From NCBI GenBank assembly GCA_016744065.1, contig JADGFA010000002.1:28796-92795 (forward strand): a stretch of 64,000 nucleotides of DNA, written 5' to 3'. The number at the start of each line of letters is the position of its first letter. Positions within the stretch are counted from its first letter, which is position 1. The DNA is from Gammaproteobacteria bacterium (GTDB lineage Bacteria > Pseudomonadota > Gammaproteobacteria > SZUA-229). This document shows positions 1-64,000 of this stretch, piece after piece. The notes under the pieces are model-generated. The model saw only the letters and a list, made by a program, of their open reading frames with translations. It did no database searches and had not been told where the DNA came from. A program made the position numbers and the translations under genes.

Positions 1-276
1 TATATTGGTGATACAGAAATGGGTAAAAATGTAAATGTAGGTGCAGGCACTATTACCTGTAATTATGATGGTGCAAATAAGCATAAAACCATTATTGGTG
101 ATAATGTATTTGTTGGTTCAGATACACAACTGGTTGCTCCAGTTACTATTGAAGATGGTGTGACTATTGGTGCGGGTGCAACCGTGACAAAAGATGTAGC
201 TGAGAATATGCTAGTAATAAGTCGGTCACCACAGAAGTCAATTTCTGGCTGGGAAAGACCAAAAAAGAAAAAATAA
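1..276 (+). CDS. glmU: Bifunctional GlmU, C-terminal part (5' truncated by window edge)
   Basis: Frame open from base 1 (YIGDTEMG...); [17 protein letters not shown] and [12 protein letters not shown] hexapeptide-repeat motifs. Confidence 0.96.
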
Positions 277-424
277 TATATAAACTAAGGCATGGTTTTT
301 TAAATAATTAGCTGAAAAAAATAAATGCAGAGTTATTTTTTCTCAGGTTTATATGTAATGAAATATGATTTAATAACACAGCCCATTATTAAATCATTTT
401 AGAAAGTGTAGAGATAAGACCAGA

Positions 425-1606
425 GTGAAAAATCATTATGACGTTATTATTGTTGGCGCTGGGGCAGCGGGTCTTTTTTGTGCATTAAATGTAGCTATTA
501 GAGATAAGCGAGTATTGGTTCTCGACCATGCAAATAAAGTAGGTAAAAAAATATTAATGTCGGGTGGAGGACGTTGTAATTTCACAAATTTAAATACGAC
601 CTATGATGATTTTTTATCGAAAAACCCACATTTTGTTAAATCGGCTCTAAATCAGTATACAGCATATGATTTCCTGGCATTAATCGAAAAACATAATATT
701 AAATATGTAGAGAAAGGTCCCGGTCAGCTATTTTGTGAAAATAGTTCAAAAGATGTTCTAAAAATGCTACTGGATGAATGCGCAAAATATAAAATAAAAA
801 TATTCAAGAAATGCAGTATTAAAAAAATCACAAAAAATAAGCACTTCATACTTGAAACAAATTTAGAGAACTATACCAGTGATTCACTGGTTATTGCCAC
901 AGGTGGACTGTCAATCCCTACACTTGGAGCAACAGGTTTTGGCTATGAAGTGGCGCAACAATTCGGTCATAATATAGTTAAAACATCACCATCACTGGTG
1001 CCCTTTACCCTGTCGAATAAAACATTAATCAAATTAAAAGAACTGGCGGGTGTTTCTCAGCATATATCGGTAAGCAATAACACACATACTATAGAAGATG
1101 ATTTGTTATTTACTCATCGTGGCTTGAGTGGGCCAGCTATTCTTAAATTATCAGCCTATTGGTGTTATGGGGAAGAGATAAAAATAAATTTACTACCTGC
1201 AAAGAATATAACTGAATACCTTAGGGAAGAAAGGCTTAAGCACCCTGATAAACTAGTTGTTAACAGCTTAAGTTATATTATGCCAAAACGATTAGTTTCC
1301 TATGTATGCAATGAAAATATAAAAAAATTAAAATTAAAACAATTAGATAAACCTTTGATCGATTTACTCAATAAAAGCATTCATAGCTGGGTATTAACAC
1401 CTTCTGGAACAGAGGGCTATAAAACAGCAGAAGTCACATCAGGTGGTGTTAGTACAGAAAATATTTCATCAAAAACGCTGGAATCTAAACTAGTTGAAAA
1501 ACTATATTTTATTGGTGAAGTGCTGGATGTTACCGGGCAATTAGGAGGATATAATTTTCAATGGGCCTGGTCTTCGGCATGGTGTGCAGCTCAGGCTATA
1601 AAATAA
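425..1606 (+). CDS. HI0933/BaiN-family NAD(P)/FAD-dependent oxidoreductase
   Basis: GAGAAG Rossmann motif, GKKILMSGGGRCNFTN, LFTHRGLSGPA, GGYNFQWAWSS. Confidence 0.92.
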   Translation: MKNHYDVIIVGAGAAGLFCALNVAIRDKRVLVLDHANKVGKKILMSGGGRCNFTNLNTTYDDFLSKNPHFVKSALNQYTAYDFLALIEKHNIKYVEKGPGQLFCENSSKDVLKMLLDECAKYKIKIFKKCSIKKITKNKHFILETNLENYTSDSLVIATGGLSIPTLGATGFGYEVAQQFGHNIVKTSPSLVPFTLSNKTLIKLKELAGVSQHISVSNNTHTIEDDLLFTHRGLSGPAILKLSAYWCYGEEIKINLLPAKNITEYLREERLKHPDKLVVNSLSYIMPKRLVSYVCNENIKKLKLKQLDKPLIDLLNKSIHSWVLTPSGTEGYKTAEVTSGGVSTENISSKTLESKLVEKLYFIGEVLDVTGQLGGYNFQWAWSSAWCAAQAIK

Positions 1607-2045
1607 GTATTATCTGAAGCCTGCCTATACAAAACTAATAAAAATTAAATAAAAAAAAAAAAAAAACTTAGTCATATTTTTTCAAAAAGATAGGTTTGTC
1701 AGGTCTGAGCTTATTTAAAAAAATGTGCAATAAAATATAAATAACAAATAATCATATATATTTTAAATATATATGGTATTTTTTTTACAGGGTTTTAAAT
1801 ATAATAATAAAATTTTATATTTATTAAAATAGTCAATAGTAAAAAACCCCGATTTCTATACTTTAGAGCAGCATTATAGATTAAACTTTAAGTTTAGTCG
1901 ATAACTTTGATGAAATGTGTTACAACATGCAATGCTTATATATTAAGGTGAGATCTAAATTTATATTTACGATATAAAGTTGGTATATTTAACCTTAGAT
2001 TAAGTCAGATGTAGCGTGATTTATTAAACAGGATGCTGGAATATT

Positions 2046-2855
2046 ATGAAAATAATTATAACTATTTTACTATTTACTCTATCAATATCTGCATATGCAG
2101 ATGAAGATTTTCCAGGGCGTAAACGTTATCCATTTGTTCCAGTTATTGAGATAGATGAGTTATTTTCACAACAGAATAATGTAGTGATTATTGATGCAAG
2201 ATCAAAATATGAATACGAAACCCTGAGAATTAAGTCTGCTATATTAATACCATTTGCATTACCGTCTAAAGTGTTCCAGAAAAAAATGCTGGTATTAAGA
2301 GAAGAAAATCCGGGTAAAAAACTGGTATTTTACTGTAATGGACATTCATGTATGAAATCATATAAGGCGGCTAAACGTAGTATTTCATATGTTGGCTTAA
2401 AAGATGTATATGCATATGATGCGGGTGTATTCGTATGGGCTAAAAAATACCCGGATGATGCATTATTATTAGGCAGGGTTTTAGAAAACCCTGATAAATT
2501 GATATCAAAAAGTGATTTTTCCAAACACCTGCTTGCTGGTTTAACATTTATTAAAAAGGCGACGGCCGATGTTGAGATATTAGATATCAGAGATAGGATA
2601 GAGAGGGATGGATTTTATATATTTTCCGGTCAGGAAAATTCAATTAGTCTGGATAGCCGAGAAAAATTAAAGCTTGAAGAATTTATGTTAGCCGTGAAGA
2701 AAAGTAAAAAAACACTTTTTGTATATGATATGGTCGGTAAACAGGTCAGATGGTTTCAATATTATCTGGAATCTAAAGGTATAAAAAAATATTACTTTAT
2801 GAAAGGCGGTGCAAATGCTTTTTTTGATATACCAATTAGTCAATTAGTTGATTAA
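2046..2855 (+). CDS. Secreted tandem rhodanese-domain protein
   Basis: Signal peptide (AYA); IIDARSKYEY, FYCNGHSC loop, YDAG; second repeat ILDIRD...YFMKGG. Confidence 0.8.
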   Translation: MKIIITILLFTLSISAYADEDFPGRKRYPFVPVIEIDELFSQQNNVVIIDARSKYEYETLRIKSAILIPFALPSKVFQKKMLVLREENPGKKLVFYCNGHSCMKSYKAAKRSISYVGLKDVYAYDAGVFVWAKKYPDDALLLGRVLENPDKLISKSDFSKHLLAGLTFIKKATADVEILDIRDRIERDGFYIFSGQENSISLDSREKLKLEEFMLAVKKSKKTLFVYDMVGKQVRWFQYYLESKGIKKYYFMKGGANAFFDIPISQLVD

Positions 2856-2868
2856 AAGATAATATATA

Positions 2869-3591
2869 TTATTTAATCCAGCCACCGGTGGCCTGTATGG
2901 GGTGAGCGTCACCAGGGGAGTTAATCCAGATGGCCAGGGCATAACGTTGTCCTGTAATATTATGGCCAGCGGGAAGTTCAATATCCCATACTCCATTATT
3001 TGAAAATTTGGACTTCATCTTTAATACAACAAAATCTTCAGAAAATGATTTACCGCTGTTTTCGCCCCGTTCAACTTTAGTTTTAAGTGAAAAACCTAAT
3101 AATGCAACATTAAGATTTAAATCAATTTTATGCTTATAAGTTACGTGTAATTTCCCCTCATTTAATTCAGCCGATAAAATACCCGGTTTAACCAGCGGCA
3201 CAGGTAAAGGTTTATTACGGTACCAGCCGCGCCATTCTTTACCATTAATTAGCATGCCAGGTGTATATACAGAACTAATGCCTCCCTGGCGATGATATGT
3301 TCTTTGTCTCTGGGAATATTTCTTCGTAGAAAAAGGATCTTTCCAGCCAAGGTAATCCCAGTAATCAACATGGAATACCACAGGAATAAACTCTTCCCAT
3401 AAACCAGGGTGATTTAGTTGTTGAGATATCCAACGTTCGGCAGGTGGGCAGCTGCTACAGCCCTGTGATGAGTAAAGTTCAAGTAACTGGGTATTAGCAG
3501 AGTGGCTTTTGAAAGTTTGTGCGTTACTGGTAAAGGTGAGTATCGTTAACAGGCAGAATATGATTAGTATTTTAAATTTTGAAAATTTCAT
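2869..3591 (-). CDS. DUF1223 secreted thioredoxin-like protein
   Basis: Signal peptide; ELYSSQGCSSCPPA and FHVDYWDYLGWKDPF. Confidence 0.88.
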   Translation of the reverse strand: MKFSKFKILIIFCLLTILTFTSNAQTFKSHSANTQLLELYSSQGCSSCPPAERWISQQLNHPGLWEEFIPVVFHVDYWDYLGWKDPFSTKKYSQRQRTYHRQGGISSVYTPGMLINGKEWRGWYRNKPLPVPLVKPGILSAELNEGKLHVTYKHKIDLNLNVALLGFSLKTKVERGENSGKSFSEDFVVLKMKSKFSNNGVWDIELPAGHNITGQRYALAIWINSPGDAHPIQATGGWIK

Positions 3592-3753
3592 TATGTCACT
3601 CCTGACTGATATAGATTATGTATAACAGCTTCAGTTCAATGAGATTTAAGTTTTGTGTGTGTGAATAATATAGAACAGTAATCTGGAAAGGTAATAATAG
3701 AATCCTGAATGCGTCAGAAATTGAAAATTATAAGTCTCGCATAGCCTGTAGAC

Positions 3754-4140
3754 CTAGGTACTTTCACCATTAAGACAGGCCTCAATAGCGTGTTCAGGCG
3801 TATTATGTAAAAATGCACCGTATATTGGATAAAGCTTATTGAGCTTCTCTACAAACTGGGTTTCTTCTTTTATTACAAAAATAATCGTGCTGGTATCTGG
3901 GCTATATTTGGGTAAGGCGGATAACAGAACATCCAGATTACTCACATTTACACCCGCATAGTTATTTCCATAGCCATAAAAAAATTCAGCAACAATAAAA
4001 TCAGGTTTATAGGTTTTTAATGCTTTAATTGCATTACGACTGGAATTGACCTTAATTTCACGGGCCCCCATCTGTTTATACAAACTGGATAATTTTGGGT
4101 GCGTGGGTGACTCAATAATAGAAAGAATAGTCAGGCTCAT
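3754..4140 (-). CDS. Hypothetical protein, receiver (CheY)-like fold, atypical
   Basis: AIKALKTYKPDFIVAEF resembles receiver alpha2-beta3; ATG at 4140 preferred. Confidence 0.55.
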   Translation of the reverse strand: MSLTILSIIESPTHPKLSSLYKQMGAREIKVNSSRNAIKALKTYKPDFIVAEFFYGYGNNYAGVNVSNLDVLLSALPKYSPDTSTIIFVIKEETQFVEKLNKLYPIYGAFLHNTPEHAIEACLNGEST

Positions 4141-4227
4141 AATGGTTCTATTGTGTGAAAAAGCCAATAATACTATCAGGCTCTGATAAAATACACGCCA
4201 CTTAACAGGATAATTTGCAATAACCCT

Positions 4228-6123
4228 ATGGCATTACTCACACTACGAAATATTAATCTGGGCTTTGGCGGCCCGAACCTGTTCGATTCCCTTAATCTCC
4301 AGATTGAGCCAAAAGAACGCCTGTGCCTGTTAGGGCGTAATGGTGAGGGTAAATCAACCTTAATGAAACTCATTGGTGGCATGGTAAAGGCCGATGAGGG
4401 CAGTATAGAACAACAGCAAAATCTAAAAATTGCCTACCTGACACAGGATATCCCAGATGATGTAACAGGCAGTGTATATGACGTAGTGGCCTCTGGTTTA
4501 GAAGGGGTGGGTGAGATACTAAAAAATTACCATCATTGCAGTCTTGAATTAGCAGAAGACTATACCGAACAGAAAATGGAAGAACTGTCTCGCATTCAAC
4601 ATGAGTTAGAAGCAGTCGATGGCTGGAGCCTGTCACAACAGATAGAAACAACCATATCATTACTGGAGCTACCTACAGATGATGAATTCAGTTCACTATC
4701 CGGTGGTCTGAAGCGTCGCGTATTGTTGGGGCGAGCACTGGTGGTGGAGCCAGACCTGTTATTGCTGGATGAGCCAACCAATCACCTGGATGTAGAGGCG
4801 ATTCAGTGGATAGAAGAATTCCTGCTTAACTGGAATGGCAGCGTATTATTTGTAACCCATGACCGATCATTTCTGAGACGGCTGGCAACCCGTATTATTG
4901 AACTGGATCGTGGCAAACTTACGTCCTGGCCAGGTAACTATGAAACCTATTTACTGCGTAAACAGGAGTCGTTAGAAAACGAAGAAAAAGAAAATGCCTT
5001 GTTTGATAAGCGACTGGCACAGGAAGAGGTATGGATTCGTCAGGGCATTAAGGCGCGCCGCACCCGTAACGAAGGCCGAGTGCGCGCACTGGAGGCGCTG
5101 CGCAAAGAGCGTTCTCAGCGGCGTGAACAAAAGGGCCAGGTTAATATGCAGGTTTCAGCCCAGGATAGTTCAGGCAAACGGGTGGTTGAGGCAGAAAATT
5201 TAAGTTATAGCTATGGCGAGACGTTAATTGTTAAGGGCTTCAGTACCTTAATAACCCGTGGTGATCGTATTGGTGTCATTGGCCCTAATGGTGTTGGCAA
5301 ATCAACATTAATAAAATTGATGTTAGGTGAGCTGCAACCCGATGAGGGAAAAGTTGAGCTGGGTACCAAGCTGGAAATAGCCTATTTTGATCAGTTACGT
5401 TCAGAATTAGATTTAAAGAAAAGTGTCAGGGACAACCTGGCTCCGGGTACAGATAAAATAACCGTTGCAGGCAGGGAAAAGCATGTGATGAGTTATCTCA
5501 GTGATTTTCTGTTTGCGCCTGCACGCGCAAATTCACCAGTGAGTACACTATCCGGTGGGGAACGTAATCGTTTAATGTTAGCCAAACTGTTTGCAAGACC
5601 CTTTAACCTTCTGGTTATGGATGAGCCAACAAATGACCTGGATGTTGAAACGCTGGAATTACTTGAAGACCTGTTAATGTCGTATGAAGGCACATTAATT
5701 TTAATAAGTCATGATCGTGCTTTTCTTGATAATGTAGTCACCAGTACACTGGTATTTGAAGGTAATGGACAGGTGAATGAGTATGTAGGTGGTTATGAAG
5801 ACTGGTTAAGGCAGTTTAAAAACAAGCTGAATCGAAAAAAAGAAAATAAACCTGAAGAAATAAAAAAAGAGAAAAAACCCGAAGAACAGAAAAAAACACT
5901 TAAAAAACGTTCATTTAAAGAGCAAAGGGAGCTGGATGAACTGCCCGTATTAATAGAAACCCTGGATAAAGAAATGGCAGAAATAACTGAAAAAATGGCT
6001 GATGAAAAATTTTATCAGCAAAATAAAGAAGTAATTGCCATAACGACAACACGTGTTTCCGAAATAGAATATGAGTTAAAAGAAGCGTATAAGCGCTGGG
6101 AACAGTTAGAAGAAACTGAATAA
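4228..6123 (+). CDS. uup: ABC-F family ATPase Uup
   Basis: Two ABC cassettes (GRNGEGKS/LSGG/DEPTNHLD; GPNGVGKS/LSGGE/DEPTNDLD), EEVWIRQGIKARRTRNEGR linker, C-terminal coiled coil. Confidence 0.93.
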   Translation: MALLTLRNINLGFGGPNLFDSLNLQIEPKERLCLLGRNGEGKSTLMKLIGGMVKADEGSIEQQQNLKIAYLTQDIPDDVTGSVYDVVASGLEGVGEILKNYHHCSLELAEDYTEQKMEELSRIQHELEAVDGWSLSQQIETTISLLELPTDDEFSSLSGGLKRRVLLGRALVVEPDLLLLDEPTNHLDVEAIQWIEEFLLNWNGSVLFVTHDRSFLRRLATRIIELDRGKLTSWPGNYETYLLRKQESLENEEKENALFDKRLAQEEVWIRQGIKARRTRNEGRVRALEALRKERSQRREQKGQVNMQVSAQDSSGKRVVEAENLSYSYGETLIVKGFSTLITRGDRIGVIGPNGVGKSTLIKLMLGELQPDEGKVELGTKLEIAYFDQLRSELDLKKSVRDNLAPGTDKITVAGREKHVMSYLSDFLFAPARANSPVSTLSGGERNRLMLAKLFARPFNLLVMDEPTNDLDVETLELLEDLLMSYEGTLILISHDRAFLDNVVTSTLVFEGNGQVNEYVGGYEDWLRQFKNKLNRKKENKPEEIKKEKKPEEQKKTLKKRSFKEQRELDELPVLIETLDKEMAEITEKMADEKFYQQNKEVIAITTTRVSEIEYELKEAYKRWEQLEETE

Positions 6124-6439
6124 TAAACAGGCGGTTATTGGTTATTAAATAAGAAGAATAATATACGGGTTTATTTTTTAATTTTTGGCCAGGTATAGAA
6201 AAAGGACGTATAAAAAATAAGAACGGTAAAAGTATAAAATAGAAATGGACCAGTGCTTTTATTAGCGATTTAGCTAAATAAAGCAGATTTAAATTTCCAG
6301 GGAAATTAGTTGTTAAAAAGCAATATATAAAATAGTTATTGATATTAAGCAATATTGTAAATATTAAATAATGTACGCTCATTTTTATAATGGCTTAATA
6401 ACTTATATCTGGATTGAATATGCAAGCCCATGATTTTTT

Positions 6440-7624
6440 TTGAGTCTATTAATTATACTATTAACGGCACGCGTATTTGCTGAGCTTGCAACACGATTAA
6501 AGTCACCCGCCGTCATTGGTGAGCTATTTGCTGGTGTGTTACTGGGGCCGAGCCTGTTAGGCTGGATAGAGCCGACACAGGCAATAAAACTGATGGCCGG
6601 TATTGGTATTATACTGCTTTTATTTGAAGTGGGCTTAGGCACAGATGTTAAGCGTCTGGTGCGCACTGGCGTTGCCTCTATTATCGTCGCGGTTTCAGGT
6701 TTTGTTTTGCCGCTTTTATTGGGATTTATGCTGGCATATTGGGTATTTGAGCTGTCGTTAATGGTCTCGTTATTTATTGGCGGTACGCTTACTGCAACGA
6801 GCATCGGTATTACAATAAGAGTACTAACCGACCTTAAGCGTCAAAATTCAAAAGAGGGGCAAATTGTTCTCGGTGCAGCAGTACTGGACGATGTACTGGG
6901 TGTCGTGTTATTGGCATTACTTTATGAGTTTTCTATTGGTGGTGGTGTCAGTGTAATGAATACCGGTAAGGTGCTGGTATTTATTACAGCCTTTTTTGTG
7001 CTGGCGCCGGTAGCGGCTAAATTAATGTCAATCGTTATTAAACGCTTTGATACAAGCAGTGAAATTCCCGGATTAATACCCACAACCATTGTCTCTCTGG
7101 TACTGTTTTTTGCCTGGTTAGCACATGCTTTTGGCGCACCTGAATTACTCGGCGGTTTTGCTGCTGGTCTGGCATTATCACGGCGTTTTTTTATGCCACT
7201 TGGTATCGCGCTTCATGGTGATGAGGCTTTTGCTGATCGTATTGAACTACAGATGAAACCTATTGTACAACTGTTTACGCCTATCTTTTTTGTAATGGTG
7301 GGGTTGTCGCTAAACCTGCGTGAAATAGATTGGGGTTCAGCATTTATATGGTGGTTCTCACTCTCTTTATTAGTGGTGGCTGTGACGGGGAAAATACTAG
7401 GCGCGATGTTATTAAAAGAAAATAATGCTACCCGCTGGATGATTGGTACCGCGATGGTGCCCCGCGGTGAAGTCGGCCTTATATTTGCAGAGCTTGGTCG
7501 GCAAAGTGACATATATAATAATGAAATTTATGCCGGAATGATTATTGTTATTGCATTAACTACATTATTGCCTCCATTTTTTATAAAATGGTATTACAGT
7601 GCATACAGGCATGAATTTAAATAA
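6440..7624 (+). CDS. Cation:proton antiporter (CPA2); true start probably ATG 6420 across a poly-T frameshift
   Basis: Multiple TM helices, GELFAGVLLGPS, TATSIGIT, AAVLDDV, MVPRGEVGL. Confidence 0.88.
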   Translation: MSLLIILLTARVFAELATRLKSPAVIGELFAGVLLGPSLLGWIEPTQAIKLMAGIGIILLLFEVGLGTDVKRLVRTGVASIIVAVSGFVLPLLLGFMLAYWVFELSLMVSLFIGGTLTATSIGITIRVLTDLKRQNSKEGQIVLGAAVLDDVLGVVLLALLYEFSIGGGVSVMNTGKVLVFITAFFVLAPVAAKLMSIVIKRFDTSSEIPGLIPTTIVSLVLFFAWLAHAFGAPELLGGFAAGLALSRRFFMPLGIALHGDEAFADRIELQMKPIVQLFTPIFFVMVGLSLNLREIDWGSAFIWWFSLSLLVVAVTGKILGAMLLKENNATRWMIGTAMVPRGEVGLIFAELGRQSDIYNNEIYAGMIIVIALTTLLPPFFIKWYYSAYRHEFK

Positions 7625-8103
7625 AAATAAATGAAATTATTCAACTTTTAAAAACTTATATGATATAAATATTTTTCATCCCTTAATCCGCTTTAGTTTT
7701 AGGAGCAGTCAAAGTTCAGTGGTTTGTCAGGCATGTGAGTTTGAAAAATAAGCCATGTTAGATTAGAAATAAAAGGAGCAGGTGACAAACAAGAAATATT
7801 TTCTTCTGTAATTAAATGTTACAGCTTTCTTTATTTTTTAACCTTCAGGATATAATACTAAAACAATACAGTCTCTCTGACTTTGTGGGATATGTGCTGT
7901 TCCTTTTGGGTTATGAATGAAACTGCCTAGTGAGTATTACTATTTTTAGATTTACCTCTACTTAAAGTTTTTGTTAAGTATTACTTTGCTGGAGATACTG
8001 GATAGTAAAAATTGTAGTAACGTTTAAACAGTTTAAGTTTTTATATGATGTGTAATTGGGTGTTAGTGAGGTGTTGCAGATTATGCGGCTAGTTATTAAT
8101 ATC

Positions 8104-8205
8104 CTGTCATCCTGAGCGAAACAAAGTGCAGCCGAAGGATCTTAAGTGCCTTAGTATTCGAGTTTAAGGGTTTTCCACTATGCTCTGCTTCGGTCAAGAT
8201 GACAG
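8104..8205. repeat. REP-like long imperfect palindrome
   Basis: ctgtcatcctgagcgaa (8104-8120) pairs with ttcggtcaagatgacag (8189-8205), 15/17 match; internal cgaaggatct. Confidence 0.65.
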
Positions 8206-8240
8206 TGTGGTGTTACGGATAGCCGCGTTATTTTAACTGC

Positions 8241-9209
8241 TTATTCGGCGAGTAATTCGGCTTCCATTGAAAGATAAACCTGATAAGCATTGATACGATT
8301 ACCCGCATCAAATGCGGGCAGGTTTTTAAATTCAGACCAGTCGGCATTGTCATAAACTTCAGAAAATGGGGTGAATTCATTTACCCCTGCGCCCATCACT
8401 TTTCTTAAATAAGCCAGATAACGTCGGGTTAAAGAAATAACCTTGTCTGGTTTATCTGTTGCAGGGCCATGGCCGGGTATAAGAGCGGTCAGGCCATTTG
8501 TTTCTAGTTGGGTTAATGTTTCCAGCCATTTTTTAGAGTCTGCATTGCCAACGAAGGGTATGCGTTTTCGAAAGATGATATCACCTGAAAATAAAACGTT
8601 ATCGGGTTTAACCAGCATGGTCAGGTCGCCATCAGAATGTGCCTTGCCCATAAAGTTTAAGGTGAATGTTTTTTCACCTAAGGTGAAGGTAGTTGATTTT
8701 TCAACAGTAGTATCCGGCAGAACTAAGTGTGTATTTTTATTTACCCAGGGTGCAAGTGAGTTTCGGCGTTCGTTTAAACGGCTTGCGGCGGCTTCTGACT
8801 GAATGTATTTTTGAGCACCCAGGGGTGCAATAATTTCTGCACCGAGTTTTTCAAAAGCCTGTAGGCCATAAATATGATCTGCATGAAAATGACTCACCAC
8901 GACTTTTTTAATGGGTTGTGATGTTACACTTTTAATTTTTTTTATTAAATCATTAGCAAGAGAAGGCGTGCCTAATGCATCAAAAACAACAACGCCTTTT
9001 TTGGTGATGACAAAGCCAGCATTAGAAATAAAGCCTTCGTTATCGGTAGCAATGCCAGCTTCACCTTTAACATAATAAATATGTTCAGTGACCCTGTTGA
9101 TTTGCATATCAACTGATGTGGGGGCGTAGGTGATGTTTTTGGTGGTTGCACTTAATGGAGTGGCGATAACAAGCATAATTAATATTAGCCATCTATTGCA
9201 TATATGCAT
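8241..9209 (-). CDS. Secreted MBL-fold metallo-hydrolase, SoxH-like
   Basis: SHFHADH, AHSDGD, FSGD, IPGHG; NEGFISNAGFVIT and NAYQVYLSME; signal peptide after ATG 9209. Confidence 0.82.
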   Translation of the reverse strand: MHICNRWLILIMLVIATPLSATTKNITYAPTSVDMQINRVTEHIYYVKGEAGIATDNEGFISNAGFVITKKGVVVFDALGTPSLANDLIKKIKSVTSQPIKKVVVSHFHADHIYGLQAFEKLGAEIIAPLGAQKYIQSEAAASRLNERRNSLAPWVNKNTHLVLPDTTVEKSTTFTLGEKTFTLNFMGKAHSDGDLTMLVKPDNVLFSGDIIFRKRIPFVGNADSKKWLETLTQLETNGLTALIPGHGPATDKPDKVISLTRRYLAYLRKVMGAGVNEFTPFSEVYDNADWSEFKNLPAFDAGNRINAYQVYLSMEAELLAE

Positions 9210-9687
9210 GATCTTCCTCGTTTTGCAGGCGAATGATTTCAGCATCACCCATTGGTATTATTTCGACAAAGCCGTGTATGTTTTTGGGTTTATAACCCAG
9301 GCCTTCGGCTGCAGCTTCGCATATTTTTATTTTTAGTACCTCACTGTCAACCAGGCTCTGGGCGCGTTGCATTAATGCTTTGTGTTTTGCATAATTTTTT
9401 ATGGCAAAAAAATTGATTTCATGGCCGTGCAGAACAAGCACTATGGATTGATCAAATGGGTCAGCACCGGTAGTTTTACTCAGGTAGCTTGCTCGACTCA
9501 GTACACTTTCCAGTTTTTCTACTGTTTTGACATGCACATCGTAAACGACTTTTTGTGGTTTGTATTCTGTGGGTGTTGGTTTGGCGCCACCCCAGGGAGA
9601 TAATTCTACTGCAAATAATGGTGTACTAAAGATAATATTGAGTATGAAGCTTAAGAGTAAACCTGAGTATGGATTTTTTTTTAACAT
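9193..9687 (-). CDS. Secreted DsrE/DsrF-like protein
   Basis: Signal peptide; KVVYD, VLVLHGHEI, KICE, AEIIRLQNEEDHAYM. Confidence 0.78.
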   Translation of the reverse strand: MLKKNPYSGLLLSFILNIIFSTPLFAVELSPWGGAKPTPTEYKPQKVVYDVHVKTVEKLESVLSRASYLSKTTGADPFDQSIVLVLHGHEINFFAIKNYAKHKALMQRAQSLVDSEVLKIKICEAAAEGLGYKPKNIHGFVEIIPMGDAEIIRLQNEEDHAYMQ

Positions 9688-9846
9688 AGAGTGGCTCCAG
9701 TGTTATGAAAAGTTTTGTCCGTTAATTATAGTACTTACTTAAGAATATCAGAGAGCAGGGGTGGTTGTGTAATTAAGTAGAGATTATATTAGCTCTGATA
9801 AAAAGATTGAGTATATATAGATGTGTTACAGGCCTGTTTATTCCAT

Positions 9847-10746
9847 TTATTTAAGTTGTTCATAGAAAAATGAGCTGCTTAGCTGATCTATAAACCATTG
9901 CAGTGAGCGGCCTGTTTTTCCCGTACGCCATGCAAGATAAGCTGTGGCAGTCTGGTGTCCTGTTTCGATTTTTTTTTCAATTAATAGACCCTGTTCGATT
10001 TCTTTCTGGATCAGGTAGCGAGGTAAAAAACCGACCCCCATACCCATAATATGCGCTTTTATTTTGGTTTTAAAGTCAGGTACGGTGAAAATATCCTGCC
10101 CGGTATAAATGCCAGCCGTTCTAGGGGGTAAGTTACGTGATGTGTCGGCCACGGCAATAGCTCTATAATTTGAAATTATATCTTCTGCTATAGGGTTGTG
10201 TTCATTGGCAAGTGGGTGGTCGGGTGCGATGACAAATACCCAGTTAATCTGGCATAGTTTACGGGAGTGGTATCCGCCACCTGTTGGGCCATTGTCCGGA
10301 GCACCTATTATCAGGTCAGCTCTATTGCTCATTAAAGCATCCCATGTGCCACCGTAAACTTCAGTATGTAATTTAATATGTGTGCCACTTTTTTGCTGGT
10401 AAAACTCATTGATAAGCTCAAGTAAATTATCAACAGGCAGCATATCTGCGATGGCAATATTTAACTCTGCCTCCCATCCTTTTGAGACTTTTTTTACCTG
10501 ATTTTCCAGGTTGGAAACAGCGTCCAGTAAATGGCGTCCCTCTGATAACAGGAATTTTCCTGATTCGGTGAGCCTGGCTCTATGCCCTGCTCTATTGAAT
10601 AGTGGGGTATCCAGGTCCTGTTCTAGTTTTTTCATGCTGTAGGTAATTGCTGATGGGACGCGGTGCAGTGTTTCTGCGGCGGCGGCAAAGCTGCCCTGTC
10701 TATGTATGGCATCTAGAACAATTAGAGCATCAAGTGTTATTTTCAT
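9847..10746 (-). CDS. LysR-family transcriptional regulator
   Basis: GSFAAAAETLHRVPSAITY HTH; GWEAEL; EVYGGTWDAL. Confidence 0.93.
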   Translation of the reverse strand: MKITLDALIVLDAIHRQGSFAAAAETLHRVPSAITYSMKKLEQDLDTPLFNRAGHRARLTESGKFLLSEGRHLLDAVSNLENQVKKVSKGWEAELNIAIADMLPVDNLLELINEFYQQKSGTHIKLHTEVYGGTWDALMSNRADLIIGAPDNGPTGGGYHSRKLCQINWVFVIAPDHPLANEHNPIAEDIISNYRAIAVADTSRNLPPRTAGIYTGQDIFTVPDFKTKIKAHIMGMGVGFLPRYLIQKEIEQGLLIEKKIETGHQTATAYLAWRTGKTGRSLQWFIDQLSSSFFYEQLK

Positions 10747-10889
10747 TCAAATATTTTAAACAAAATATGCAGATATTTCTAATATTATTAATGCAACCGT
10801 CTAATTACTATTGAGTCTTAGTACATAAGCTAGATAGCTTAAATGATTTTATTTATATTTATCTAATTGATTAATAAGGAATTTATAGT

Positions 10890-11960
10890 ATGTTCAGCCG
10901 TGATAACTTAATTGTGTCTAAAGCTGTATTGGGTCAAAGTTTTAAATTATCATATATCAAATATCTTGTATTAGTCGTTAATCTGCTGTTTTTTGTATCG
11001 TTTCTTGTACCTGTTAATGTTTTGAGGGCTGAAACCTATGCTCCTGATCCATACTGGCAGGGTACGTTGGGCCCATTAAATATACGTTCCCTGTCGCCAG
11101 GTCAGTCATTACGCTTAGCACCTTTGCCGGCCTCTCCTTATGGATTGCCTGAGGGTGAAACGGAGTTGCATTTTAATATTGCGGCGGCGAGTATTTTTTT
11201 ACAGTCACCGGACATGTATCTGATTGATTTTAATTTTATTGATTCTCGTTTTGCGGTAACTCATGGGTTTTCAAATGGCTGGTCTACGGAATTGTCGTTT
11301 AATGATCGGCGGATTCATAATTTATATCTTGATGAATTTGTAGAGTCTTTTCACAATGTGTTTGGAATTGAACAAAATGGTCGAGATGTAAATCAGAATG
11401 AAACGCATGTTGTTATACCCAGGTATTCGGCTAATTTTGCGAGTGAATTAGAGGGTTCTTTTTCACAAACAATAGGTCTGTCTATTCAAAAGGTATTAAT
11501 TGATAAAAGTGTAGAGTGGCCTGCTGTTGCGGTTATTTTTAACACCAGTTTAGAGACCCTGTCGGATGGAATTATAGAAAAGGGAGCACTGGATTATGGC
11601 TTGCAGTTAACGATGGCGCAAAAACATGCTTCTGGTTATATGTTTGCTAATCTTACATACACACGATTTGGTTCTGATAAAGCACTGGACCTTGTTCCTC
11701 TAACAGAAAAGCAGTTTTCTGGCATGCTTGGGTATGAGTTTACGTTGGGTGCGAACCAGGCTTTTGTTGTGCAGTATTTATTTAGTGAAGGGGTGTTGAT
11801 TGACCTGGGGGCGCTGGACAAAGTAAGCCATGAAATACATTTTGGCTATAAATGGCGTACGGAAAATAATATTTTAGAGGTGGGTCTGGTAGAAAATATT
11901 GTGAATTTTGATAATGGCCCGGATGTCGGTTTTATGTTTGGTATTACGCACAGGTTGTAG
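10890..11960 (+). CDS. Putative outer-membrane beta-barrel protein (DUF3187-like)
   Basis: Signal-like N-terminus; GPLNIRSLSP, LDEFVESFHNVFGI, ENIVNFDNGPDVGF. Confidence 0.65.
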   Translation: MFSRDNLIVSKAVLGQSFKLSYIKYLVLVVNLLFFVSFLVPVNVLRAETYAPDPYWQGTLGPLNIRSLSPGQSLRLAPLPASPYGLPEGETELHFNIAAASIFLQSPDMYLIDFNFIDSRFAVTHGFSNGWSTELSFNDRRIHNLYLDEFVESFHNVFGIEQNGRDVNQNETHVVIPRYSANFASELEGSFSQTIGLSIQKVLIDKSVEWPAVAVIFNTSLETLSDGIIEKGALDYGLQLTMAQKHASGYMFANLTYTRFGSDKALDLVPLTEKQFSGMLGYEFTLGANQAFVVQYLFSEGVLIDLGALDKVSHEIHFGYKWRTENNILEVGLVENIVNFDNGPDVGFMFGITHRL

Positions 11961-12117
11961 AAAATGCCTGTTCTGGGATGGCCGCTGGTTTTCTATGAAT
12001 AAGGATTAGGAGGGGGGAGTGTATGCGGGGCGTTTGTTAAAAGATGCCAGGGTCGTCATTAACAGTAGCATAATGCTCTAACAACCCGTGTACCTCTAGT
12101 GACTCCAGGTTAAGGTG

Positions 12118-12152
12118 AAAAATATAAACCTGATGCCTGCGTTTATATTTTT
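12118..12152. terminator. Hairpin between convergent genes
   Basis: aaaaatataaac ... gtttatattttt 12-bp inverted repeat. Confidence 0.45.
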
Positions 12153-12197
12153 AAATAAAACCTGGTGCCATATAAGGGGTATCACCGTATTGTTAAA

Positions 12198-12533
12198 TTA
12201 ACTACAGCCTTTAGGGCGCGGTAAACCTGCAATTTTATTTGCACATTTAATCAGGCCTGTTGGAAATAGAGAATAAATGTATTTCTGATCACTTTTATCC
12301 TTGCCGTATTCTTTTTTCATCTTTTTAGAAAAAGCGCGTGGCTCACAAACAATACCGTTATCTGTAAAGTGTGCACGGGCCATATTAATTATGTTCCAGT
12401 GCTCCTCAGTTAGCTCAGGTACGTTTTCAGTAACGGCTATTTTTGCTGCTAATTCTTCGCTCCACTCATCCAGATTTAGCAACCAGCCCGCTTCGCTTAA
12501 TTCAATTGTCTTACCGTCAACAACCGCTTCCAT
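12198..12533 (-). CDS. TusE/DsrC/DsvC-family sulfur relay protein
   Basis: GWLLNLDEWSEELA, LTEEHW, YSLFP, KIAGLPRPKGCS. Confidence 0.9.
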   Translation of the reverse strand: MEAVVDGKTIELSEAGWLLNLDEWSEELAAKIAVTENVPELTEEHWNIINMARAHFTDNGIVCEPRAFSKKMKKEYGKDKSDQKYIYSLFPTGLIKCANKIAGLPRPKGCS

Positions 12534-12728
12534 TAAATCACCTCGTAAAATATAAATAATCTTGACTAATTTAGTCAGGTATTATCCATGAAAAAGCTTC
12601 AGGAGGCAAATGTTTTTGTCTACTTTGTTAGACAGTCGTCTTAGTTGGTGATAGTGTAAATATCTTCGCGTTCTTTAATGAGTTCGTCTAAGCTTAGTGA
12701 AGGCGCTGGCTATATATGTGAGAAGCTT

Positions 12729-13070
12729 ATGTCTGATCAGGAAATTGATATGTTTAAAGGTGTGCTGCCAGGTGAGCCGCTGTATAAACTTGCGCCTACG
12801 CGTGATAAGGACGGAAAGTCGTTCGTTGATTTTATGTTAATCATTCCTAAGCTAAAGAAAAAACCACAGGTTTATATAGATCGTACTTTAAAAGATATTC
12901 AAATGGTTCTGAGTCGTTATAGTTCAGATGTCGTATTTGCGAATATGGATTTAAAGCTTAATTGCTTATGGGTATCTCATAAGCATAAGCCTGGTTTATG
13001 CAAAGAGCTGACAATGGCTATTCGCGAATATGTGCCAGAAGCTACGTTAGTTGGGGATATTTCACGTTAA
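12729..13070 (+). CDS. Hypothetical protein
   Basis: Clean ORF divergent from the TusE-like gene; PTRDKDGKSFVDFMLIIP and LNCLWVS; start uncertain (12678 or 12729). Confidence 0.6.
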   Translation: MSDQEIDMFKGVLPGEPLYKLAPTRDKDGKSFVDFMLIIPKLKKKPQVYIDRTLKDIQMVLSRYSSDVVFANMDLKLNCLWVSHKHKPGLCKELTMAIREYVPEATLVGDISR

Positions 13071-13094
13071 TATTTGAAGTTTAGATAAAAAATT

Positions 13095-13433
13095 ATGACA
13101 GAAGCTGTAATTGATACGTTAGTGTTTGATGAAATTGCTGATTTAATGGGTGATGCAATAAGTGAGTTTATTGGTGTTTATCTGGATAACTCACCCAAAT
13201 TACTTGAGGGTATTGGGAGTGCGTTGCCAGCAGGTGATATTGATAGTGTTATTTCAAATGCACATCAGTTGAAGGGGGGGAGCGGGAGTATCGGCGCAAT
13301 GCAGGTCTTTCAGTATGCCAAACAGTTGGAGGATGGAGCCAGAGAAGGTAGCCTGGATAACTTAAGTGTGCTCTTTGAAGAGCTTAAAGTGGCGTATAAG
13401 CTGGTAGATGCGGAGTTGAGATTGCATTTATAG
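13095..13433 (+). CDS. Stand-alone Hpt phosphotransfer protein
   Basis: AHQLKGGSGSIGA Hpt motif. Confidence 0.9.
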   Translation: MTEAVIDTLVFDEIADLMGDAISEFIGVYLDNSPKLLEGIGSALPAGDIDSVISNAHQLKGGSGSIGAMQVFQYAKQLEDGAREGSLDNLSVLFEELKVAYKLVDAELRLHL

Positions 13434-13538
13434 TTTTGTTTGTGGGCAATCAGTTTTTTGCTTTGATTTTTGTGGCGCCTTCGTTTAGGTGGGTAGTGTA
13501 AAAACGTATCTTAACCTGGGTTTCGAGCTACATAATTG

Positions 13539-13571
13539 GGTGATAAGGCCTGAAAAGTGAGGCCCATCACC
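13539..13571. terminator. Hairpin between convergent hpt and argH
   Basis: ggtgat-aa-ggcct ... aggcc-c-atcacc. Confidence 0.45.
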
Positions 13572-13599
13572 GATGGAAGCAGGTTATTAAGCTATTAGC

Positions 13600-15003
13600 T
13601 TATTTAATTCTTTCACGACCGTCTGCAACAGCCCTTAGTACCTGTTCAGGTGCCGTGCCACCAATATGATTACGGGCCGCTACAGAGCCTTCCAGTGTTA
13701 ATACATCAAATACATCTTGCTGGATAATATCAGAAAATTGCTGTAACTCTTTCAGTGACATTTCACTTAAGTCTTTGCTGGTTTCAACACCATATGCCAC
13801 GGCTTTGCCGACAACTTCATGAGCGTCACGAAAAGGCAGGCCCTTAACAACCAGGTAATCAGCTAAGTCAGTTGCAGTGGAAAAGCCCTGTTTAGCGGCT
13901 TTATACATATTTTCTTTTTTTGATTCAATTGCAGGAATCATGTCGGCAAATGCGCGTAAAGATCCCAATAATGTGTCGATTGTGTCAAAAATGGGTTCTT
14001 TGTCTTCCTGGTTGTCTTTGTTGTAAGCCAGGGGTTGTGACTTCATAAGTGTGAGCAGTGAAATTAAATTGCCATTAACACGACCTGTTTTACCGCGAAT
14101 TAACTCAGGAACATCCGGGTTTTTCTTTTGCGGCATAATGGAAGAGCCAGTGCAAAAACGATCTGGCAGATTAATAAAATTAAACTGTGCAGATGACCAC
14201 AACACGAGTTCTTCTGAGAAACGCGACAGGTGCGTCATTAGAATGGCTGCATCAGCACAGAATTCAATGGCAAAGTCACGGTCGCTTACGGCGTCTAATG
14301 AATTACGGCAGACATCGTCAAATTTAAGTAATTCAGCTGTGAAATGCCGATCAATCGGGTAGGTCGTCCCTGCCAATGCTGCGGCACCCAGAGGCAGGAT
14401 ATTTAAACGGTGTGCACAGTCTTCCAGGCGTGATGCGTCACGTTGCATATTTTCAAACCAGGCCAGTAGATGGTGCCCAAATGTAACCGGCTGTGCGACC
14501 TGTAAATGAGTAAACCCCGGCATAATCGTGCTGGCTTCCTGTTCAGCCAGGTCGAGTAAACCCGTTTGCAGGCGGCGTATTTCAGCTATGGCAAAAGTAA
14601 TTTGTTCACGCAGATACAGGCGAATATCTGTTGCAACCTGGTCATTTCGAGAGCGCCCTGTGTGCAGGCGTTTTCCCGCATCACCGACTAATTCGGTCAG
14701 GCGTGCCTCGATATTCATATGTACATCTTCGCGGGCTATAGACCATTCAAATTGCCCATCTGTAATTTCCTGTTCTATCTGATCCAGACCCTTTAGCAGG
14801 GATTGTAGATCTTCATCTGTTAGTACGCCGATCTTTGTTAGCATACGGGCATGGGCGCGTGAGCCCTCAATATCCTGTTGATACAGGCGCTGGTCAAATT
14901 GAACGGAGGCCGTAAATGCTTCGACAAATGAATCGGTGGGCTCTGAAAAACGTCCCCCCCATAATTTATCGGATGGTTTATTTGGATCTGAAGGTTTGCT
15001 CAT
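13600..15003 (-). CDS. argH: Argininosuccinate lyase
   Basis: [32 protein letters not shown]; ATG at 15003. Confidence 0.97.
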
Positions 15004-15305
15004 GCTACAAGTGAGTCCTGAAACTGGTGTTGAATTAGCGCGGAGTATAGCAAACCCCATACAGCTAACCAATTGATGTGTGCCAGTGATGCTCTTTTAT
15101 AGCCATAAACGGCCTTATTTATGCCTGTTTTGCTCAGGTGTAGGTCGTTGCTTTCTGGTGCCCTGGTCTTTATTGGAGGCAGCCTTTAGCAGGTGCATAA
15201 AAACTGAGTAAATAATAAAGAGTGATTCAGAGTATGAAAATGTCTTTAACTTATTCCCTGCTGTATTTGTTAACAAACACCTAGTATATCGTCTAAACTG
15301 CCGGT

Positions 15306-16352
15306 ATGGACATGGATACAAATTTAAACCGGGGCTTTATCCCAAATTTATGTGAAGTTTCGGCTGTTTTTATGCTGGTTTTAATAGTGGAATTATTATC
15401 ACTGTTGCTGGCTTTAGCCCCTTCAGGTCAGGCTGGTTTCTGGCAGCGTCTGGCGCTTATTTCTTTTTTTGCTCAATGGCTGGGGCTGGTTAATGCAAGT
15501 TTGCTTTGTGTATTAAGAAGCTGGTTGAATAAACAGGCTGTATTGATATGTGCAGTGTCGAGTTTTGCCCTGATGTTGTTGATAACGGTAGTATTTAGTG
15601 CGCTGGTTGTCTACATTAGTGATGTGATGGCCTTATCGAGTAATACGACCAAACAGGAAATAAGTTATTTTATGCTACGAAACCTGTCTATCAGTAGCAT
15701 TATTTATGGTGTGATTTTACGTTATTTTTATGTTCAGCATCAATGGCGATTAAATATAGAGGCGCAAAGTCATGCGCAGTTACAGGCATTAAAAGCGCGT
15801 ATTCGTCCTCATTTTTTATTTAACTCTATGAATACGATTGCATGTCTGGTGCATATTGATGCGAATAAAGCAGAAAAGGCGGTAGAAGACTTATCGGACT
15901 TATTTAGAGCGAGTCTACAGGAAGATACAATGCATACGCTGCGAAATGAGCTCGATCTTGTGGCAAGCTATCTTGATATTGAGCACCTGCGTCTGGATCA
16001 ACGTCTTTCAATCGACTGGCATCTGGATCTGGATGATGATGTTATGGAGCTTGAGGTGCCTTCTTTATGTTTGCAGCCTTTAGTAGAGAATGCCATTTAT
16101 CATGGGATAGAGCCCCTTTCTGAGGGGGGAAGTATAAAAATTTCAGCGCAACTTGAAAACAATCGACTATGCTTAAGTGTAAGCAATCCGGTTACCGAGC
16201 ATGGCATAATGAGTCGGCATAAGGGAAATCATATGGCGCAGGCAAATATACAGACCCGCCTGGCGTTAATGTATGGAGACGAAGCCGAATTTAATATTAA
16301 TGCAGAGCCTGAACTGTATACGGTTTCCATAGGAATACCTTTGAAAATATGA
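15306..16352 (+). CDS. algZ: LytS-type sensor kinase AlgZ/FimS
   Basis: ALKARIRPHFLFNSMN, LQPLVENAIYHG; argH-algZ-algR-hemC synteny. Confidence 0.88.
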   Translation: MDMDTNLNRGFIPNLCEVSAVFMLVLIVELLSLLLALAPSGQAGFWQRLALISFFAQWLGLVNASLLCVLRSWLNKQAVLICAVSSFALMLLITVVFSALVVYISDVMALSSNTTKQEISYFMLRNLSISSIIYGVILRYFYVQHQWRLNIEAQSHAQLQALKARIRPHFLFNSMNTIACLVHIDANKAEKAVEDLSDLFRASLQEDTMHTLRNELDLVASYLDIEHLRLDQRLSIDWHLDLDDDVMELEVPSLCLQPLVENAIYHGIEPLSEGGSIKISAQLENNRLCLSVSNPVTEHGIMSRHKGNHMAQANIQTRLALMYGDEAEFNINAEPELYTVSIGIPLKI

Positions 16353-17095
16353 ATATACTGATTGTTGATGATGAGCCATTGGCCAGGCAAAGGTTAATTG
16401 GCCTGGTGCAGGAGTTAAATGGTTTTGAAGTCTGCGCTAATGCGTCTAATGGTAAAGATGCGCTGCGACTGGCGCAGGAATTAAAACCAGATGTGGTTTT
16501 ACTCGATATTCGTATGCCCGGTATGGATGGTATAGAAACCGCGCATCACATGAATCGATTAAGTAAACCGCCTGCAATAGTCTTTACCACGGCTTTTAGT
16601 GAGCATGCATTAAAAGCCTTTGAAACACATGCTGTGGATTATTTACTTAAACCCGTTAAGCAGGACAGGTTGCATGAAGCTTTAGCTGCGGCTGTGCGCC
16701 TGACCAAGCCGCAACTTGAACAGCTTAAGTATATTGATGAGCAGCCCAAAGTGCGTACCCATATATGCGTAAAAACCCGGGGGACGCTTGAACTGGTGCC
16801 AATAGATAGTATTCGTTATTTTTTGGCGGATCATAAATACGTAACCTTACGCATCGAAGACCATGAGTGTCTGATAGAAGAATCATTAAAGTCATTAGAA
16901 ACTGAATTTGACCATATTTTTACGCGCATTCATCGTAATGCGCTGGTTGCAGATCAATTTATGAGTGGTCTGGAAAAAAATTCAGAAGGACATTGTGTGA
17001 TTACTATTGAGGGCATTGAAGAGCGGCTGGAAATATCACGCAGGCACTTACCTCATGTTAGAAAAAAAATCAAAAATATGGCAACTTATAAATAA
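16349..17095 (+). CDS. algR: LytTR response regulator AlgR
   Basis: VDDEPLAR, LLDIRMPGMDG, DYLLKP, RIHRNALV, ISRRH. Confidence 0.9.
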   Translation: MNILIVDDEPLARQRLIGLVQELNGFEVCANASNGKDALRLAQELKPDVVLLDIRMPGMDGIETAHHMNRLSKPPAIVFTTAFSEHALKAFETHAVDYLLKPVKQDRLHEALAAAVRLTKPQLEQLKYIDEQPKVRTHICVKTRGTLELVPIDSIRYFLADHKYVTLRIEDHECLIEESLKSLETEFDHIFTRIHRNALVADQFMSGLEKNSEGHCVITIEGIEERLEISRRHLPHVRKKIKNMATYK

Positions 17096-19031
17096 GTTAT
17101 TATTTTTCGTTTTTTTAGTTTTATCACTAAATAGCCTGGCGGAAAATAAAAAAGACTCTTTTTTAGACTTATCTTTAGAAGAGCTAATGAATGTTTCAGT
17201 GGCTTCATTATTTGATGAGTCACTACTTGAGGCAAGCTCGAGTGTCACGGTAATAAGTGAAGATACATGGCAAAATAACGGTGCGCGGCGCACTAATGAA
17301 ATTATGTCCTATCAGGCCTCTACAATGGTTCATCCTACATTAGGCGGTGCCGATGCCTTTGCAATACGTGGTTTTTCTAATCGCTTATCTGTGAGAGGGA
17401 TTGCGACGTTGCTGGACGGTGTACCATTAAATACCTATTCCTTTGGTACGGCTCAATATTTTCTCGCAAACTTTGATTTAGGTGCATTACAGCGAGCAGA
17501 GCTAATTCGTGGTCCGGGTTCAGCCATTTATGGGAGTGATGCTTTTCATGGTGTGCTTTCCCTTTCTACTTTTATGCCAGATAAAAATACAGTTGAAACA
17601 GAGCTGGGTTTAGGCTCACCTGGTTATGCAAGAGCGCATATTCGCTTTAGTCAGTCTGTGGGTGAAAGTAGTAGGCTGTCTGGTGCTGTTGCATCTACAC
17701 ATCAGGGAGATGGGCATATTATATTTGATACAGCCGACCCGAATATACAGGGTGTACGTGAAGATGCCTATTTATCGAAAACAGCCTATATAAAATCAAA
17801 AAATACACTCAATCAGCATTGGGACACGCAATGGGGGCTTTATTATAACCGTTGGAAAGGCAGTGATTTTCCAAGCTTTGGTGAGATAATTTTAGGTGAA
17901 AATGATGTTAGTAATAATCAGCAGGAATTTTATATGCTGACGGCCAATGCACGTTACTCATGGAATCAGAACCAGTCACTACAAATTAAAAGTTACTTCT
18001 GGAATACCGATCAGCAATTTGAATATGAGCTTCAGGCATTACCCTTTCAGGCTCAGGAAGATCAGCGTTATGGCTTAAGTATAATTATGAAAGATGAGGG
18101 TGCTGACAATGGGCCGCGTTGGTTATTAGGCATTGGTGCTGATAAAACAGAAGTGGTTTCTACTGGTGTGAGTACGGGTGTACAGGCATTTGATGGGCTG
18201 AAGCGCAATATTGGTAACGTGTTTGCACAGGTGCGCTGGCCTTTTTTAGAGGGCAAATTGCTTTTTGATCTAGGGGCCAGAGTGGATGAGTACTCTGATT
18301 TTGACTCTCATTTTAGCCCAAGAATGGGCCTGGTTTATCTGCTTGAAGATAATCAGGCGGTTAAATTTCAATATGGTCATGCTTTTCGTGCACCTGTTGC
18401 GGGTGAAGTATCGTCATCGGGAAATATACAGGGAAACCTGGATTTATTACCTGAAACCATTGATACCTATGAGCTTATCTGGATGAAACAGAAGGAGCTA
18501 TACTCCCTGACGACAACGTTGTTTATGAGTAACTGGCAGGATGCCATTATTATTGTTGATGATAATAGCCTGCCAGCTCCCTTTATCCGTCGCTACGACA
18601 ACCTGGGTGATTTTAGTTCAAAAGGCCTGGAGCTTGAGTCATCAATATTAATAGATGACTGGAAAATAGAAGGGGCATATTCTTTTGTAAAGAGTGAGGA
18701 TAAAAATAAATCAGAGGCATTTGTCGCCTTTCCAGAGCATATCTTCCAGTTGGGGGTATCAAATTATATAAATTCAAAGCTGGATATCCACCTGTTTAAT
18801 CGTGCTTATTTTGATGTATCTGCAAATCCGGGTCAGGCATCTGGTCAACTGGGCGATATCTGGCAACTTAACTTAGGCATGAATTATCAATGGGATAAAA
18901 ATCTGCTTATCTCTGTCGATATACGAAATGCACTTAATAGAGAGGACCCAGTACCCTCTCTCTGGGGGAATGATCAGGGTTTACCTGTAGATGGTATTCA
19001 GTTTAGTAGCTATCTTCGATATCAGTTTTAG
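17055..19031 (+). CDS. TonB-dependent receptor
   Basis: Signal peptide, LDLSLEELMNVSV, plug motif RAELIRGPGSAIYGSDA, FRAP, terminal YQF; start uncertain. Confidence 0.88.
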   Translation: MLEKKSKIWQLINKLLFFVFLVLSLNSLAENKKDSFLDLSLEELMNVSVASLFDESLLEASSSVTVISEDTWQNNGARRTNEIMSYQASTMVHPTLGGADAFAIRGFSNRLSVRGIATLLDGVPLNTYSFGTAQYFLANFDLGALQRAELIRGPGSAIYGSDAFHGVLSLSTFMPDKNTVETELGLGSPGYARAHIRFSQSVGESSRLSGAVASTHQGDGHIIFDTADPNIQGVREDAYLSKTAYIKSKNTLNQHWDTQWGLYYNRWKGSDFPSFGEIILGENDVSNNQQEFYMLTANARYSWNQNQSLQIKSYFWNTDQQFEYELQALPFQAQEDQRYGLSIIMKDEGADNGPRWLLGIGADKTEVVSTGVSTGVQAFDGLKRNIGNVFAQVRWPFLEGKLLFDLGARVDEYSDFDSHFSPRMGLVYLLEDNQAVKFQYGHAFRAPVAGEVSSSGNIQGNLDLLPETIDTYELIWMKQKELYSLTTTLFMSNWQDAIIIVDDNSLPAPFIRRYDNLGDFSSKGLELESSILIDDWKIEGAYSFVKSEDKNKSEAFVAFPEHIFQLGVSNYINSKLDIHLFNRAYFDVSANPGQASGQLGDIWQLNLGMNYQWDKNLLISVDIRNALNREDPVPSLWGNDQGLPVDGIQFSSYLRYQF

Positions 19032-19124
19032 TGAAACAGCTTAGTTATTGGCTTTTTATTTCATTAGCTGGTGTGTAGCTGAATCTCAGGTAAAATAAGC
19101 GCTTTTAAATGTCTGGAATATTCC

Positions 19125-20054
19125 ATGTCGCAAACCATTCGTATCGCTACACGTAAAAGCCCACTCGCCCTCTGGCAGGCTGAAGAGGTGTCACGTCAAT
19201 TAAGGCTTTTATACCCCGATCTGAAAATAGAACTGATTAAAATTCTATCAAAAGGCGATAAAATTCTTGATGCACCCCTGGCAAAGGTAGGTGGCAAAGG
19301 TTTATTTGTTAAAGAGCTGGAGCAATCTATGCTGGATGGTGAGTCTGATATTGCTGTGCATTCAATGAAAGATGTGCCCATGGTCTTTCCTGGTGGCTTG
19401 CATCTACCGGTTATTATGGAACGAGAGGACCCCACTGATGCCTTTGTTTCGAATAACTATAATAGCCTTGAGGCGTTGCCTGAAAATGCACGTATTGGTT
19501 CATCAAGCTTACGTCGCCAGTTACAGATAAAAGAAGTCATGCCAGAAGCGCAAATGCTTAATTTACGGGGTAATGTAAATAGTCGCCTGCAAAAACTGGA
19601 TAATGGTGATTATGATGCCATTATTCTTGCCACTGCGGGTTTGCTGAGGCTTGGTTTTGATGAGCGTATTAAAGGCAGGATTGCACCCGAGCAGAGCTTG
19701 CCATCTGTCGGGCAGGGTGCGGTGGGTATCGAATGTCGAGTGGGTGATAAAGCAATAGAGTCATTGATTGCACCATTAAACCATACAGATACCCATGTAC
19801 GGCTGAGCGCTGAACGGGCAATGAATAATCGTTTAAATGGGGGCTGTCAGGTACCTATTGCGGGGTTTGCGCTGCTGGAAAATAATGAAATTTATTTACG
19901 CGGCCTGGTTGGTCGTCCGGATGGCAGTGAAGTGATTCGAGGTGAGGTAAAAGGCGCAGTGGATAAGGCTGAAGCACTTGGCAGGCAATTAGCGGAACAA
20001 CTGCTAAATGACGGTGCAGATGTTATCTTGCGTGAAATGGGCATGATTGATTGA
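19125..20054 (+). CDS. hemC: Hydroxymethylbilane synthase
   Basis: [37 protein letters not shown]. Confidence 0.97.
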
Positions 20055-20099
20055 GTTATTCTGATATCAATAGCAGTATTGTTTGTTGTCAGGTCTGTA

Positions 20100-20885
20100 A
20101 TGCCTGAGGATGGTAATGTTGTATTAGTGACTCGGCCGCAGCAGCAGGCGGTTGAGTTTATTAAGCTGTTGAAAGATAAGGGTATTAATTCATTGCCCTT
20201 TCCCTGCATAGAAATACAGCCTGTTGAACTAAGTGAATCTCTTAAAGCGGTTTTAAATACGCTTAACAATATTGATTTAATTATCTTTATTAGTGCAAAT
20301 GCCGTTATATCGGCTGAAGCAATATTGCAGCAGCAGGGTATTAAGCCCGTATCGATTAGCGCAAAAATTGCAACCATCGGTAAGGCTACATTTTTAGCTG
20401 CAAAGCGGTCTGGATTTAAGGTGGATCTGAGCCCGGATAGTGGCTTTAATAGCGAGTCATTACTTGCGTTAAACGAGCTACAGACAGATCAGATAAAAGA
20501 GACACAATGTCTTATTTTTAGAGGTGTTGGTGGCCTGGAGTATTTATCTGATGAACTGCAGAAAAGAGGCGCGAAAGTGCAGTATGCTGAAGTTTATCAG
20601 CGGGTAAAGCCGTTGTTTGATAGAAACACAAGTCGCCAGCAATTGAGTAAATCATGGGGTGAGCTGGCAATAAAGGCCATCACTGTGACCAGTAATGAAT
20701 CATTACAGAACCTGTATGATATGCTAGAACAACCAGGTAAGCATGAGATGCTAAAAACATTGCTAATTGTTGCGTCTCAACGGGGTTTTGAACTGGCTCA
20801 GAGCCTGGGTTTTAAGTCGATTAAACTGGCGGCATCAGCAATGAATGATCATATGCTTGAAGCGGTCGAAAATGCATTTGAATGA
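20100..20885 (+). CDS. hemD: Uroporphyrinogen-III synthase
   Basis: VLVTRP, IFISANAV, SESLL, EVYQR; follows hemC. Confidence 0.92.
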   Translation: MPEDGNVVLVTRPQQQAVEFIKLLKDKGINSLPFPCIEIQPVELSESLKAVLNTLNNIDLIIFISANAVISAEAILQQQGIKPVSISAKIATIGKATFLAAKRSGFKVDLSPDSGFNSESLLALNELQTDQIKETQCLIFRGVGGLEYLSDELQKRGAKVQYAEVYQRVKPLFDRNTSRQQLSKSWGELAIKAITVTSNESLQNLYDMLEQPGKHEMLKTLLIVASQRGFELAQSLGFKSIKLAASAMNDHMLEAVENAFE

Positions 20886-20911
20886 ACGGAATATATTAAA
20901 GTAAATCTATT

Positions 20912-22018
20912 ATGCCTGAGCAAGAAAAAACAATACCCAGCGTTAACCCGAAAACTGAAAGTATAAAAGAGCCTGAAGCGGATAAAAAACCGGAAAAGAA
21001 AGCATCTGGTAATGGGTATATTTTATTTTTAATGTTATTAACTGTTGGTGCGGGTGTAGCAGCTGCGATATATCTCTGGGATTTGCAACAAAAACAGGTG
21101 AGCATTTTACAGGAGCAGCAGCAGTCCATTATTGAATTAAAAAAACAATTAGAAAAAACAATAATGGAATCTAATGGCAATAGTAAGTTGTTAGTAGAAA
21201 ATACGGCACAGCTAGTAAGTTTAAGTGAAGGAATACAGAAAACTGAATTGATTTCACAGCGGGCAATGAAAGTGGTTAATCGCAGTCAGCGCGGTTGGGC
21301 TATAGCTGAAATAGATTATTTATTACGCATTGCCCATCAGCGAATAGCGATTGCTAAAGACATTGCTGGTGCTATTGCCGCGCTAAAAGGAGCCGATGCG
21401 CGATTGCAACAATTAGGCGATTTAAACTTATTTAAAATACGAGAACAGCTTGTTAAAGACATAGGGCGTTTAAATGCCATTCATCAGGCGGATGTAAATG
21501 GTATTTCATTAACCCTGGATCAACTTATTTCACTATTGACAGAGTTGCCATTTAAAACAGTAAAAGATGAAATAAAAAAGCAATTTACGCCTGATGATGT
21601 GGTTGAACCACTAAAAACTGAAGATAAAACATTTATAGATTCGGTGCTTGAAACGGTAATGCAGGTTGGTGATATAAAAATGCACCAGAGAAGCATCGAA
21701 GTGGCAAGTAGTGTAGAGCAACAAAAAGAAATAGAACAATTATTACGCACATATCTGTTAAGTGCGCGTTTGGCAGCGTTACAATTTGATCAGTTACGCT
21801 TCCAGCACGAAATTAATAAATCCAGTGAAATTATTGGATTGCATTATGATGAAAATGATAATCGTATACAGCAAATGCAAAAAACATTACGGGAATATTC
21901 TGCTGTGCAGTTAAACCCTGATCTACCCGAATTAATTAAAGCATGGACTATGTTGCAGGAAGTTATTAAAGGTACTGATAAAGCAGAGATTAAAGTTAAG
22001 AAGCAGGAGTCAAAATAA
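20912..22018 (+). CDS. hemX: HemX-family membrane protein
   Basis: N-terminal TM, coiled coil, WAIAEIDYLLRIA; hemCDXY synteny. Confidence 0.88.
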   Translation: MPEQEKTIPSVNPKTESIKEPEADKKPEKKASGNGYILFLMLLTVGAGVAAAIYLWDLQQKQVSILQEQQQSIIELKKQLEKTIMESNGNSKLLVENTAQLVSLSEGIQKTELISQRAMKVVNRSQRGWAIAEIDYLLRIAHQRIAIAKDIAGAIAALKGADARLQQLGDLNLFKIREQLVKDIGRLNAIHQADVNGISLTLDQLISLLTELPFKTVKDEIKKQFTPDDVVEPLKTEDKTFIDSVLETVMQVGDIKMHQRSIEVASSVEQQKEIEQLLRTYLLSARLAALQFDQLRFQHEINKSSEIIGLHYDENDNRIQQMQKTLREYSAVQLNPDLPELIKAWTMLQEVIKGTDKAEIKVKKQESK

Positions 22019-23283
22019 TGAAACGTTTTATAATTGCAATTTTACTGGCAATGACTCTTTCTGTGCCCATTGGTGTGATGGCGGTTTATTACGGTGCTGG
22101 CTATGTTGTTTTTAGTTTTGCTGAATATACAGTGGAAACATCATTTATATTTATGATGGGTCTTCTTGCCATGAGTTTTTTTGTCTTTTATTATTTTTTA
22201 CGCGTCGTATCAAAAATATTTCACTTCCCAGCTTATATGAGTGAAAGGCATTCATGTCGTCAGTCTGAGCGTTCAAAAAATGCTCTGGTAAAAGGCTTGA
22301 TAGAAATGTCAGAAGGTCGGTTTGAACTAGCTGAAAAAATGTTAATCAAGCAGGTTGGTTCCAGTGATACTTCACTTTTAAATTATTTAATGGCAGCAAG
22401 ATCAGCACAACAGGTAGCGGCATATGAGCGTCGGGATGAATATTTAAGATTGGCGCATGAGGCAACCCCATCGGCAGACATTGCAATTGGTTTAACCCAG
22501 GCAGAGTTACAGTTAAGCCATAAGCAATTTGAGCAGGCACTTGCTACCTTAAACCACCTATCCAGTGTTTCGCCAAAGCACGGTTATGTAAAAAAATTAC
22601 AGGCGCGTGTATATCAGCAGTTAGAAGACTGGGATAATTTAGGGCTTATTCTTGAAGATGTTCGCAAAATGAAAGCCATAGAAGAAACACAGCTTGAGAA
22701 ATATGAGGTAGAAGCCTATTACGGCATGTTAAAAGCCAGTATCAAGCAGGCGAAAAGAGAAAAAATAGATCGTATATGGAAACAAATACCTAAAAGATTA
22801 AAGCTTAATTCAGAACTAATTCATATCTATTGTTGTTTTTTATTAGAAAATAATAAAGCAGAAGAAGCAGAAGTATTAATAAGAAACCAGTTAAGCGCCA
22901 ACTGGAATGATGATCTTGCCATATTGTATTCTAATTTATCCGTTGAAGACTGTACTAAGCAGTTGGAAACAGCCGAGACCTGGTTGCATGGGCAATCACG
23001 TAATGCCGTTCTTTTGCTGGTGTTAGGTAAGCTGTGCCTTAACTGCCAGTTATGGGGAAAAGCCAGAGGTTACTTTGATTCAAGTATTGGTATTCAACCA
23101 AGTGCTGAAGCTTATTTGAAATTAGCTGAATTACTTGATAATAAAATGGGTGAGCATGAAGAGTCTCAGAAAATGTATCAGTTAGGCCTGTTAAATGCGG
23201 TAGATAACCAGTATGAAAATAATCAGTTGATTTTATTTAAAGAAAATAAACTGAGCAGGCCATTGCTTAAAGTTATTCAATAG
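22018..23283 (+). CDS. hemY: HemY-family TPR membrane protein
   Basis: GYVVF..VETS, GLIEMSEGRF, NYLMAARSA, LWGKA. Confidence 0.88.
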   Translation: MKRFIIAILLAMTLSVPIGVMAVYYGAGYVVFSFAEYTVETSFIFMMGLLAMSFFVFYYFLRVVSKIFHFPAYMSERHSCRQSERSKNALVKGLIEMSEGRFELAEKMLIKQVGSSDTSLLNYLMAARSAQQVAAYERRDEYLRLAHEATPSADIAIGLTQAELQLSHKQFEQALATLNHLSSVSPKHGYVKKLQARVYQQLEDWDNLGLILEDVRKMKAIEETQLEKYEVEAYYGMLKASIKQAKREKIDRIWKQIPKRLKLNSELIHIYCCFLLENNKAEEAEVLIRNQLSANWNDDLAILYSNLSVEDCTKQLETAETWLHGQSRNAVLLLVLGKLCLNCQLWGKARGYFDSSIGIQPSAEAYLKLAELLDNKMGEHEESQKMYQLGLLNAVDNQYENNQLILFKENKLSRPLLKVIQ

Positions 23284-23306
23284 TAATTAATTATATAGAG
23301 TGGTTA

Positions 23307-23750
23307 TTATTTGTGAGCAACGTAATGTCCTGAAAATAACAGAGCATCCTGTTCATTAAATAAAATTTTTATTTTTAATTTAATGCGGGCTCGGCCTTTG
23401 CGTTGATATGTTCTAATGAAGTTTTCTAATATTTTTTTATCACCTGGTTCACATACGGCTCTGATTTCTCCATCAACTGGCAGCTTGTAATCGACCTCAC
23501 TGTGTTGGATGACAATATGCCCCGAAAGATTATTTTGTTTCATCTGGTGAAAGACAAAGCCCCAGCCGCATAGCACAGCAACAGAATATAAACTGCCGCC
23601 AAAGGCCGTGCATTTATGATTAATGTTTGGCTTTAATGGAGCGGTTAGTTCAACTTTGTTTGAGTCACAATGGGCAACAGAGATTTCCATTGCCCGTGTA
23701 AGCGGTATTTCGTTGTGCAGTATGGATTGTAAATATTTATTTGCTTCCAT
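23307..23750 (-). CDS. YiiD C-terminal-type hotdog thioesterase
   Basis: EIPLTRAM, APLKPNINHKCTAFGGSL; ATG at 23750. Confidence 0.85.
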   Translation of the reverse strand: MEANKYLQSILHNEIPLTRAMEISVAHCDSNKVELTAPLKPNINHKCTAFGGSLYSVAVLCGWGFVFHQMKQNNLSGHIVIQHSEVDYKLPVDGEIRAVCEPGDKKILENFIRTYQRKGRARIKLKIKILFNEQDALLFSGHYVAHK

Positions 23751-24792
23751 GTGGTTTATTTTTAGCCGCAATAGCCTGTGTAGCATCAGTGGAGTATTCA
23801 AATGCATCAGAGAACATATTATCTTTAGACGCTCCCTGTTGGGTAAATAAATCAACAGCGGCATTTATCATGGGGGGTGGGCCGCTCATATAGATATCAA
23901 ATGCATCCAGTTCAGGGAATTGTTTAGCAACGACCTGATGCACAAAACCGGTTTCACTCTGCCAGTTATCACTCTCCATCGGGTCAGAAAGAACAGGAAT
24001 AAAACTAAGGTTACTGTTGTTTTTTATCCATTGCTCGGCCATATCACTCATGTACAGGTCACGTAACGCTCTTACCCCCATAAACATATGAACAGGCTGA
24101 TTAAAACCAACATGCTCTATATGTTCTATCATTGCTTTTAAGGGGCCAAAACCTGTTCCACCCCCCATCATAATTATTGGCCGATGACGATCTTCACGTA
24201 GATAAAAACTTCCCAGAGGGCCCTGTACTTGCAGGCTTGAGTTTTCTGGCATCGATTCGAATAAAAAGTCAGTAAATAAACCGCCATCAACATGGCGGAT
24301 GTGCAACTCAATTAGTTCATCATTATGGGGTGCATTTGCGATTGAAAAAGCACGGTGTTTCCCGTCCTTAAGTATAAACTCTATATATTGTCCTGCATGG
24401 TATTGCAGGCGTTCGTCATTATCCAGTTTGATTTTAAGTGCGATAACATCATGGCAGAGGTGTTCTTTAGAGCTGACATGACAGTTTATCTGTTTTATTT
24501 CAAAGCGAGTTAGCTCTTCAATTTCATCAATGCTAATTTCAATGTCAGCAGATGTCTTGCCTACGCAGAATAATGCCTGGTTATTTGCTTTCATATCGTC
24601 ATCAAGTGCGATGGGTTCGTCATCATAATAGACTTCACCCTTTATAATAAAACCAGCACATGCACCACATGCGCCACCTCGACAACCATAGGGTAGTTCA
24701 ATATTTTGTCTCATTGCGGCATCTAAAATAGCTTCCCCTTCATCAACTTCAAATTGGTGCCCAGATGGTTGAATGGTGACTTTGCTTGGCAT
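23737..24792 (-). CDS. 2Fe-2S/FAD/NAD(P) oxidoreductase (CDP-6-deoxy-glucoseen reductase-like)
   Basis: CRGGACGAC ferredoxin motif, RAFSIAN, GGTGFGP, SGPPPM. Confidence 0.88.
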   Translation of the reverse strand: MPSKVTIQPSGHQFEVDEGEAILDAAMRQNIELPYGCRGGACGACAGFIIKGEVYYDDEPIALDDDMKANNQALFCVGKTSADIEISIDEIEELTRFEIKQINCHVSSKEHLCHDVIALKIKLDNDERLQYHAGQYIEFILKDGKHRAFSIANAPHNDELIELHIRHVDGGLFTDFLFESMPENSSLQVQGPLGSFYLREDRHRPIIMMGGGTGFGPLKAMIEHIEHVGFNQPVHMFMGVRALRDLYMSDMAEQWIKNNSNLSFIPVLSDPMESDNWQSETGFVHQVVAKQFPELDAFDIYMSGPPPMINAAVDLFTQQGASKDNMFSDAFEYSTDATQAIAAKNKPHGSK

Positions 24793-24916
24793 TATTAATC
24801 CTTAAAATCTTATTTAGCCTGACATTTTGCACCATATATGTGCAAAGTAAAAGCACATAAAAGTTACTACTAAATATTTTTGTTATAATGATAATTTAAA
24901 TTTGGGAGAAACATAA

Positions 24917-25174
24917 ATGGCGCGCGTTAAAATTTATAGCACCGCACGGTGTCCTATGTGCGATAAAACGAAAACTTTATTGTGTAAATGGAAAATTCCT
25001 TACGATGAGGCTAAGGTTGATTCTGATCAGGGTGCATTGAGAGAAATGTCGGTGTTAACGCAGGGTGCAAGAACGGTTCCACAGATTGCTATTGATGGAA
25101 AATGGATAGGAGGTTTTTCTGAATTAACGATGATGCATATGGATGACGAGCTTGATGAGCTTATTGAGGCCTGA
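24917..25174 (+). CDS. Glutaredoxin
   Basis: CPMC, RTVPQI, IGGFSEL. Confidence 0.88.
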   Translation: MARVKIYSTARCPMCDKTKTLLCKWKIPYDEAKVDSDQGALREMSVLTQGARTVPQIAIDGKWIGGFSELTMMHMDDELDELIEA

Positions 25175-25400
25175 TTTGAGGGGGGTAAATGTGCCCCAGT
25201 GGGTGCGGTTTATTGCCCAGGATTCAGATGGTATGTGGTGGGGGTATTCGGTTGAGCCGCTGGAAAATCATCGTGGCTGGTATGAGAATGAAGTTGGAAA
25301 ACATATAAAGCTATTACAGTCAGCTGTGGACGGTGAGTGGAAGAAAAGCTTATTTGTTTATCGTTCGGCTCAGGAAAATCATGCCCAGTCATCCCCGTAA
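25155..25400 (+). CDS. Small hypothetical protein
   Basis: PQWVRFIAQDSDGMWWGYSVEP motif; start uncertain. Confidence 0.6.
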   Translation: MSLLRPDLRGVNVPQWVRFIAQDSDGMWWGYSVEPLENHRGWYENEVGKHIKLLQSAVDGEWKKSLFVYRSAQENHAQSSP

Positions 25401-25681
25401 TCATGAGTGATTTCATCGCCTGTTTTTATATTTTTTATAGCGATAACCTGTAGGTCTTCACAGTAGCAGGCATTAGGTTCTGGATTGTGGTTGATGTATT
25501 TTAAATCGCTATCAACCTGTATGCCGGTAGTATCATCAATCCATAATACATAAGGTCCGTCTTTTTTAACCGGCTTGTATTTAATTGTGCCAATAACGGC
25601 ACCCTCAATAATATTACAGTTGGCAAAAAGCCCTTTGCCATGAATGGCGCTTTCTCTTACGATAAATAATGTTTCAGACAT
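25379..25681 (-). CDS. Minimal SET-domain protein
   Basis: SAIHGKGLFA, YINHNPEPNA, GDEITHDYG. Confidence 0.85.
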   Translation of the reverse strand: MSETLFIVRESAIHGKGLFANCNIIEGAVIGTIKYKPVKKDGPYVLWIDDTTGIQVDSDLKYINHNPEPNACYCEDLQVIAIKNIKTGDEITHDYGDDWA

Positions 25682-25685
25682 AGGC

Positions 25686-27161
25686 TTATTTGTTGTTAAA
25701 AATATTTAACTGATCCCATTTTTCATTTACTTTTTGTTTGATGTCGTCTTGCATAACAATGGGCTTACCCCATTCCCGACTGGTTTCGCCGGGTAGTTTG
25801 TTGGTGGCATCAAAACCCATTTTTGAGCCGAGGCCTGATACAGGTGAAGCAAAATCGAGATAGTCTATAGGGGTGTTTTCAATAATAGTGGTATCCCGGG
25901 ATGGGTCCATGCGAGTGGTCATGGCCCAGATAACATCATTCCAGTCACGTGTATTGATGTCGTCATCAACAACAATAATAAATTTTGTGTACATAAACTG
26001 GCGTAGAAATGACCAGACACCCATCATGACCCGTTTAGCATGGCCGGGATATTGTTTTTTCATGCTAACCACAGCCATACGATAAGAACAGCCTTCTGGG
26101 GGTAAATAAAAATCAATAATTTCAGGGAACTGCTTTTTTAAAATAGGCACAAACACTTCATTTAATGCTAAACCAAGAATGGCAGGTTCGTCTGGTGGTC
26201 GCCCGGTATAGGTTGTATGGTAAATTGGGTCATTGCGGTGGGTGATTTTCTCTATGGTAAAGACAGGAAAAGTTTCTACTTCATTGTAATAACCTGTGTG
26301 ATCGCCATAGGGGCCTTCAGGTGCGACATCATTGGGGTAAATGTAGCCCTCAAGTACATATTCAGCGGAAGCAGGAACCTGTAAATCAGATAGTTTGCAT
26401 TGTGTCACTTCGGTTTTGCTACCGCGTAATAATCCTGCGAAGGCATATTCAGACAAGCTATCGGGTACGGGTGTTACAGCCGCTAAAATAGTGGCGGGAT
26501 CAGCGCCTAAGGCGACTGCAACTGGAAAAGGCTCACCAGGGTGAGCTTCTTGCCATTCTTTAAAGTCCAGTGCACCACCGCGATGTGAAAGCCAGCGCAT
26601 AATGACTCTGTTTTTTCCAATAACCTGCTGGCGATAAATGCCCAGATTTTGACGTTCTTTATTTGGCCCTCTGGTGATGACCAGTCCCCAGGTAATTAAG
26701 GGTGCTGCATCTTCAGGCCAACAGGTCTGGATGGGGATTTGAGCAAGGTCTATATCATCTTTCTCAATAATATTTTTCTGGCAGTTGGCCTTGCTAATAA
26801 CTTTAGGTGCCATATTAAGCACCTGCTTGAAAACAGGCAGCTTTTCCCAGGCATCTTTCATGCCTTTAGGTGGCTCCGGCTCTTTCAGGAAAGCCAGTAA
26901 TTTACCTATTTCATGTAGTGCATCTACCGACTCTTCACCCATGCCCATGGCAACCCTTTTGGGTGTGCCAAATAAATTGGCCAGAACAGCAACAGGTGAG
27001 TTTTTAACATTTTCAAAAAGTAATGCGGGGCCAGACGCACGTAATGTTCTGTCGCAGATTTCTGTCATTTCAAGATAGGGGTCTACTTCAACACTAATGC
27101 GTTTAAGTTCGCCTTTTTGTTCCAGTTGTGAAATGAAATCACGGAGATCTTTATATTTCAT
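25686..27161 (-). CDS. ubiD: 4-hydroxy-3-polyprenylbenzoate decarboxylase
   Basis: [44 protein letters not shown]. Confidence 0.97.
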
Positions 27162-27196
27162 AGGGTAATTTAATTTTCTGAGTTATATATACAGGT

Positions 27197-27478
27197 CTAT
27201 TTATACAGGCAAAGGTAGGCGGTATCGCAGTTTGTTTTAACCTGAAATTTAGTATTGGCTTCAACAATAAACATTTCATTAATGGCTATATCGCGCCAGT
27301 TGTCTTCATTGGGTAATTTAACAGACATTTCACCACTTATTAATGTCATGTGCTCAATCGTATCAGTGCCAAATTCATAATCACCGGCAGCCATCACGCC
27401 CAGGGTTGCTTTGTCGTTAGCAGATTTAAATGCCAGTGATTTAACCTTGCCATTAAAATATTCATTTACATCAAACAT
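27197..27478 (-). CDS. ppnP: Pyrimidine/purine nucleoside phosphorylase (DUF1255)
   Basis: MFDVNEYFNGKVKSL, GVMAAGDYEFGT, AYLCLY. Confidence 0.88.
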   Translation of the reverse strand: MFDVNEYFNGKVKSLAFKSANDKATLGVMAAGDYEFGTDTIEHMTLISGEMSVKLPNEDNWRDIAINEMFIVEANTKFQVKTNCDTAYLCLYK

Positions 27479-27533
27479 AATAGACCTGTAATTCGGTTTT
27501 AAAGGAACGCATTTTAGCACGCCTGAGTTTAGC

Positions 27534-28112
27534 TTATGGCTGGTGTTTCATTAAGCAAATTTTCTTGCCGTTACCCAGATAACGATTAAATTTATCAGAA
27601 ATAGCTCTGGGTGCCGTTTCAGGGTCACAGGATATGAAATTAGCCCGGGAGTAAAAGTTAACAAGATGTGAGTAGGGGAAGCTATAACAGACAAGGTTTG
27701 TTAGCTTATCCTGAAGGTAAACCAGTAACGCTGTTCCTGTACCCTGGTGGCGTTTATCCGCATGTACGCACATGCTGCGTAGCAGATAGCAGTCATTAAC
27801 CGGGTGTAATCTAAGGGCGGCGACAATGGTATTATCCAGTGTCGCTATATAAATTAAGTCGCCTTTGGGTGCCTGTGCACGCATTCCATTTTTTTTGTAA
27901 AATGATTTTACGCGAGGCAGGTTATACTGCTCAGCCTGTTTAAATATAAGCTGTTCAGGGGAAGCACCTGAAGGAGGTTTAGTTGATGCCCCGTGCGTTT
28001 TGCTATCAATGTCGCCGTGCAAAAGTGACCTGCCTGTGTGGCCGCATTGAAAAACAGCCGAATCAAATAAAAATAATTGTATTACAGCACCCGGATGAAA
28101 CCGATAATGCAA
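27534..28112 (-). CDS. GNAT acetyltransferase (start uncertain; core about 27534-27950)
   Basis: LLRSMCVHADKRHQGTGTALL acetyl-CoA motif, HLVNFYSRANF. Confidence 0.7.
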   Translation of the reverse strand: MHYRFHPGAVIQLFLFDSAVFQCGHTGRSLLHGDIDSKTHGASTKPPSGASPEQLIFKQAEQYNLPRVKSFYKKNGMRAQAPKGDLIYIATLDNTIVAALRLHPVNDCYLLRSMCVHADKRHQGTGTALLVYLQDKLTNLVCYSFPYSHLVNFYSRANFISCDPETAPRAISDKFNRYLGNGKKICLMKHQP

Positions 28113-28606
28113 AAGGTAGCAGTATCATAGCAGAATTGGGCCTGCTGCAATATCAGCGATGGATTGCAGAGGATTTTAGTGATCATCGTGAGTTGAACAG
28201 GCTATTAGCTGAGCATAAGTCTGAGGTGGCTATCCTGTATCCGGTTGTAGGTGCAATTGAGTTGAAAAATGAATGGCAGGCCCCGCCTGAACTGAGTTTG
28301 AAATACCTGATTGTAATTGATGCAACCTGGCGTAAAGCAAAGAAAATATGGCAGCTTCAGCCCCAGTTGCAGAAACTGCCTGTTTTTAAGTTAACTAATA
28401 AGCAAATTTCAAACTATCGAATTCGTAAGGTTCCGGAAGATGGGCATTTGTCTACTGTAGAAAGCATTGTGGCTGCATTAAGGGCACTGGAGTCGCGCTC
28501 CCAGGCATATCAACCATTGCTGGACCTGTTTGCTGAGATGATTGATTTTCAGATAAAAAAAATGGGTAAGATGACGTATTTGAAAAATTATTCAGATAAA
28601 GAATGA
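27986..28606 (+). CDS. DTW-domain tRNA-uridine aminocarboxypropyltransferase-like protein
   Basis: CYQC...CLC, LQHPDE, IDATWRKA, YRIRK, LSTVE; RBS aaggagg at 27971. Confidence 0.88.
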   Translation: MPRAFCYQCRRAKVTCLCGRIEKQPNQIKIIVLQHPDETDNAKGSSIIAELGLLQYQRWIAEDFSDHRELNRLLAEHKSEVAILYPVVGAIELKNEWQAPPELSLKYLIVIDATWRKAKKIWQLQPQLQKLPVFKLTNKQISNYRIRKVPEDGHLSTVESIVAALRALESRSQAYQPLLDLFAEMIDFQIKKMGKMTYLKNYSDKE

Positions 28607-28683
28607 ATTTTTTTCAGATAGTTATGGAAAATAAGTTAAGCATCATATAGACTGCGCGCCTCTTTGCAGAAAGAGTTAATTGT

Positions 28684-28759
28684 GGGTGATTAGCTCAGCT
28701 GGTAGAGCGTCGCCCTTACAAGGCGAATGTCGGGGGTTCGACTCCCTCATCACCCACCA
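28684..28759 (+). tRNA. tRNA-Val(TAC)
   Basis: GGGTGAT acceptor stem, anticodon loop ctTACaa, GGTTCGA T-arm, CCA end. Confidence 0.96.
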
Positions 28760-28761
28760 AC

Positions 28762-28838
28762 GGACCGGTAGTTCAGCTGGTTAGAATGCCGGCCTGTCAC
28801 GCCGGAGGTCGCGGGTTCAAATCCCGTCCGGTCCGCCA
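28762..28838 (+). tRNA. tRNA-Asp(GTC)
   Basis: GGACCGG acceptor stem, ctGTCac anticodon loop, GGTTCAA, CCA end; 2-nt spacer after tRNA-Val. Confidence 0.96.
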
Positions 28839-29202
28839 TATTATTACAGAATAAAGAAATAGTTTTTATTTTTTTATCGCTCCGTAACCGGTCTCTATGA
28901 CCGGTATACGAATGATGTTGTTGATTTACATCGGTTTTTTATACTCGGCAAACTGTTCTATCCTCTAAAAACACCCTCTTTATTATATGTTTACTTTTAG
29001 CTGTTGGTGTATTAGCTAGGCCCACCTTATTAACATCATTAAATCGTATTAAATCAGCTTTTTCACTGTAGGCCTTACCCTTCCATTGCCGGTTAAATGT
29101 TTATTTGACAAGAGTGCCTGATGTCAGGACCTTTGGCCTATCTATACCTGAGAGTCACGATTAGAATAAGATTGATATATTTAGGGAAAAGGTTCTTTTT
29201 GA

Positions 29203-31095
29203 ATGCGCCTGAATGGGAATGGAGTCATTAAAATTATATTTTATCTGTATGGTTCAAAAAATAAAGCGTCAGAGTTGATGGATTGCCTTTATGCCATCTT
29301 AAATGGAGCAATAAAAATAGCTTTAATTGGTCTGGTGCTTTTACCTGGCTCGATAGCGAATGCTGATAGTCGCCAACGAGCTATAGAAGTGACACAGGCA
29401 GGCCTGGTTTATTCAGACCATTTAACACCGCCAGATATGCAGAAGGCAGATCCTGTTTTACTGCCACACCACTGGAATATTCATGGGTTATACGGTTCTG
29501 CCTGGTATACATTTACATTTTCCCCAGATAGCGTAACGCTGAATGAAGTATGGGCCATCTATATACCCGATGTTATTATGAATGCACAGGTGTGGCTAAA
29601 TGGGGTGCTTATAGGTTCTGGTGGTCAGTTAACACCACCCATTGCCAGGCAGTGGCATTCTCCACTTATGTTTAGTGTTCCGACAGCGCTTATCCAGACT
29701 GACAATACGGTGCATATACGTGTTGTTGCTTATACCAATCGGCATGCAAAACTGGGGAGTGTTTATATTGGCCCGGAGACCGAGCTACAGAGTCGCTTTA
29801 CAGCGGACTATTTTACATCGGTTACCCTGAGCATTATTAGCGGTGTTGTTACTTTCCTACTGGCTGGCCTATTGTTTTCAATCTGGTTAAAACGGCGCGA
29901 AAGTGAGTATTTCTGGTTTGCACTGGCAAACCTGATGTGGTGTGTTTATAACGTAAATATATTTGTTCATAATCTCCCTGTAAAAGAGCAGTTCTGGGAA
30001 AAAATTGTTTTTTTAAGTTCAGGCTGGCTGGCAATAGCGATTGCCTTTTCAATGATTCGTCTGGACAAAAAACATTACCCTTATATTGAAAAATATTTGT
30101 TAGCTTCCTGTGGCATCTGGAATATTATTATTGTTTTTTCCTCAGAGGAGCAGATGTTTGTGCTGTTCCCTTATTGGCTTCAATTTTGTTTTGTTGCTGC
30201 CTGTGCGGGTATTGCACATTTGGCATGGCAGTGGACGAAAAACCGAAAAAAACAAAATGCTATTATATTGTTCCTTATTTTCTTCATTGCCATTGCCGGG
30301 TTACATGATGTGGCGATTCAGTCATACTGGATTGATTTGGGTACGGGTCTCTGGCTAGATTATTCATTGCCATTGTTTTTTTTAATAATGAGTTATTTGT
30401 TAGTGAGCCGCTTTCTTCAGGCACTTGATGAAACAGAATGTCTTAATATGGAACTGGAAGAGCGTATACACCATGCAGGAAAATTGTTAGAAAAAAACTA
30501 TCAAAAGATTCTAGCTATGGAGAAGCTACAGGCGATCACCCAGGAGCGGCAGCGAATACACCGAGATCTACATGATTCTATTGGAGCCAAACTGTTATCG
30601 CTGGTTTATCAAAGTGCAACGGATGAGCATGAAACTCTGGCGCGCTCAGCCCTGGCAGATTTACGTGGTGTTGTGCAACATCCGCCTAAATCCATTAATA
30701 ATTTGTCTGATGTAGTTTATAAATGGAAGGCTGAATGTTTTAAGCGTTGTAATGAAGTGGATATAAGCCTTATATTTCACGTTTACCATGTTCCTGCTGA
30801 TATGTTATTTACTACGGAGGTAACACAAAGTATTTATTTAATATTGACGGAAGCTTTAAGCAATGCAATCAAGCATCATTCTAGCCATACTATTACCATA
30901 GTTGTTCGCTATCGTTTAAATTATTTGAAATTCACAGTAAAAGATCAAAGCGACTACTCTAAATTAAAGCAATGGCAGCAAGGTGTTGGCATGCACAATA
31001 TGCAGTTTCGAGTTAAAGCGCTTAATGGTAAAATAAAGTGGCAGGGAACTCATACTGGTGGGCAGGTATCGTGGATTTTTCCATATACACCATAA
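29203..31095 (+). CDS. 7TM-DISM-type sensor histidine kinase (HisKA_3)
   Basis: Periplasmic beta-sandwich (LPHHW, VWLNG), about 7 TM, ERQRIHRDLHDSIG, EALSNAIKH, GVGMHNM; start uncertain. Confidence 0.85.
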   Translation: MRLNGNGVIKIIFYLYGSKNKASELMDCLYAILNGAIKIALIGLVLLPGSIANADSRQRAIEVTQAGLVYSDHLTPPDMQKADPVLLPHHWNIHGLYGSAWYTFTFSPDSVTLNEVWAIYIPDVIMNAQVWLNGVLIGSGGQLTPPIARQWHSPLMFSVPTALIQTDNTVHIRVVAYTNRHAKLGSVYIGPETELQSRFTADYFTSVTLSIISGVVTFLLAGLLFSIWLKRRESEYFWFALANLMWCVYNVNIFVHNLPVKEQFWEKIVFLSSGWLAIAIAFSMIRLDKKHYPYIEKYLLASCGIWNIIIVFSSEEQMFVLFPYWLQFCFVAACAGIAHLAWQWTKNRKKQNAIILFLIFFIAIAGLHDVAIQSYWIDLGTGLWLDYSLPLFFLIMSYLLVSRFLQALDETECLNMELEERIHHAGKLLEKNYQKILAMEKLQAITQERQRIHRDLHDSIGAKLLSLVYQSATDEHETLARSALADLRGVVQHPPKSINNLSDVVYKWKAECFKRCNEVDISLIFHVYHVPADMLFTTEVTQSIYLILTEALSNAIKHHSSHTITIVVRYRLNYLKFTVKDQSDYSKLKQWQQGVGMHNMQFRVKALNGKIKWQGTHTGGQVSWIFPYTP

Positions 31096-31115
31096 AGGGA
31101 TATTAGAAAAAAATC

Positions 31116-31784
31116 ATGTCAGATAAAAATACAATATCATCAACCAACAAACAAGTTCTTATCCTTGAAGATCATATTGATGCACAGACATGGTTAGGCG
31201 ATGCGGTATTAATGGCTTATGAAAACAGGGCTGAAGTGACTTTGTCAGCATCTGTTGCCGAAGCTCAGCATAACATTATGAAGCAGGCGTTTGATTTGTT
31301 TTTGGTTGACCTTAATCTACCTGATGGTAGTGGGCTTGAGGCGCTGGTACAGGCAAAAAATCTTTATCCTGATTTAGTTTGTGTCGTTACCACCATCTAC
31401 TCCGATGATTCACATCTGTTTTCCGCATTACGTGCCGGAGCAGCAGGCTATATTTTAAAAGATGAAAGTAAAGCGGCTATTGCTGAAATGTTGAAAAAGA
31501 GTGACAGGGGTATTCCTGCTATATCACCTGAGGTGGCTCAAAAAATACTCTGTTATTTTCATCAGCCCTCAATGGTAACAAAACATGTATCGTTGACCGA
31601 AAGAGAGCGGGAGACGCTGTCATATATTGTCAAAGGCTCCAGTGTGAAGGAGTGCGCTATTTTGATGGCTATCAGCCACCATACTGTGCAAGGATATGTG
31701 AAGGAAATTTATCATAAACTGGATGTATCGTCTCGCGCAGAAATGGTCAGTGAGGCCTTGCGAACGGGTTTATTATTACCTTGA
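31116..31784 (+). CDS. NarL/LuxR-family response regulator
   Basis: LVDLNLPDGSG, GAAGYILK, LTERERETL, HTVQGYVKEIYHKL. Confidence 0.92.
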   Translation: MSDKNTISSTNKQVLILEDHIDAQTWLGDAVLMAYENRAEVTLSASVAEAQHNIMKQAFDLFLVDLNLPDGSGLEALVQAKNLYPDLVCVVTTIYSDDSHLFSALRAGAAGYILKDESKAAIAEMLKKSDRGIPAISPEVAQKILCYFHQPSMVTKHVSLTERERETLSYIVKGSSVKECAILMAISHHTVQGYVKEIYHKLDVSSRAEMVSEALRTGLLLP

Positions 31785-31787
31785 TGC

Positions 31788-31826
31788 GATCTAGTGTACT
31801 GGATAGTCTATTCAGTACACTAGATC
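31788..31826. terminator. Long hairpin between convergent genes
   Basis: gatctagtgtactg-gatagtctatt-cagtacactagatc, 14-bp perfect arms. Confidence 0.65.
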
Positions 31827-31900
31827 CTAATGGAATCTTACTATAATGCTACAGGCGCTCTTCTCACGCCGGTAACATTTGCCAGCAACATTTGAGTGAA

Positions 31901-32392
31901 TTATCGTATTCGAGTGAGCTCTTGTGCCTGACCCTCTGTGTTTGAAACGAGTACAACTCTCTCTGCTGACGCTGAATAAACATTCGCACTACCACTCATA
32001 CGACTTTTCATAGTATTCATAAAGGGTAACATGATTGCAGCCATTTTATTGCCACTAGTCTCTTTAATTGATTTCATCGTTTGGATGACTACATCGCCCT
32101 GTACTGACCATGTGCCAGAAACCTCCAGGGTCATTGCCATGCCACTGCTGGAGCTTTGAGAGTTCAGTATGACATTGCCATTACTTAAATAATGTATATC
32201 GGCAGAGTTTAATTGCTCACCTTCTATTGGGTTAAGAATTCGTAGCTTCCAATGACCAATTAACATGTTTTTACTAACGGCATTGACTGTATCTGAACCT
32301 GTATATGATGTTCGTGGTGGTGGTGTACAGGCTGCAATAGTACCGCCTATAAAAAAAACCATAAAAATTTTTACTATTTGTTTTGTTGTCAT
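31901..32392 (-). CDS. Putative lipoprotein, lipocalin-like beta fold
   Basis: Lipobox IAAC; LIGHWKL, SGTWSVQG. Confidence 0.7.
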   Translation of the reverse strand: MTTKQIVKIFMVFFIGGTIAACTPPPRTSYTGSDTVNAVSKNMLIGHWKLRILNPIEGEQLNSADIHYLSNGNVILNSQSSSSGMAMTLEVSGTWSVQGDVVIQTMKSIKETSGNKMAAIMLPFMNTMKSRMSGSANVYSASAERVVLVSNTEGQAQELTRIR

Positions 32393-33105
32393 TTTTTATC
32401 TTTCCTGTTTAATTGAAATGCTTTCAAAAAGCCGCTTAATTAAAGATACAGCGTAGCAATATGGGCTATGCTGTTCATGGGTTATCTTTTGCATGGCGGT
32501 TATTTTACGGCTGCTTCCACAACATTACTATCATAAGCAGTTAGTAGTATAATGCCAGAGAGGGCCGTACTTTGGTAGATATAGGGTTTGTTCCATGTCG
32601 TTGTGTATGTCCCTATGACTAATGTGTTGTTTCTGTAGCAAGTGTAATTAAAGTAACATGATTTAAAATTAAAAACTTATCCAGCTTGTTGATAATTTTA
32701 TAATGGAGTGATGAAACTTTATACCCCTTAAATTGGGGGGTATGTATTTACGGTCAGTGCTATTTATAAGTAAGCTCTATTTAAATACATGTCGGAATGA
32801 CTGTATTTGAAATTATATTTTTTACCGGTATTTTGATGATAGATTACGAGTATTGGTATAAGTGAAAAATGTAAATCATCAAAGCTCATCACAATACAGG
32901 CTGCAAGGTTTAAGTCCCGTTCGGTACGCTGTATAGTAAAAAATACCCATAGTATAAGCTGTGAGGTTTTTTATGTGAGTCAATATAGTGCGGAGGTGTT
33001 CAGGGTGGGCGCTTATCTGAGTGCAGGTTTTAAAAAGCAAGATGTCCAGGGGAAGGCTTTGAATAATGCCTCATATATATAAATAACGATGCTAAAAGGC
33101 TATGC

Positions 33106-33381
33106 ATGACACAACCAGTAGATAAACTTTTAAAAAAACATCAAAAGTTAAATCAAAGTGACATGATGAAGATTGAGTCACATGTGCAGCGTGAATCGGG
33201 TGACTGGGTAATTAATACTTTAATGATAGAGGGCTGTACCGTGCCTTTTAAATATAAACGTAAAAAGCTGTATAAAAACCTGAAAGGACAAAGGGTGAAC
33301 TTGACTTATTATCCTGATATGGAGGATATCGCAGGAATGGAAATAGAGGTAATGAATGTAGTAAGGATAAAAATATCATAA
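33106..33381 (+). CDS. Small hypothetical protein
   Basis: Clean ORF with RBS; VPFKYKRKKLYKNLKGQRVNLTYYP. Confidence 0.7.
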   Translation: MTQPVDKLLKKHQKLNQSDMMKIESHVQRESGDWVINTLMIEGCTVPFKYKRKKLYKNLKGQRVNLTYYPDMEDIAGMEIEVMNVVRIKIS

Positions 33382-33461
33382 AAAGTGTTGGCATGACTTC
33401 TTAAGCTTATTTCTTTTAAATTGTATTTATTCTATAGATATGAACAGATTGCCCTTATGCA

Positions 33462-34499
33462 TTACTGGTTCTTTTCAAGGCTTTGAATTTTCTTGCTTAC
33501 TTTTTTTGCACGATTAATGAGCTGTTTTATTTCTGTGTTTTTGGGCTCTAGTTGCAGCGCCTGTTGCCATACTTTTAGTGCGCGGTTAATTTTATTTTTA
33601 CTGTAAAGCTCTTTGCCAAAGCGTATTTTACTTAATGTAAGCTCTTTTATTTCTTTATTTAAAGAGTCTAACAGGCGTTTTGTTTTTTTGTGCGCAGGGT
33701 TGATAGTAAGTAGTGTATTAAGGTGTGATCGTGCCTTGTTGTACGCATGCTTTTCATATGCGGTGCTGTATGATGTGAGTAATTCATTATAGCGTTTTTG
33801 ATCTGATTTATTTTTTAATTGAACATCAATTTTTGTAACCCATGATTCTTTTTGTTCTGTAGGGTCCAGTTTGTTTGATAAAAAATAGCAATCACGCGAA
33901 ATTATATAATGTTTATTACTTTTAGCTTGATCACCACACATTTCAAGGTGTCGAGCCACTTCAATTCTGTCTTTATTGTAGCGACTTATGTCGAATTGAG
34001 CACTATAGTCCCATGGAATTAGTTTATGTAATTTTTTGTATATTTTCTGGTATGAAATTAATGCATCAGCCTGCTTCATAAGCATGTCTTTTCTTAGTGT
34101 GGTGACTTGATGGTCTCTCTCATGAAGTAGTTCAGTTTTTTCTTTGTTAAGCCTCGGCTCATTTTCTATTTTCTTAAGTGCATTGTTATAAGTGTCGAGG
34201 GCTTGTTGCCATTCATTTGATTGCTTTAATTTTTTAGCTTTTTTTGATGTGTTCTCAATAAATGTGCTTTTCTTTGTATCAATAGTGTATTTTTTGTTCA
34301 GAGTTTCTTTAAGTGTACTGTCATTTTTACTGGCACTTTGCAGGGCATCATTAATTTCATCAAATTCATTATTGGCAAGCCATTGCTCAATGTTCTGCTC
34401 AAATGATTCAGGAGATGTGTTGATCAGAGAGCACGCTGGCATAAACAAATATGTGAGCAAGATAAGAGTGGGCCGATTAATAAGTATGGAAATATTCAA
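33462..34499 (-). CDS. TPR-repeat putative lipoprotein
   Basis: Hydrophobic N-terminus ending PAC; WQQALDTY, ALKVWQQALQLEPKN; ATGA overlap with cyclase gene. Confidence 0.72.
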   Translation of the reverse strand: MNISILINRPTLILLTYLFMPACSLINTSPESFEQNIEQWLANNEFDEINDALQSASKNDSTLKETLNKKYTIDTKKSTFIENTSKKAKKLKQSNEWQQALDTYNNALKKIENEPRLNKEKTELLHERDHQVTTLRKDMLMKQADALISYQKIYKKLHKLIPWDYSAQFDISRYNKDRIEVARHLEMCGDQAKSNKHYIISRDCYFLSNKLDPTEQKESWVTKIDVQLKNKSDQKRYNELLTSYSTAYEKHAYNKARSHLNTLLTINPAHKKTKRLLDSLNKEIKELTLSKIRFGKELYSKNKINRALKVWQQALQLEPKNTEIKQLINRAKKVSKKIQSLEKNQ

Positions 34500-36010
34500 G
34501 TACAGGACTCAGTTAGATTACTCAGAATGTTATTTATCTGTTGTTCCATAAGCTTTTTGTGATCAGGTTTAACACTATCAACTAGCCAGGTAGATACGGG
34601 GTGTTGTTTTCCGCGGACACGAATGACTTTATGCTTATTCGCAATTATATGTTTGGAGATACTACTCTGTTTGTACAACTCTTCAAGAATAATTATCTGG
34701 TCGCTTTCGGCAATGCCAGCTAGCCGTGAAGCAATGTTGACTGGATCTCCAATTACAGTGTATTCCATGCGGTCATTTGATCCAAGGTTTCCGGCTATCA
34801 TAGCGCCACTGTTAACGCCGATTTTAAAGTGAATAGGAATTTTGTTTTGTGTTAAGCGTATGTCATTAAGTTTAGTTACTGTTTCACGAATCATAATAGC
34901 GCAGTTTACTGCGTTGAGGCTATGGTTTTCAGAGTAGTCTGGAACACCAAAAACAACCATGGCACAGTCACCCATAAACTTATCAATGTGTCCATTATGC
35001 AATTTTGCAATGATTGCAATATGTGAAAAATATTCATTGAGTAGATTTGTAATTTCTTCAGGCGGCAATTTTTCAGAAATGCCGGTAAAGCCAACAATAT
35101 CTGCAAACAAAACAGATGCTGTTATGTGCTTTCCACCTAATTCAATATTATCCAGATTTTTTAAAAGTTTTTGTGCAACATTACTGGATACATATCGAGA
35201 GAAAACATCTTCAACCTGAGTTTTTTGTAATAAGCCATGAGCCATCTGGTTGAAGGCGCAGGCAAGCTCACCAATTTCATCATTGCGACGTTCATTTAGG
35301 CGAAATTTAAAATCACCTTTACCTATTGCTTTGCTGGCGTCAACCAGATTATGTATAGGCTTGGATAAATGTCGGCTCATGACAAATGCGAGTAATATAG
35401 CAATTAGACTCATTAGTATGGTTGCAAAAATAATAACAAATCGTGAGTTTTTTAATGATTGAACCATTTGCTGTTTACTGAAGGTGATAATTATATGTCC
35501 AGCAATGAGTTGCTTAAATTTGATTGGGCTATCAAAACAGATTAATTTATCGTGAGGGTTTGTGACTGTGCTCCATTCAAAAATATGAGAAGTTTTTTTA
35601 TTGCTTAACTGATGCTGAATATATCCTATGGATGGCGTCAATCCATTTTTTACCAGAATTTCATTTTGGTCAGAAATTACAATAGCACCTTTGATGCGCT
35701 GATTGTCTACTAAATTATTGACCAGTGTTTGCAGGCCAAGTGTATCGCCAGAAAGTACCATTTCTGAAGCGCTAATTGAAACTTGTCTGGCAACGGTTGA
35801 ACCCATATCATTAATCTGTTGGTTTAAAACTATTTTCTGGTTTTCCAGAATAATAAAGCCAAGAGTTGACATACCACTTACGATTAGTAATGTAATGGCA
35901 AGGGCTAGCTTTATAGCAATGGGAACTCTTATTTTAAAGCGATTGTCATTGTTTACTGGAGGTATCTGTTTTGTGTTCGGGTTCAAATCATGCTCATTCA
36001 TTAAATTCAT
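34496..36010 (-). CDS. Membrane class III adenylate cyclase with HAMP domain
   Basis: 2 TM, HAMP (DEIGELACAFNQM), LFADIVGFT, IDKFMGD, YTVIGDPVNIASRL. Confidence 0.9.
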   Translation of the reverse strand: MNLMNEHDLNPNTKQIPPVNNDNRFKIRVPIAIKLALAITLLIVSGMSTLGFIILENQKIVLNQQINDMGSTVARQVSISASEMVLSGDTLGLQTLVNNLVDNQRIKGAIVISDQNEILVKNGLTPSIGYIQHQLSNKKTSHIFEWSTVTNPHDKLICFDSPIKFKQLIAGHIIITFSKQQMVQSLKNSRFVIIFATILMSLIAILLAFVMSRHLSKPIHNLVDASKAIGKGDFKFRLNERRNDEIGELACAFNQMAHGLLQKTQVEDVFSRYVSSNVAQKLLKNLDNIELGGKHITASVLFADIVGFTGISEKLPPEEITNLLNEYFSHIAIIAKLHNGHIDKFMGDCAMVVFGVPDYSENHSLNAVNCAIMIRETVTKLNDIRLTQNKIPIHFKIGVNSGAMIAGNLGSNDRMEYTVIGDPVNIASRLAGIAESDQIIILEELYKQSSISKHIIANKHKVIRVRGKQHPVSTWLVDSVKPDHKKLMEQQINNILSNLTESCT

Positions 36011-36129
36011 AGTTGCAGTTCGAAATCATAGCATGTCTATGCATAGTGCGGGTTCCTAAAAAATATTAGAAATTAGTTTGAACTTATATAGGACTTATTG
36101 TGTCCTAGTATTCGCAAGCCAGCAAAGTT

Positions 36130-36164
36130 GGGCAGGGTAGACAGGTTGTCCCTGTCCTTTTTTT
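36130..36164 (+). terminator. Intrinsic terminator-like hairpin in a divergent intergenic region
   Basis: gggcaggg...ccctgtcc followed by T7. Confidence 0.5.
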
Positions 36165-36271
36165 GTTAGAAAAGGCTTTTTTGTAGTCATTTTTTCTAGT
36201 GTAAAAACACGCCTGTTTATTCCTTTTCTTGTTTAGAATACACCTTTAAATTTCATTAATAGATACATTCC

Positions 36272-37171
36272 ATGTTGCCAATACTTCAGGTAAAACAGTT
36301 ACATAAACAATTTAAACGGCTTAAAGCGGTTAATGGTGTTAGTTTTGAGGTGCCTGAAGGAATATGTCTTGGTTTGCTCGGGCCCAATGGAGCGGGTAAA
36401 ACGACAACAGTTGAGATGCTGGAGGGGATTAAAACACCTGATAAGGGAGCAATACTATATCGTGGCAAGCCTTTAGGCGATGAATTTAAAAATAAAGCCG
36501 GTATTATGTTTCAATCCACTGCCTTACAGGACTTTATAACGGTGCAGGAGTCACTTGAGTTATTTCAATGCTTATATCCTGATGTATCTGATTTACAGCA
36601 AGTTATTCAGGATTGTGCATTAGGTGATTTTTTAGATCAGGATACAGCAAGCTTGAGTGGTGGTCAGCGTCAGCGTGTATTACTGGCTATAGCTATGGTG
36701 AATGATCCAGACATTATTTTTCTTGATGAGCCAACGACAGGGCTGGACCCACAGGCTCGACATAATTTCTGGCGATTAATTGAAAAAATAAAACAACAGA
36801 ATAAAACCATCGTGCTTACGACTCATTACATGGACGAGGCTTATAGGCTTTGTGATGAAATAATTATTATGGATCATGGAAAGATAATTGCTGAGGGCAC
36901 GCCAGGTGATCTGTTATCAAAGCATTTTAATGATGTTGTTATACAGATACCTGTTTCTGTTTCGCTTGAGACAATACTTGGTTTATTGGAGGGGCAGGGG
37001 AAATTAAGTTTTAGCCGGAACCAGGATCGGTTTGAGATTTGCACATCCGATGTCAATCAGACAGTTAAGTTACTGCTTGAAGCAAATATATCCCTTAGTG
37101 GGTTGCAGATTAGGGAGCGGACACTTGATGACCTGTTTCTTGAGCTGACAGGTAAGGGGCTTAGGCAATGA
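36272..37171 (+). CDS. ABC-2 exporter ATP-binding subunit
   Basis: GPNGAGKTT, LSGGQRQR, LDEPTTGLDP, TTHYMDEA. Confidence 0.92.
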   Translation: MLPILQVKQLHKQFKRLKAVNGVSFEVPEGICLGLLGPNGAGKTTTVEMLEGIKTPDKGAILYRGKPLGDEFKNKAGIMFQSTALQDFITVQESLELFQCLYPDVSDLQQVIQDCALGDFLDQDTASLSGGQRQRVLLAIAMVNDPDIIFLDEPTTGLDPQARHNFWRLIEKIKQQNKTIVLTTHYMDEAYRLCDEIIIMDHGKIIAEGTPGDLLSKHFNDVVIQIPVSVSLETILGLLEGQGKLSFSRNQDRFEICTSDVNQTVKLLLEANISLSGLQIRERTLDDLFLELTGKGLRQ

Positions 37172-38175
37172 GATGGCAGCGTTTTGTTAGTATATTGAGA
37201 GCGAGAGATCGAGAGTTTCTGCGTGATAGAAGTGCACTTGCCTGGAATATTATTTTTCCGCTGCTGATCATTCTTGGTTTTGCTTTTGCGTTTACCGGGG
37301 ATCAGGTGAATCAATATAAAATAGGCGTTATAGAGCAGCACGAAGATGCACTACTAACTTTTTATACAACAGATTATATACAGTTTATACCTATAGAAGA
37401 GTCTGAGAAGGTGCTGGCTATTGATAAAGTGAAGCGACACCAGTTGGACATGTTGCTGGATGCAAGGTTAAAGCGTTACTGGATGAATGACAGTTCCCCT
37501 TCGGGTTACATGCTTGAAAAAGTGTTAGCAGGTAGTGGCGGTGAGGCTTATCAGAAGCAATTAGTGCAAGGTGAGCAAATACGTTATGTCGATTGGCTTA
37601 TTCCCGGTGTTCTGGGTATGAATATGATGTTTAGCGCTTTGTTTGGTGTAGGTTATGTTGTTGTTCGGTATAGAAAAAATGGTGTGCTTAAGCGACTTAA
37701 AGCGACGCCTCTTAATGCATTAGAGTTTTTATCTGCACAGGTCGTTTCTCGATTATGGCTTATTATGGCTATTACTTCTGGTGTCTTTATTGGCTGTAAT
37801 TTATTAATTAATTTTGCTATGCATGGCAGTTACCTGAATCTATTTTTAGTCTATGTTCTGGGTGCTTTTTCTATGGTGAGTATGGGGCTGATAGTGGCTG
37901 CACGGGTTAAATCAGAAGAGATGGCGGGCGGGCTGCTAAATATGCTTTCCTGGCCCATGATGTTTTTGTCCGGTGTCTGGTTTTCGCTGGAAGGTTTACA
38001 CCCCTGGATACAGAAGCTGGCCCTGGTCTTTCCATTGACCCACATAACACAGGCTGCACGTGGTATAATGCTGGATGGTGCCAGTTTGTCGGCTATTTTG
38101 CCAAATCTGGTGGCTCTGTTGGTTATGAGTATTATTTTTTTACTGCTAGGTGTGCTTTTGTTCCGTTGGGAATAG
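37168..38175 (+). CDS. ABC-2 exporter permease
   Basis: RYVDWLIPG, GVLKRLKATP, FLSGVWF, PLTH. Confidence 0.9.
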   Translation: MRWQRFVSILRARDREFLRDRSALAWNIIFPLLIILGFAFAFTGDQVNQYKIGVIEQHEDALLTFYTTDYIQFIPIEESEKVLAIDKVKRHQLDMLLDARLKRYWMNDSSPSGYMLEKVLAGSGGEAYQKQLVQGEQIRYVDWLIPGVLGMNMMFSALFGVGYVVVRYRKNGVLKRLKATPLNALEFLSAQVVSRLWLIMAITSGVFIGCNLLINFAMHGSYLNLFLVYVLGAFSMVSMGLIVAARVKSEEMAGGLLNMLSWPMMFLSGVWFSLEGLHPWIQKLALVFPLTHITQAARGIMLDGASLSAILPNLVALLVMSIIFLLLGVLLFRWE

Positions 38176-38243
38176 CAGGCATATATCTTCTTCTCCCCCA
38201 GAAAGATATTTTAAAATGGCAGGTATTGTATTGAGGTTAAAAA

Positions 38244-38639
38244 ATGTTTCACTTAAGTGAAGAACGGCAAATCCTGCTAACACAAAAAATTATGGCTAAT
38301 CTGGATGAGTGGGGCCTGTGTGCTGCAGATCAGGTTGTTGTGCTTAGTTTGCCGGAAGGTACCCGTACCCGTAAGTTACGCGCGTACCATGAGAATACGC
38401 CATTACCAAAAGATGATAATGTTGAGTTCAAGGCGATACGTATTTTAGGGATAATTGATGCCCTGCGTACGACTTACCCTAAAAATGAAATGATGGGTGC
38501 GCGCTGGATGAAAAAACCTCATCGTCGCTTTCAGAATCGACCACCATTACAGGTGCTGGTTGAAGAGGGTAATGTGGGTGCTGATAGTGTACTGGCAGAA
38601 CTGGATTGCTCTTATGCATGGGAGTTAAGTGCCAAGTAA
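38244..38639 (+). CDS. Xre/MbcA/ParS antitoxin-like (DUF2384) protein
   Basis: C-terminal ARWMKKPHRRFQNRPPLQVL pattern. Confidence 0.65.
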   Translation: MFHLSEERQILLTQKIMANLDEWGLCAADQVVVLSLPEGTRTRKLRAYHENTPLPKDDNVEFKAIRILGIIDALRTTYPKNEMMGARWMKKPHRRFQNRPPLQVLVEEGNVGADSVLAELDCSYAWELSAK

Positions 38640-38778
38640 TTATTTTGACTATGTTGTCCTGGCATAGTGTCTTTCTGGAATTTTCAGTAGTTTTTTTCTT
38701 TATTGTCTTTTTAGCATACCGATAAAAATTTGCCGACAAAGACCTGCAGAACAGTGCTGAAAAAGTATATGGTTTTGT

Positions 38779-39123
38779 CTATCCAGCATATTGGTATGCT
38801 TTATCGCATCGTGCTGCCATAATAAAATCATTAACAGATAATCCTGCGATACTGTGTGTCCACCAGCTTATATTCACTTTACCCCATTCAACGCAGATAC
38901 GAGGATGGTGATTTGCCTGTTCAGCGAGGTCAGTAATTTGATTTGCAAAAGCCATTGCCAGAGTGAAATTTTTAAATTGGTACGTCCTGTTAATTTGCTT
39001 AATATGTGATATGACGCTGAGTTGCCAGTAGTTTAGCTCGATAAGGAACTCTTCAATTTTCTTATTAGACAGTGTTACACTGCTGCCAGATGTCTTTAAA
39101 GGCTGGTCGATTAAGGCGGCCAT
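38779..39123 (-). CDS. phhB: Pterin-4-alpha-carbinolamine dehydratase
   Basis: FKNFTLAMAF, AEQANHHP, WWTHSIAGLSVNDFIMAA. Confidence 0.88.
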   Translation of the reverse strand: MAALIDQPLKTSGSSVTLSNKKIEEFLIELNYWQLSVISHIKQINRTYQFKNFTLAMAFANQITDLAEQANHHPRICVEWGKVNISWWTHSIAGLSVNDFIMAARCDKAYQYAG

Positions 39124-39197
39124 AAGCAATCCCACTATATTTTAAAAAGCGTATGCGCTGTAAGTTAATATTATAAAGATATTCTAACGGGAAAGTG

Positions 39198-39575
39198 ATG
39201 GAAAAAGAGAATACATCTGAAGTTGAAGCATTTCGCGATATGTTGGCACTGCAGGGCAAATTGTTTTTAATCAGGGGGGATTTACCTGCAAATAAAGTAG
39301 AGTTGCAATTTGAGGGTGTCTTGAATGGTGTTTCTGTTGTGTGGCATGCCTGTGTGAGAACGATTGAGGAGTACTCATTGCACAACCCGGTTTCCGATGA
39401 TCCAGAGCAGTACATAAATATTGAAGTTGTAAATGAACGGTATAAGCTGGAAGTTGGCTTAAATGTTAGTCAAATTGATTTGTCGGTGTTAGAAAGCACT
39501 ATAATTATGATTAGAAAATATAAGAGGTTGCGCCTGGGTTATCATGAATATGGGGTGCGAAGTAAAACCGAGTAA
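39198..39575 (+). CDS. Hypothetical protein
   Basis: Clean ORF; IIMIRKYKRLRLGYHEYG C-terminus. Confidence 0.62.
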   Translation: MEKENTSEVEAFRDMLALQGKLFLIRGDLPANKVELQFEGVLNGVSVVWHACVRTIEEYSLHNPVSDDPEQYINIEVVNERYKLEVGLNVSQIDLSVLESTIIMIRKYKRLRLGYHEYGVRSKTE

Positions 39576-39614
39576 GCTTTTCAGTTTCTATTTTATGGTT
39601 TGGTAAAGGGGCAG

Positions 39615-40271
39615 ATGTCAGGAATGAAACGTATAGTTGTGATTAATACCAAAGGTGGCTGTGGTAAAACAACGGTTTCAACCAGTCTGGCCAGTTATTA
39701 TGCATCTAGAGGTATTAATACCGCACTATTTGATTATGATCCTCAAGGGTCAAGTATGCGCTGGTTGAAACTTCGTAACGACAGTATGTCTGATATATAT
39801 GGTGTTGTCGCGCATAGAAATTCTGCCAAGGCGGTTACGATGAGCTGGCAGCTCAGGTTACCGCCTGAAACTGAACGAGTCATTATCGACACGCCTCCAG
39901 GCTTAAAAGGCCCAGAACTTAGAGAGCAATTAAAGGGGGTGGATAAAATATTAATACCCGTTTTACCTTCTCCGCTTGATATTTTTGCTACGGCCGATTT
40001 TATTCGTGATTTATTGCTGGATGTTAAAGTCAGGTTAAACCAGACTAGTATAGGCATTGTGGCAAATCGTGTCAGAAAGAATACGGTTGCTTTTCAATCA
40101 CTTGAGCGCTTTTTAAGTTCATTAAATATTCCGGTAGTTGCTAGTTTAAGGGATACACAGAATTATTTACGAGCTACTGAGGAAGGTATGGGTATACATG
40201 AGTTAAAAGGTAAAAACGTGTACGTAGACAGAATGCACTGGAAGGCGGTTGCGGAATGGCTTGATAAGTGA
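39615..40271 (+). CDS. ParA/MinD-family ATPase (orphan)
   Basis: NTKGGCGKTT, DYDPQGS, IIDTPPG, PVLPS; no parB nearby; start uncertain. Confidence 0.88.
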   Translation: MSGMKRIVVINTKGGCGKTTVSTSLASYYASRGINTALFDYDPQGSSMRWLKLRNDSMSDIYGVVAHRNSAKAVTMSWQLRLPPETERVIIDTPPGLKGPELREQLKGVDKILIPVLPSPLDIFATADFIRDLLLDVKVRLNQTSIGIVANRVRKNTVAFQSLERFLSSLNIPVVASLRDTQNYLRATEEGMGIHELKGKNVYVDRMHWKAVAEWLDK

Positions 40272-40301
40272 GTACGTCTGAATATTACACAGGCTTAAAT
40301 T

Positions 40302-40328
40302 AAGAGGCTCGCTTTAGGTGAGCCTCTT
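40302..40328. terminator. Bidirectional terminator-like hairpin
   Basis: aagaggctc...gagcctctt between convergent genes. Confidence 0.6.
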
Positions 40329-40341
40329 TCTATTTTCGAGA

Positions 40342-41001
40342 TTAAATATTACCTGTATGGCGGAAAATACCCAGTCCCGCCAGTCCGGATAAAAATAAAT
40401 ATAACGCTGCTGGTAAAGGAACGAGAACAGGTGCATTTAAGCCGATGGCATATGACATTAATGATGTTTCGTTACCTAAATTAACCTGAATATTATTTAT
40501 ACTCTGGTTCAAGTTAACATTGAAATCGTTCAGATCAAGAAAAATAACTGAAAGATCAGCCGTTCCTAAAGTGCCATTTGGTAATAATATGTCTGTTACC
40601 AGATACTTTTCTCCATTTGGTCCAGGGTTTACAAATGGATCATCATTAACAAACAATTGTCTTGAGGTGATTGGGCCGCTATTAATACCATTGATATTGA
40701 CAGAAACCGTGTTATTAGCGGTAATAAAAAATAAGGCAAGATCATTTCCATTCTGATTTGACAGGGCTGTATTTTCAAAATTTAAAAAAACAGCTGCATC
40801 GATTGATGTGCCTTTAATGTATGTGTTTACAAGAGAGTTTGTAATTGCTCCGTTGGTGTTTTCAAAAACAGAGCCAGTGAAGCTTGATGAGGTTGCGCCT
40901 GCGTCTGTGTCTAGTCCATATGGTCCAATACTAATAGGGGCTGCGAATGCTTGTGCAGAAAAAATAGCTGTTGCAGAAAGTAATAATCGTAATTTTTTCA
41001 T
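40342..41001 (-). CDS. VPLPA-CTERM (PEP-CTERM variant) sorted surface protein
   Basis: Signal peptide (AFA); Asn/Ser/Thr-rich body; C-terminal VPLPAALYLFLSGLAGLGIFRH. Confidence 0.88.
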   Translation of the reverse strand: MKKLRLLLSATAIFSAQAFAAPISIGPYGLDTDAGATSSSFTGSVFENTNGAITNSLVNTYIKGTSIDAAVFLNFENTALSNQNGNDLALFFITANNTVSVNINGINSGPITSRQLFVNDDPFVNPGPNGEKYLVTDILLPNGTLGTADLSVIFLDLNDFNVNLNQSINNIQVNLGNETSLMSYAIGLNAPVLVPLPAALYLFLSGLAGLGIFRHTGNI

Positions 41002-41062
41002 TTTTATTTCCCAAATTGCATATTATCAATACCTGGCGCTGGGTTGATAATTATTCCTTGCT

Positions 41063-41380
41063 TTAAAATTGATTAACGGGCGTTGTTGGTGTGACAACAG
41101 GTGCGATAACTACGCTGGTTACCTGAGGGGCGTTAGGTGTTACTGGTGGAGCAGTGCGAAATGTGAGTATCGCTTCACGTAAAAAAGCAGAATTTTCATT
41201 AGGCCGAAAATTCACATCCGGTGTCTGGGCGGGGGGTGGCGTTACCTGAGCAACTGGCCCTGCTGCGGGTTGAATGCCTTCGGCCCATTCACCCCATGTG
41301 TATACAGAATCCTGCTGAATTGCCATTGCTTGAATGGGCAATAATATTGCGAATGTAAATAAAATTGTTTTTTTCATCAT
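41063..41380 (-). CDS. Small secreted Pro/Thr-rich protein with PAAG motif; candidate T11SS cargo
   Basis: Signal peptide (AMA); DSVYTWGEW..IQPAAGP; lies downstream of the Slam-like gene. Confidence 0.7.
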   Translation of the reverse strand: MMKKTILFTFAILLPIQAMAIQQDSVYTWGEWAEGIQPAAGPVAQVTPPPAQTPDVNFRPNENSAFLREAILTFRTAPPVTPNAPQVTSVVIAPVVTPTTPVNQF

Positions 41381-41413
41381 ATTTAAGACCTAAATTTTGT
41401 AATAAAAATACAG

Positions 41414-41428
41414 GCAAATCCAGTGCCA
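41414..41428 (-). promoter_or_regulatory. Sigma54 -24/-12 promoter
   Basis: Minus strand TGGCACTGGATTTGC (GG-N10-GC), about 35 nt upstream of ATG 41380. Confidence 0.7.
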
Positions 41429-41586
41429 CAAAAAATAAACAACATTTTAAACAAATGCTTAGGCTAGTTGATTATAAAATGTGGGTGATCCTTGTCTTGG
41501 GCGCTCCTTCCCATTGTAAGAGAATTATAATTATCGTGGAGCCTCTGTCCATACCCCATTTGAGTGGCTTATTAGAGGGGAATATC

Positions 41587-41599
41587 TAACTCATTGATT
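41587..41599 (-). promoter_or_regulatory. IHF-binding site
   Basis: Minus strand AATCAATGAGTTA fits WATCAANNNNTTR; upstream of the sigma54 site. Confidence 0.5.
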
Positions 41600-41795
41600 T
41601 TATAGGTGAAGTTTGAAATGTATTTGTCATTTTTCAGATGAATAGTGGTTTATATTCAGGCGCTCTATTGTAAATATTATCGACATGATGCACGGTTTAT
41701 TGACGCTTTATATTTAAACAAAGAGAAATTGTCTTTTTCAGGTTTATCATGCTTATTTATATGCTTTAAGTGTACTAATAATGGTTTTTTTCAGG

Positions 41796-43061
41796 TTAAA
41801 AGAAATAGCGACGTAAATTGATTTCAAATATATTGCGATCATAGGTGAAATCATCCAGATTTGAGTCATTATCTGTAAATGTATACTGGGTATTTACAGT
41901 CCATGACTTGAGAAATCCGCCGTGGAAGTCATGGCTTATACCCAATACAGCCAGTAACTCGGTTTCATTGCGTTTCTCTGTGTAACCTTTTGTGATGTCG
42001 GCCGCTTTATATCTGTAGTCACGGCTGCTTAATGTTAAATATGCTCGAGCATTTTCCCAGGCAGGTATCTGGCCACCGAAGTATATTTCACCACCAGTCG
42101 AATGGAGTGCACCATCTTTAGCGCCATTATTGTGATATTTAATGCCTGCCTGTAAGCCGATAGACTGATCAGTATAAAATTTGGCAATATCTATACCCCA
42201 TACTGTCATAGTGCCGGTCAGACCTTTGTCTTCCTGTTGATCGTACTCACGGGCTGTCGTGGTATTTTCAAATGTGATCTCAAGGTCTTCCTGAATACTG
42301 TAGGTGTAAAGTGGGTTGATACCTGCGTATTTTGCATAATCGTCTTTGCCGAATATAAGCTTGTCCAGTTTAAAATTGAAGGCAGCACGCCAGCGCTTTT
42401 CTTCAGAAATGAAGGCAGGGCCTGTGCTAAGTGATAATACTGAGAGGTTAAATTCAGTATTATCAGATCCATATGCTTTGCTATAGGCTGTGGCCTGGGT
42501 TTGCCATTCAAAGTCAACAATAGAGTTATTAATATGCATAGCCTGGCTGGCACGTGAGCGATGTGAATAGGTGAACATAAACTGCCCGCCGCTGCCATTT
42601 TCTTCGGATGATATATTGGTGTTGCCTGTTATATCTTTTCCTGGGCCCAGATTTATATTTGAATCAGTGAACATGCCTGCTGATATATACATGGATGATG
42701 TGGAGCGTTGGGCGGCTGTTTTGATATCACCAGATAACTGAGCCATATATGCGGTTACCGATAATTTAACTTCATCCGGAGTTTCGGGGTCATTTAAAAC
42801 CTGACTTAACTGATCTTTTGCATCTTCATAGCGGCGGGTTAGATGATAAGAAATGGCAAGCTCAAGGCGCGCGCGATTAAGGCTGGGCTGGTTGCTTAAT
42901 ATGGTTTCAAAGAGCTCAATAGACTTAAACAGCTCTCCATTTAAGCGATAACGCATTGCTTCATTAAATAAAACTTCTGGATCTACAGCCTCTTCAGCAT
43001 AGGTGTTAGGCGAAGCTAATGCCATGTATAAACAAGCTGCCACCAGAATTTTCCTGATCAT
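41796..43061 (-). CDS. Slam/DUF560-like (type XI secretion) TPR plus beta-barrel outer-membrane protein
   Basis: Signal peptide, TPR with RARLELA, DSNINLG, amphipathic strands, terminal RYFF. Confidence 0.78.
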   Translation of the reverse strand: MIRKILVAACLYMALASPNTYAEEAVDPEVLFNEAMRYRLNGELFKSIELFETILSNQPSLNRARLELAISYHLTRRYEDAKDQLSQVLNDPETPDEVKLSVTAYMAQLSGDIKTAAQRSTSSMYISAGMFTDSNINLGPGKDITGNTNISSEENGSGGQFMFTYSHRSRASQAMHINNSIVDFEWQTQATAYSKAYGSDNTEFNLSVLSLSTGPAFISEEKRWRAAFNFKLDKLIFGKDDYAKYAGINPLYTYSIQEDLEITFENTTTAREYDQQEDKGLTGTMTVWGIDIAKFYTDQSIGLQAGIKYHNNGAKDGALHSTGGEIYFGGQIPAWENARAYLTLSSRDYRYKAADITKGYTEKRNETELLAVLGISHDFHGGFLKSWTVNTQYTFTDNDSNLDDFTYDRNIFEINLRRYFF

Positions 43062-43298
43062 TTAAGTACTCTCAAAGTGATTTTGCGTGATATTGACGTT
43101 TTTTATATATATTTACAAGGGAAAACGTACAGTTATTCCACCTGGTCGAGACTTATTCTGATTAAATAAGCCATTTATTAAATATAATTATCAGGTGTAA
43201 ATGTTCTACAATTTGCCGTTAAGTTATTGTATTTGTAAGCTGCTCAAAGTGTGTCTGAGTATGTGTCTGGTTCATATTATTGTTAAGAGGAGGGTTAT

Positions 43299-43931
43299 TT
43301 GAGCTGTAAAAACAGATATTGCTTATACGGGTATATTTTTTTGTTTGTTTTGCTGCCTGAGGTTGTTCTTGCAGGACTTTTTGGGTATCAGTCAAATGAG
43401 CGTGAAAATTTAAAACTGTTTCCTCAATGGTTATCGGTTTTAGAACGTAATATTAAACAAAAGGCATTAGAAGGAAACTGTGAAAATAACAGGCTTGATC
43501 ATTGTCATGTTAGAGACTGGTTGAGGTTTTTAAAAAGCATTCAGTCGCTTTCAAAAATGCAACAGATAAATAAAGTTAATTTATATGCTAATGAGCATGA
43601 CTATCTTCTGGATATTGAGAATTACGGAGTAAAAGACTATTGGGCGACACCACGAGAGTTTTTATATAATAATGGTGATTGTGAAGATTACGCAATAACA
43701 AAAATGCTATCCCTTAAGATGCTTGGTTTTAATATGCAGAGTATTAAGCTGGTGGTATTACAGGATACAAATTTAAAAATTCCACATGCGGTTTTAGCTT
43801 TATATATTAAGGACGATATATTAATAATGGATAATCAGGTAGACGAAGTTATTTCACATAAACATATTTTGCATTATGTTCCTGTATATGCCGTTAATGA
43901 AAAAAAGTGGTGGATGTTCCTGCCTCAATAA
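43299..43931 (+). CDS. Transglutaminase-like cysteine protease (BTLCP/LapG family)
   Basis: Signal-like N-terminus; DYWATPREF, GDCEDYAITK, HAVL, IMDN (Cys-His-Asp triad). Confidence 0.9.
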   Translation: MSCKNRYCLYGYIFLFVLLPEVVLAGLFGYQSNERENLKLFPQWLSVLERNIKQKALEGNCENNRLDHCHVRDWLRFLKSIQSLSKMQQINKVNLYANEHDYLLDIENYGVKDYWATPREFLYNNGDCEDYAITKMLSLKMLGFNMQSIKLVVLQDTNLKIPHAVLALYIKDDILIMDNQVDEVISHKHILHYVPVYAVNEKKWWMFLPQ

Positions 43932-43965
43932 GAGGGTCTTTTAAAATTTAAATAAGTAATATTGT

Positions 43966-45987
43966 ATGAAAGTTAAAAATAATGCATTTAAAATAAAGTT
44001 CCCCCCCGTATTGGCAAGTGTATTTTTGGGCCTATTTATTGTAATAAGTTTATGGTTGATATTTGAGTATGCGGAAAAAGAAAAAAATCGTGATTTGACT
44101 AACTGGCAGTCACGTCTGGCGCTATTGGCTGAGATAAGATCGGCGGCTGTTGAAGACTTGATATGGAAGCAAAAAAAACAATTAAAAAAACTGGCTGAAA
44201 ATACAAGTCTCAGGTTGTTTCTATCGGAGTATAATAATAGAGATAAAGTGAATGAAGTCGTATTGAGTGCAGTGCAGGGGCATGTGAGGAATTTGTTAAG
44301 GGCGAGCGCAGGAAGCTTTGGATTTCTGGAAAATATAACGGCTATTAAGAAAAACAGTTCTGGTGAGTATGGTCTTGCGGTACTGGATAAAAAGCAAATA
44401 CTGGTTATGTCTACAAAAGGTTTTCCTGTCGATATTGAAGCGCATAAAGCTGTAGTTAAAAAAACATATAATGCAGCGAAAATACAGGTAATTGATCTGT
44501 ATTCGGGTGAGAGCAAACAATCGGTCTATGGATATATTATGCCTGTTTTTCAGGTTCAGGACATTGAATTAATAGAGCCTGTAGGTGCAGTTATATTGTT
44601 ATTGAATCCGCAGAAAGATTTATACCCAATATTGAAAAACAGACAAAGTATAACCGGTTCAGATGAAAGTTTACTGGTGAGGCAGGAAGGTGCCAGTCTT
44701 GTTTATATAAGCCCGATAAAAGAAGATTATAATTTATTTCATCGCCTTCCTGATAATAATAATCAACTGGCATCGTCGTATGCTTATCATAATCCAGGCG
44801 GTTTCAGGGAAGTTCAGGACTATCGAGGTAACAATGTGTTGGTTACCGGGCGAGAAGTTAAAGATACGCCCTGGAAACTGGTTCAGAAAATTTCAGCGTC
44901 TGAGGCGTTAGCTGAATCAAATAGCCATCAGACGTTTTTGTTAACAACATTTATCTTATGTGTTTTTTTTGTAGCAATGGCCTTTGTCGCAATTTGGCGG
45001 CATAGTACCAGTTTAAGATTACAGTCTTTGAGTAATGTGCTTGAGGCGCGGACTATTTTGCTCGATGCAGTTACCGATAACATAAAAGATAATATTATTT
45101 TACTGGATCAGAACTCAAAAATTATCTTTATGAATTCTGCGTTTTCACATTTATTGTCGATAGATATTGATGAAATAAAATCAAAACATATAACCAGTGT
45201 GTTAGGCAAGGAAACGGCAGAACGATTGATAAATAGTATATGTGCTGATACTAAAACCTGTGTTATGTCTTTGCAGATTGATTCCTGTGAACGGGTATAT
45301 CATGTGGTCTCTACGCGACTGGTTTATGGTGAGCACCAAAGTGCTGTGTTATATGTGTTGCATGATATAAGTGAATTAAAACAGGAACAGGAAAAGCGTG
45401 AGCAATTGGGGCAGGGTATCATTGGGACTCTGGTTAAAGCGGTGGATATGCATGATCCGTATTGCATAAATCATTCTGCACGCACCCGGGATGTTGCAAT
45501 CGCGATTGCTAAAGAAATGAATTTAACTGAGATGCAGTTAGAGTCGCTGGAAATGGCGGCTTTATTAGCAAATATAGGTAAGTTGTATGTTCCAAAGGAA
45601 ATACTGACTAAAATGGAAGCGCTATCTGATAACGAATCAAAACAGTTGAGAAAACATATTGGGTTTGCTGTCGATATATTATCTGAGCTCCCTTTTAGTG
45701 GGCCTGTGGTTGATATTATTTCACAGAAAAGTGAGTTCCTTGACGGCAGCGGCTATCCAGAAGGGCTGGCAGGTAGTGACATTATGCTTGAATCGAGAAT
45801 ACTGGCTGTAGCAAATGCATTTGTCGCCATGGCTAGCTCACGGGCGTATCGTGAAGGGCGAGCGGTAAAAGAGGTGGTGGATATACTTCTGGAGCAATCT
45901 GAGTCACATTACGATCGCCATGTTGTTGCTGCTTTATTTCATATTTCAGAGAATAAAGCAGACTGGAAAACGTGGCAGAGAACATAG
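43966..45987 (+). CDS. Membrane dCache-PAS-HD-GYP protein with degenerate active site
   Basis: 2 TM around a periplasmic domain ending WKLVQKI, PAS (..VLHDISE), DGSGYP and RAYR kept; HD is AN, HHE is KSE. Confidence 0.85.
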   Translation: MKVKNNAFKIKFPPVLASVFLGLFIVISLWLIFEYAEKEKNRDLTNWQSRLALLAEIRSAAVEDLIWKQKKQLKKLAENTSLRLFLSEYNNRDKVNEVVLSAVQGHVRNLLRASAGSFGFLENITAIKKNSSGEYGLAVLDKKQILVMSTKGFPVDIEAHKAVVKKTYNAAKIQVIDLYSGESKQSVYGYIMPVFQVQDIELIEPVGAVILLLNPQKDLYPILKNRQSITGSDESLLVRQEGASLVYISPIKEDYNLFHRLPDNNNQLASSYAYHNPGGFREVQDYRGNNVLVTGREVKDTPWKLVQKISASEALAESNSHQTFLLTTFILCVFFVAMAFVAIWRHSTSLRLQSLSNVLEARTILLDAVTDNIKDNIILLDQNSKIIFMNSAFSHLLSIDIDEIKSKHITSVLGKETAERLINSICADTKTCVMSLQIDSCERVYHVVSTRLVYGEHQSAVLYVLHDISELKQEQEKREQLGQGIIGTLVKAVDMHDPYCINHSARTRDVAIAIAKEMNLTEMQLESLEMAALLANIGKLYVPKEILTKMEALSDNESKQLRKHIGFAVDILSELPFSGPVVDIISQKSEFLDGSGYPEGLAGSDIMLESRILAVANAFVAMASSRAYREGRAVKEVVDILLEQSESHYDRHVVAALFHISENKADWKTWQRT

Positions 45988-46313
45988 TATTGAATTAGTT
46001 GCCAGTTAAGCTTAAGGAGTGATATGTATGTCTGAACAGGAATTAAGCTTTATTGTGTGCCCTGAGCTTTAGTGCTGGCCCAGATGTCGTAAAACAACAG
46101 ATTGGGTTGAGCCCAGAGTTTACGGCGAATTTACTATGGAGTGTTGGTGTTAGTATGTTTAACTAATACTATAAGCCCCGCAGCATATTTACAGGGTGTT
46201 TTTAGTGAAAAAATAAGTATATTAGTATTAACTGTTTGTTTTTTATTCAAATGACAGACATTATCCTATATTAGTAAAAATAAATGAGCACAAGTCAGGA
46301 GCTTGCTACAGAC

Positions 46314-48398
46314 ATGTATGAATCTTTTTATGGGCTTACGGAAAAGCCATTTACATTATTGCCTGATCCGGATTATCTGTATCTGAGCCAAAAGCATCAG
46401 CGGGCGTTGACGCTTCTTGAATATAGCATGATGAACCAGGCTGGTTTTAGTGTTATATGTGGTGATACGGGTGCAGGTAAAACAACCCTGATTCGACGCC
46501 TCCTGGTTGGGCTGGGTGATGATACTAAAGTTGGTCTGATAACTAATACGCACCATGCGTTTGGTGAGCTGCTTAATTGGGTGCTTATGGCATTTGGCCT
46601 GGATGGTGAAGGCCAAAGTAAGGCGCAAATGCATCAGATGTTCATTCGTTTCTTAATTGAGCAGTATGCGCAGAAGAAACATACTGTTTTGATCGTCGAC
46701 GAAGCCCAGAATATGAATGCAGATACATTGGAAGAGCTGCGCATGTTGTCCAATATTAATGCAGATAAAGATCAGGTATTACAGGTTATTCTTGCTGGGC
46801 AGCCGGCATTACGCGAGACGTTACGTCAACCTGAATTAATGCAGTTTGCGCAGCGTATAGCGGTAGATTATTATCTTGAGTCATTAAGTATTGAAGAAAC
46901 TAATGCTTATATTCATCATCGCCTGAAAGTTGCCGGAACGGAAGCGTCCATTTTTACTGAAGCGGCTTGTGAAGCAATATATAAATACAGTGGTGGTACC
47001 CCTCGTTTAATTAATCTGCTATGTGATACAGCACTTGTATATGGTTTTGCCGAACAAAATAAAACGATTGGTGAGCAGCTGATACATGATGTTGTGAGCG
47101 AGCAGCATAGTAACAGTATTATCCCTGCATTTAATACGGGCCAGCCGGCTCAGGACTCAGTGTTTTCAGCTGACAATATAACGCAACAATCGATAAATCA
47201 GTCAAAAACAGAAATAGAGCAGAAAGCTAATGCACAAAGAACGGTTGATAAAAAACAGGAAGAAAAATTAGTTAGTGCAGAGCAGCAGGTAATTAAAAAA
47301 GATGTGGCTGAAATATCAAAAAAATTATTTCAGCAGGCGAGAGGTGTGGAGCAGCTTGTCCCTGTGGTTCATTCGGAATCTCAGGTGAATATAGAAAAAG
47401 TCCATACTCAGAGTGCAGCCATAGATGAATCAAATGTAAGGCCGATAAAAGCAACACGCCCGTCAGAAAGTAAAACGGATGAATTTAAAATAGAAGATGA
47501 AGGAGTACAGCCTGAGGGTGCAGTAGATTCTGAAGGAAACCTGGAAGAAGGTGTAAGCAGTAAAAGTTCATTTATAGATATTGATAAGCAGCCCCCTGAA
47601 GCAAGCATAGTTGATACGGATGCCGCGCCTCTGTATATGTCACAAAGAAAGTATGATGAGGATGTTTATCATCCTATGATACATATTGAAGAAGGCCCGG
47701 GAAAGGGGCTTAATATGATTATTATAGGTGTAGTGGGGGGGATGTTTATTGCGTCTTTGATAATGATGATTGCAGCCTGGATGATGTTTGGTTCAAGAGA
47801 GAACACTAGCCAACAGGAAGTACGACAAAATGCGCGGCAGCAGCCACAATGGGAAGTGGAAAACCGAGAACTAAAAGCATTACAGAAAGAACGTGATGCT
47901 GCAATAGCCGTAACACGGGCACTGGAAAGAGAGCGTGATGCCGCAATAACCACCGCCCGGGTACAGGAAGAAATACGTGCTGCTGAAATGCGTGCCGCAG
48001 AAATATTAGCAGCACAGGAGCAGCGGGCGGAAGTAAAATTAACGCGGGCGAAAGCACGTATCAGAGAGGCAGAACGAGCTGAATCCAGGGCACTGGTTCG
48101 TGAGCGTGAGATGCAGCGCAAGGCGGAAAGAAAAGAGGCTGAATTAAAAAGTGAGCGACTGAATATGTTTCATAAGGAGCAGGCTCGTTTAGAAGTGCTG
48201 GTTGTCGAAAAGGAAATGTCAGCCCGGCGATTACAGGCAAAACAGGTCGAGCAGAAAGAAGTAAAAGAAAAGCCTGTTGAAGAGGCAATAGTTGAGCCAG
48301 ATGTTAAAAGCAAAATTAAAGAAAAGGCAAAAAAAAGATTTTCATCTAACCCCTGTAATAGCCCTTCTGCGAAATTCCTTTCAACATGTAAAAAATAA
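46314..48398 (+). CDS. ExeA-like AAA ATPase with TM segment and coiled-coil tail
   Basis: MYESFYGLTEKPF..PDP, GDTGAGKTT, LIVDEAQ, GGTPRLINLLCD; TM, E/R/A-rich coil, C-terminal NPCNSPSAKFLSTC. Confidence 0.85.
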   Translation: MYESFYGLTEKPFTLLPDPDYLYLSQKHQRALTLLEYSMMNQAGFSVICGDTGAGKTTLIRRLLVGLGDDTKVGLITNTHHAFGELLNWVLMAFGLDGEGQSKAQMHQMFIRFLIEQYAQKKHTVLIVDEAQNMNADTLEELRMLSNINADKDQVLQVILAGQPALRETLRQPELMQFAQRIAVDYYLESLSIEETNAYIHHRLKVAGTEASIFTEAACEAIYKYSGGTPRLINLLCDTALVYGFAEQNKTIGEQLIHDVVSEQHSNSIIPAFNTGQPAQDSVFSADNITQQSINQSKTEIEQKANAQRTVDKKQEEKLVSAEQQVIKKDVAEISKKLFQQARGVEQLVPVVHSESQVNIEKVHTQSAAIDESNVRPIKATRPSESKTDEFKIEDEGVQPEGAVDSEGNLEEGVSSKSSFIDIDKQPPEASIVDTDAAPLYMSQRKYDEDVYHPMIHIEEGPGKGLNMIIIGVVGGMFIASLIMMIAAWMMFGSRENTSQQEVRQNARQQPQWEVENRELKALQKERDAAIAVTRALERERDAAITTARVQEEIRAAEMRAAEILAAQEQRAEVKLTRAKARIREAERAESRALVREREMQRKAERKEAELKSERLNMFHKEQARLEVLVVEKEMSARRLQAKQVEQKEVKEKPVEEAIVEPDVKSKIKEKAKKRFSSNPCNSPSAKFLSTCKK

Positions 48399-48797
48399 AG
48401 CTGTTTTTAGAAAAATAGTCAGCCTGACATCAGTTGTTTTCTTATCTTAAAGTGTGAAACAGGTTTCAGATTAATATTGGTAGTGTATTAGTATTTATAA
48501 AGCAAAAATTATATTAAAGGATTAATTATGAGTGCAAAATATAGTCTGATGGTAGTAATTGTCGTCGCTGCCCTGTTAATGATAAGTAGCTTATAGGTTT
48601 CGCAGCCTTATTTTTTTGGGTTGTATTATTATAAGGTGCCCACGAAAACAGATCATCCCTTTGGTTTTCAATGTTGCATGGGTTTAAAAAGAGTACAGAT
48701 TGTTTTTGGTGTAATTTGATGCATTATAAAAATTATATATACTTGACGTGTAATTGAACTACACTGTTTATGTTTATGTATAAATATAGGACGTTAT

Positions 48798-50264
48798 ATG
48801 CAGTCACCTGAAGTCACAAAAAATATTCATTTACATTGGCGCAGAACAAAAATAATAGCCACACTTGGCCCAGCAAGTAAAAGTGAAAAGAAAATAACTG
48901 AACTAATTGATGCGGGTGCAAATGTATTTCGATTGAATATGTCTCATGGGACACATGATGAGCATAGAAAGCTGGCCGAGCGCATTCGAAAAATATCAAA
49001 ACGCAAGAAAGAGCATGTCGCTATACTTATGGATTTGTGTGGTCCAAAAATTCGAGTAGGTGATTTTGAGGAGGGTGAAATAGAGTTAATTTCAGGTGAT
49101 GAAGTTGTAGTTAGCTGTACTGCTTCAACAGGTATGGCAGGTTTGATAGCATCGCAATATAAAAGCCTATATAAAGACGTGAAAAAAGATGAAAGAATAT
49201 TGCTTGATGATGGAAAATTAGAGCTAGTTGTTAAATCTGTTAATGGTAAAGAAGTGCATTGTAAGGTTATATACGGTGGAATATTAAAAAATAAAAAAGG
49301 CCTCAATCTGCCTGATTCAAATATTTCTATTAATAGCTTTACGGCCAAGGATAAAAAAGATTCAGAACTGGCAATTGAGTTAGGAGCTGATTTTTTGGCT
49401 TTAAGTTTTGTTCGGGATGAAAAATGTATTACAACTTTAAAACGATATGTGAAAAAATCTGGAGGCGATATACCTGTTATTGCTAAAATAGAAAAACCTG
49501 AAGCAATAAAATACATAGACAATATCCTTTCTGAAGCGGATGGGATAATGGTTGCCCGGGGTGATCTGGGTATTGAAATGCTTGCACAACAAGTGCCTTT
49601 GATACAGAAAGAGTTAATAAATAAAGCAAGACTACATGGGAAGCCTGTAATAGTGGCAACTCAAATGCTGGAATCAATGATAACAAGCTCAAAGCCCACA
49701 AGGGCAGAAGTAAGTGATGTCGCTACTGCTGCGTTATCAAGTGCAGATGCGGTTATGTTATCGGCGGAAACAGCCAGTGGTGATTTTCCTGTGCTTGCAG
49801 TGAATGTTATGAATGATATATTACGTGAAATGGAAGCGTATCAATGGCAGCATGGAAAGTTTGGTGAGGCAGACTTTGAACAGTGTGCAGAAATGATAGA
49901 GCCTGATAGAAAAGCGATAGCAAAAGCGGTAAAAACACTGGCTCATGAGTTAAAGCTACAGGGTATCATCGTGCCTACACGAAGTGGTTCAACAGCACGG
50001 GTGTTATCTGCCGACAGACCGGGAGCACCTTTAATTGGTGTAAGTTCTGATGAAGAAGTCTGTAGGCGACTGGCGTTAAGCTGGGGTGTGGTTCCTATAT
50101 ATATTAAAGAAGAAATAACCCATGACTGGCAGGGGTTATGTAATAAAGTTGCCGACATGTGCAATATCGCAAGTACAGGAAATCGTGTTTTACTTGTATC
50201 TGGCTTTAGTGATGATGCAGAGCTGAATGAACCAGTATTGAAATTAATGAAAATTAAAAATTAG
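48798..50264 (+). CDS. pyk: Pyruvate kinase
   Basis: RRTKIIATLGPAS, FRLNMSHG, IMVARGDLG, ATQMLESM, MLSAETA. Confidence 0.96.
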   Translation: MQSPEVTKNIHLHWRRTKIIATLGPASKSEKKITELIDAGANVFRLNMSHGTHDEHRKLAERIRKISKRKKEHVAILMDLCGPKIRVGDFEEGEIELISGDEVVVSCTASTGMAGLIASQYKSLYKDVKKDERILLDDGKLELVVKSVNGKEVHCKVIYGGILKNKKGLNLPDSNISINSFTAKDKKDSELAIELGADFLALSFVRDEKCITTLKRYVKKSGGDIPVIAKIEKPEAIKYIDNILSEADGIMVARGDLGIEMLAQQVPLIQKELINKARLHGKPVIVATQMLESMITSSKPTRAEVSDVATAALSSADAVMLSAETASGDFPVLAVNVMNDILREMEAYQWQHGKFGEADFEQCAEMIEPDRKAIAKAVKTLAHELKLQGIIVPTRSGSTARVLSADRPGAPLIGVSSDEEVCRRLALSWGVVPIYIKEEITHDWQGLCNKVADMCNIASTGNRVLLVSGFSDDAELNEPVLKLMKIKN

Positions 50265-50291
50265 TTATATAAATATAACAAACTTAATTTT

Positions 50292-53261
50292 TTATTCTTC
50301 AGGAGCAAAACCACGACGTAATGTGTTTTCAGTAACGCAATAAGCGTGCATAAATTGAAGTAAATAATCCACACCACCTGCCTTGTTACCTGCGCCACTC
50401 ATTTTATGGCCGCCAAAAGGTTGTCTGCTAACCAGTGCTCCAGTGGTTTTTCTATTAAGGTAAAGGTTTCCCACATCAAAATTATTCCGCGCATATTGCA
50501 GGTTTGATGGTTGACGAGAATAAACACCACCCGTTAATGCGTAACGAGTATTGTTTGCAATCTCTATTGCCTGTTTAAAGCTGTCTGCTTTTATAACCGA
50601 TAATACAGGGCCAAATATTTCTTCCTGACCTAATGGTGATAAAGGGTCAACGTCAGTGAAGATACAGGGTTTTATATAAAAACCATTTTCTGAATTATTG
50701 TCGGCTATATAGTTGTGTGTAGAGGCTGTTTGCTGGCCATTTTTAATAGCCTGTAAAATAGCTTCAAATGCTTTTTTATCAATGACGGGGCCGAGTAAAT
50801 TATGTGCTTCTTCAGGGTTACCTATGGTCAGGCTGTTAGTGGTTTCGATAAGTCGCTTTATAAATTTTTCATAAATACTTTTTACCACAATTACTCTAGA
50901 TGTAGCGCTGCATTTTTGCCCCTGAAAACTAAAGGCTGAATGAGCAACACCCAGGACGGCATCATCAAGGTCAGCGTCACTGTCAATAACAATAGCATTT
51001 TTCCCTCCCATTTCAGCAATCACTTTTTTAATATGATGTTGCCCGGGTTGTATATGAGTGCCTATGCTTAGTAGTTTGGAACCAGTTTGTAATGAGCCTG
51101 TAAATGCGATGATATTAATGTCAGGTTTTCGAGCCAGGTATTCACCGATTATTTTTCCTGGTCCAGGGAGGAAGTTTATTACGCCATCAGGGATGCCAAC
51201 TTCGCGCCAGAGCTGTATGAATTTTGCTGCAATAACAGGTGTAAGGCTGGAGGGTTTTAGTATGCAGGTATTCCCGGTGACTATTGATGCGCTTAGCATT
51301 CCACATAAAATAGCCAATGGAAAGTTCCACGGAGGGATAACAAGGCTCACACCACGTGCTTTATAGTTTAAATGATTGTATTCACCACTAATGTTTATGC
51401 TGTTCCCTTTATTAATAAGCTCAGCTTGATCAGCATAATAATTGAGAAAATCAATGGCTTCACATACTTCGCTATCGGCTTCCTGCCAGTTCTTTCCCGC
51501 TTCGAATACCTGCCATGCTGCGAATTCAAAACGTTTTTTAATTAGCAGGTTAGCAACTCTACGTAAAAAATCGGCACGTTGTTTTACAGGGGTGTTTTTC
51601 CACAAAGGAAAAGATTGTACGGCAGCCTGTAATGCCGCATCAGCGTTTTTATGGCTGGAGCAGGAAACTTTTCCAATTAATTGAGAGGGTTTGGCAGGGT
51701 TGTATGAGTCGATGGTTTTATCTGTATATATCTCTTTTCCGTTAATGATAAGTGGAAAGTGTTCAGTGAATTTTCTACTCATATTTATTAATGCTTTATT
51801 AAAGTCATTGTGATCTTGCTGATCGATAAAGCGCAATAAGGGCGTGTTTTTAAAAATTAATTTGTTTTCAGATATTAATTGGAGTGATTTTTTTATATGT
51901 TCAGGAGGGTCAAAGCTGTGATTGTTAATTAATTTACTATGATCGTTAAAACCAGAGTCAATCATGCTTTGGCCACTGGCGTTTTCGAGTAATCGCCGAA
52001 CAAGGTATGCCATGCCAGGCAGTGTTTCACCAAAAGGAACATAGATGCGTAAACGATAGCCCAGATCAACTAGTGCTGGTTTTAATGGCTCAGCCATACC
52101 ATAGAGCATTTGAAATTCAAACTGGTCTTTATTTAAATTTAGTTTTTCGATTAAGGCCATTGAAAATGCAATACTTCTAGGGTTATGGGTTGCTATAGCA
52201 GTGTCAATGCTATGTTGTGAATTTAATAATAAGGTCAGGCATTTTTCATAATTGTAATCAGTTTCATTTTTATTTTTCCAGACAGGGCAGGGCCAGTTAT
52301 TTTGTTTGGCAATAACGGTTTCGTAATCCCAGTATGCACCACGAACAAGGCGAATGGTGACAGGTGCTGAACGATGACTAAGAAAGCTAATTAAGTTTTC
52401 AATATCGCCATAGGTGTCTTTTAGGTATGCCTGCATTGCCAGGCCGATATGAGGCCATGATTTAAACTCATCCTCCATGATTACTTTTTTAAAACAGTCA
52501 AATATGATGTTTTTTATATCATACTGTTCCATATCGATGGTAATGAAGGCGTTATTTTTAATAGCGGCTCTGAGTATGGGCCTAAGCCGTTTACAAATAG
52601 CTAAAATACTGGCCTGTGGTGAGACTGTTTGAATTTGTGAATAGAGGGATGAGAGTTTAAGTGAGAAATTGAGTCTTGGGGTGTCTTTACCGTGACTTAA
52701 ATCCAGTAGTGGGTTCTGGCTCCAGTTATTGACGGGTTCAGATAGTTTGTTCAGCATTTGTAGGTACTGCTGTTGATAGGCTTCACTTTCAACTTCTGAG
52801 ATAGTGGCTTCACCGAGTAAATCAAGGGTGAAATTCATTTTTTGATGACGCAACCGGCTAATACTGGTCATTGCATGGTGTAACTGGCTTCCGCCCATAA
52901 ACTTGCGTGCCAGGCCGCGTAATGTATAGCGTACTGTAGGTGCTGCTATGCGTGTCGCCCATTTGCTATCAGTGTGTTTCAGGCCCCATTTAGCAAAATA
53001 GGGGAGTTGCAAATCAGAGAAATATTCCTGTAAGTGCCTGGCGAGTATCTGGTCATCATCAAGGCTGGGTAATACATCAATAAAACGTAATGCCTGAATA
53101 CGAAAATCAGCTTCAGAAATGGTACGACTGATGAGCTGTTCTAACCAGTTGTATGTGTGGCCAGAAGTAGGAATATTGTTTGAAATTGCATTAGAAAAGC
53201 GTTTGCCGCAAATTTCAACCTGTTGCTGAAAAGATTCAGATTCTATGTGCTGCGTAGGCAT
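50292..53261 (-). CDS. putA: Bifunctional proline dehydrogenase / P5C dehydrogenase
   Basis: DLLGE, IRLVRGAYWDYE, ATHNPRS, YLVRRLLEN; PWNFPLAI, EMGGKN, GQKCSA, EEIFGP. Confidence 0.93.
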   Translation of the reverse strand: MPTQHIESESFQQQVEICGKRFSNAISNNIPTSGHTYNWLEQLISRTISEADFRIQALRFIDVLPSLDDDQILARHLQEYFSDLQLPYFAKWGLKHTDSKWATRIAAPTVRYTLRGLARKFMGGSQLHHAMTSISRLRHQKMNFTLDLLGEATISEVESEAYQQQYLQMLNKLSEPVNNWSQNPLLDLSHGKDTPRLNFSLKLSSLYSQIQTVSPQASILAICKRLRPILRAAIKNNAFITIDMEQYDIKNIIFDCFKKVIMEDEFKSWPHIGLAMQAYLKDTYGDIENLISFLSHRSAPVTIRLVRGAYWDYETVIAKQNNWPCPVWKNKNETDYNYEKCLTLLLNSQHSIDTAIATHNPRSIAFSMALIEKLNLNKDQFEFQMLYGMAEPLKPALVDLGYRLRIYVPFGETLPGMAYLVRRLLENASGQSMIDSGFNDHSKLINNHSFDPPEHIKKSLQLISENKLIFKNTPLLRFIDQQDHNDFNKALINMSRKFTEHFPLIINGKEIYTDKTIDSYNPAKPSQLIGKVSCSSHKNADAALQAAVQSFPLWKNTPVKQRADFLRRVANLLIKKRFEFAAWQVFEAGKNWQEADSEVCEAIDFLNYYADQAELINKGNSINISGEYNHLNYKARGVSLVIPPWNFPLAILCGMLSASIVTGNTCILKPSSLTPVIAAKFIQLWREVGIPDGVINFLPGPGKIIGEYLARKPDINIIAFTGSLQTGSKLLSIGTHIQPGQHHIKKVIAEMGGKNAIVIDSDADLDDAVLGVAHSAFSFQGQKCSATSRVIVVKSIYEKFIKRLIETTNSLTIGNPEEAHNLLGPVIDKKAFEAILQAIKNGQQTASTHNYIADNNSENGFYIKPCIFTDVDPLSPLGQEEIFGPVLSVIKADSFKQAIEIANNTRYALTGGVYSRQPSNLQYARNNFDVGNLYLNRKTTGALVSRQPFGGHKMSGAGNKAGGVDYLLQFMHAYCVTENTLRRGFAPEE

Positions 53262-53527
53262 AAGAGCGTTACCGTCAGAACTTTCTTATCCAGTTAATAG
53301 CTGTTTAATGTTATGGATGCAAGCTAGAAAGAGGTTGCTGCGATATGCGGTGTGTTTATTGAGTTATTAGAGGTCGTTTAATTAGTTTATTTTTAATCAG
53401 GAAAATTGTATTAAAATGTTAGTGAGATAGAGAAGATAAATTTAGTAGCAAGCACAGATTAAATGAAATTTAATCTGTTGAATTTATAAATTATGTATCT
53501 GTATTTTTTAGTGAAAATGACAGGGTT

Positions 53528-53800
53528 TTATTCTAAAAAAACCAGACCAATGCCGTCGGGTTCGTGTCTTACTACTTTTGCCCTGTTTACGGGGGGCTCT
53601 TCACCATCTCCTAATTGATTTTTAAGGCGAACTTTCACTTCGGTATCGACAGAAGGTAATTCAATTTCATCAAGAATCAGGTAAAGGCCACCATCACTGA
53701 TATTGCGGGTGCGGACATCAATTGTATCCTGCCCAGGAAGTGTGAGTTCGATATCGACAATAAGCCCAATGCGTAGGTGCTTTCTATTTTCAGCAGACAT
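53528..53800 (-). CDS. Stand-alone PilZ-domain protein
   Basis: RKHLR (RxxxR) and NISDGG (D/NxSxxG) intact. Confidence 0.9.
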   Translation of the reverse strand: MSAENRKHLRIGLIVDIELTLPGQDTIDVRTRNISDGGLYLILDEIELPSVDTEVKVRLKNQLGDGEEPPVNRAKVVRHEPDGIGLVFLE

Positions 53801-53843
53801 AATCTTTAATAATTTTTAATATATTAGTTACTAATAATAGCTG

Positions 53844-54314
53844 TCAATTTTGAATTTGCACAGATTTAAGTATTTGAGTGACATCTTTTAACCATTTTTC
53901 AAATGTAGGTTTTAATTCAGGCAGTTTGAAGAGGTCATTATATATCTTTGGGTTGGCACTAATGAGAATAGTATTTTCATTCTCGGCAAAAATGGCGATT
54001 TTTAATGGCAGGTAGGGTATTAACTGGGGGTACTTAAGGGAAAGCTGCTGTATTTGTTCGCCCTTGCCAAAAAAAACAACTCTGTATTTATCGGTTTTGT
54101 AGCCTTTTGCACTTAGACCCACATCCACGCGTTGTATACGGCTTAGTTCATATCCCTGGTGGCGTATAGCCTCCTGTAGTAAGGCCATGGTTTCAGGAAA
54201 TGCCTCTGATGAGCGAACCATAATCATCTTGCCCGTAACCACGGCATGGGCGTTGGCTGGTGTGAGCAGGCATAAAATAAAGCCTGAAAAGAGGAGTCTT
54301 CGGATGATGTTCAC
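53844..54314 (-). CDS. Secreted DUF302 protein
   Basis: Signal peptide (AHA); FPETMALLQEAI, YRVVFFG, YLPLKIAIF. Confidence 0.78.
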   Translation of the reverse strand: MNIIRRLLFSGFILCLLTPANAHAVVTGKMIMVRSSEAFPETMALLQEAIRHQGYELSRIQRVDVGLSAKGYKTDKYRVVFFGKGEQIQQLSLKYPQLIPYLPLKIAIFAENENTILISANPKIYNDLFKLPELKPTFEKWLKDVTQILKSVQIQN

Positions 54315-55384
54315 AGGCTGGCATCCTCTAATATACTGCTATAAACATCATGCATCTGATCACATGATTCATCTAGTGCGTCATTATTGAATAACTGGGT
54401 CAGGTGTTTTGGGTTTATGCTCATCATTTGAACCCTGTTATTTTGCTCAATGACGGTAATACGACAAGGTAAAAACATACCAGCACGTGGGTCAATCTTT
54501 AATGCATCATATAAAAAACTGAAATTACAGAAATATATAATCGTCTGTTTAGGGCTGTTTGTTGTTTCTATATTAAAGCCGTGGGTTAGCGCCTGATCTC
54601 GAATATGTACAAAGTTTGACCCGGTGATTGCGCGTTTTACATTTTCAACTGTTTCATCAAAAGAATAAGGCGAGTCTACAATTAAACTGGCAGGTTCTTC
54701 ATGATAGTTAGATTTATGAGTAATACTTTTTAATTGAAAACTACGAATGTAGCTAACCAGGTCATTAATATTTTTATCGCTAAGCCCAAGTGCTTTAGCG
54801 GATGGCATAGGCGTGTCTTTGCGACCATGGGTAATAATATAATGGAGCATAGAGTCTGTTGCTGAATTTAATAAACCCTGATTATTCAGAGCCGGGGGAG
54901 TAATAGCCAGGCCATCTGAACGTGAAAAATGCAAACCAGAGCCTTTGCCTCCTTGTGCATTATTACCGTGGCAAGTAGCGCATTTATTCTTGTATAAAAT
55001 CTTTCCTGCGTGTTTATCGGCTACTATTGGTTTTATGTCCCAAAGTGGAGCAGGTGCTTTGCGCCAGCTATCAAGAAAATGGATGATTTCATTTACATCC
55101 GATTCAGGCATTCGGTAAAAAGACGGCATAATCCTGTTTGGTCGACCGAGTCGAATGGTTTTTTTAATATAGTCATTTGATGCAGATTTAAGAAAACCAT
55201 CAAGTGAAAGGGGTATGCCCATCCCCCCCTGACCGTCATTACCATGGCAGATAGCACAGTTTTCAAGGTAGAGACTCTCACCCTTACTCTCCGCAATACT
55301 GAGCTGAAAAGAACTAAAGCAAGTGCATATCAATATCAGGGCGAGTTGAAAATAATGCCTGGGAATGGTTGTGTATGTATTCAT
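54311..55384 (-). CDS. Diheme cytochrome c fused to DUF302
   Basis: CAICH and CATCH with MPS distal Met motifs; C-terminal IYFCN, MFLPCRITV. Confidence 0.85.
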   Translation of the reverse strand: MNTYTTIPRHYFQLALILICTCFSSFQLSIAESKGESLYLENCAICHGNDGQGGMGIPLSLDGFLKSASNDYIKKTIRLGRPNRIMPSFYRMPESDVNEIIHFLDSWRKAPAPLWDIKPIVADKHAGKILYKNKCATCHGNNAQGGKGSGLHFSRSDGLAITPPALNNQGLLNSATDSMLHYIITHGRKDTPMPSAKALGLSDKNINDLVSYIRSFQLKSITHKSNYHEEPASLIVDSPYSFDETVENVKRAITGSNFVHIRDQALTHGFNIETTNSPKQTIIYFCNFSFLYDALKIDPRAGMFLPCRITVIEQNNRVQMMSINPKHLTQLFNNDALDESCDQMHDVYSSILEDASL

Positions 55385-55483
55385 CAGTTTCGCTATTATA
55401 ACATGTATATATAAGGGTTTTATGAAGTAAATCAAGTGAATAGGGTATGTATACTGGGAGCGTAAAGTTGTTATAGCATAGTA

Positions 55484-58400
55484 TCAGGCATCAGAAATGT
55501 CATTCCATAGTTTTTTAAGCCTTTTAGCTGAAACAGGTGTCAGTGTTTTAATCTCCTGTGCAAAAAGAGAAATACGGTACTCTTCCAGTAACCAGCGATA
55601 GTTTTCAAGCTGTCTGGATTGTCTATTGCTTTTAGCTAAAGAGTCAGCGCGTTTTTGGTATGCCGACCATAAGGATGAAATCTCTATTCTGGCTTTTCGG
55701 TCACGCTCTGGATTTGACTGTATTTTTTCAAGTCGCTTATCGATAGCTCTCAGGTAGCGGGTGAAATTATTCAGGTTTTCCTGCCTGGTTTCTAAAATAA
55801 AATTATTGTGCATTAGATTATTTAGCTGGTTTTGAATGTCAGCCATAGCATCTAGCCAGTTGAGAGGTGGGTTTTTAAGTTTTTTATTGAGCTGGTGAAA
55901 GAGCTCTAAAATATCAGTAAGTTGAAGGGTTGTCTCTGTTAGGAAAATATCAATATTTTTGCGGTTATCCAGCAGTTTTTTAAAATCATTTTCTGTTTCT
56001 GGCAAATGTTGAGTAAATAACTGATCGATTATACGGTAAAGTATTTGTGATTTAAGTTGCTCACAATTTCCAATTGGTAAATATTTAACACATAAATTTT
56101 GTTGTTTTTTTAGACTGGATTTTAAATTTTTAATGGGTTGAGAGAGTGAATTAATAAATAATAAACGAAGGCCATCATGATGTTGTTTTTGGGCATCGTG
56201 TTTTGAATTTATAATGCGTAAATCAACCTGTTTTCCGCTGGCAATAAGGGCTGGATAAGCTTTAATCGTTATTCCATTATTATTTATTTCAAAAAAATCT
56301 GGAATATTGTCGAGTATGCTGTAATCAACATCGTCCTGTTCCAGTTTATTGTGTTTCTCCACAGCGTGCCCAGGCTCAATGAAATTTGAAAATTCTTCCT
56401 GTAACAGAGTTAAATTTCTACTTGTTTTGAGTATGTCCCCTGTAACAGAAATGACCTGGTAGTTAAAAAATAGATGCTCTGGCAATTTGTTTTCCTGCCA
56501 GGCATCATAAGGTACTTCTGTTCCGGTTACTTTTTTTAAGTGACCAGACATGGCAGTTGTAAGGCCAGTTAAACCAGGTGTTAATGTATCGAAGCAGGCT
56601 TCAGCAAAATTAGGTGCAGGCACAAAGTTTTTTCTTAGTTGTTTTGGTAAAGAACGGATGAGTTCGATCATTTTTTCGAGCAGCATGCCGGGTACTAGCC
56701 AGTCACAACTGCTTGTGCTTAATGAGGCCAGTCCTGCTATGGGTGTGATTAAAGTAATGCCATCACAGTGGTGACTGGGATCAAAATGATATTCTAAAGG
56801 GAACTGAATATCATTTATTAGAATAGAGTCAGGAAATAAATTATCTGATACATGGTCTGCATCTTTTTTCATTAGACTATCTAAAGATAATAATAAGTTA
56901 TCTGTGTTGTTGTTTTTAACCCACTTATTTAACTGCGGGCCACTATAAATATCATCAGGTAGTTGTTGGTCATAAAAATCATATATATCATTCTCGTCAA
57001 CCAGAATATCCTGTCGCCTTGATTTGGCTTCAAGTTTTTCAATATCATTAATAAGGTCGCGATTTTTTTTATAAAAACCGTGATGACAGTCGAAGTCGCC
57101 CTGTACCAGAGCGCTACGTATAAAAATTTCACGTGATTCCACAGGGTTTACAGGGCCATAGTTTACTTTTTTACCGGGATTTACAAGTAAGCCAAACAGT
57201 GTTGATTTTTGAATGGCAGAAACCTGTGCAGATTTTTTCTCCCAATGAGCTTCGGTATAGTTATGCTTAATAAGGTGCTGTGCTTTACTAATTATCCATT
57301 GGGGTTCTATTTTAGCAAGGTGTCGAGCATAAACCTTTTGTGTTTCAACAATATCAGACGCAATAACCCATTTTGGTCCTCGATTAAACAGACCTGATCC
57401 TGGAAAAATATGAAATTTTCGCTGTCGACAACCCTGGTATTCATGGCCTTCGTCCTTAAAACCAGTTTGACTTAAAAAACCGGTGATGAGTGCTTTGTGA
57501 ATTTGATTATAGTCGGCACTAACAGAATTAATCTTTAAATTTAATTCATGTAACATTTTTTTAATCTGTTGGTGCGTATCTATCCATTCGCGCATACGCA
57601 TCCATGAAATAAAATTTTCTTTACACCATTTGCGTAATTGATTGCCAGATAATTCTTTTTTATTTGTATGGTACTTTTCCCATAAATTTAACCAGCTAAT
57701 AAAATCTGATCTATTATCAGTGAATTTTATATGTGCTTTATCTGCTGCCTGTTGTTTGTTAAGAGGTCGTTCACGAGGGTCTTGCACGGCAAGAGCAGAT
57801 ACGATAATTAATGTTTCAGTCAAACAGCTTTCTACTACTGATTCAATTAGAATACGGCCAAGTTTCGGGTCAATAGGTAAACGTGCTAATTTCTTACCGA
57901 TATCTGTTATTTTATTATGTTTATTAATAGCGCCAAGTTCATGTAATAATTTATAGCCATCTGTAATTAATCGGCTGTCTGGTGGTTCAACAAAAGGAAA
58001 CTCTTCTATATGACCTAATTTCATATGCTCCATTTGAAGAATAACGGCTGCTAGATTCGTGCGTTGAATTTCAGGTTCAGTAAATTCATTACGTAAATTG
58101 AAATCATCTTCCGAGTACAGTCGATAACAGACTCCCGCGCTTACCCGGCCACAACGCCCCTTACGTTGATTTGCAGAAGCCTGTGATATTCTTTCAATAG
58201 GCAGGCGCTGGATTTTGCTGCGCCATGAATAGCGAGAAATACGTGCAAATCCTGTGTCAATAACATACTTTATGCCGGGAACAGTGAGGGATGTTTCCGC
58301 AACATTGGTTGATAAAATAATACGTCGTTTGCCTGAGTTTCTGAAAATTTTATTTTGTTCGGCAGCAGATAAACGAGCCAGTAAGGGCAGGACCTCTGTA

Positions 58401-59353
58401 TTGTGTAAATTTTGTTTTGATAAAAAATCAGCGGTTTCACGAATGTCTCGTTCACCACTTAGAAATACCAGTATATCACCGCGATCATGGCGTGATATTT
58501 CATCAATACAGTCTGCAATTGAGCGTGTTAAGTCTTTTGCTTCAGTCTCTTCAGATTCTGTACTCCGATACTCAATACTGACGGGGTATGTTCTACCCGA
58601 TACCTCAATTACAGGGGCATTATTAAAGTGTTTAGAGAAGCGCTGGGGGTCAATAGTGGCTGAAGTAATTATTATTTTTAAATTACGTCGTTTAGAAATA
58701 AGTCTTTTTAAATAACCGAGTAAAAAGTCTATATTTAAACTGCGCTCATGTGCTTCATCAATGATAATACAGTCATATTGATTAAGAAAAGCATCGTGAT
58801 GGGTCTCAGATAAAAGAATACCATCCGTCATGAGTTTAACCAGGCTATTTTCATTGAGCGTATCGCTAAAGCGAACCTTGTAGCCAACTATTTTTCCTGG
58901 TTCTGTTTTTAGCTCTTCAGCAATACGGTTGGCAACAGAGCGGGCAGCCAGTCGTCGAGGTTGTGTGTGACCGATCATACCCTGTATTCCCAAACCTGCA
59001 TCAAGGCACATTTTAGGTAGTTGGGTTGTTTTTCCTGAACCTGTTTCACCACAGATAACAATGACCTGGTTTTTTTTAATAGCCTGAATGATTTCCTCAC
59101 GCTTCTGACTAACAGGCAGGTCTTCAGGATAAGTTGTATCGGGTTTATTTTGTAAGCGTAACTGGTACTGGGTGGTCGATTTGTCGACTTGTTTTTGTAA
59201 GTTGACAAGTAACTGCTCTACGGGTTTACTTGCACTGAGGTGTGACTGGATGTTCTGAATTTTTCGCCTGATTGTAAACTGGTCTTTCAGCATGGTCTGC
59301 GGAAGTAATTTTTTTAATAGCTCAACTTGTTTTTTAGGCGACATACTCATCAT
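55484..59353 (-). CDS. hrpA: ATP-dependent RNA helicase HrpA
   Basis: GETGSGKTTQLPK, DEAHERS, SAT, QRKGRCGR, EEYRISLFAQ. Confidence 0.96.
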   Translation of the reverse strand: MMSMSPKKQVELLKKLLPQTMLKDQFTIRRKIQNIQSHLSASKPVEQLLVNLQKQVDKSTTQYQLRLQNKPDTTYPEDLPVSQKREEIIQAIKKNQVIVICGETGSGKTTQLPKMCLDAGLGIQGMIGHTQPRRLAARSVANRIAEELKTEPGKIVGYKVRFSDTLNENSLVKLMTDGILLSETHHDAFLNQYDCIIIDEAHERSLNIDFLLGYLKRLISKRRNLKIIITSATIDPQRFSKHFNNAPVIEVSGRTYPVSIEYRSTESEETEAKDLTRSIADCIDEISRHDRGDILVFLSGERDIRETADFLSKQNLHNTEVLPLLARLSAAEQNKIFRNSGKRRIILSTNVAETSLTVPGIKYVIDTGFARISRYSWRSKIQRLPIERISQASANQRKGRCGRVSAGVCYRLYSEDDFNLRNEFTEPEIQRTNLAAVILQMEHMKLGHIEEFPFVEPPDSRLITDGYKLLHELGAINKHNKITDIGKKLARLPIDPKLGRILIESVVESCLTETLIIVSALAVQDPRERPLNKQQAADKAHIKFTDNRSDFISWLNLWEKYHTNKKELSGNQLRKWCKENFISWMRMREWIDTHQQIKKMLHELNLKINSVSADYNQIHKALITGFLSQTGFKDEGHEYQGCRQRKFHIFPGSGLFNRGPKWVIASDIVETQKVYARHLAKIEPQWIISKAQHLIKHNYTEAHWEKKSAQVSAIQKSTLFGLLVNPGKKVNYGPVNPVESREIFIRSALVQGDFDCHHGFYKKNRDLINDIEKLEAKSRRQDILVDENDIYDFYDQQLPDDIYSGPQLNKWVKNNNTDNLLLSLDSLMKKDADHVSDNLFPDSILINDIQFPLEYHFDPSHHCDGITLITPIAGLASLSTSSCDWLVPGMLLEKMIELIRSLPKQLRKNFVPAPNFAEACFDTLTPGLTGLTTAMSGHLKKVTGTEVPYDAWQENKLPEHLFFNYQVISVTGDILKTSRNLTLLQEEFSNFIEPGHAVEKHNKLEQDDVDYSILDNIPDFFEINNNGITIKAYPALIASGKQVDLRIINSKHDAQKQHHDGLRLLFINSLSQPIKNLKSSLKKQQNLCVKYLPIGNCEQLKSQILYRIIDQLFTQHLPETENDFKKLLDNRKNIDIFLTETTLQLTDILELFHQLNKKLKNPPLNWLDAMADIQNQLNNLMHNNFILETRQENLNNFTRYLRAIDKRLEKIQSNPERDRKARIEISSLWSAYQKRADSLAKSNRQSRQLENYRWLLEEYRISLFAQEIKTLTPVSAKRLKKLWNDISDA

Positions 59354-59539
59354 GAATGTTGTTTGTGTGTAAGGTTTAATAATTGTATTTATACAGGCAG
59401 AAATTTTTTTTTAAATGATTGTATTAAATATGGGCTATATAGATAGAAACATATTCTACTTCCAGGTTATGTTGGCCTGGGCTAGGTGCCGTTTAAGCGA
59501 TTGTTAATTTTTTAACTCATTTTATCTGGTGATTTAATA

Positions 59540-60085
59540 GTGACGTGTAAAACAGCGATTATACAGTTTTTAAAGCATATTTCGGAGATACTTCTGGTAC
59601 TTACGTTATTTTTTCCATTTTTTGTGAAAGCCGCTTCAGATCGGGCCTGGCCAATAATTACATTCACTTGTGATAAAGCTAAAAATGAGGTGAAACTGAA
59701 AAATGAAGTGAAGTGGGGGGAAACCGGGAGGGATTTTGCATTTGATGCTGGGCAGGGTACTTATAACCCCTGGTCCCTGGTTGCATTTGAGGACTATGGA
59801 AAAAGGCGCCTGACTTCAGAAAAAACACAGCTTAACCTTGTCTGTAAGCTGGGTGAGATTGAATATAAATTTGTTATTAAGCCTAAAATATTTAATACCA
59901 ATTTCTATGGCAAATGTGGAGATCGTCTGTCGGTTAATGTAAGCGTCTATGAAAACACATCGAAGTTACTAGGTGATAAGGCGATGGTGGCTTTCTGTCA
60001 TGGTAATTCACCTGTCCTAAGAGGGATTAAAGTAAAAGATAGCAAGGTGAAGTTTTATGAAGTTGCCCGTAGTCGTTTTTATTAG
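59540..60085 (+). CDS. Secreted hypothetical protein
   Basis: Signal-like hydrophobic stretch; four Cys in the mature part; start uncertain. Confidence 0.6.
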   Translation: MTCKTAIIQFLKHISEILLVLTLFFPFFVKAASDRAWPIITFTCDKAKNEVKLKNEVKWGETGRDFAFDAGQGTYNPWSLVAFEDYGKRRLTSEKTQLNLVCKLGEIEYKFVIKPKIFNTNFYGKCGDRLSVNVSVYENTSKLLGDKAMVAFCHGNSPVLRGIKVKDSKVKFYEVARSRFY

Positions 60086-60790
60086 GGTATATGGTGTATT
60101 TAAGCGGTAAGCCAGAAAAGCTTAAGCATGGACGATTCATTAAAACACCTTATCTACAAAAAAAGAAAATTTCTAATATTACAGAATCATTATGTTTAAA
60201 CCTACTGCGTTAATTTGACATAATGCCATTCAAAGCAGTGGCCCTCATAGGGAGGATATTTGAATGAATACATAATGAGCTGATTAGTGCCTCAGCAGGC
60301 TGATCTTTTTTTGTAAAATGCTTCATTTAGTGCATTAGTAACGAATTGTCTCCCAGAGGTTTTTCTGTAATCTTACTTTGTTGTCTTTCTTAAGTATGAT
60401 GTCATCTTAAGAGAAGTACCCTGCTAGATGCCCCATACCTTTTTTATTCACCCACCGTCTGTCGTTTTCCCAGGATAGAAACACCATGCCTCCGTGTTGG
60501 GTGCTTATACCTGACCGGACTCAGGTATTCTGCCAAAATCACATTGGTTTATGTTTAAAAAGAGGTGCTTTCTATATATAACAACGATGTAATGTATAGA
60601 AAACTGAAAAAACTATACATTACATATCCATAGATAATATAAGGTAATAAGAAATAAGACGAACTTTTAGATGTAACTACCTAAAACTATAAAAGTTTCC
60701 GACATAAGAATCACGCTATATCGAAAACTATGCAAGAATTGGGCATAAGAGAAGGCCAAAGAAGTAGGCCAAATTAGAACAGGAAAAAAC

Positions 60791-64000: not shown

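Follow-up and report, generated by a model that had tools for sequence, protein, structure and literature searches.

The locus lies in a 64-kb window (the whole stretch of DNA that was analysed), where a protease and receptor pair stands back to back with a divergent Slam / type 11 secretion barrel. All six open reading frames of the original prediction were confirmed at the same coordinates, and the gap between the protease and receptor genes is 34 nt, as it had claimed (43932-43965). The features are the following:

40342..41001, minus strand: VPLPA-CTERM protein, 219 aa (TIGR03370)
41063..41380, minus strand: p105, secreted, 105 aa, proposed protease substrate (no Pfam/NCBIfam family)
41258..41269, minus strand: codons of P38-A39-A40-G41 in p105, predicted BTLCP site (fits [T/A/P]AAG)
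41414..41428, minus strand: sigma-54-type -24/-12 element (TGGCAC-N5-TTGC)
41796..43061, minus strand: putative divergent barrel of the Slam / type 11 secretion (DUF560) family, 421 aa (homologues and model)
43299..43931, plus strand: BTLCP / LapG-family protease of the DvhG type, 210 aa, periplasmic (Peptidase_C93)
43966..45987, plus strand: DvhD-type inner-membrane receptor, 673 aa (PAS and HD_5)
46284..48398, plus strand: ExeA-like AAA ATPase, 704 aa, lineage-specific neighbour (AAA_22, TIGR03015)

The 210-aa protease matches Peptidase_C93 in Pfam with 66.2 bits, and solved LapG-family chains are matched as well (4u65, E 1.7e-16; 4fgo, E 4.1e-13). The catalytic residues are C128 (43680-43682), H163 (43785-43787) and D178 (43830-43832), with the calcium-site residues D127 and E129 flanking the catalytic cysteine. 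All five are invariant in 25/25 homologues, which agrees with the intact Cys-His-Asp triad initially read in this LapG-family enzyme. In DvhG, the D316A/E318A and C317A mutations each inactivate the protease (PMC13090378, in the parts available). The window protease scores 78 bits against a cut-off of 320 bits for the LapG equivalog, and shares 34% identity with the LapG of its own genome.

The receptor is organized as a transmembrane segment, a periplasmic dCache domain (~38-322), a second transmembrane segment, a PAS domain (~366-470) and a degenerate HD-GYP domain (489-653); Pfam assigns PAS and HD_5 (142.5 bits). The HD motif is replaced by AN (A535-N536, 45568-45573) and HH by QK, while GYP is retained (G596-P598, 45751-45759). 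Among 26 receptor homologues, all have [A/S/L/I]N in place of HD and substituted metal ligands, and 24 keep GYP, bearing out the proposal of an HD-GYP receptor devoid of metal ligands. The PDB entry 9rc0 ('HD domain/sensory box protein') matches the receptor with E 2.6e-43 (1.2e-79 with a profile), whereas active HD-GYP enzymes score more weakly (5z7c, 7.8e-22; 4mcw, 1.5e-17); the cytoplasmic part is therefore nearer to DvhD than to these enzymes. The best fold match of the periplasmic model is 9rc2 ('DvhD, periplasmic domain'; E 5.6e-11, TMt 0.74), followed by dCache chemoreceptor domains. The receptor is a DvhD homologue along its whole architecture.

Of the eight canonical-site c-di-GMP contacts listed for DvhD, six are identical in the receptor alignment (Y499, L553, Y597, M622, R626 and Y628) and two differ (K582 to S, E668 to Q), in a contact mapping of our own whose offset of 490 fits 11/11 named residues. 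Two of the three bridging-site residues also differ between both proteins. The protease/receptor pair is of a known kind, matching DvhG/DvhD, and the novelty of the locus is on its output side. The HD-GYP-type pair that the original prediction had mentioned from Desulfovibrio is indeed this one, from Desulfovibrio (Nitratidesulfovibrio) vulgaris Hildenborough (available parts of PMC10990149 and PMC13090378).

Regarding this output side, no LapD, HlyD or TolC homologue was found in the rest of the 64-kb window, whose largest ORF encodes an HrpA-type helicase of 1289 aa. The initial reading that the window holds no type 1 secretion system (T1SS), giant adhesin or LapD is upheld by the homologue search and the largest-ORF check. 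What adjoins the pair is p105, a protein without any matching family in Pfam or NCBIfam. It comprises an N-terminus resembling a signal peptide (judged by eye), the stretch D24-S-V-Y-T-W-G-E-W32, P38-A-A-G41, a conserved NFRPNE..AF.R segment and a variable Pro/Thr-rich tail. The PAAG reported for this small secreted protein is thus present at residues 38-41, and the N-terminal module can be written as DSVYxWGxW followed 4-5 residues later by PAAG.

A 19-sequence p105 alignment shows no variation at D24, S25, W29, G30, W32, P38, A40 and G41. A profile search gathered 285 cluster representatives among 1.84 billion (E<=0.001), and W[GA]xW followed by [TP]AAG after 4-5 residues occurs in 136 of the 150 best profile matches. 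The site itself is not invariant: 20/23 aligned relatives have [TPS]AAG and 3/23 have PSAG, PAAA or PEAG. In the own genome, only 9 of 4336 ORFs of at least 90 aa contain PAAG within their first 60 residues, and p105 alone has the WGxW...xAAG pattern. LapG and DvhG have been shown to cut at a [T/A/P]AAG consensus, between its two alanines (PMC13090378, in its accessible parts). Since PAAG of p105 fits this consensus, we infer that it is a BTLCP site, with A39/A40 as the predicted scissile bond. The stretch preceding it spans ~17 residues; in LapA and DvhA, folded retention domains lie ahead of the site (same source, same parts). Moreover, p105 is without the TbpB-type barrel that marks classical type 11 secretion (T11SS) cargo.

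The designation of the 421-aa protein as a Slam-like barrel fails on its own Pfam scores and stands by way of its relatives and its model. Its single Pfam match, TPR_Slam, reaches 32.5 bits, below the cut-off of 35.2, and the search gave no match to PF04575. Among its homologues, TPR_Slam is present in 23/23 and SlipAM/PF04575 in 11/23 (E<=0.01). The AlphaFold2 model (pLDDT 88) shows TPR helices followed by 14 strands, and its best TM-scores are to 14-stranded OmpG (TMt 0.69-0.71). Homology and modelling indirectly place this outer-membrane protein in the Slam / type 11 secretion (DUF560) family, as one of its divergent members. Furthermore, TbpB_B_D proteins come next in line to the barrel homologues of other families. 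In other gammaproteobacterial families, the WGxW-PAAG module heads proteins of 320-460 aa that end in a TbpB-type barrel; 8 of 20 long forms match TbpB_B_D at E<=0.01, 2 being above the cut-off. This long cargo has an SPI-type signal peptide and resembles the 'soluble' class of T11SS cargo. The window carries the short form of the module protein, paired with an exosortase-sorted protein.

The protease and receptor genes are adjacent in 12/12 loci of the own family, 15/15 loci from other families of the class and 9/9 loci of the phylum. The barrel adjoins the protease in 12/12 family loci and 9/15 class loci, and a WGxW...PAAG module protein is found in 10/15 class loci. This conservation backs the proposed connection of the switch to a Slam-family barrel and to a protein with PAAG. 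Across 97 genomes of the order, 57 have both barrel and protease, 5 the barrel only, 1 the protease only and 34 neither; this agreement in presence and absence is the co-conservation that the original prediction expected. Both genes are adjacent in all 57 genomes having both (coordinates read by hand). In G064 barrel and protease are both broken, and in G077 a remnant ORF fuses pieces of protease and receptor. The site pattern does not follow the switch in one genus, because protease and receptor are intact in G086 and G085 despite altered sites (PASG and PASA), and G077, with the switch deleted, likewise has PASG.

In G224, G320 and G191, a LapG-type protease accompanied by a true LapD (LapD_MoxY_N, GGDEF, EAL) lies no more than 4.6 kb from a barrel of the same subfamily and a module protein of 111-113 aa. 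The site has there the published LapG format, namely a helix and DP followed by TAAG, SAAG or PEAG. Their proteases form a separate clade (support 100/100), which suggests that barrel and module protein were coupled a second time, independently, to canonical LapG/LapD. A single group of the tree (support 81/90, not starred) contains every DvhG-type protease linked to Slam, and leuA flanks long cargo in 7 loci; these data amount to about two couplings, not ten.

These patterns bear on whether the protease and receptor could serve a substrate encoded elsewhere (a T1SS adhesin, for example, which is the case in Desulfovibrio), with their position amounting to inherited gene order without function. 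DvhD-type pairs do adjoin T1SS genes in L059, L060, L067 and L068, synteny within the family extends over the entire region and takes in housekeeping genes, and the single tree group of Slam-linked proteases is also compatible with inheritance. However, the cluster survives rearrangement: barrel and cargo lie between receptor and protease in L053, the cargo adjoins the protease in L050 with the barrel located elsewhere, and the flank is different in L042. The co-loss and co-decay of barrel and switch genes, the second coupling to LapG/LapD, and a site format that tracks protease type also argue for a functional link. In addition, the canonical LapG/LapD/T1SS operon of the own genome (contig C54) has a LapG and a LapD of its own, and therefore does not explain the window protease, an explanation that the original prediction had raised against itself. 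Finally, a crude scan of ORFs of at least 600 aa in the own genome, read by eye, gave no obvious adhesin-type N-terminal xAAG site. A distant substrate is accordingly considered quite improbable.

Taken together, the anatomy of the genes, their homologies and folds, the conserved motifs and the co-occurrence documented for the locus point to an 'inside-out' c-di-GMP switch of the DvhG/DvhD type, with a protein handled by a Slam-family barrel as its output in place of a T1SS giant adhesin, and this interpretation is reasonably probable. The catalytically dead HD-GYP domain would bind c-di-GMP in the cytoplasm, and the receptor would restrain the calcium-dependent BTLCP protease by way of its PAS domain, membrane helices and periplasmic dCache domain. 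A drop in c-di-GMP would free the protease to cut PAAG of p105 between A39 and A40. The DSVYTWGEW peptide may hold p105 on the periplasmic side of the barrel, e.g. at the TPR domain, while the remainder is passed outward; the cut would remove this tether and the exposed part of p105 would be shed. A Lap-type protease and receptor beside a different export pore and a cut-site protein would point to a form of control of surface display that has not been described.

The same anatomy and conservation would equally suit licensing instead of release. The N-terminal module could retain p105 in the periplasm or plug the barrel, with cleavage permitting the export of p105 or of a different cargo (the VPLPA-CTERM protein next to it, for instance), and low c-di-GMP turning secretion on. 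Passenger and TbpB-type domains are both missing from the short forms, and an exosortase-type protein comes next in four of the five families having short forms, so that a regulator or plug fits them better than a displayed cargo. However, the Lap and Dvh systems, as described in the accessible literature, first retain and then release their substrates, and the long forms resemble soluble T11SS cargo of the ordinary kind to which the module has been added. Licensing is rather unlikely on this evidence.

The VPLPA-CTERM call beside p105 was confirmed (TIGR03370, 26.5 bits; cut-off 25.35). Its orthologues come next after the small protein in 8/12 family loci, the other four contigs ending earlier, and PEP-CTERM/VPLPA-type proteins occupy the equivalent position in L051, L052, L061, L063, L081-L083 and L085. 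No homology of the VPLPA-CTERM protein to the long cargo was detected (hhalign probability 11%). The own genome has one exosortase and, by a crude pattern scan, ~14 PEP-CTERM/VPLPA-type C-terminal tails. The suggested exosortase link holds as a recurrent neighbourhood with the short PAAG protein and goes no further; no connection of exosortase substrates to BTLCP or Slam proteins was found in the literature searched.

The sigma-54-type element TGGCAC-N5-TTGC, ~34 nt upstream of the p105 start codon, is the sole strict match in the window on both strands. In 12/22 other loci the cargo gene is closely preceded by a relaxed form of the element, against a background of 9 relaxed matches in 128 kb of window sequence. 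The ATPase matches AAA_22 (92 bits) and TIGR03015 (297 bits, under the 324.5 cut-off), and contains a transmembrane segment and a Lys/Glu-rich C-terminal half. Of the 12 family loci, 10 have it after the receptor; no copy was detected downstream in L043, and in L042 the contig stops at this point. None of the 15 class loci and none of the 9 phylum loci has it, and the own genome encodes three paralogues. Gene and domain call are correct, but its membership of a conserved module is not sustained; the original prediction is supported in part, in its wiring of switch, Slam barrel and PAAG protein.

These neighbours could suggest an exopolysaccharide or exosortase role, in which the protease would act on the machinery of export or matrix, with p105 and the VPLPA-CTERM protein as matrix components under sigma-54 control. 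The BTLCP HvyA, likened here by description, limits capsulation in Caulobacter without a Lap-type partner (PMC4241560, in part), and floc formation involves a known RpoN-dependent PEP-CTERM gene (PMC9850573, in part). Exosortase-type proteins recur in the cluster, the sigma-54 element precedes the p105/VPLPA-CTERM gene pair, and the ATPase resembles that of PEP-CTERM systems. Nevertheless, the xAAG site is in the small protein and not in the VPLPA protein, the calcium site of LapG/DvhG is kept in the protease, whose partner is a DvhD-type receptor, an exosortase-type neighbour lies directly downstream in only 1/9 long-cargo loci, and the ATPase is not conserved outside the family. Such a role seems the least probable of the explanations considered.

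The preferred reading, a c-di-GMP switch on a Slam-handled protein, combines elements of several known systems, and no paper joining a LapG-type switch with T11SS was found in the literature searched. The closest is Dvh, where DvhD has a periplasmic dCache domain, PAS and an HD-GYP domain without metal ligands and binds c-di-GMP (PMC13090378, available parts). Both systems share a BTLCP protease, with its C-H-D triad and calcium site, adjoining a dCache-PAS-HD-GYP receptor; the degenerate motifs are AN and QK in the window receptor and SQ and MN in DvhD. Dvh belongs to a T1SS operon and, as far as the accessible text goes, its giant adhesins are cut after a folded retention domain, whereas the window is without T1SS or adhesin and the neighbours are a Slam-family barrel and p105, a protein of 105 aa whose module spans ~20 residues.

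The proposed logic would be, by analogy, that of LapG/LapD/LapA in Pseudomonas fluorescens and relatives: c-di-GMP inside, the protease held in the periplasm, an xAAG cut and the loss of a surface protein. However, the Lap receptor is a GGDEF-EAL protein with a LapD_MoxY_N periplasmic domain, unlike dCache-PAS-HD-GYP. Slam / type 11 secretion includes Neisseria Slam with TbpB, hemophilin secretors and NilB-NilC (PMC8406197, PMC12282271); a term search of the available parts of both sources gave no mention of protease or c-di-GMP control. The likeness lies in an N-terminal TPR domain and a 14-stranded DUF560-type barrel encoded beside its cargo, which in relatives ends in TbpB_B_D, and the differences in the WGxW-PAAG module, a cargo without C-terminal barrel and a barrel scoring below Pfam cut-offs. 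As in PEP-CTERM / exosortase sorting (PMC1569441), the gene after p105 ends in a VPLPA-CTERM signal. Finally, CdrA/CdrB of Pseudomonas aeruginosa, in which LapG cuts a two-partner-secreted adhesin (PMC4694147, PMC13090378, in part), is a precedent for a LapG-type switch on a non-T1SS export route, although it employs type Vb secretion and a large adhesin instead of a Slam barrel and an N-terminal WGxW module.

On the best-supported reading, this divergent locus is a c-di-GMP switch of the DvhDG type acting on a module protein, defined by a short N-terminal WGxW...PAAG module and handled by a Slam-family barrel. The six ORFs of the original prediction were all recovered, with the expected 34 nt between protease and receptor and 297 nt from the receptor stop to the ATPase start:

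40342-41001, minus strand: 219-aa VPLPA-CTERM protein
41063-41380, minus strand: 105-aa secreted protein (p105)
41796-43061, minus strand: 421-aa Slam-like barrel
43299-43931, plus strand: 210-aa BTLCP protease
43966-45987, plus strand: 673-aa receptor
46284-48398, plus strand: 704-aa ExeA-like ATPase

The 210-aa plus-strand product is a LapG-family protease with its triad, as predicted (Pfam Peptidase_C93, 66.2 bits), and LapG-family structures were matched in a PDB search. Alignment showed G126-D-C-E-D130, H163 and D178 to be invariant in 25/25 homologues, a set that includes the Asp and Glu counterparts of DvhG residues whose mutation inactivates DvhG. The HD-GYP-type receptor/protease pair of Desulfovibrio cited in the original prediction proved to be DvhG/DvhD of Desulfovibrio vulgaris, published in 2024 and 2026. 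According to PMC13090378, DvhG is a BTLCP that needs calcium, cleaves [T/A/P]AAG at the bond joining the two alanines and is inactivated by mutation of the Asp and Glu flanking its Cys.

The receptor carries PAS and HD_5 domains (Pfam). The predicted absence of metal ligands from its HD-GYP domain was borne out: HD is replaced by AN and HH by QK, N stands in for D in the VAD motif, and GYP is retained; the metal-binding HD, HH and other residues of active HD-GYP phosphodiesterases are missing from the domain. Across homologues, the HD position reads [A/S/L/I]N and the HH position Q[K/S] in 26/26; GYP is kept in 24 of the 26, and the D of the VAD motif in a single one (locus L038). The best PDB match is the cytoplasmic fragment of DvhD (9rc0, E 2.6e-43), ahead of active HD-GYP enzymes, and this match reaches E 1.2e-79 when a profile of 25 sequences is used. 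The DvhD dCache chain was missed by sequence and profile searches of the PDB, in which KinD (E 0.15) was the sole match for the periplasmic part. The AlphaFold2 model of that part (residues 38-322, pLDDT 85.9) has as its first-ranked Foldseek match 9rc2, "DvhD, periplasmic domain" (E 5.6e-11, TMt 0.74); dCache domains of chemoreceptors rank next.

PMC13090378 presents DvhD itself as a dCache-PAS-HD-GYP protein with SQ in place of HD and MN in place of HH; this loss of metal ligands makes it inactive in vitro, and it binds c-di-GMP without hydrolysing it. When the DvhD residues named in that paper were placed on the receptor-9rc0 alignment (an offset of 490 fits 11/11), our own mapping gave identity at six of the eight canonical-site c-di-GMP contacts, K582 aligning with S and E668 with Q, and at one of the three bridging-site residues. 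We infer that the window receptor binds c-di-GMP.

The Slam-like character of the barrel was upheld in part. The window protein itself falls below the TPR_Slam cut-off (32.5 versus 35.2 bits) and has no PF04575 match, but its homologues match both families: at E<=0.01, TPR_Slam is matched by 23/23 aligned homologues and SlipAM/PF04575 by 11/23 (best E 6.5e-10), and two homologues scored singly exceed the 22-bit PF04575 cut-off. PF24575 is precomputed for nearly all database homologues and PF04575 for some; NCBI gives one of them the name "surface lipoprotein assembly modifier". The structural model (pLDDT 88.1) consists of helices (28-117) followed by 14 strands; its best TM-scores are to 14-stranded OmpG, and no solved Slam is among the Foldseek matches listed. 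On this evidence the 421-aa protein is probably a divergent member of the Slam family. The only direct PF04575 (SlipAM) match of the same genome is a second Slam-type gene on another contig (G000:C21:39185-40513), followed by a 681-aa ORF, and a Slam-family gene in a related locus (L049:12761-14067) is split into two overlapping ORFs of 161 and 279 aa, where a frameshift or sequencing error is possible.

The small protein p105 begins with a signal-peptide-like sequence, has PAAG at residues 38-41 and matches no Pfam or NCBIfam family. The stretch preceding PAAG, about 17 residues, has no folded domain. Small proteins of the same taxonomic family share DSVYxWGxW, then G..PAAG, then NFRPNE..AF.R, before divergent Pro/Thr-rich tails. 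The site reads [TPS]AAG in 20/23 aligned module proteins, the exceptions being PSAG, PAAA and PEAG. A profile of the module, searched against 1.84 billion cluster representatives, retrieved 285 at E<=0.001, of which 107 reach E<=1e-10. Among the best 150 of these 285 matches, length is below 250 aa in 106 and above it in 44; 136 have W[GA]xW followed after 4-5 residues by PAAG (134) or TAAG (2), a partly circular count, since the motif is part of the profile used for the search. The module occurs once in the window's own genome. A complex prediction of protease (residues 25-210), small protein (residues 21-85) and calcium gave an ipSAE of 0.01, which counts neither way.

Conservation was followed outwards from the family of the window's genome. 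The receptor was found in 19 of the 24 other genomes of that family, and in all 12 fetched loci it adjoins the protease, which lies back to back with the barrel (12/12; in locus L043 the barrel extends past the contig end and was identified by eye). The small protein occurs in 9/12 and the VPLPA protein in 8/12 of these loci, the contig ending first wherever either is missing. Pyruvate kinase, PutA and ParA are also syntenic, so conservation at this level alone shows only common descent; exceptions to the synteny are L042, with a different left flank, and L043, which lacks the ATPase. Four small genes are conserved neighbours in the family:

38244-38639: Xre/MbcA/ParS-type antitoxin domain protein
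38779-39135: pterin-4a-carbinolamine dehydratase
39195-39575: ORF matching no family
39600-40271: orphan ParA-type ATPase

Among 97 genomes of the order, 57 carry both a DvhG-type protease and the barrel, 5 the barrel only, 1 the protease only (a 73% complete genome) and 34 neither. By our reading, the coordinates place protease and barrel side by side in each of the 57 co-carrying genomes. These 97 genomes are kin, and the pattern of presence and absence is therefore no statistical test. Signs of switch decay were seen in two of them: in G064 (contig C32) the protease is interrupted by an internal TAA stop and the barrel is broken into two parts, and in G077 a 151-aa remnant ORF (L077:8444-8899, minus strand) fuses part of the protease with the end of the receptor.

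The possibility that PAAG disappears solely in genomes without the protease was considered for one genus of the order and did not hold cleanly. G077, in which the switch is deleted, reads PASG. With the switch intact, the site is PAAG in two genomes of this genus (G079 and G082), PASG in a third (G086) and PASA in a fourth (G085). Since PASG and PASA occur beside an intact protease and receptor, the link between site and switch is not a strict one: this lineage has either a protease that accepts Ser at P1' or a drifting site. Small proteins with PASG or PASA and an intact protease and receptor were located at L082:5537-6037 and L083:3882-4232.

The protease/degenerate HD-GYP/barrel neighbourhood also occurs beyond the family, as seen in a class sample of 400 genomes. 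Fifteen genomes outside the family have a full-length receptor homologue (33-42% identity), and all 15 loci were fetched. The protease adjoins the receptor in 15/15 and the barrel is present in 9/15, with a tenth locus (L050) having its barrel elsewhere on the chromosome. A WGxW...PAAG module protein, in one case reading PAAA, accompanies them in 10/15. This protein is 361-461 aa long in nine of the ten loci and 173 aa in L051. The C-terminal region of the long forms matches TbpB_B_D in L046 (27.0 bits) and L055 (27.7 bits; cut-off 26), with lower scores in L053 and L057, and in a wider set TbpB_B_D is matched at E<=0.01 by 8/20 long module proteins. TbpB-type proteins are the classical cargo of Slam, or type 11 secretion (T11SS). 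A long-cargo profile found only LbpB in the PDB, at an E-value (0.042) too weak to use.

The other class loci are of different kinds. L059 and L060 have a TolC-type gene beside the pair, one of them with a cadherin-type adhesin as well; in L054 and L056 the DvhD-type pair is flanked by leuS, and one further locus begins at a contig end. A phylum sample of 400 genomes added nine receptors, all from other classes, with the protease adjacent in 9/9, the barrel or module in 0/9 and T1SS genes in 2/9. No recognisable substrate was found in L054, L056 or the fetched loci L069-L075.

A search of the class sample with the barrel returned five more genomes that have this Slam subfamily without a DvhD-type receptor. 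In three of their loci (L061, L062 and L063) a protein of 111-113 aa, with DSVYQWGHW or DSVKEWGHW at its start, comes after the barrel. Within 4.6 kb lies a LapG-type protease 30% identical to that of the window, together with a true LapD (LapD_MoxY_N, GGDEF and EAL). The site in these small proteins follows the LapG format known from the literature, in which a helix and DP precede the cut site (here TAAG, SAAG or PEAG), and a PEP-CTERM protein directly follows the small protein in two of the three loci. In the protease tree, the proteases of L061-L063 cluster with the LapG of the window's own genome (100/100), and all DvhG-type Slam-linked proteases form one other group (81/90, not starred). 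The same output is coupled to two unrelated receptors. A count of ten independent associations was rejected on the basis of this tree and of a shared flank, leuA lying after the long cargo in seven loci; tree and flank together indicate that the DvhG-type loci share one origin, and two couplings are counted. In L064, a barrel locus with no protease nearby, the neighbour of the barrel is a FecR-domain protein (L064:10609-11397) with YSWGPW near its C-terminus and no xAAG; this single case hints that the WGxW peptide may go with the barrel rather than with the protease.

A canonical LapD with a T1SS adhesin elsewhere in the genome was considered as an alternative explanation of the window protease. 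The original prediction saw no LapD, T1SS or giant adhesin in the window, and indeed no LapD, HlyD or TolC homologue and no adhesin-like ORF was found in it, its largest ORF encoding an HrpA-type helicase. A canonical Lap operon does exist in the same genome (G000:C54:25015-34015), comprising a TolC-like protein with an OmpA-like end, LapG, LapD, an ABC exporter, an HlyD-type protein and a LuxR-type regulator. Its LapD (LapD_MoxY_N, 118 bits) is the sole LapD_MoxY_N match in the genome. This LapD has its own LapG, to which the window protease is only 34% identical, so the window pair is not explained by the canonical system. A crude scan of genome ORFs of at least 600 aa found no adhesin-like ORF with an N-terminal xAAG.

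The remaining neighbours differ in how closely they follow the switch. The VPLPA protein scores 26.5 bits against TIGR03370 (cut-off 25.35) and is classed as an exosortase substrate by that test; the genome has a single exosortase gene (G000:C30:2704-3465, 247 bits for the exosortase domain). A pattern scan showed about 14 proteins of the genome with VPLPA-CTERM tails of the type AVPVPAAVWLF..GL..ARRK, one of them encoded just upstream of the window. An exosortase-type protein follows the short forms of the module protein in 4/5 families that have short forms, and comes directly after 1/9 long forms. That the VPLPA protein could be the split-off half of a long cargo was rejected, the hhalign probability being 11% and the match confined to the signal peptide.

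A candidate promoter element lies upstream of p105:

41414-41428, minus strand: sigma-54-type -24/-12 element TGGCAC-N5-TTGC, 34 nt upstream of the p105 start

It is the sole strict match within the window, and a relaxed form is found upstream of the cargo gene in 12/22 other loci. An Rfam scan of 38000-49000 at E<=1 gave no match, hence no riboswitch in the 416-nt gap.

The ExeA-like ATPase had been included in the predicted system, a role not sustained by its distribution: it is family-specific and not in the class or phylum loci. It contains AAA_22 and a TIGR03015-like region (Pfam, NCBIfam), and three paralogues are encoded in the same genome (contigs C7, C74 and C34). Its unusual second half comprises a low-complexity stretch, a hydrophobic segment (about 475-500) and a long Lys/Glu/Arg/Ala-rich region. 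On the other side of the locus, a membrane protein with HAMP and class III adenylate/guanylate cyclase domains (34496-36010, minus strand; Guanylate_cyc 92.6 bits) is overlapped at its end by 4 nt by a 345-aa ORF; one of the related loci, L039, carries an orthologue.

Of the ways in which c-di-GMP acts across the inner membrane, Lap-type switches are the best understood. To our knowledge, the only outputs described for them are giant adhesins that use T1SS or two-partner secretion; we know of no post-translational control of type 11 secretion, nor of the cargo of most environmental Slam clusters. Tentatively, and with some doubt, a third output class of Lap-type switches may be proposed. The module would be tether plus cutting site: a portable N-terminal element of about 20 residues, made up of DSVYxWGxW, a spacer of 4-5 residues and PAAG, would tether T11SS cargo at the Slam barrel, and c-di-GMP-controlled periplasmic cleavage would shed it. 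LapG/LapD and DvhG/DvhD would have been exchanged in evolution while barrel and module stayed, and the passenger-less short forms, accompanied by an exosortase-sorted protein, would connect exosortase sorting with Slam export. What the analysis shows is gene anatomy, homology, fold, conservation and two couplings; cleavage, its direction of control and the topology of the components are what we infer here.

If true, T11SS cargo would have a regulated release step, a short recognisable sequence tag would predict both cargo and protease substrate, and two unrelated c-di-GMP receptors swapped onto the same output would provide a natural case of such an exchange. The hosts, judging from the names that some sources give the homologues, are uncultured marine and vent-associated sulfur-type Gammaproteobacteria.

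The protease/receptor pair is already published, and the T11SS/Slam output is the new part. No paper joining LapG with T11SS, Slam, TbpB, DUF560 or exosortase was found among the open-access papers and bioRxiv preprints searched. Term searches found no protease or c-di-GMP-switch terms in the searched text of two T11SS genomics papers (PMC12282271, PMC8406197), and Slam, T11SS, TbpB, tetratricopeptide and lipoprotein are absent from the main text of PMC13090378. Supplementary Data 1 and Fig. 9b of the latter list DvhDG orthologues by class, and may include gammaproteobacterial members.

The LapD of the Lap system has LapD_MoxY_N, HAMP and degenerate GGDEF and EAL domains, whereas the window receptor has none of these (Pfam). 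The output of DvhDG is a T1SS giant adhesin with an N-terminal retention domain; the neighbours in the window are instead a Slam-family barrel and a 105-aa protein. The known retention domains of Lap and Dvh substrates are far longer than the stretch of about 17 residues in p105. Finally, classical Slam cargo ends in a C-terminal TbpB-type 8-stranded barrel, a domain that p105 does without.

Follow-up and report, generated by a model that had tools for sequence, protein, structure and literature searches.

A 64,000-nucleotide window of a gammaproteobacterial contig, the whole stretch of DNA that was analysed, encodes a membrane receptor with a catalytically degenerate HD-GYP domain of the DvhD type, preceded by the gene of a BTLCP periplasmic cysteine protease and, in divergent orientation, by that of a Slam-like outer-membrane pore (Table 1). 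We consider it likely that the receptor controls the BTLCP, and that the protease in turn targets a small PAAG-containing protein handled by the pore.

Table 1. Features of the receptor locus, with positions in the window.
Feature	Position	Strand	Basis
VPLPA-CTERM (PEP-CTERM-type) sorting-signal protein, 219 aa, last minus-strand gene	40342..41001	-	TIGR03370
Small Pro-rich secreted protein of 105 aa, putative substrate of the BTLCP and cargo of the pore	41063..41380	-	Sequence, motif
Small protein motif W29-G41 (WGEWAEGIQPAAG); PAAG at 41258-41269	41258..41296	-	Motif-region alignment
Sigma-54-type -24/-12 element TGGCAC-N5-TTGC, upstream of small protein gene	41414..41428	-	Intergenic alignment
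Slam/T11SS-like outer-membrane protein, 421 aa, divergent from BTLCP gene	41796..43061	-	AF2, TPR_Slam, hhalign
BTLCP (LapG/DvhG-type) periplasmic cysteine protease, 210 aa	43299..43931	+	Pfam Peptidase_C93, E 3.9e-18
DvhD-type receptor gene, 673 aa: TM1/periplasmic dCache-like/TM2/PAS/catalytically degenerate HD-GYP	43966..45987	+	ORF, Pfam, PDB, AF2, Foldseek
Receptor periplasmic dCache-like domain, residues 37-320	44074..44925	+	Foldseek to 9rc2, hydropathy
Receptor cytoplasmic PAS domain, residues 366-470	45061..45375	+	Pfam, TIGR00229, DvhD 9rc0
Receptor degenerate HD-GYP domain, residues 489-653	45430..45924	+	Pfam HD_5, Foldseek 9rbz
A535-N536 replacing HD metal ligands (LLANIGK)	45568..45573	+	Alignment to 5z7c, 4mcw
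Q587-K588-S589-E590 replacing xHHE	45724..45735	+	Alignment to active HD-GYP enzymes
G596-Y597-P598 (GYP) kept; Y597 = DvhD Y621, phosphate contact	45751..45759	+	Alignment
N617...V620 replacing D..D (AVANAFVAM; DvhD: AVANAFCAM)	45814..45825	+	Alignment to active HD-GYP enzymes
R626-A-Y628-R629 kept; R626/Y628 = DvhD R650/Y652, c-di-GMP contacts	45841..45852	+	Alignment
AAA_22 ATPase, XrtA/PEP-CTERM-associated-like, TM segment and long charged tail	46284..48398	+	TIGR03015

The receptor is encoded by one uninterrupted frame of 673 codons with an ATG start, and its translation contains MAALLANIGKLYVP, IISQKSEFLDGSGYPEG and ILAVANAFVAMASSRAYREG. The original prediction, of an HD-GYP domain deprived of its metal ligands but retaining its nucleotide-binding motifs, had named LLANIGK, QKSE, AVANAFVAM, DGSGYP and RAYR in this frame; all of them were confirmed by translation, with the A535-N536 codons exactly at 45568-45573. 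Hydrophobic segments at about residues 7-37 and 320-348 flank the periplasmic domain according to hydropathy, and in the AF2 model (pLDDT 82.9) a helix of residues 469-496 links PAS to HD-GYP. The HD-GYP domain was matched by Pfam HD_5 with 142.5 bits (E 1.4e-41), and the PAS domain by TIGR00229 with 26.6 bits, exceeding the cut-off of 22.9, with Pfam PAS_9, PAS and PAS_8 slightly below their cut-offs. Pfam dCache_1 gave no match in the window receptor at E≤0.01; many of its homologues carry a precomputed PF02743 match, and the model of its periplasmic domain was matched by Foldseek to the dCache domain of DvhD (9rc2, E 3.6e-8, TMt 0.72). The receptor was single-copy and intact in 10 of 11 genomes of the same genus and in 18 of 24 genomes of the same family.

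In HMMER alignments to the active enzymes V-cGAP3 (5z7c, AALLHDIGK) and PmGH (4mcw, AAPMHDIGK), the receptor's AN is placed under HD, its KS under HH (AHHEKLDGTGYP, EHHERWDGTGYP) and its N..V under D..D (ADIFDAL, SDVFDAL). Residues were counted in 120 homologues with 32-75% identity to the receptor, and in the 150 best distant representatives of the family, taken from 50%-identity clusters down to 29% identity. The orthologues had been predicted to share AN and KSE, which holds among the 120 for A535 (116), N536 (119), K588 (114) and E590 (118), but not for S589, which is present in only 11 and is replaced by N in 103. N617 and V620 were found in 111 and 118 of the homologues, respectively, and the retained motifs were represented by G594 and G596 (118), Y597 (115), P598 (117), R626 and R629 (118) and Y628 (116). 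HD, HH or D..D occurred at these sites in none of the 120 close homologues and in none of the 150 best distant representatives, 143 of which have the xN pattern and 136 N..[VI]. The absence of intact-HD orthologues rests on these two sets, as the 75 loci considered below were collected with patterns built on the dead motifs. Mean column identity in the receptor family was 0.75 in HD-GYP, 0.53 in PAS and 0.58 in the periplasmic domain, and HD-GYP was slightly exceeded only by the short stalk (0.79) and the C-terminal tail (0.76).

With HD-GYP among the best-conserved parts of the protein, these counts bear out the original claim of several targeted substitutions without decay; judged from residue conservation, the degenerate motifs are under selection and not a product of chance decay. 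The genome encodes six further HD-GYP paralogues, of which four aligned with intact HD, HHE and D..DA, and the remaining two have HHE in an alignment that did not span the HD region. Loss of the catalytic ligands together with retention of most dinucleotide-clamping residues points to a binding module and not a phosphodiesterase.

The concept of a dead HD-GYP receptor has already been published for DvhD, which together with DvhG corresponds to DVU1020/DVU1019 of Desulfovibrio vulgaris Hildenborough (PMC10990149; PMC13090378; PDB 9RBZ, 9RC0, 9RC2). DvhD is described with the layout dCache-TM-PAS-dead HD-GYP and as controlling the BTLCP protease DvhG (PMC13090378, PMC10990149), and its HD-GYP domain, with SQ for HD and MN for HH, binds c-di-GMP (PMC13090378). 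DvhD structures were the closest solved relatives of the window receptor in the sequence search (9rc0, E 2.6e-43, query 358-661; 9rbz, E 3.7e-34), with 5z7c, 4mcw and 4r8z, which are active enzymes, ranking lower. All three solved DvhD fragments (9rc0, 9rbz and 9rc2) also matched the receptor model in Foldseek, 9rc0 with E 2.7e-19 and TMt 0.71, and the 9rbz chains with TMt 0.87-0.90 at 36-37% identity. The LSQVGK motif of DvhD was found in no sequence among the best 150 representatives of the receptor family.

The canonical-site c-di-GMP contacts of DvhD are given as Y523, L577, K582, Y621, M646, R650, Y652 and E668 (PMC13090378). Six of these eight are identical in the window receptor (Y523>Y499, L577>L553, Y621>Y597, M646>M622, R650>R626, Y652>Y628), and two are changed, the phosphate contact K582 to S558 and the base-specific contact E668 to Q644, so that the two changes bear on ligand preference among c-di-GMP, 3'3'-cGAMP and pGpG. 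In the 120 homologues, L553 was conserved in 119, M622 in 117, R626 in 118, Y628 in 116 and Q644 in 106. The bridging site of DvhD is partly kept, with P567 the same (P543), and K520 and R569 changed to H496 and E545. For the window receptor, c-di-GMP binding, missing activity and inside-out signalling rest on homology. By this analogy, the DvhD sequence and model matches, together with the BTLCP linkage described below, support the original suggestion of a LapD-like pseudo-enzyme receptor.

It is very improbable that the HD-GYP domain is still an enzyme, acting on c-di-GMP, cGAMP or pGpG by means of H503, H564 and E590 or of some other metal arrangement. The three residues, each aligned to another position conserved in active enzymes, are kept in 118, 98 and 118 of the 120 homologues, respectively, and some HD-GYP proteins do use other metal centres, the bi-metallic PA4781 (4r8z) and the tri-nuclear PmGH (4mcw) being among the matches. 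In the wider family, however, H564 is not kept (S 64, A 32 and H 27 of the best 150 representatives), and the four ligand positions (H, D, H/H, D) are turned into A, N, K/S and N, conserved over 270 sequences. Moreover, DvhD with its equivalent losses is reported to have no metal in the site and no c-di-GMP hydrolysis with any of the ions tried (PMC13090378).

The stop codon of the BTLCP gene precedes the receptor start by 34 nt. The protein has an N-terminal hydrophobic segment (residues 7-31), a GDCED motif with C128 at 43680-43682, and H163 and D178. It matched LapG of Pseudomonas fluorescens (4u65_E) with E 1.7e-16, and its GDCEDYAI, H163 and D178 align to both 4u65_E and 4fgo. In 56 orthologues D127, C128, D130, H163 and D178 were invariant, and E129 was conserved in at least 90%. 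The score against the LapG model NF045674 was 78 bits, far under the cut-off of 320, and the gene is thus assigned as a BTLCP and not as a LapG equivalog. In DvhG, calcium is bound by the acidic residues on either side of the Cys (D316/E318), and equivalents are present in the BTLCP.

The original prediction that orthologues of the receptor adjoin BTLCP genes proved correct, as a BTLCP gene was located directly upstream on the same strand in all 60 loci with more than 700 nt of upstream sequence, with a gap of 0-179 nt in 56 of them and a slight overlap in four. This linkage argues against an outside-in sensor, in which the dCache domain would bind a periplasmic ligand and the PAS and dead HD-GYP domains would relay the signal to a partner in the cytoplasm, for instance by acting as a scaffold or trigger, with or without nucleotide, the BTLCP not being the output. 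Such a role would suit dCache domains, which typically sense ligands; the periplasmic model also matched the dCache ligand-binding domains of PctA, Mlp24 and CtaA in Foldseek, five of the six invariant columns in the 120-sequence alignment are periplasmic (G207, E234, R296, W303 and E313), and ligand binding by the dCache domain of DvhD is left unsettled in PMC13090378. On the other hand, no conserved cytoplasmic partner gene was found in the loci, the dinucleotide contacts are conserved when the catalytic residues are not, and DvhD is reported to control DvhG c-di-GMP-dependently in a heterologous host (PMC10990149). We regard the outside-in sensor as quite improbable, and receptor control of the adjacent protease as the preferred reading.

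The Slam-like protein consists of a signal peptide, a TPR domain (residues 28-117) and a 14-strand beta-barrel (residues 120-420), with the C-terminus ...RRYFF, and was modelled by AF2 with a pLDDT of 90.5. It scored 32.5 bits against Pfam TPR_Slam, under the cut-off of 35.2, and by itself had no match to Pfam SlipAM at E≤1. In the family, TPR_Slam was found in all 46 orthologues and SlipAM/DUF560 (PF04575) in 24 of 46 at E≤1. Comparison by hhalign to the bona fide SlipAM protein of the same genome gave a probability of 98% (E 2.3e-13, 375 columns). The PDB sequence profile search with the family returned TPR proteins only, and Foldseek with the model returned generic outer-membrane barrels only and no solved Slam structure.

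The pore gene was present in 57 of the 75 loci, and in 46 of the 51 loci with more than 2300 nt of upstream sequence. In 53 of these 57, which span Gamma- and Betaproteobacteria, it is the immediate neighbour in divergent orientation, and in the remaining four, of Desulfobulbia type, the immediate neighbour in another orientation. Five loci of Desulfobacterota type carried the BTLCP-receptor pair with no Slam-like gene in the fetched flanks.

The motif WGxW..P[AES][AS]G gave 50 matches in 45 of the 75 loci, every one beside a Slam-like gene, with PAAG proper in 47 of the 50. In 11 further loci the contig ends at most 456 nt past the pore gene. Of the 46 loci that could be assessed, 45 have the PAAG motif protein after the pore, and one locus (L036) has the variant ...EPASA. 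In the entire 3.88-Mb genome, searched in six frames, the motif had exactly one match. According to PMC13090378, the DvhG/LapG cut site is [T/A/P]AAG with the scissile bond between the alanines, and the conserved WGxW...PAAG motif fits this site as a putative point of cleavage. The betaproteobacterial motif proteins (425-484 aa) have a C-terminal barrel resembling TbpB_B_D and Slam-dependent lipoproteins; NF041636 matched all four that were tried, under its cut-off (E 7e-9 to 7e-6), and PF01298 met its cut-off in two of the four. An ESM Atlas look-up with the 105-aa protein was uninformative, with top scores of 0.75-0.76. Cleavage at PAAG would trim only about 19 residues off the mature small protein, in contrast to LapA with its folded retention module.

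In the sigma-54-type element upstream of the small protein gene, GG and GC are shared by all 7 intergenic regions that were aligned, and 22 of the 49 cargo genes in the loci are preceded by the pattern, against an expected 0.01 per 450 nt. A consensus scan for promoters and terminators gave sites no more numerous than in shuffled sequence. Rfam had no match at E≤1 in 40000-46500, and thus no known c-di-GMP riboswitch or other family is indicated in the long intergenic stretch that precedes the gene of the small protein. The VPLPA-CTERM protein exceeded the TIGR03370 cut-off of 25.35 (26.5 bits), and of the 28 small-cargo loci that extend 1000 nt or more downstream, 24 have a gene for a similar tailed protein in the next position. 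The AAA_22 ATPase scored 297 bits against TIGR03015, for which the cut-off is 324.5; as only 19 of the 75 loci, all from closer relatives, carry it after the receptor gene, it was rejected as a core part of the module.

Among the 53 ORFs of the window, neither a T1SS (ABC, MFP, OMF) nor a giant adhesin with retention module was found, and the receptor itself had no Pfam match to LapD_MoxY_N, HAMP, GGDEF or EAL. Another contig of the same genome (C54), the only one with PF16448 matches, carries a canonical operon of LapD (LapD_MoxY_N, GGDEF and EAL), LapG, T1SS and a cadherin-repeat adhesin with ...LEPTAAG at residues 104-109. The LapG of this operon and the window BTLCP are 34% identical over 122 residues. 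In total, the genome has 36 GGDEF matches.

The presence of this adhesin bears on the alternative that the DvhD/DvhG-type pair is real but has its target elsewhere, a canonical Lap-type adhesin or other surface protein, the pore, PAAG and VPLPA-CTERM genes being unrelated travellers. DvhG and LapG are reported to cleave one another's substrates (PMC13090378), five loci carry the pair with no Slam-like gene in their flanks, and the 105-aa protein lacks the C-terminal barrel of known type-11 cargo. Against this, the TAAG-bearing adhesin, rejected as a target of the module, is the sole one of its kind and is encoded in an operon with a LapG and LapD of its own, and service to another giant adhesin was rejected as [TAP]AAG was found in the first 250 residues of none of the 16 closed ORFs of at least 1500 aa. 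The adjacency of the pore gene in the loci that have it, the PAAG protein following it, and the uniqueness of the motif in the genome likewise speak for a local target. A target elsewhere is in our view unlikely, if less so than an outside-in sensor, and the small PAAG protein remains the preferred candidate.

In the proposed mechanism, the receptor would be an inner-membrane c-di-GMP receptor, in which the dCache-like domain is joined via two TM helices to PAS and HD-GYP. By analogy with DvhD, binding of c-di-GMP to the HD-GYP dimer may splay the stalk helices, and this change would cross the membrane to the periplasmic domain, which would restrain the co-transcribed BTLCP; a fall in c-di-GMP would then free the protease. 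The mechanism by which DvhD itself restrains DvhG is described as not established in the Discussion of PMC13090378. The likely target of the BTLCP would be the small protein, presumably cut between the two alanines of ...WGxW(x5-7)PAAG and probably handled by the adjacent Slam/type-11-like pore, and the module would thereby gate retention or release of a pore-associated surface protein, instead of a T1SS giant adhesin. More tentatively, and with somewhat less than even confidence, the five-gene cassette may constitute an undescribed form of c-di-GMP-gated surface display, in which the pore exports or holds the protein, whose short N-terminal WGxW...PAAG segment remains periplasmic as a tether, possibly on the TPR domain, which the BTLCP cuts when the receptor is c-di-GMP-free.

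The receptor adds one member to a class whose publications date from 2024-2026, with a design known from Desulfovibrio, and what is new here is the link to a different outer-membrane export pore. The dead HD-GYP class is large and old, with 150 or more clusters at 50% identity, none of which has the catalytic residues and 143 of which have Asn for the Asp of HD, and it reaches Gamma- and Betaproteobacteria, past the sulfate reducers once thought to be its main hosts. In the cited portions of the supplements of PMC13090378, the class-level distribution of Fig. 9b aside, no hosts from Gammaproteobacteria, Betaproteobacteria or Thiotrichaceae are named. One genome can carry LapD/LapG and DvhD/DvhG-type modules in parallel, and two c-di-GMP receptors of possibly unlike affinities raise the question of how the work is divided. 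If the genes are functionally linked, c-di-GMP-controlled periplasmic proteolysis would be a general means of surface-protein release, beyond T1SS adhesins, and the locus would offer a candidate cargo and regulator for environmental type-11 systems, the cargo of which is largely unknown. Should the surface-display reading be true, it would for the first time connect type 11 secretion to regulation by c-di-GMP, with the Lap/Dvh release logic carried over from T1SS adhesins to another secretion system and the cassette running beside a canonical Lap system in the same genome. The main texts of the T11SS papers (Grossman et al., PMC12282271 and bioRxiv 10.1101/2020.01.20.912956) contain no mention of c-di-GMP, HD-GYP or transglutaminase-like proteases.

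Compared with known systems, the receptor shares the fold, the GYP loop and R-x-Y-R with the active HD-GYP phosphodiesterases (PmGH 4MCW, V-cGAP3 5Z7C, PA4781 4R8Z), but their HD, HH and D..D ligands, kept in four paralogues, are replaced. With LapD/LapG of Pseudomonas fluorescens, as described in PMC3032553 and PMC3032545, it would by analogy have in common a degenerate c-di-GMP-metabolising domain as receptor, inside-out signalling and a di-alanine-cutting BTLCP, whereas it lacks LapD_MoxY_N, HAMP, GGDEF and EAL, and the true LapD is encoded on C54. The pore resembles Slam/type 11 proteins (PF04575, PF24575; PMC12282271) in its N-terminal TPR and 14-strand barrel, and in betaproteobacterial loci the gene downstream of it ends in a TbpB_B_D-like barrel, as known cargo does; the pore family is divergent, however, and the putative cargo in Gammaproteobacteria, Pro-rich and about 100-180 aa long, has no barrel. 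From DvhD the window receptor differs in its AN/KS replacements, against SQ/MN, in its periplasmic domain, with only 15% identity, and in its locus, where genes for the Slam-like pore, the small PAAG protein and the VPLPA-CTERM protein stand in place of a T1SS and giant adhesin. Common to both are the domain order dCache/TM/PAS/HD-GYP, the loss of the HD and HH ligands, the third motif AVANAF[VC]AM, the BTLCP gene directly upstream, and a protease site of the [T/A/P]AAG class.

The receptor gene comprised a single uninterrupted frame of 673 codons beginning with ATG, and its C-terminal third contained ...MAALLANIGKLYVPKEILTKMEALSDNESKQLRKHIGFAVDILSELPFSGPVVDIISQKSEFLDGSGYPEGLAGSDIMLESRILAVANAFVAMASSRAYREGR.... 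PAS models of Pfam matched residues 366-470, and the HD-GYP model HD_5 matched residues 489-653 (E 1.4e-41). In HMMER alignments to the solved active enzymes V-cGAP3 (5z7c) and PmGH (4mcw), the receptor AN was placed under HD, KS under HH, and N617 and V620 under both Asp residues of D-x-F-D-A; DGSGYP and R-x-Y-R had the same letters as in the active enzymes. The HD, HH and D..D ligands are lost, as the original prediction had read from the sequence; its placing of AN was exact in the ORF translation, and DGSGYP and RAYR were indeed kept in the unbroken frame. The host genome contained six HD_5 matches besides the receptor, four of which had intact HD, HHE and D..DA in the alignment; the remaining two showed HHE, their alignment not covering the HD region.

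Positions of the receptor module and of neighbouring features (window coordinates)
Feature	Position	Strand	Description
HAMP-adenylate/guanylate cyclase	34496-36010	-	within 10 kb of module
VPLPA-CTERM protein	40342-41001	-	secreted, 219 aa; last minus-strand gene of the set
Small PAAG protein	41063-41380	-	105 aa; directly downstream of the pore gene
Sigma-54-type element	41414-41428	-	TGGCAC-N5-TTGC, conserved
Sigma-70-like promoter	41524-41551	-	TGGACA-N16-TATAAT
Inverted repeat, window copy	~41700-41735	-	second arm (TGTCG) alone recognisable
Slam/type-11-like pore	41796-43061	-	421 aa; divergent from the BTLCP gene
BTLCP	43299-43931	+	stops 34 nt ahead of the receptor gene
Receptor	43966-45987	+	PAS and degenerate HD-GYP
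A535-N536 codons	45568-45573	+	within the receptor ORF
AAA_22 ATPase	46284-48398	+	704 aa
PilZ-domain protein	53528-53800	-	stand-alone, 90 aa; within 10 kb of module

A word-seeded search returned 120 homologues at 32-75% identity, in which the replaced residues were near-invariant (A535 in 116, N536 in 119, K588 in 114, E590 in 118, N617 in 111 and V620 in 118), as were the kept ones (G594 and G596 in 118, Y597 in 115, P598 in 117, R626 and R629 in 118). An exhaustive phmmer search against 1.84 billion representatives yielded 150 full-length relatives, the most distant at 29% identity and every one at E≤3.7e-69; none had HD, HH or D..D. The HD position read xN in 143 of the 150 (MN 72, AN 24, LN 15, CN 14, and others), and the D..D position N..[VI] in 136. 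In a midpoint-rooted FastTree of the 142 sequences of at least 600 aa (eight shorter ones being dropped), an AN/CN clade including the window protein (n=34, support 0.998) was separated from an MN/LN/VN/IN clade (n=108), and this split indicates that Asn at the HD site is old.

The HD-GYP domain is under selection: in the 120-sequence alignment its mean column identity was 0.75, with ≥90% identity in 64 of 153 columns, while PAS and the periplasmic domain reached 0.53 and 0.58, respectively. With slightly higher values in just the short stalk (0.79) and the C-terminal tail (0.76), the HD-GYP domain ranks among the best-conserved parts. Ten of the 11 genomes of the same genus, the exception being 68% complete, and 18 of 24 of the same family contained the receptor as a single copy without stops; at E≤1e-60 it was not found in the 16 genomes sampled in other families of the class. 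On this sequence evidence the receptor is a maintained pseudo-enzyme and no decaying gene, in agreement with the substitutions without decay originally proposed. As a separate observation, the periplasmic domain (residues 37-320) held five (G207, E234, R296, W303 and E313) of the six columns that were invariant in the 120-sequence alignment, which by sequence suggests that an interface or ligand site on the periplasmic side is conserved.

The best solved sequence relatives of the receptor were 9rc0 (E 2.6e-43, query 358-661) and 9rbz (E 3.7e-34), outranking the active HD-GYPs 5z7c, 4mcw and 4r8z. These are the PAS/HD-GYP and HD-GYP fragments, respectively, of DvhD (DVU1020) of Desulfovibrio vulgaris, according to PMC13090378. 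In the AF2 model built on the 120-sequence alignment (pLDDT 82.9), an N-terminal TM helix continued as a long helix and led to a periplasmic domain of mixed alpha/beta structure; after another TM helix came PAS, then the stalk helix (469-496) and finally the HD-GYP bundle. Against the PDB, Foldseek ranked 9rc0 first (E 2.7e-19, TMt 0.71), followed by four 9rbz chains (TMt 0.87-0.90, 36-37% identity), and at rank 12 the DvhD periplasmic dCache domain 9rc2 (E 3.6e-8, TMt 0.72, 15% identity), after which classical dCache sensors such as PctA, Mlp24 and CtaA were listed. The matches to 9rc0, 9rbz and 9rc2 together indicate DvhD architecture along the whole length.

In the sections of PMC13090378 dealing with the site and its ligand, DvhD is described as having SQ at the HD motif and MN at the double His, with no metal seen; neither the HD-GYP nor the PAS/HD-GYP fragment hydrolysed c-di-GMP with any ion tested. 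The same sections report a c-di-GMP Kd of ~322 nM for the cytoplasmic fragment, and dimerisation of the HD-GYP domain on its own with splaying of the stalk helices upon c-di-GMP. The canonical-site contacts named there were mapped by HMMER alignment (construct numbering being chain index + 373), and six of the eight are kept: Y523, L577, Y621, M646, R650 and Y652 of DvhD correspond to identical Y499, L553, Y597, M622, R626 and Y628. K582 is changed to S558, adjoined by K559, and E668 to Q644, adjoined by E643; at the bridging site, P567, K520 and R569 correspond to P543, H496 and E545. Among the 120 homologues, L553 was found in 119, M622 in 117, R626 in 118, Y628 in 116 and Q644 in 106. The BTLCP protease DvhG was under c-di-GMP-dependent control by DvhD in P. 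fluorescens, as reported in PMC10990149. By homology with these experiments on DvhD, the window receptor would be expected to bind c-di-GMP without turnover, to splay its stalk and to control its BTLCP.

The BTLCP ORF matched Peptidase_C93 (E 3.9e-18) and, with GDCEDYAI aligned, LapG of P. fluorescens (4u65_E, E 1.7e-16), and had a hydrophobic segment at its N-terminus; its 78 bits fall well short of the 320 that NCBIfam sets as cut-off for a LapG equivalog. The two genes are linked: among 75 related loci taken from species-representative genomes, a BTLCP gene lay directly upstream of the receptor on the same strand in all 60 whose upstream sequence exceeded 700 nt; the gap was 0-179 nt in 56, and four overlapped slightly (at an estimated start). 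D127, C128, D130, H163 and D178 were invariant across 56 BTLCP orthologues. The expectation that orthologues share AN/KSE and adjoin BTLCP genes was borne out for the neighbouring gene and for A535, N536, K588 and E590 (114-119 of 120); the Ser of KSE did not hold, position 589 being N in 103 homologues and S in 11. Since the scan patterns were built on the dead motifs, the 75 loci are uninformative on orthologues with intact HD.

No T1SS or giant adhesin was present among the 53 ORFs of the window. The pore protein carried a signal peptide and ended in ...RRYFF; in its AF2 model (pLDDT 90.5), residues 28-117 formed a TPR domain that sat on a barrel of 14 strands (120-420). At E≤1, TPR_Slam of Pfam touched all 46 pore orthologues and SlipAM (DUF560) 24 of them; the window protein scored 32.5 bits for TPR_Slam (cut-off 35.2) and had no SlipAM match. 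Foldseek with the pore model returned generic barrels only. A profile of the 46 orthologues matched the bona fide SlipAM protein that contig C21 of the same genome encodes; 375 columns spanning TPR and barrel were aligned (98% probability, E 2.3e-13). The C21 locus (39185-42657; locus L086, 3186-6658) itself comprised this 442-aa SlipAM/DUF560 protein and then a 681-aa secreted protein without known family, with no BTLCP or HD-GYP gene within it.

A Slam/type-11-like gene was present in 57 of the 75 loci, divergent-upstream in 53 and adjacent in other orientation in four of Desulfobulbia type. The pore gene was missing from the fetched flanks of five Desulfobacterota-type loci. In two loci of that type without a nearby Slam-like gene (L073 and L077), two ORFs preceded the BTLCP-receptor pair: by eye only, one of ~460 aa, its N-terminus resembling a response-regulator receiver domain, and a 554-aa membrane protein.

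The small PAAG protein had a signal peptide followed by IQQDSVYTWGEWAEGIQPAAGPVAQ... and a Pro-rich tail. At this position, the other loci encoded a secreted protein sharing the N-terminal motif, in the forms ...DSVYxWGxWxxGIxPAAG (close relatives), ...YVDSVxKWGAWELDIEPAAGG (other Gammaproteobacteria), ...DSVxQWGPWEDFVEPAAG (Azonexus and Rhodocyclaceae) and ...LSVYEWGPWAVMARPAAG (Desulfobulbia). The pattern W[GSA]xW-x(3-9)-P[AES][AS]G gave 50 matches in 45 of the 75 loci, every one beside the pore gene and 47 reading PAAG; in 11 further loci the contig stopped ≤456 nt past the pore gene, and locus L036 carried the variant ...EPASA. In six frames of the 3.88-Mb genome the pattern occurred once, in the small PAAG ORF. 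The experimentally defined LapG and DvhG site is [T/A/P]AAG, cut between the alanines, as stated in the substrate passages of PMC13090378.

Betaproteobacterial motif proteins were 425-484 aa long, with a C-terminal domain resembling the TbpB_B_D / Slam-dependent-lipoprotein barrel; NF041636 matched all four tested (E 7e-9 to 7e-6, all below cut-off) and PF01298 two of the four (26.2 and 26.0 bits, at a cut-off of 26). In one lineage at least, this barrel connects the motif protein with the pore as its cargo. The barrel-family scan gave nothing significant in two Desulfobulbia motif proteins and one other tested, and gammaproteobacterial short forms had no C-terminal barrel. Five Azonexus/Rhodocyclaceae-type loci (L066, L067, L069, L070 and L071) had two tandem long PAAG-motif paralogues downstream of the Slam-like gene. 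After the short form, the next gene encoded a ~215-240-aa protein with a VPLPA/PEP-CTERM-type tail in 24 of 28 loci with ≥1000 nt downstream, and in the window this protein scored 26.5 bits for TIGR03370 (cut-off 25.35). The single exosortase of the genome (EpsH family) is on contig C30, far from this gene.

The spacer of 415 nt between the pore and small PAAG genes contained the sigma-54-type and sigma-70-like elements of the table. Of 49 cargo genes in the related loci, 22 had the sigma-54 pattern upstream (expectation, 0.01 per 450 nt), so that the cargo gene may be driven by an enhancer-binding protein. An inverted repeat CCGACA-N(about 12)-TGTCGG directly past the Slam-like stop was present in six of seven aligned loci (spacer alignment columns ~165-195), and may be a terminator or an operator. 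Downstream of the receptor, the ATPase scored 297 bits for the XrtA/PEP-CTERM-associated ATPase model (cut-off 324.5), and behind its N-terminal AAA_22 came low-complexity sequence, a single TM segment (474-504) and a long tail rich in Lys and Glu; such a gene occupied this place in only 19 of 75 loci, and the ATPase part has three paralogues in the host genome. The PilZ and cyclase genes are further nucleotide-signalling genes around the module.

The BTLCP may cut the small PAAG protein at PA|AG, and the short N-terminal WGxW segment may thread it through, or hold it at, the Slam-like pore; cleavage combined with such retention would free the protein at low c-di-GMP. Against this reading, the cut segment would be only ~19 residues, no known type-11 cargo domain is present in the short forms, and five loci have no pore gene nearby.

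The host genome, with 36 GGDEF matches, also encoded a full canonical Lap locus (contig C54, 25015-37536), and therefore runs two BTLCP-receptor modules. The locus comprised an OEP-family protein with extra Ig/cadherin and OmpA domains, BTLCP (LapG), LapD (LapD_MoxY_N+GGDEF+EAL), an ABC transporter, HlyD, a LuxR-type regulator and a cadherin-repeat adhesin running off the contig end. This adhesin reads ...LSELEPTAAGNN at residues 101-112, with TAAG at 106-109, and the C54 and window BTLCPs were 34% identical over 122 residues.

Full-text literature searches found neither LapG alongside DUF560 or 'type eleven secretion', nor Slam or T11SS joined with BTLCP terms, nor 'surface lipoprotein assembly' together with c-di-GMP; T11SS and c-di-GMP co-occurred only in two general reviews. 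The main texts of two T11SS bioinformatic papers (PMC12282271; bioRxiv 10.1101/2020.01.20.912956) mention neither c-di-GMP, HD-GYP nor transglutaminase. The receptor kind is already published (2024-2026), PMC13090378 treating Desulfovibrionales, and the window receptor adds a member from an apparently new host group. What is new here is that the cassette is Slam-linked and shares its genome with a canonical Lap system, a variant worth an experiment.

By analogy with DvhD, the pseudo-enzyme receptor of the original prediction is right in kind. Compared to LapD, the receptor would work likewise, yet it has none of the features that mark LapD membership. The T1SS and adhesin linked to DvhD are missing from the window; the structural features of DvhD itself are found in the receptor.
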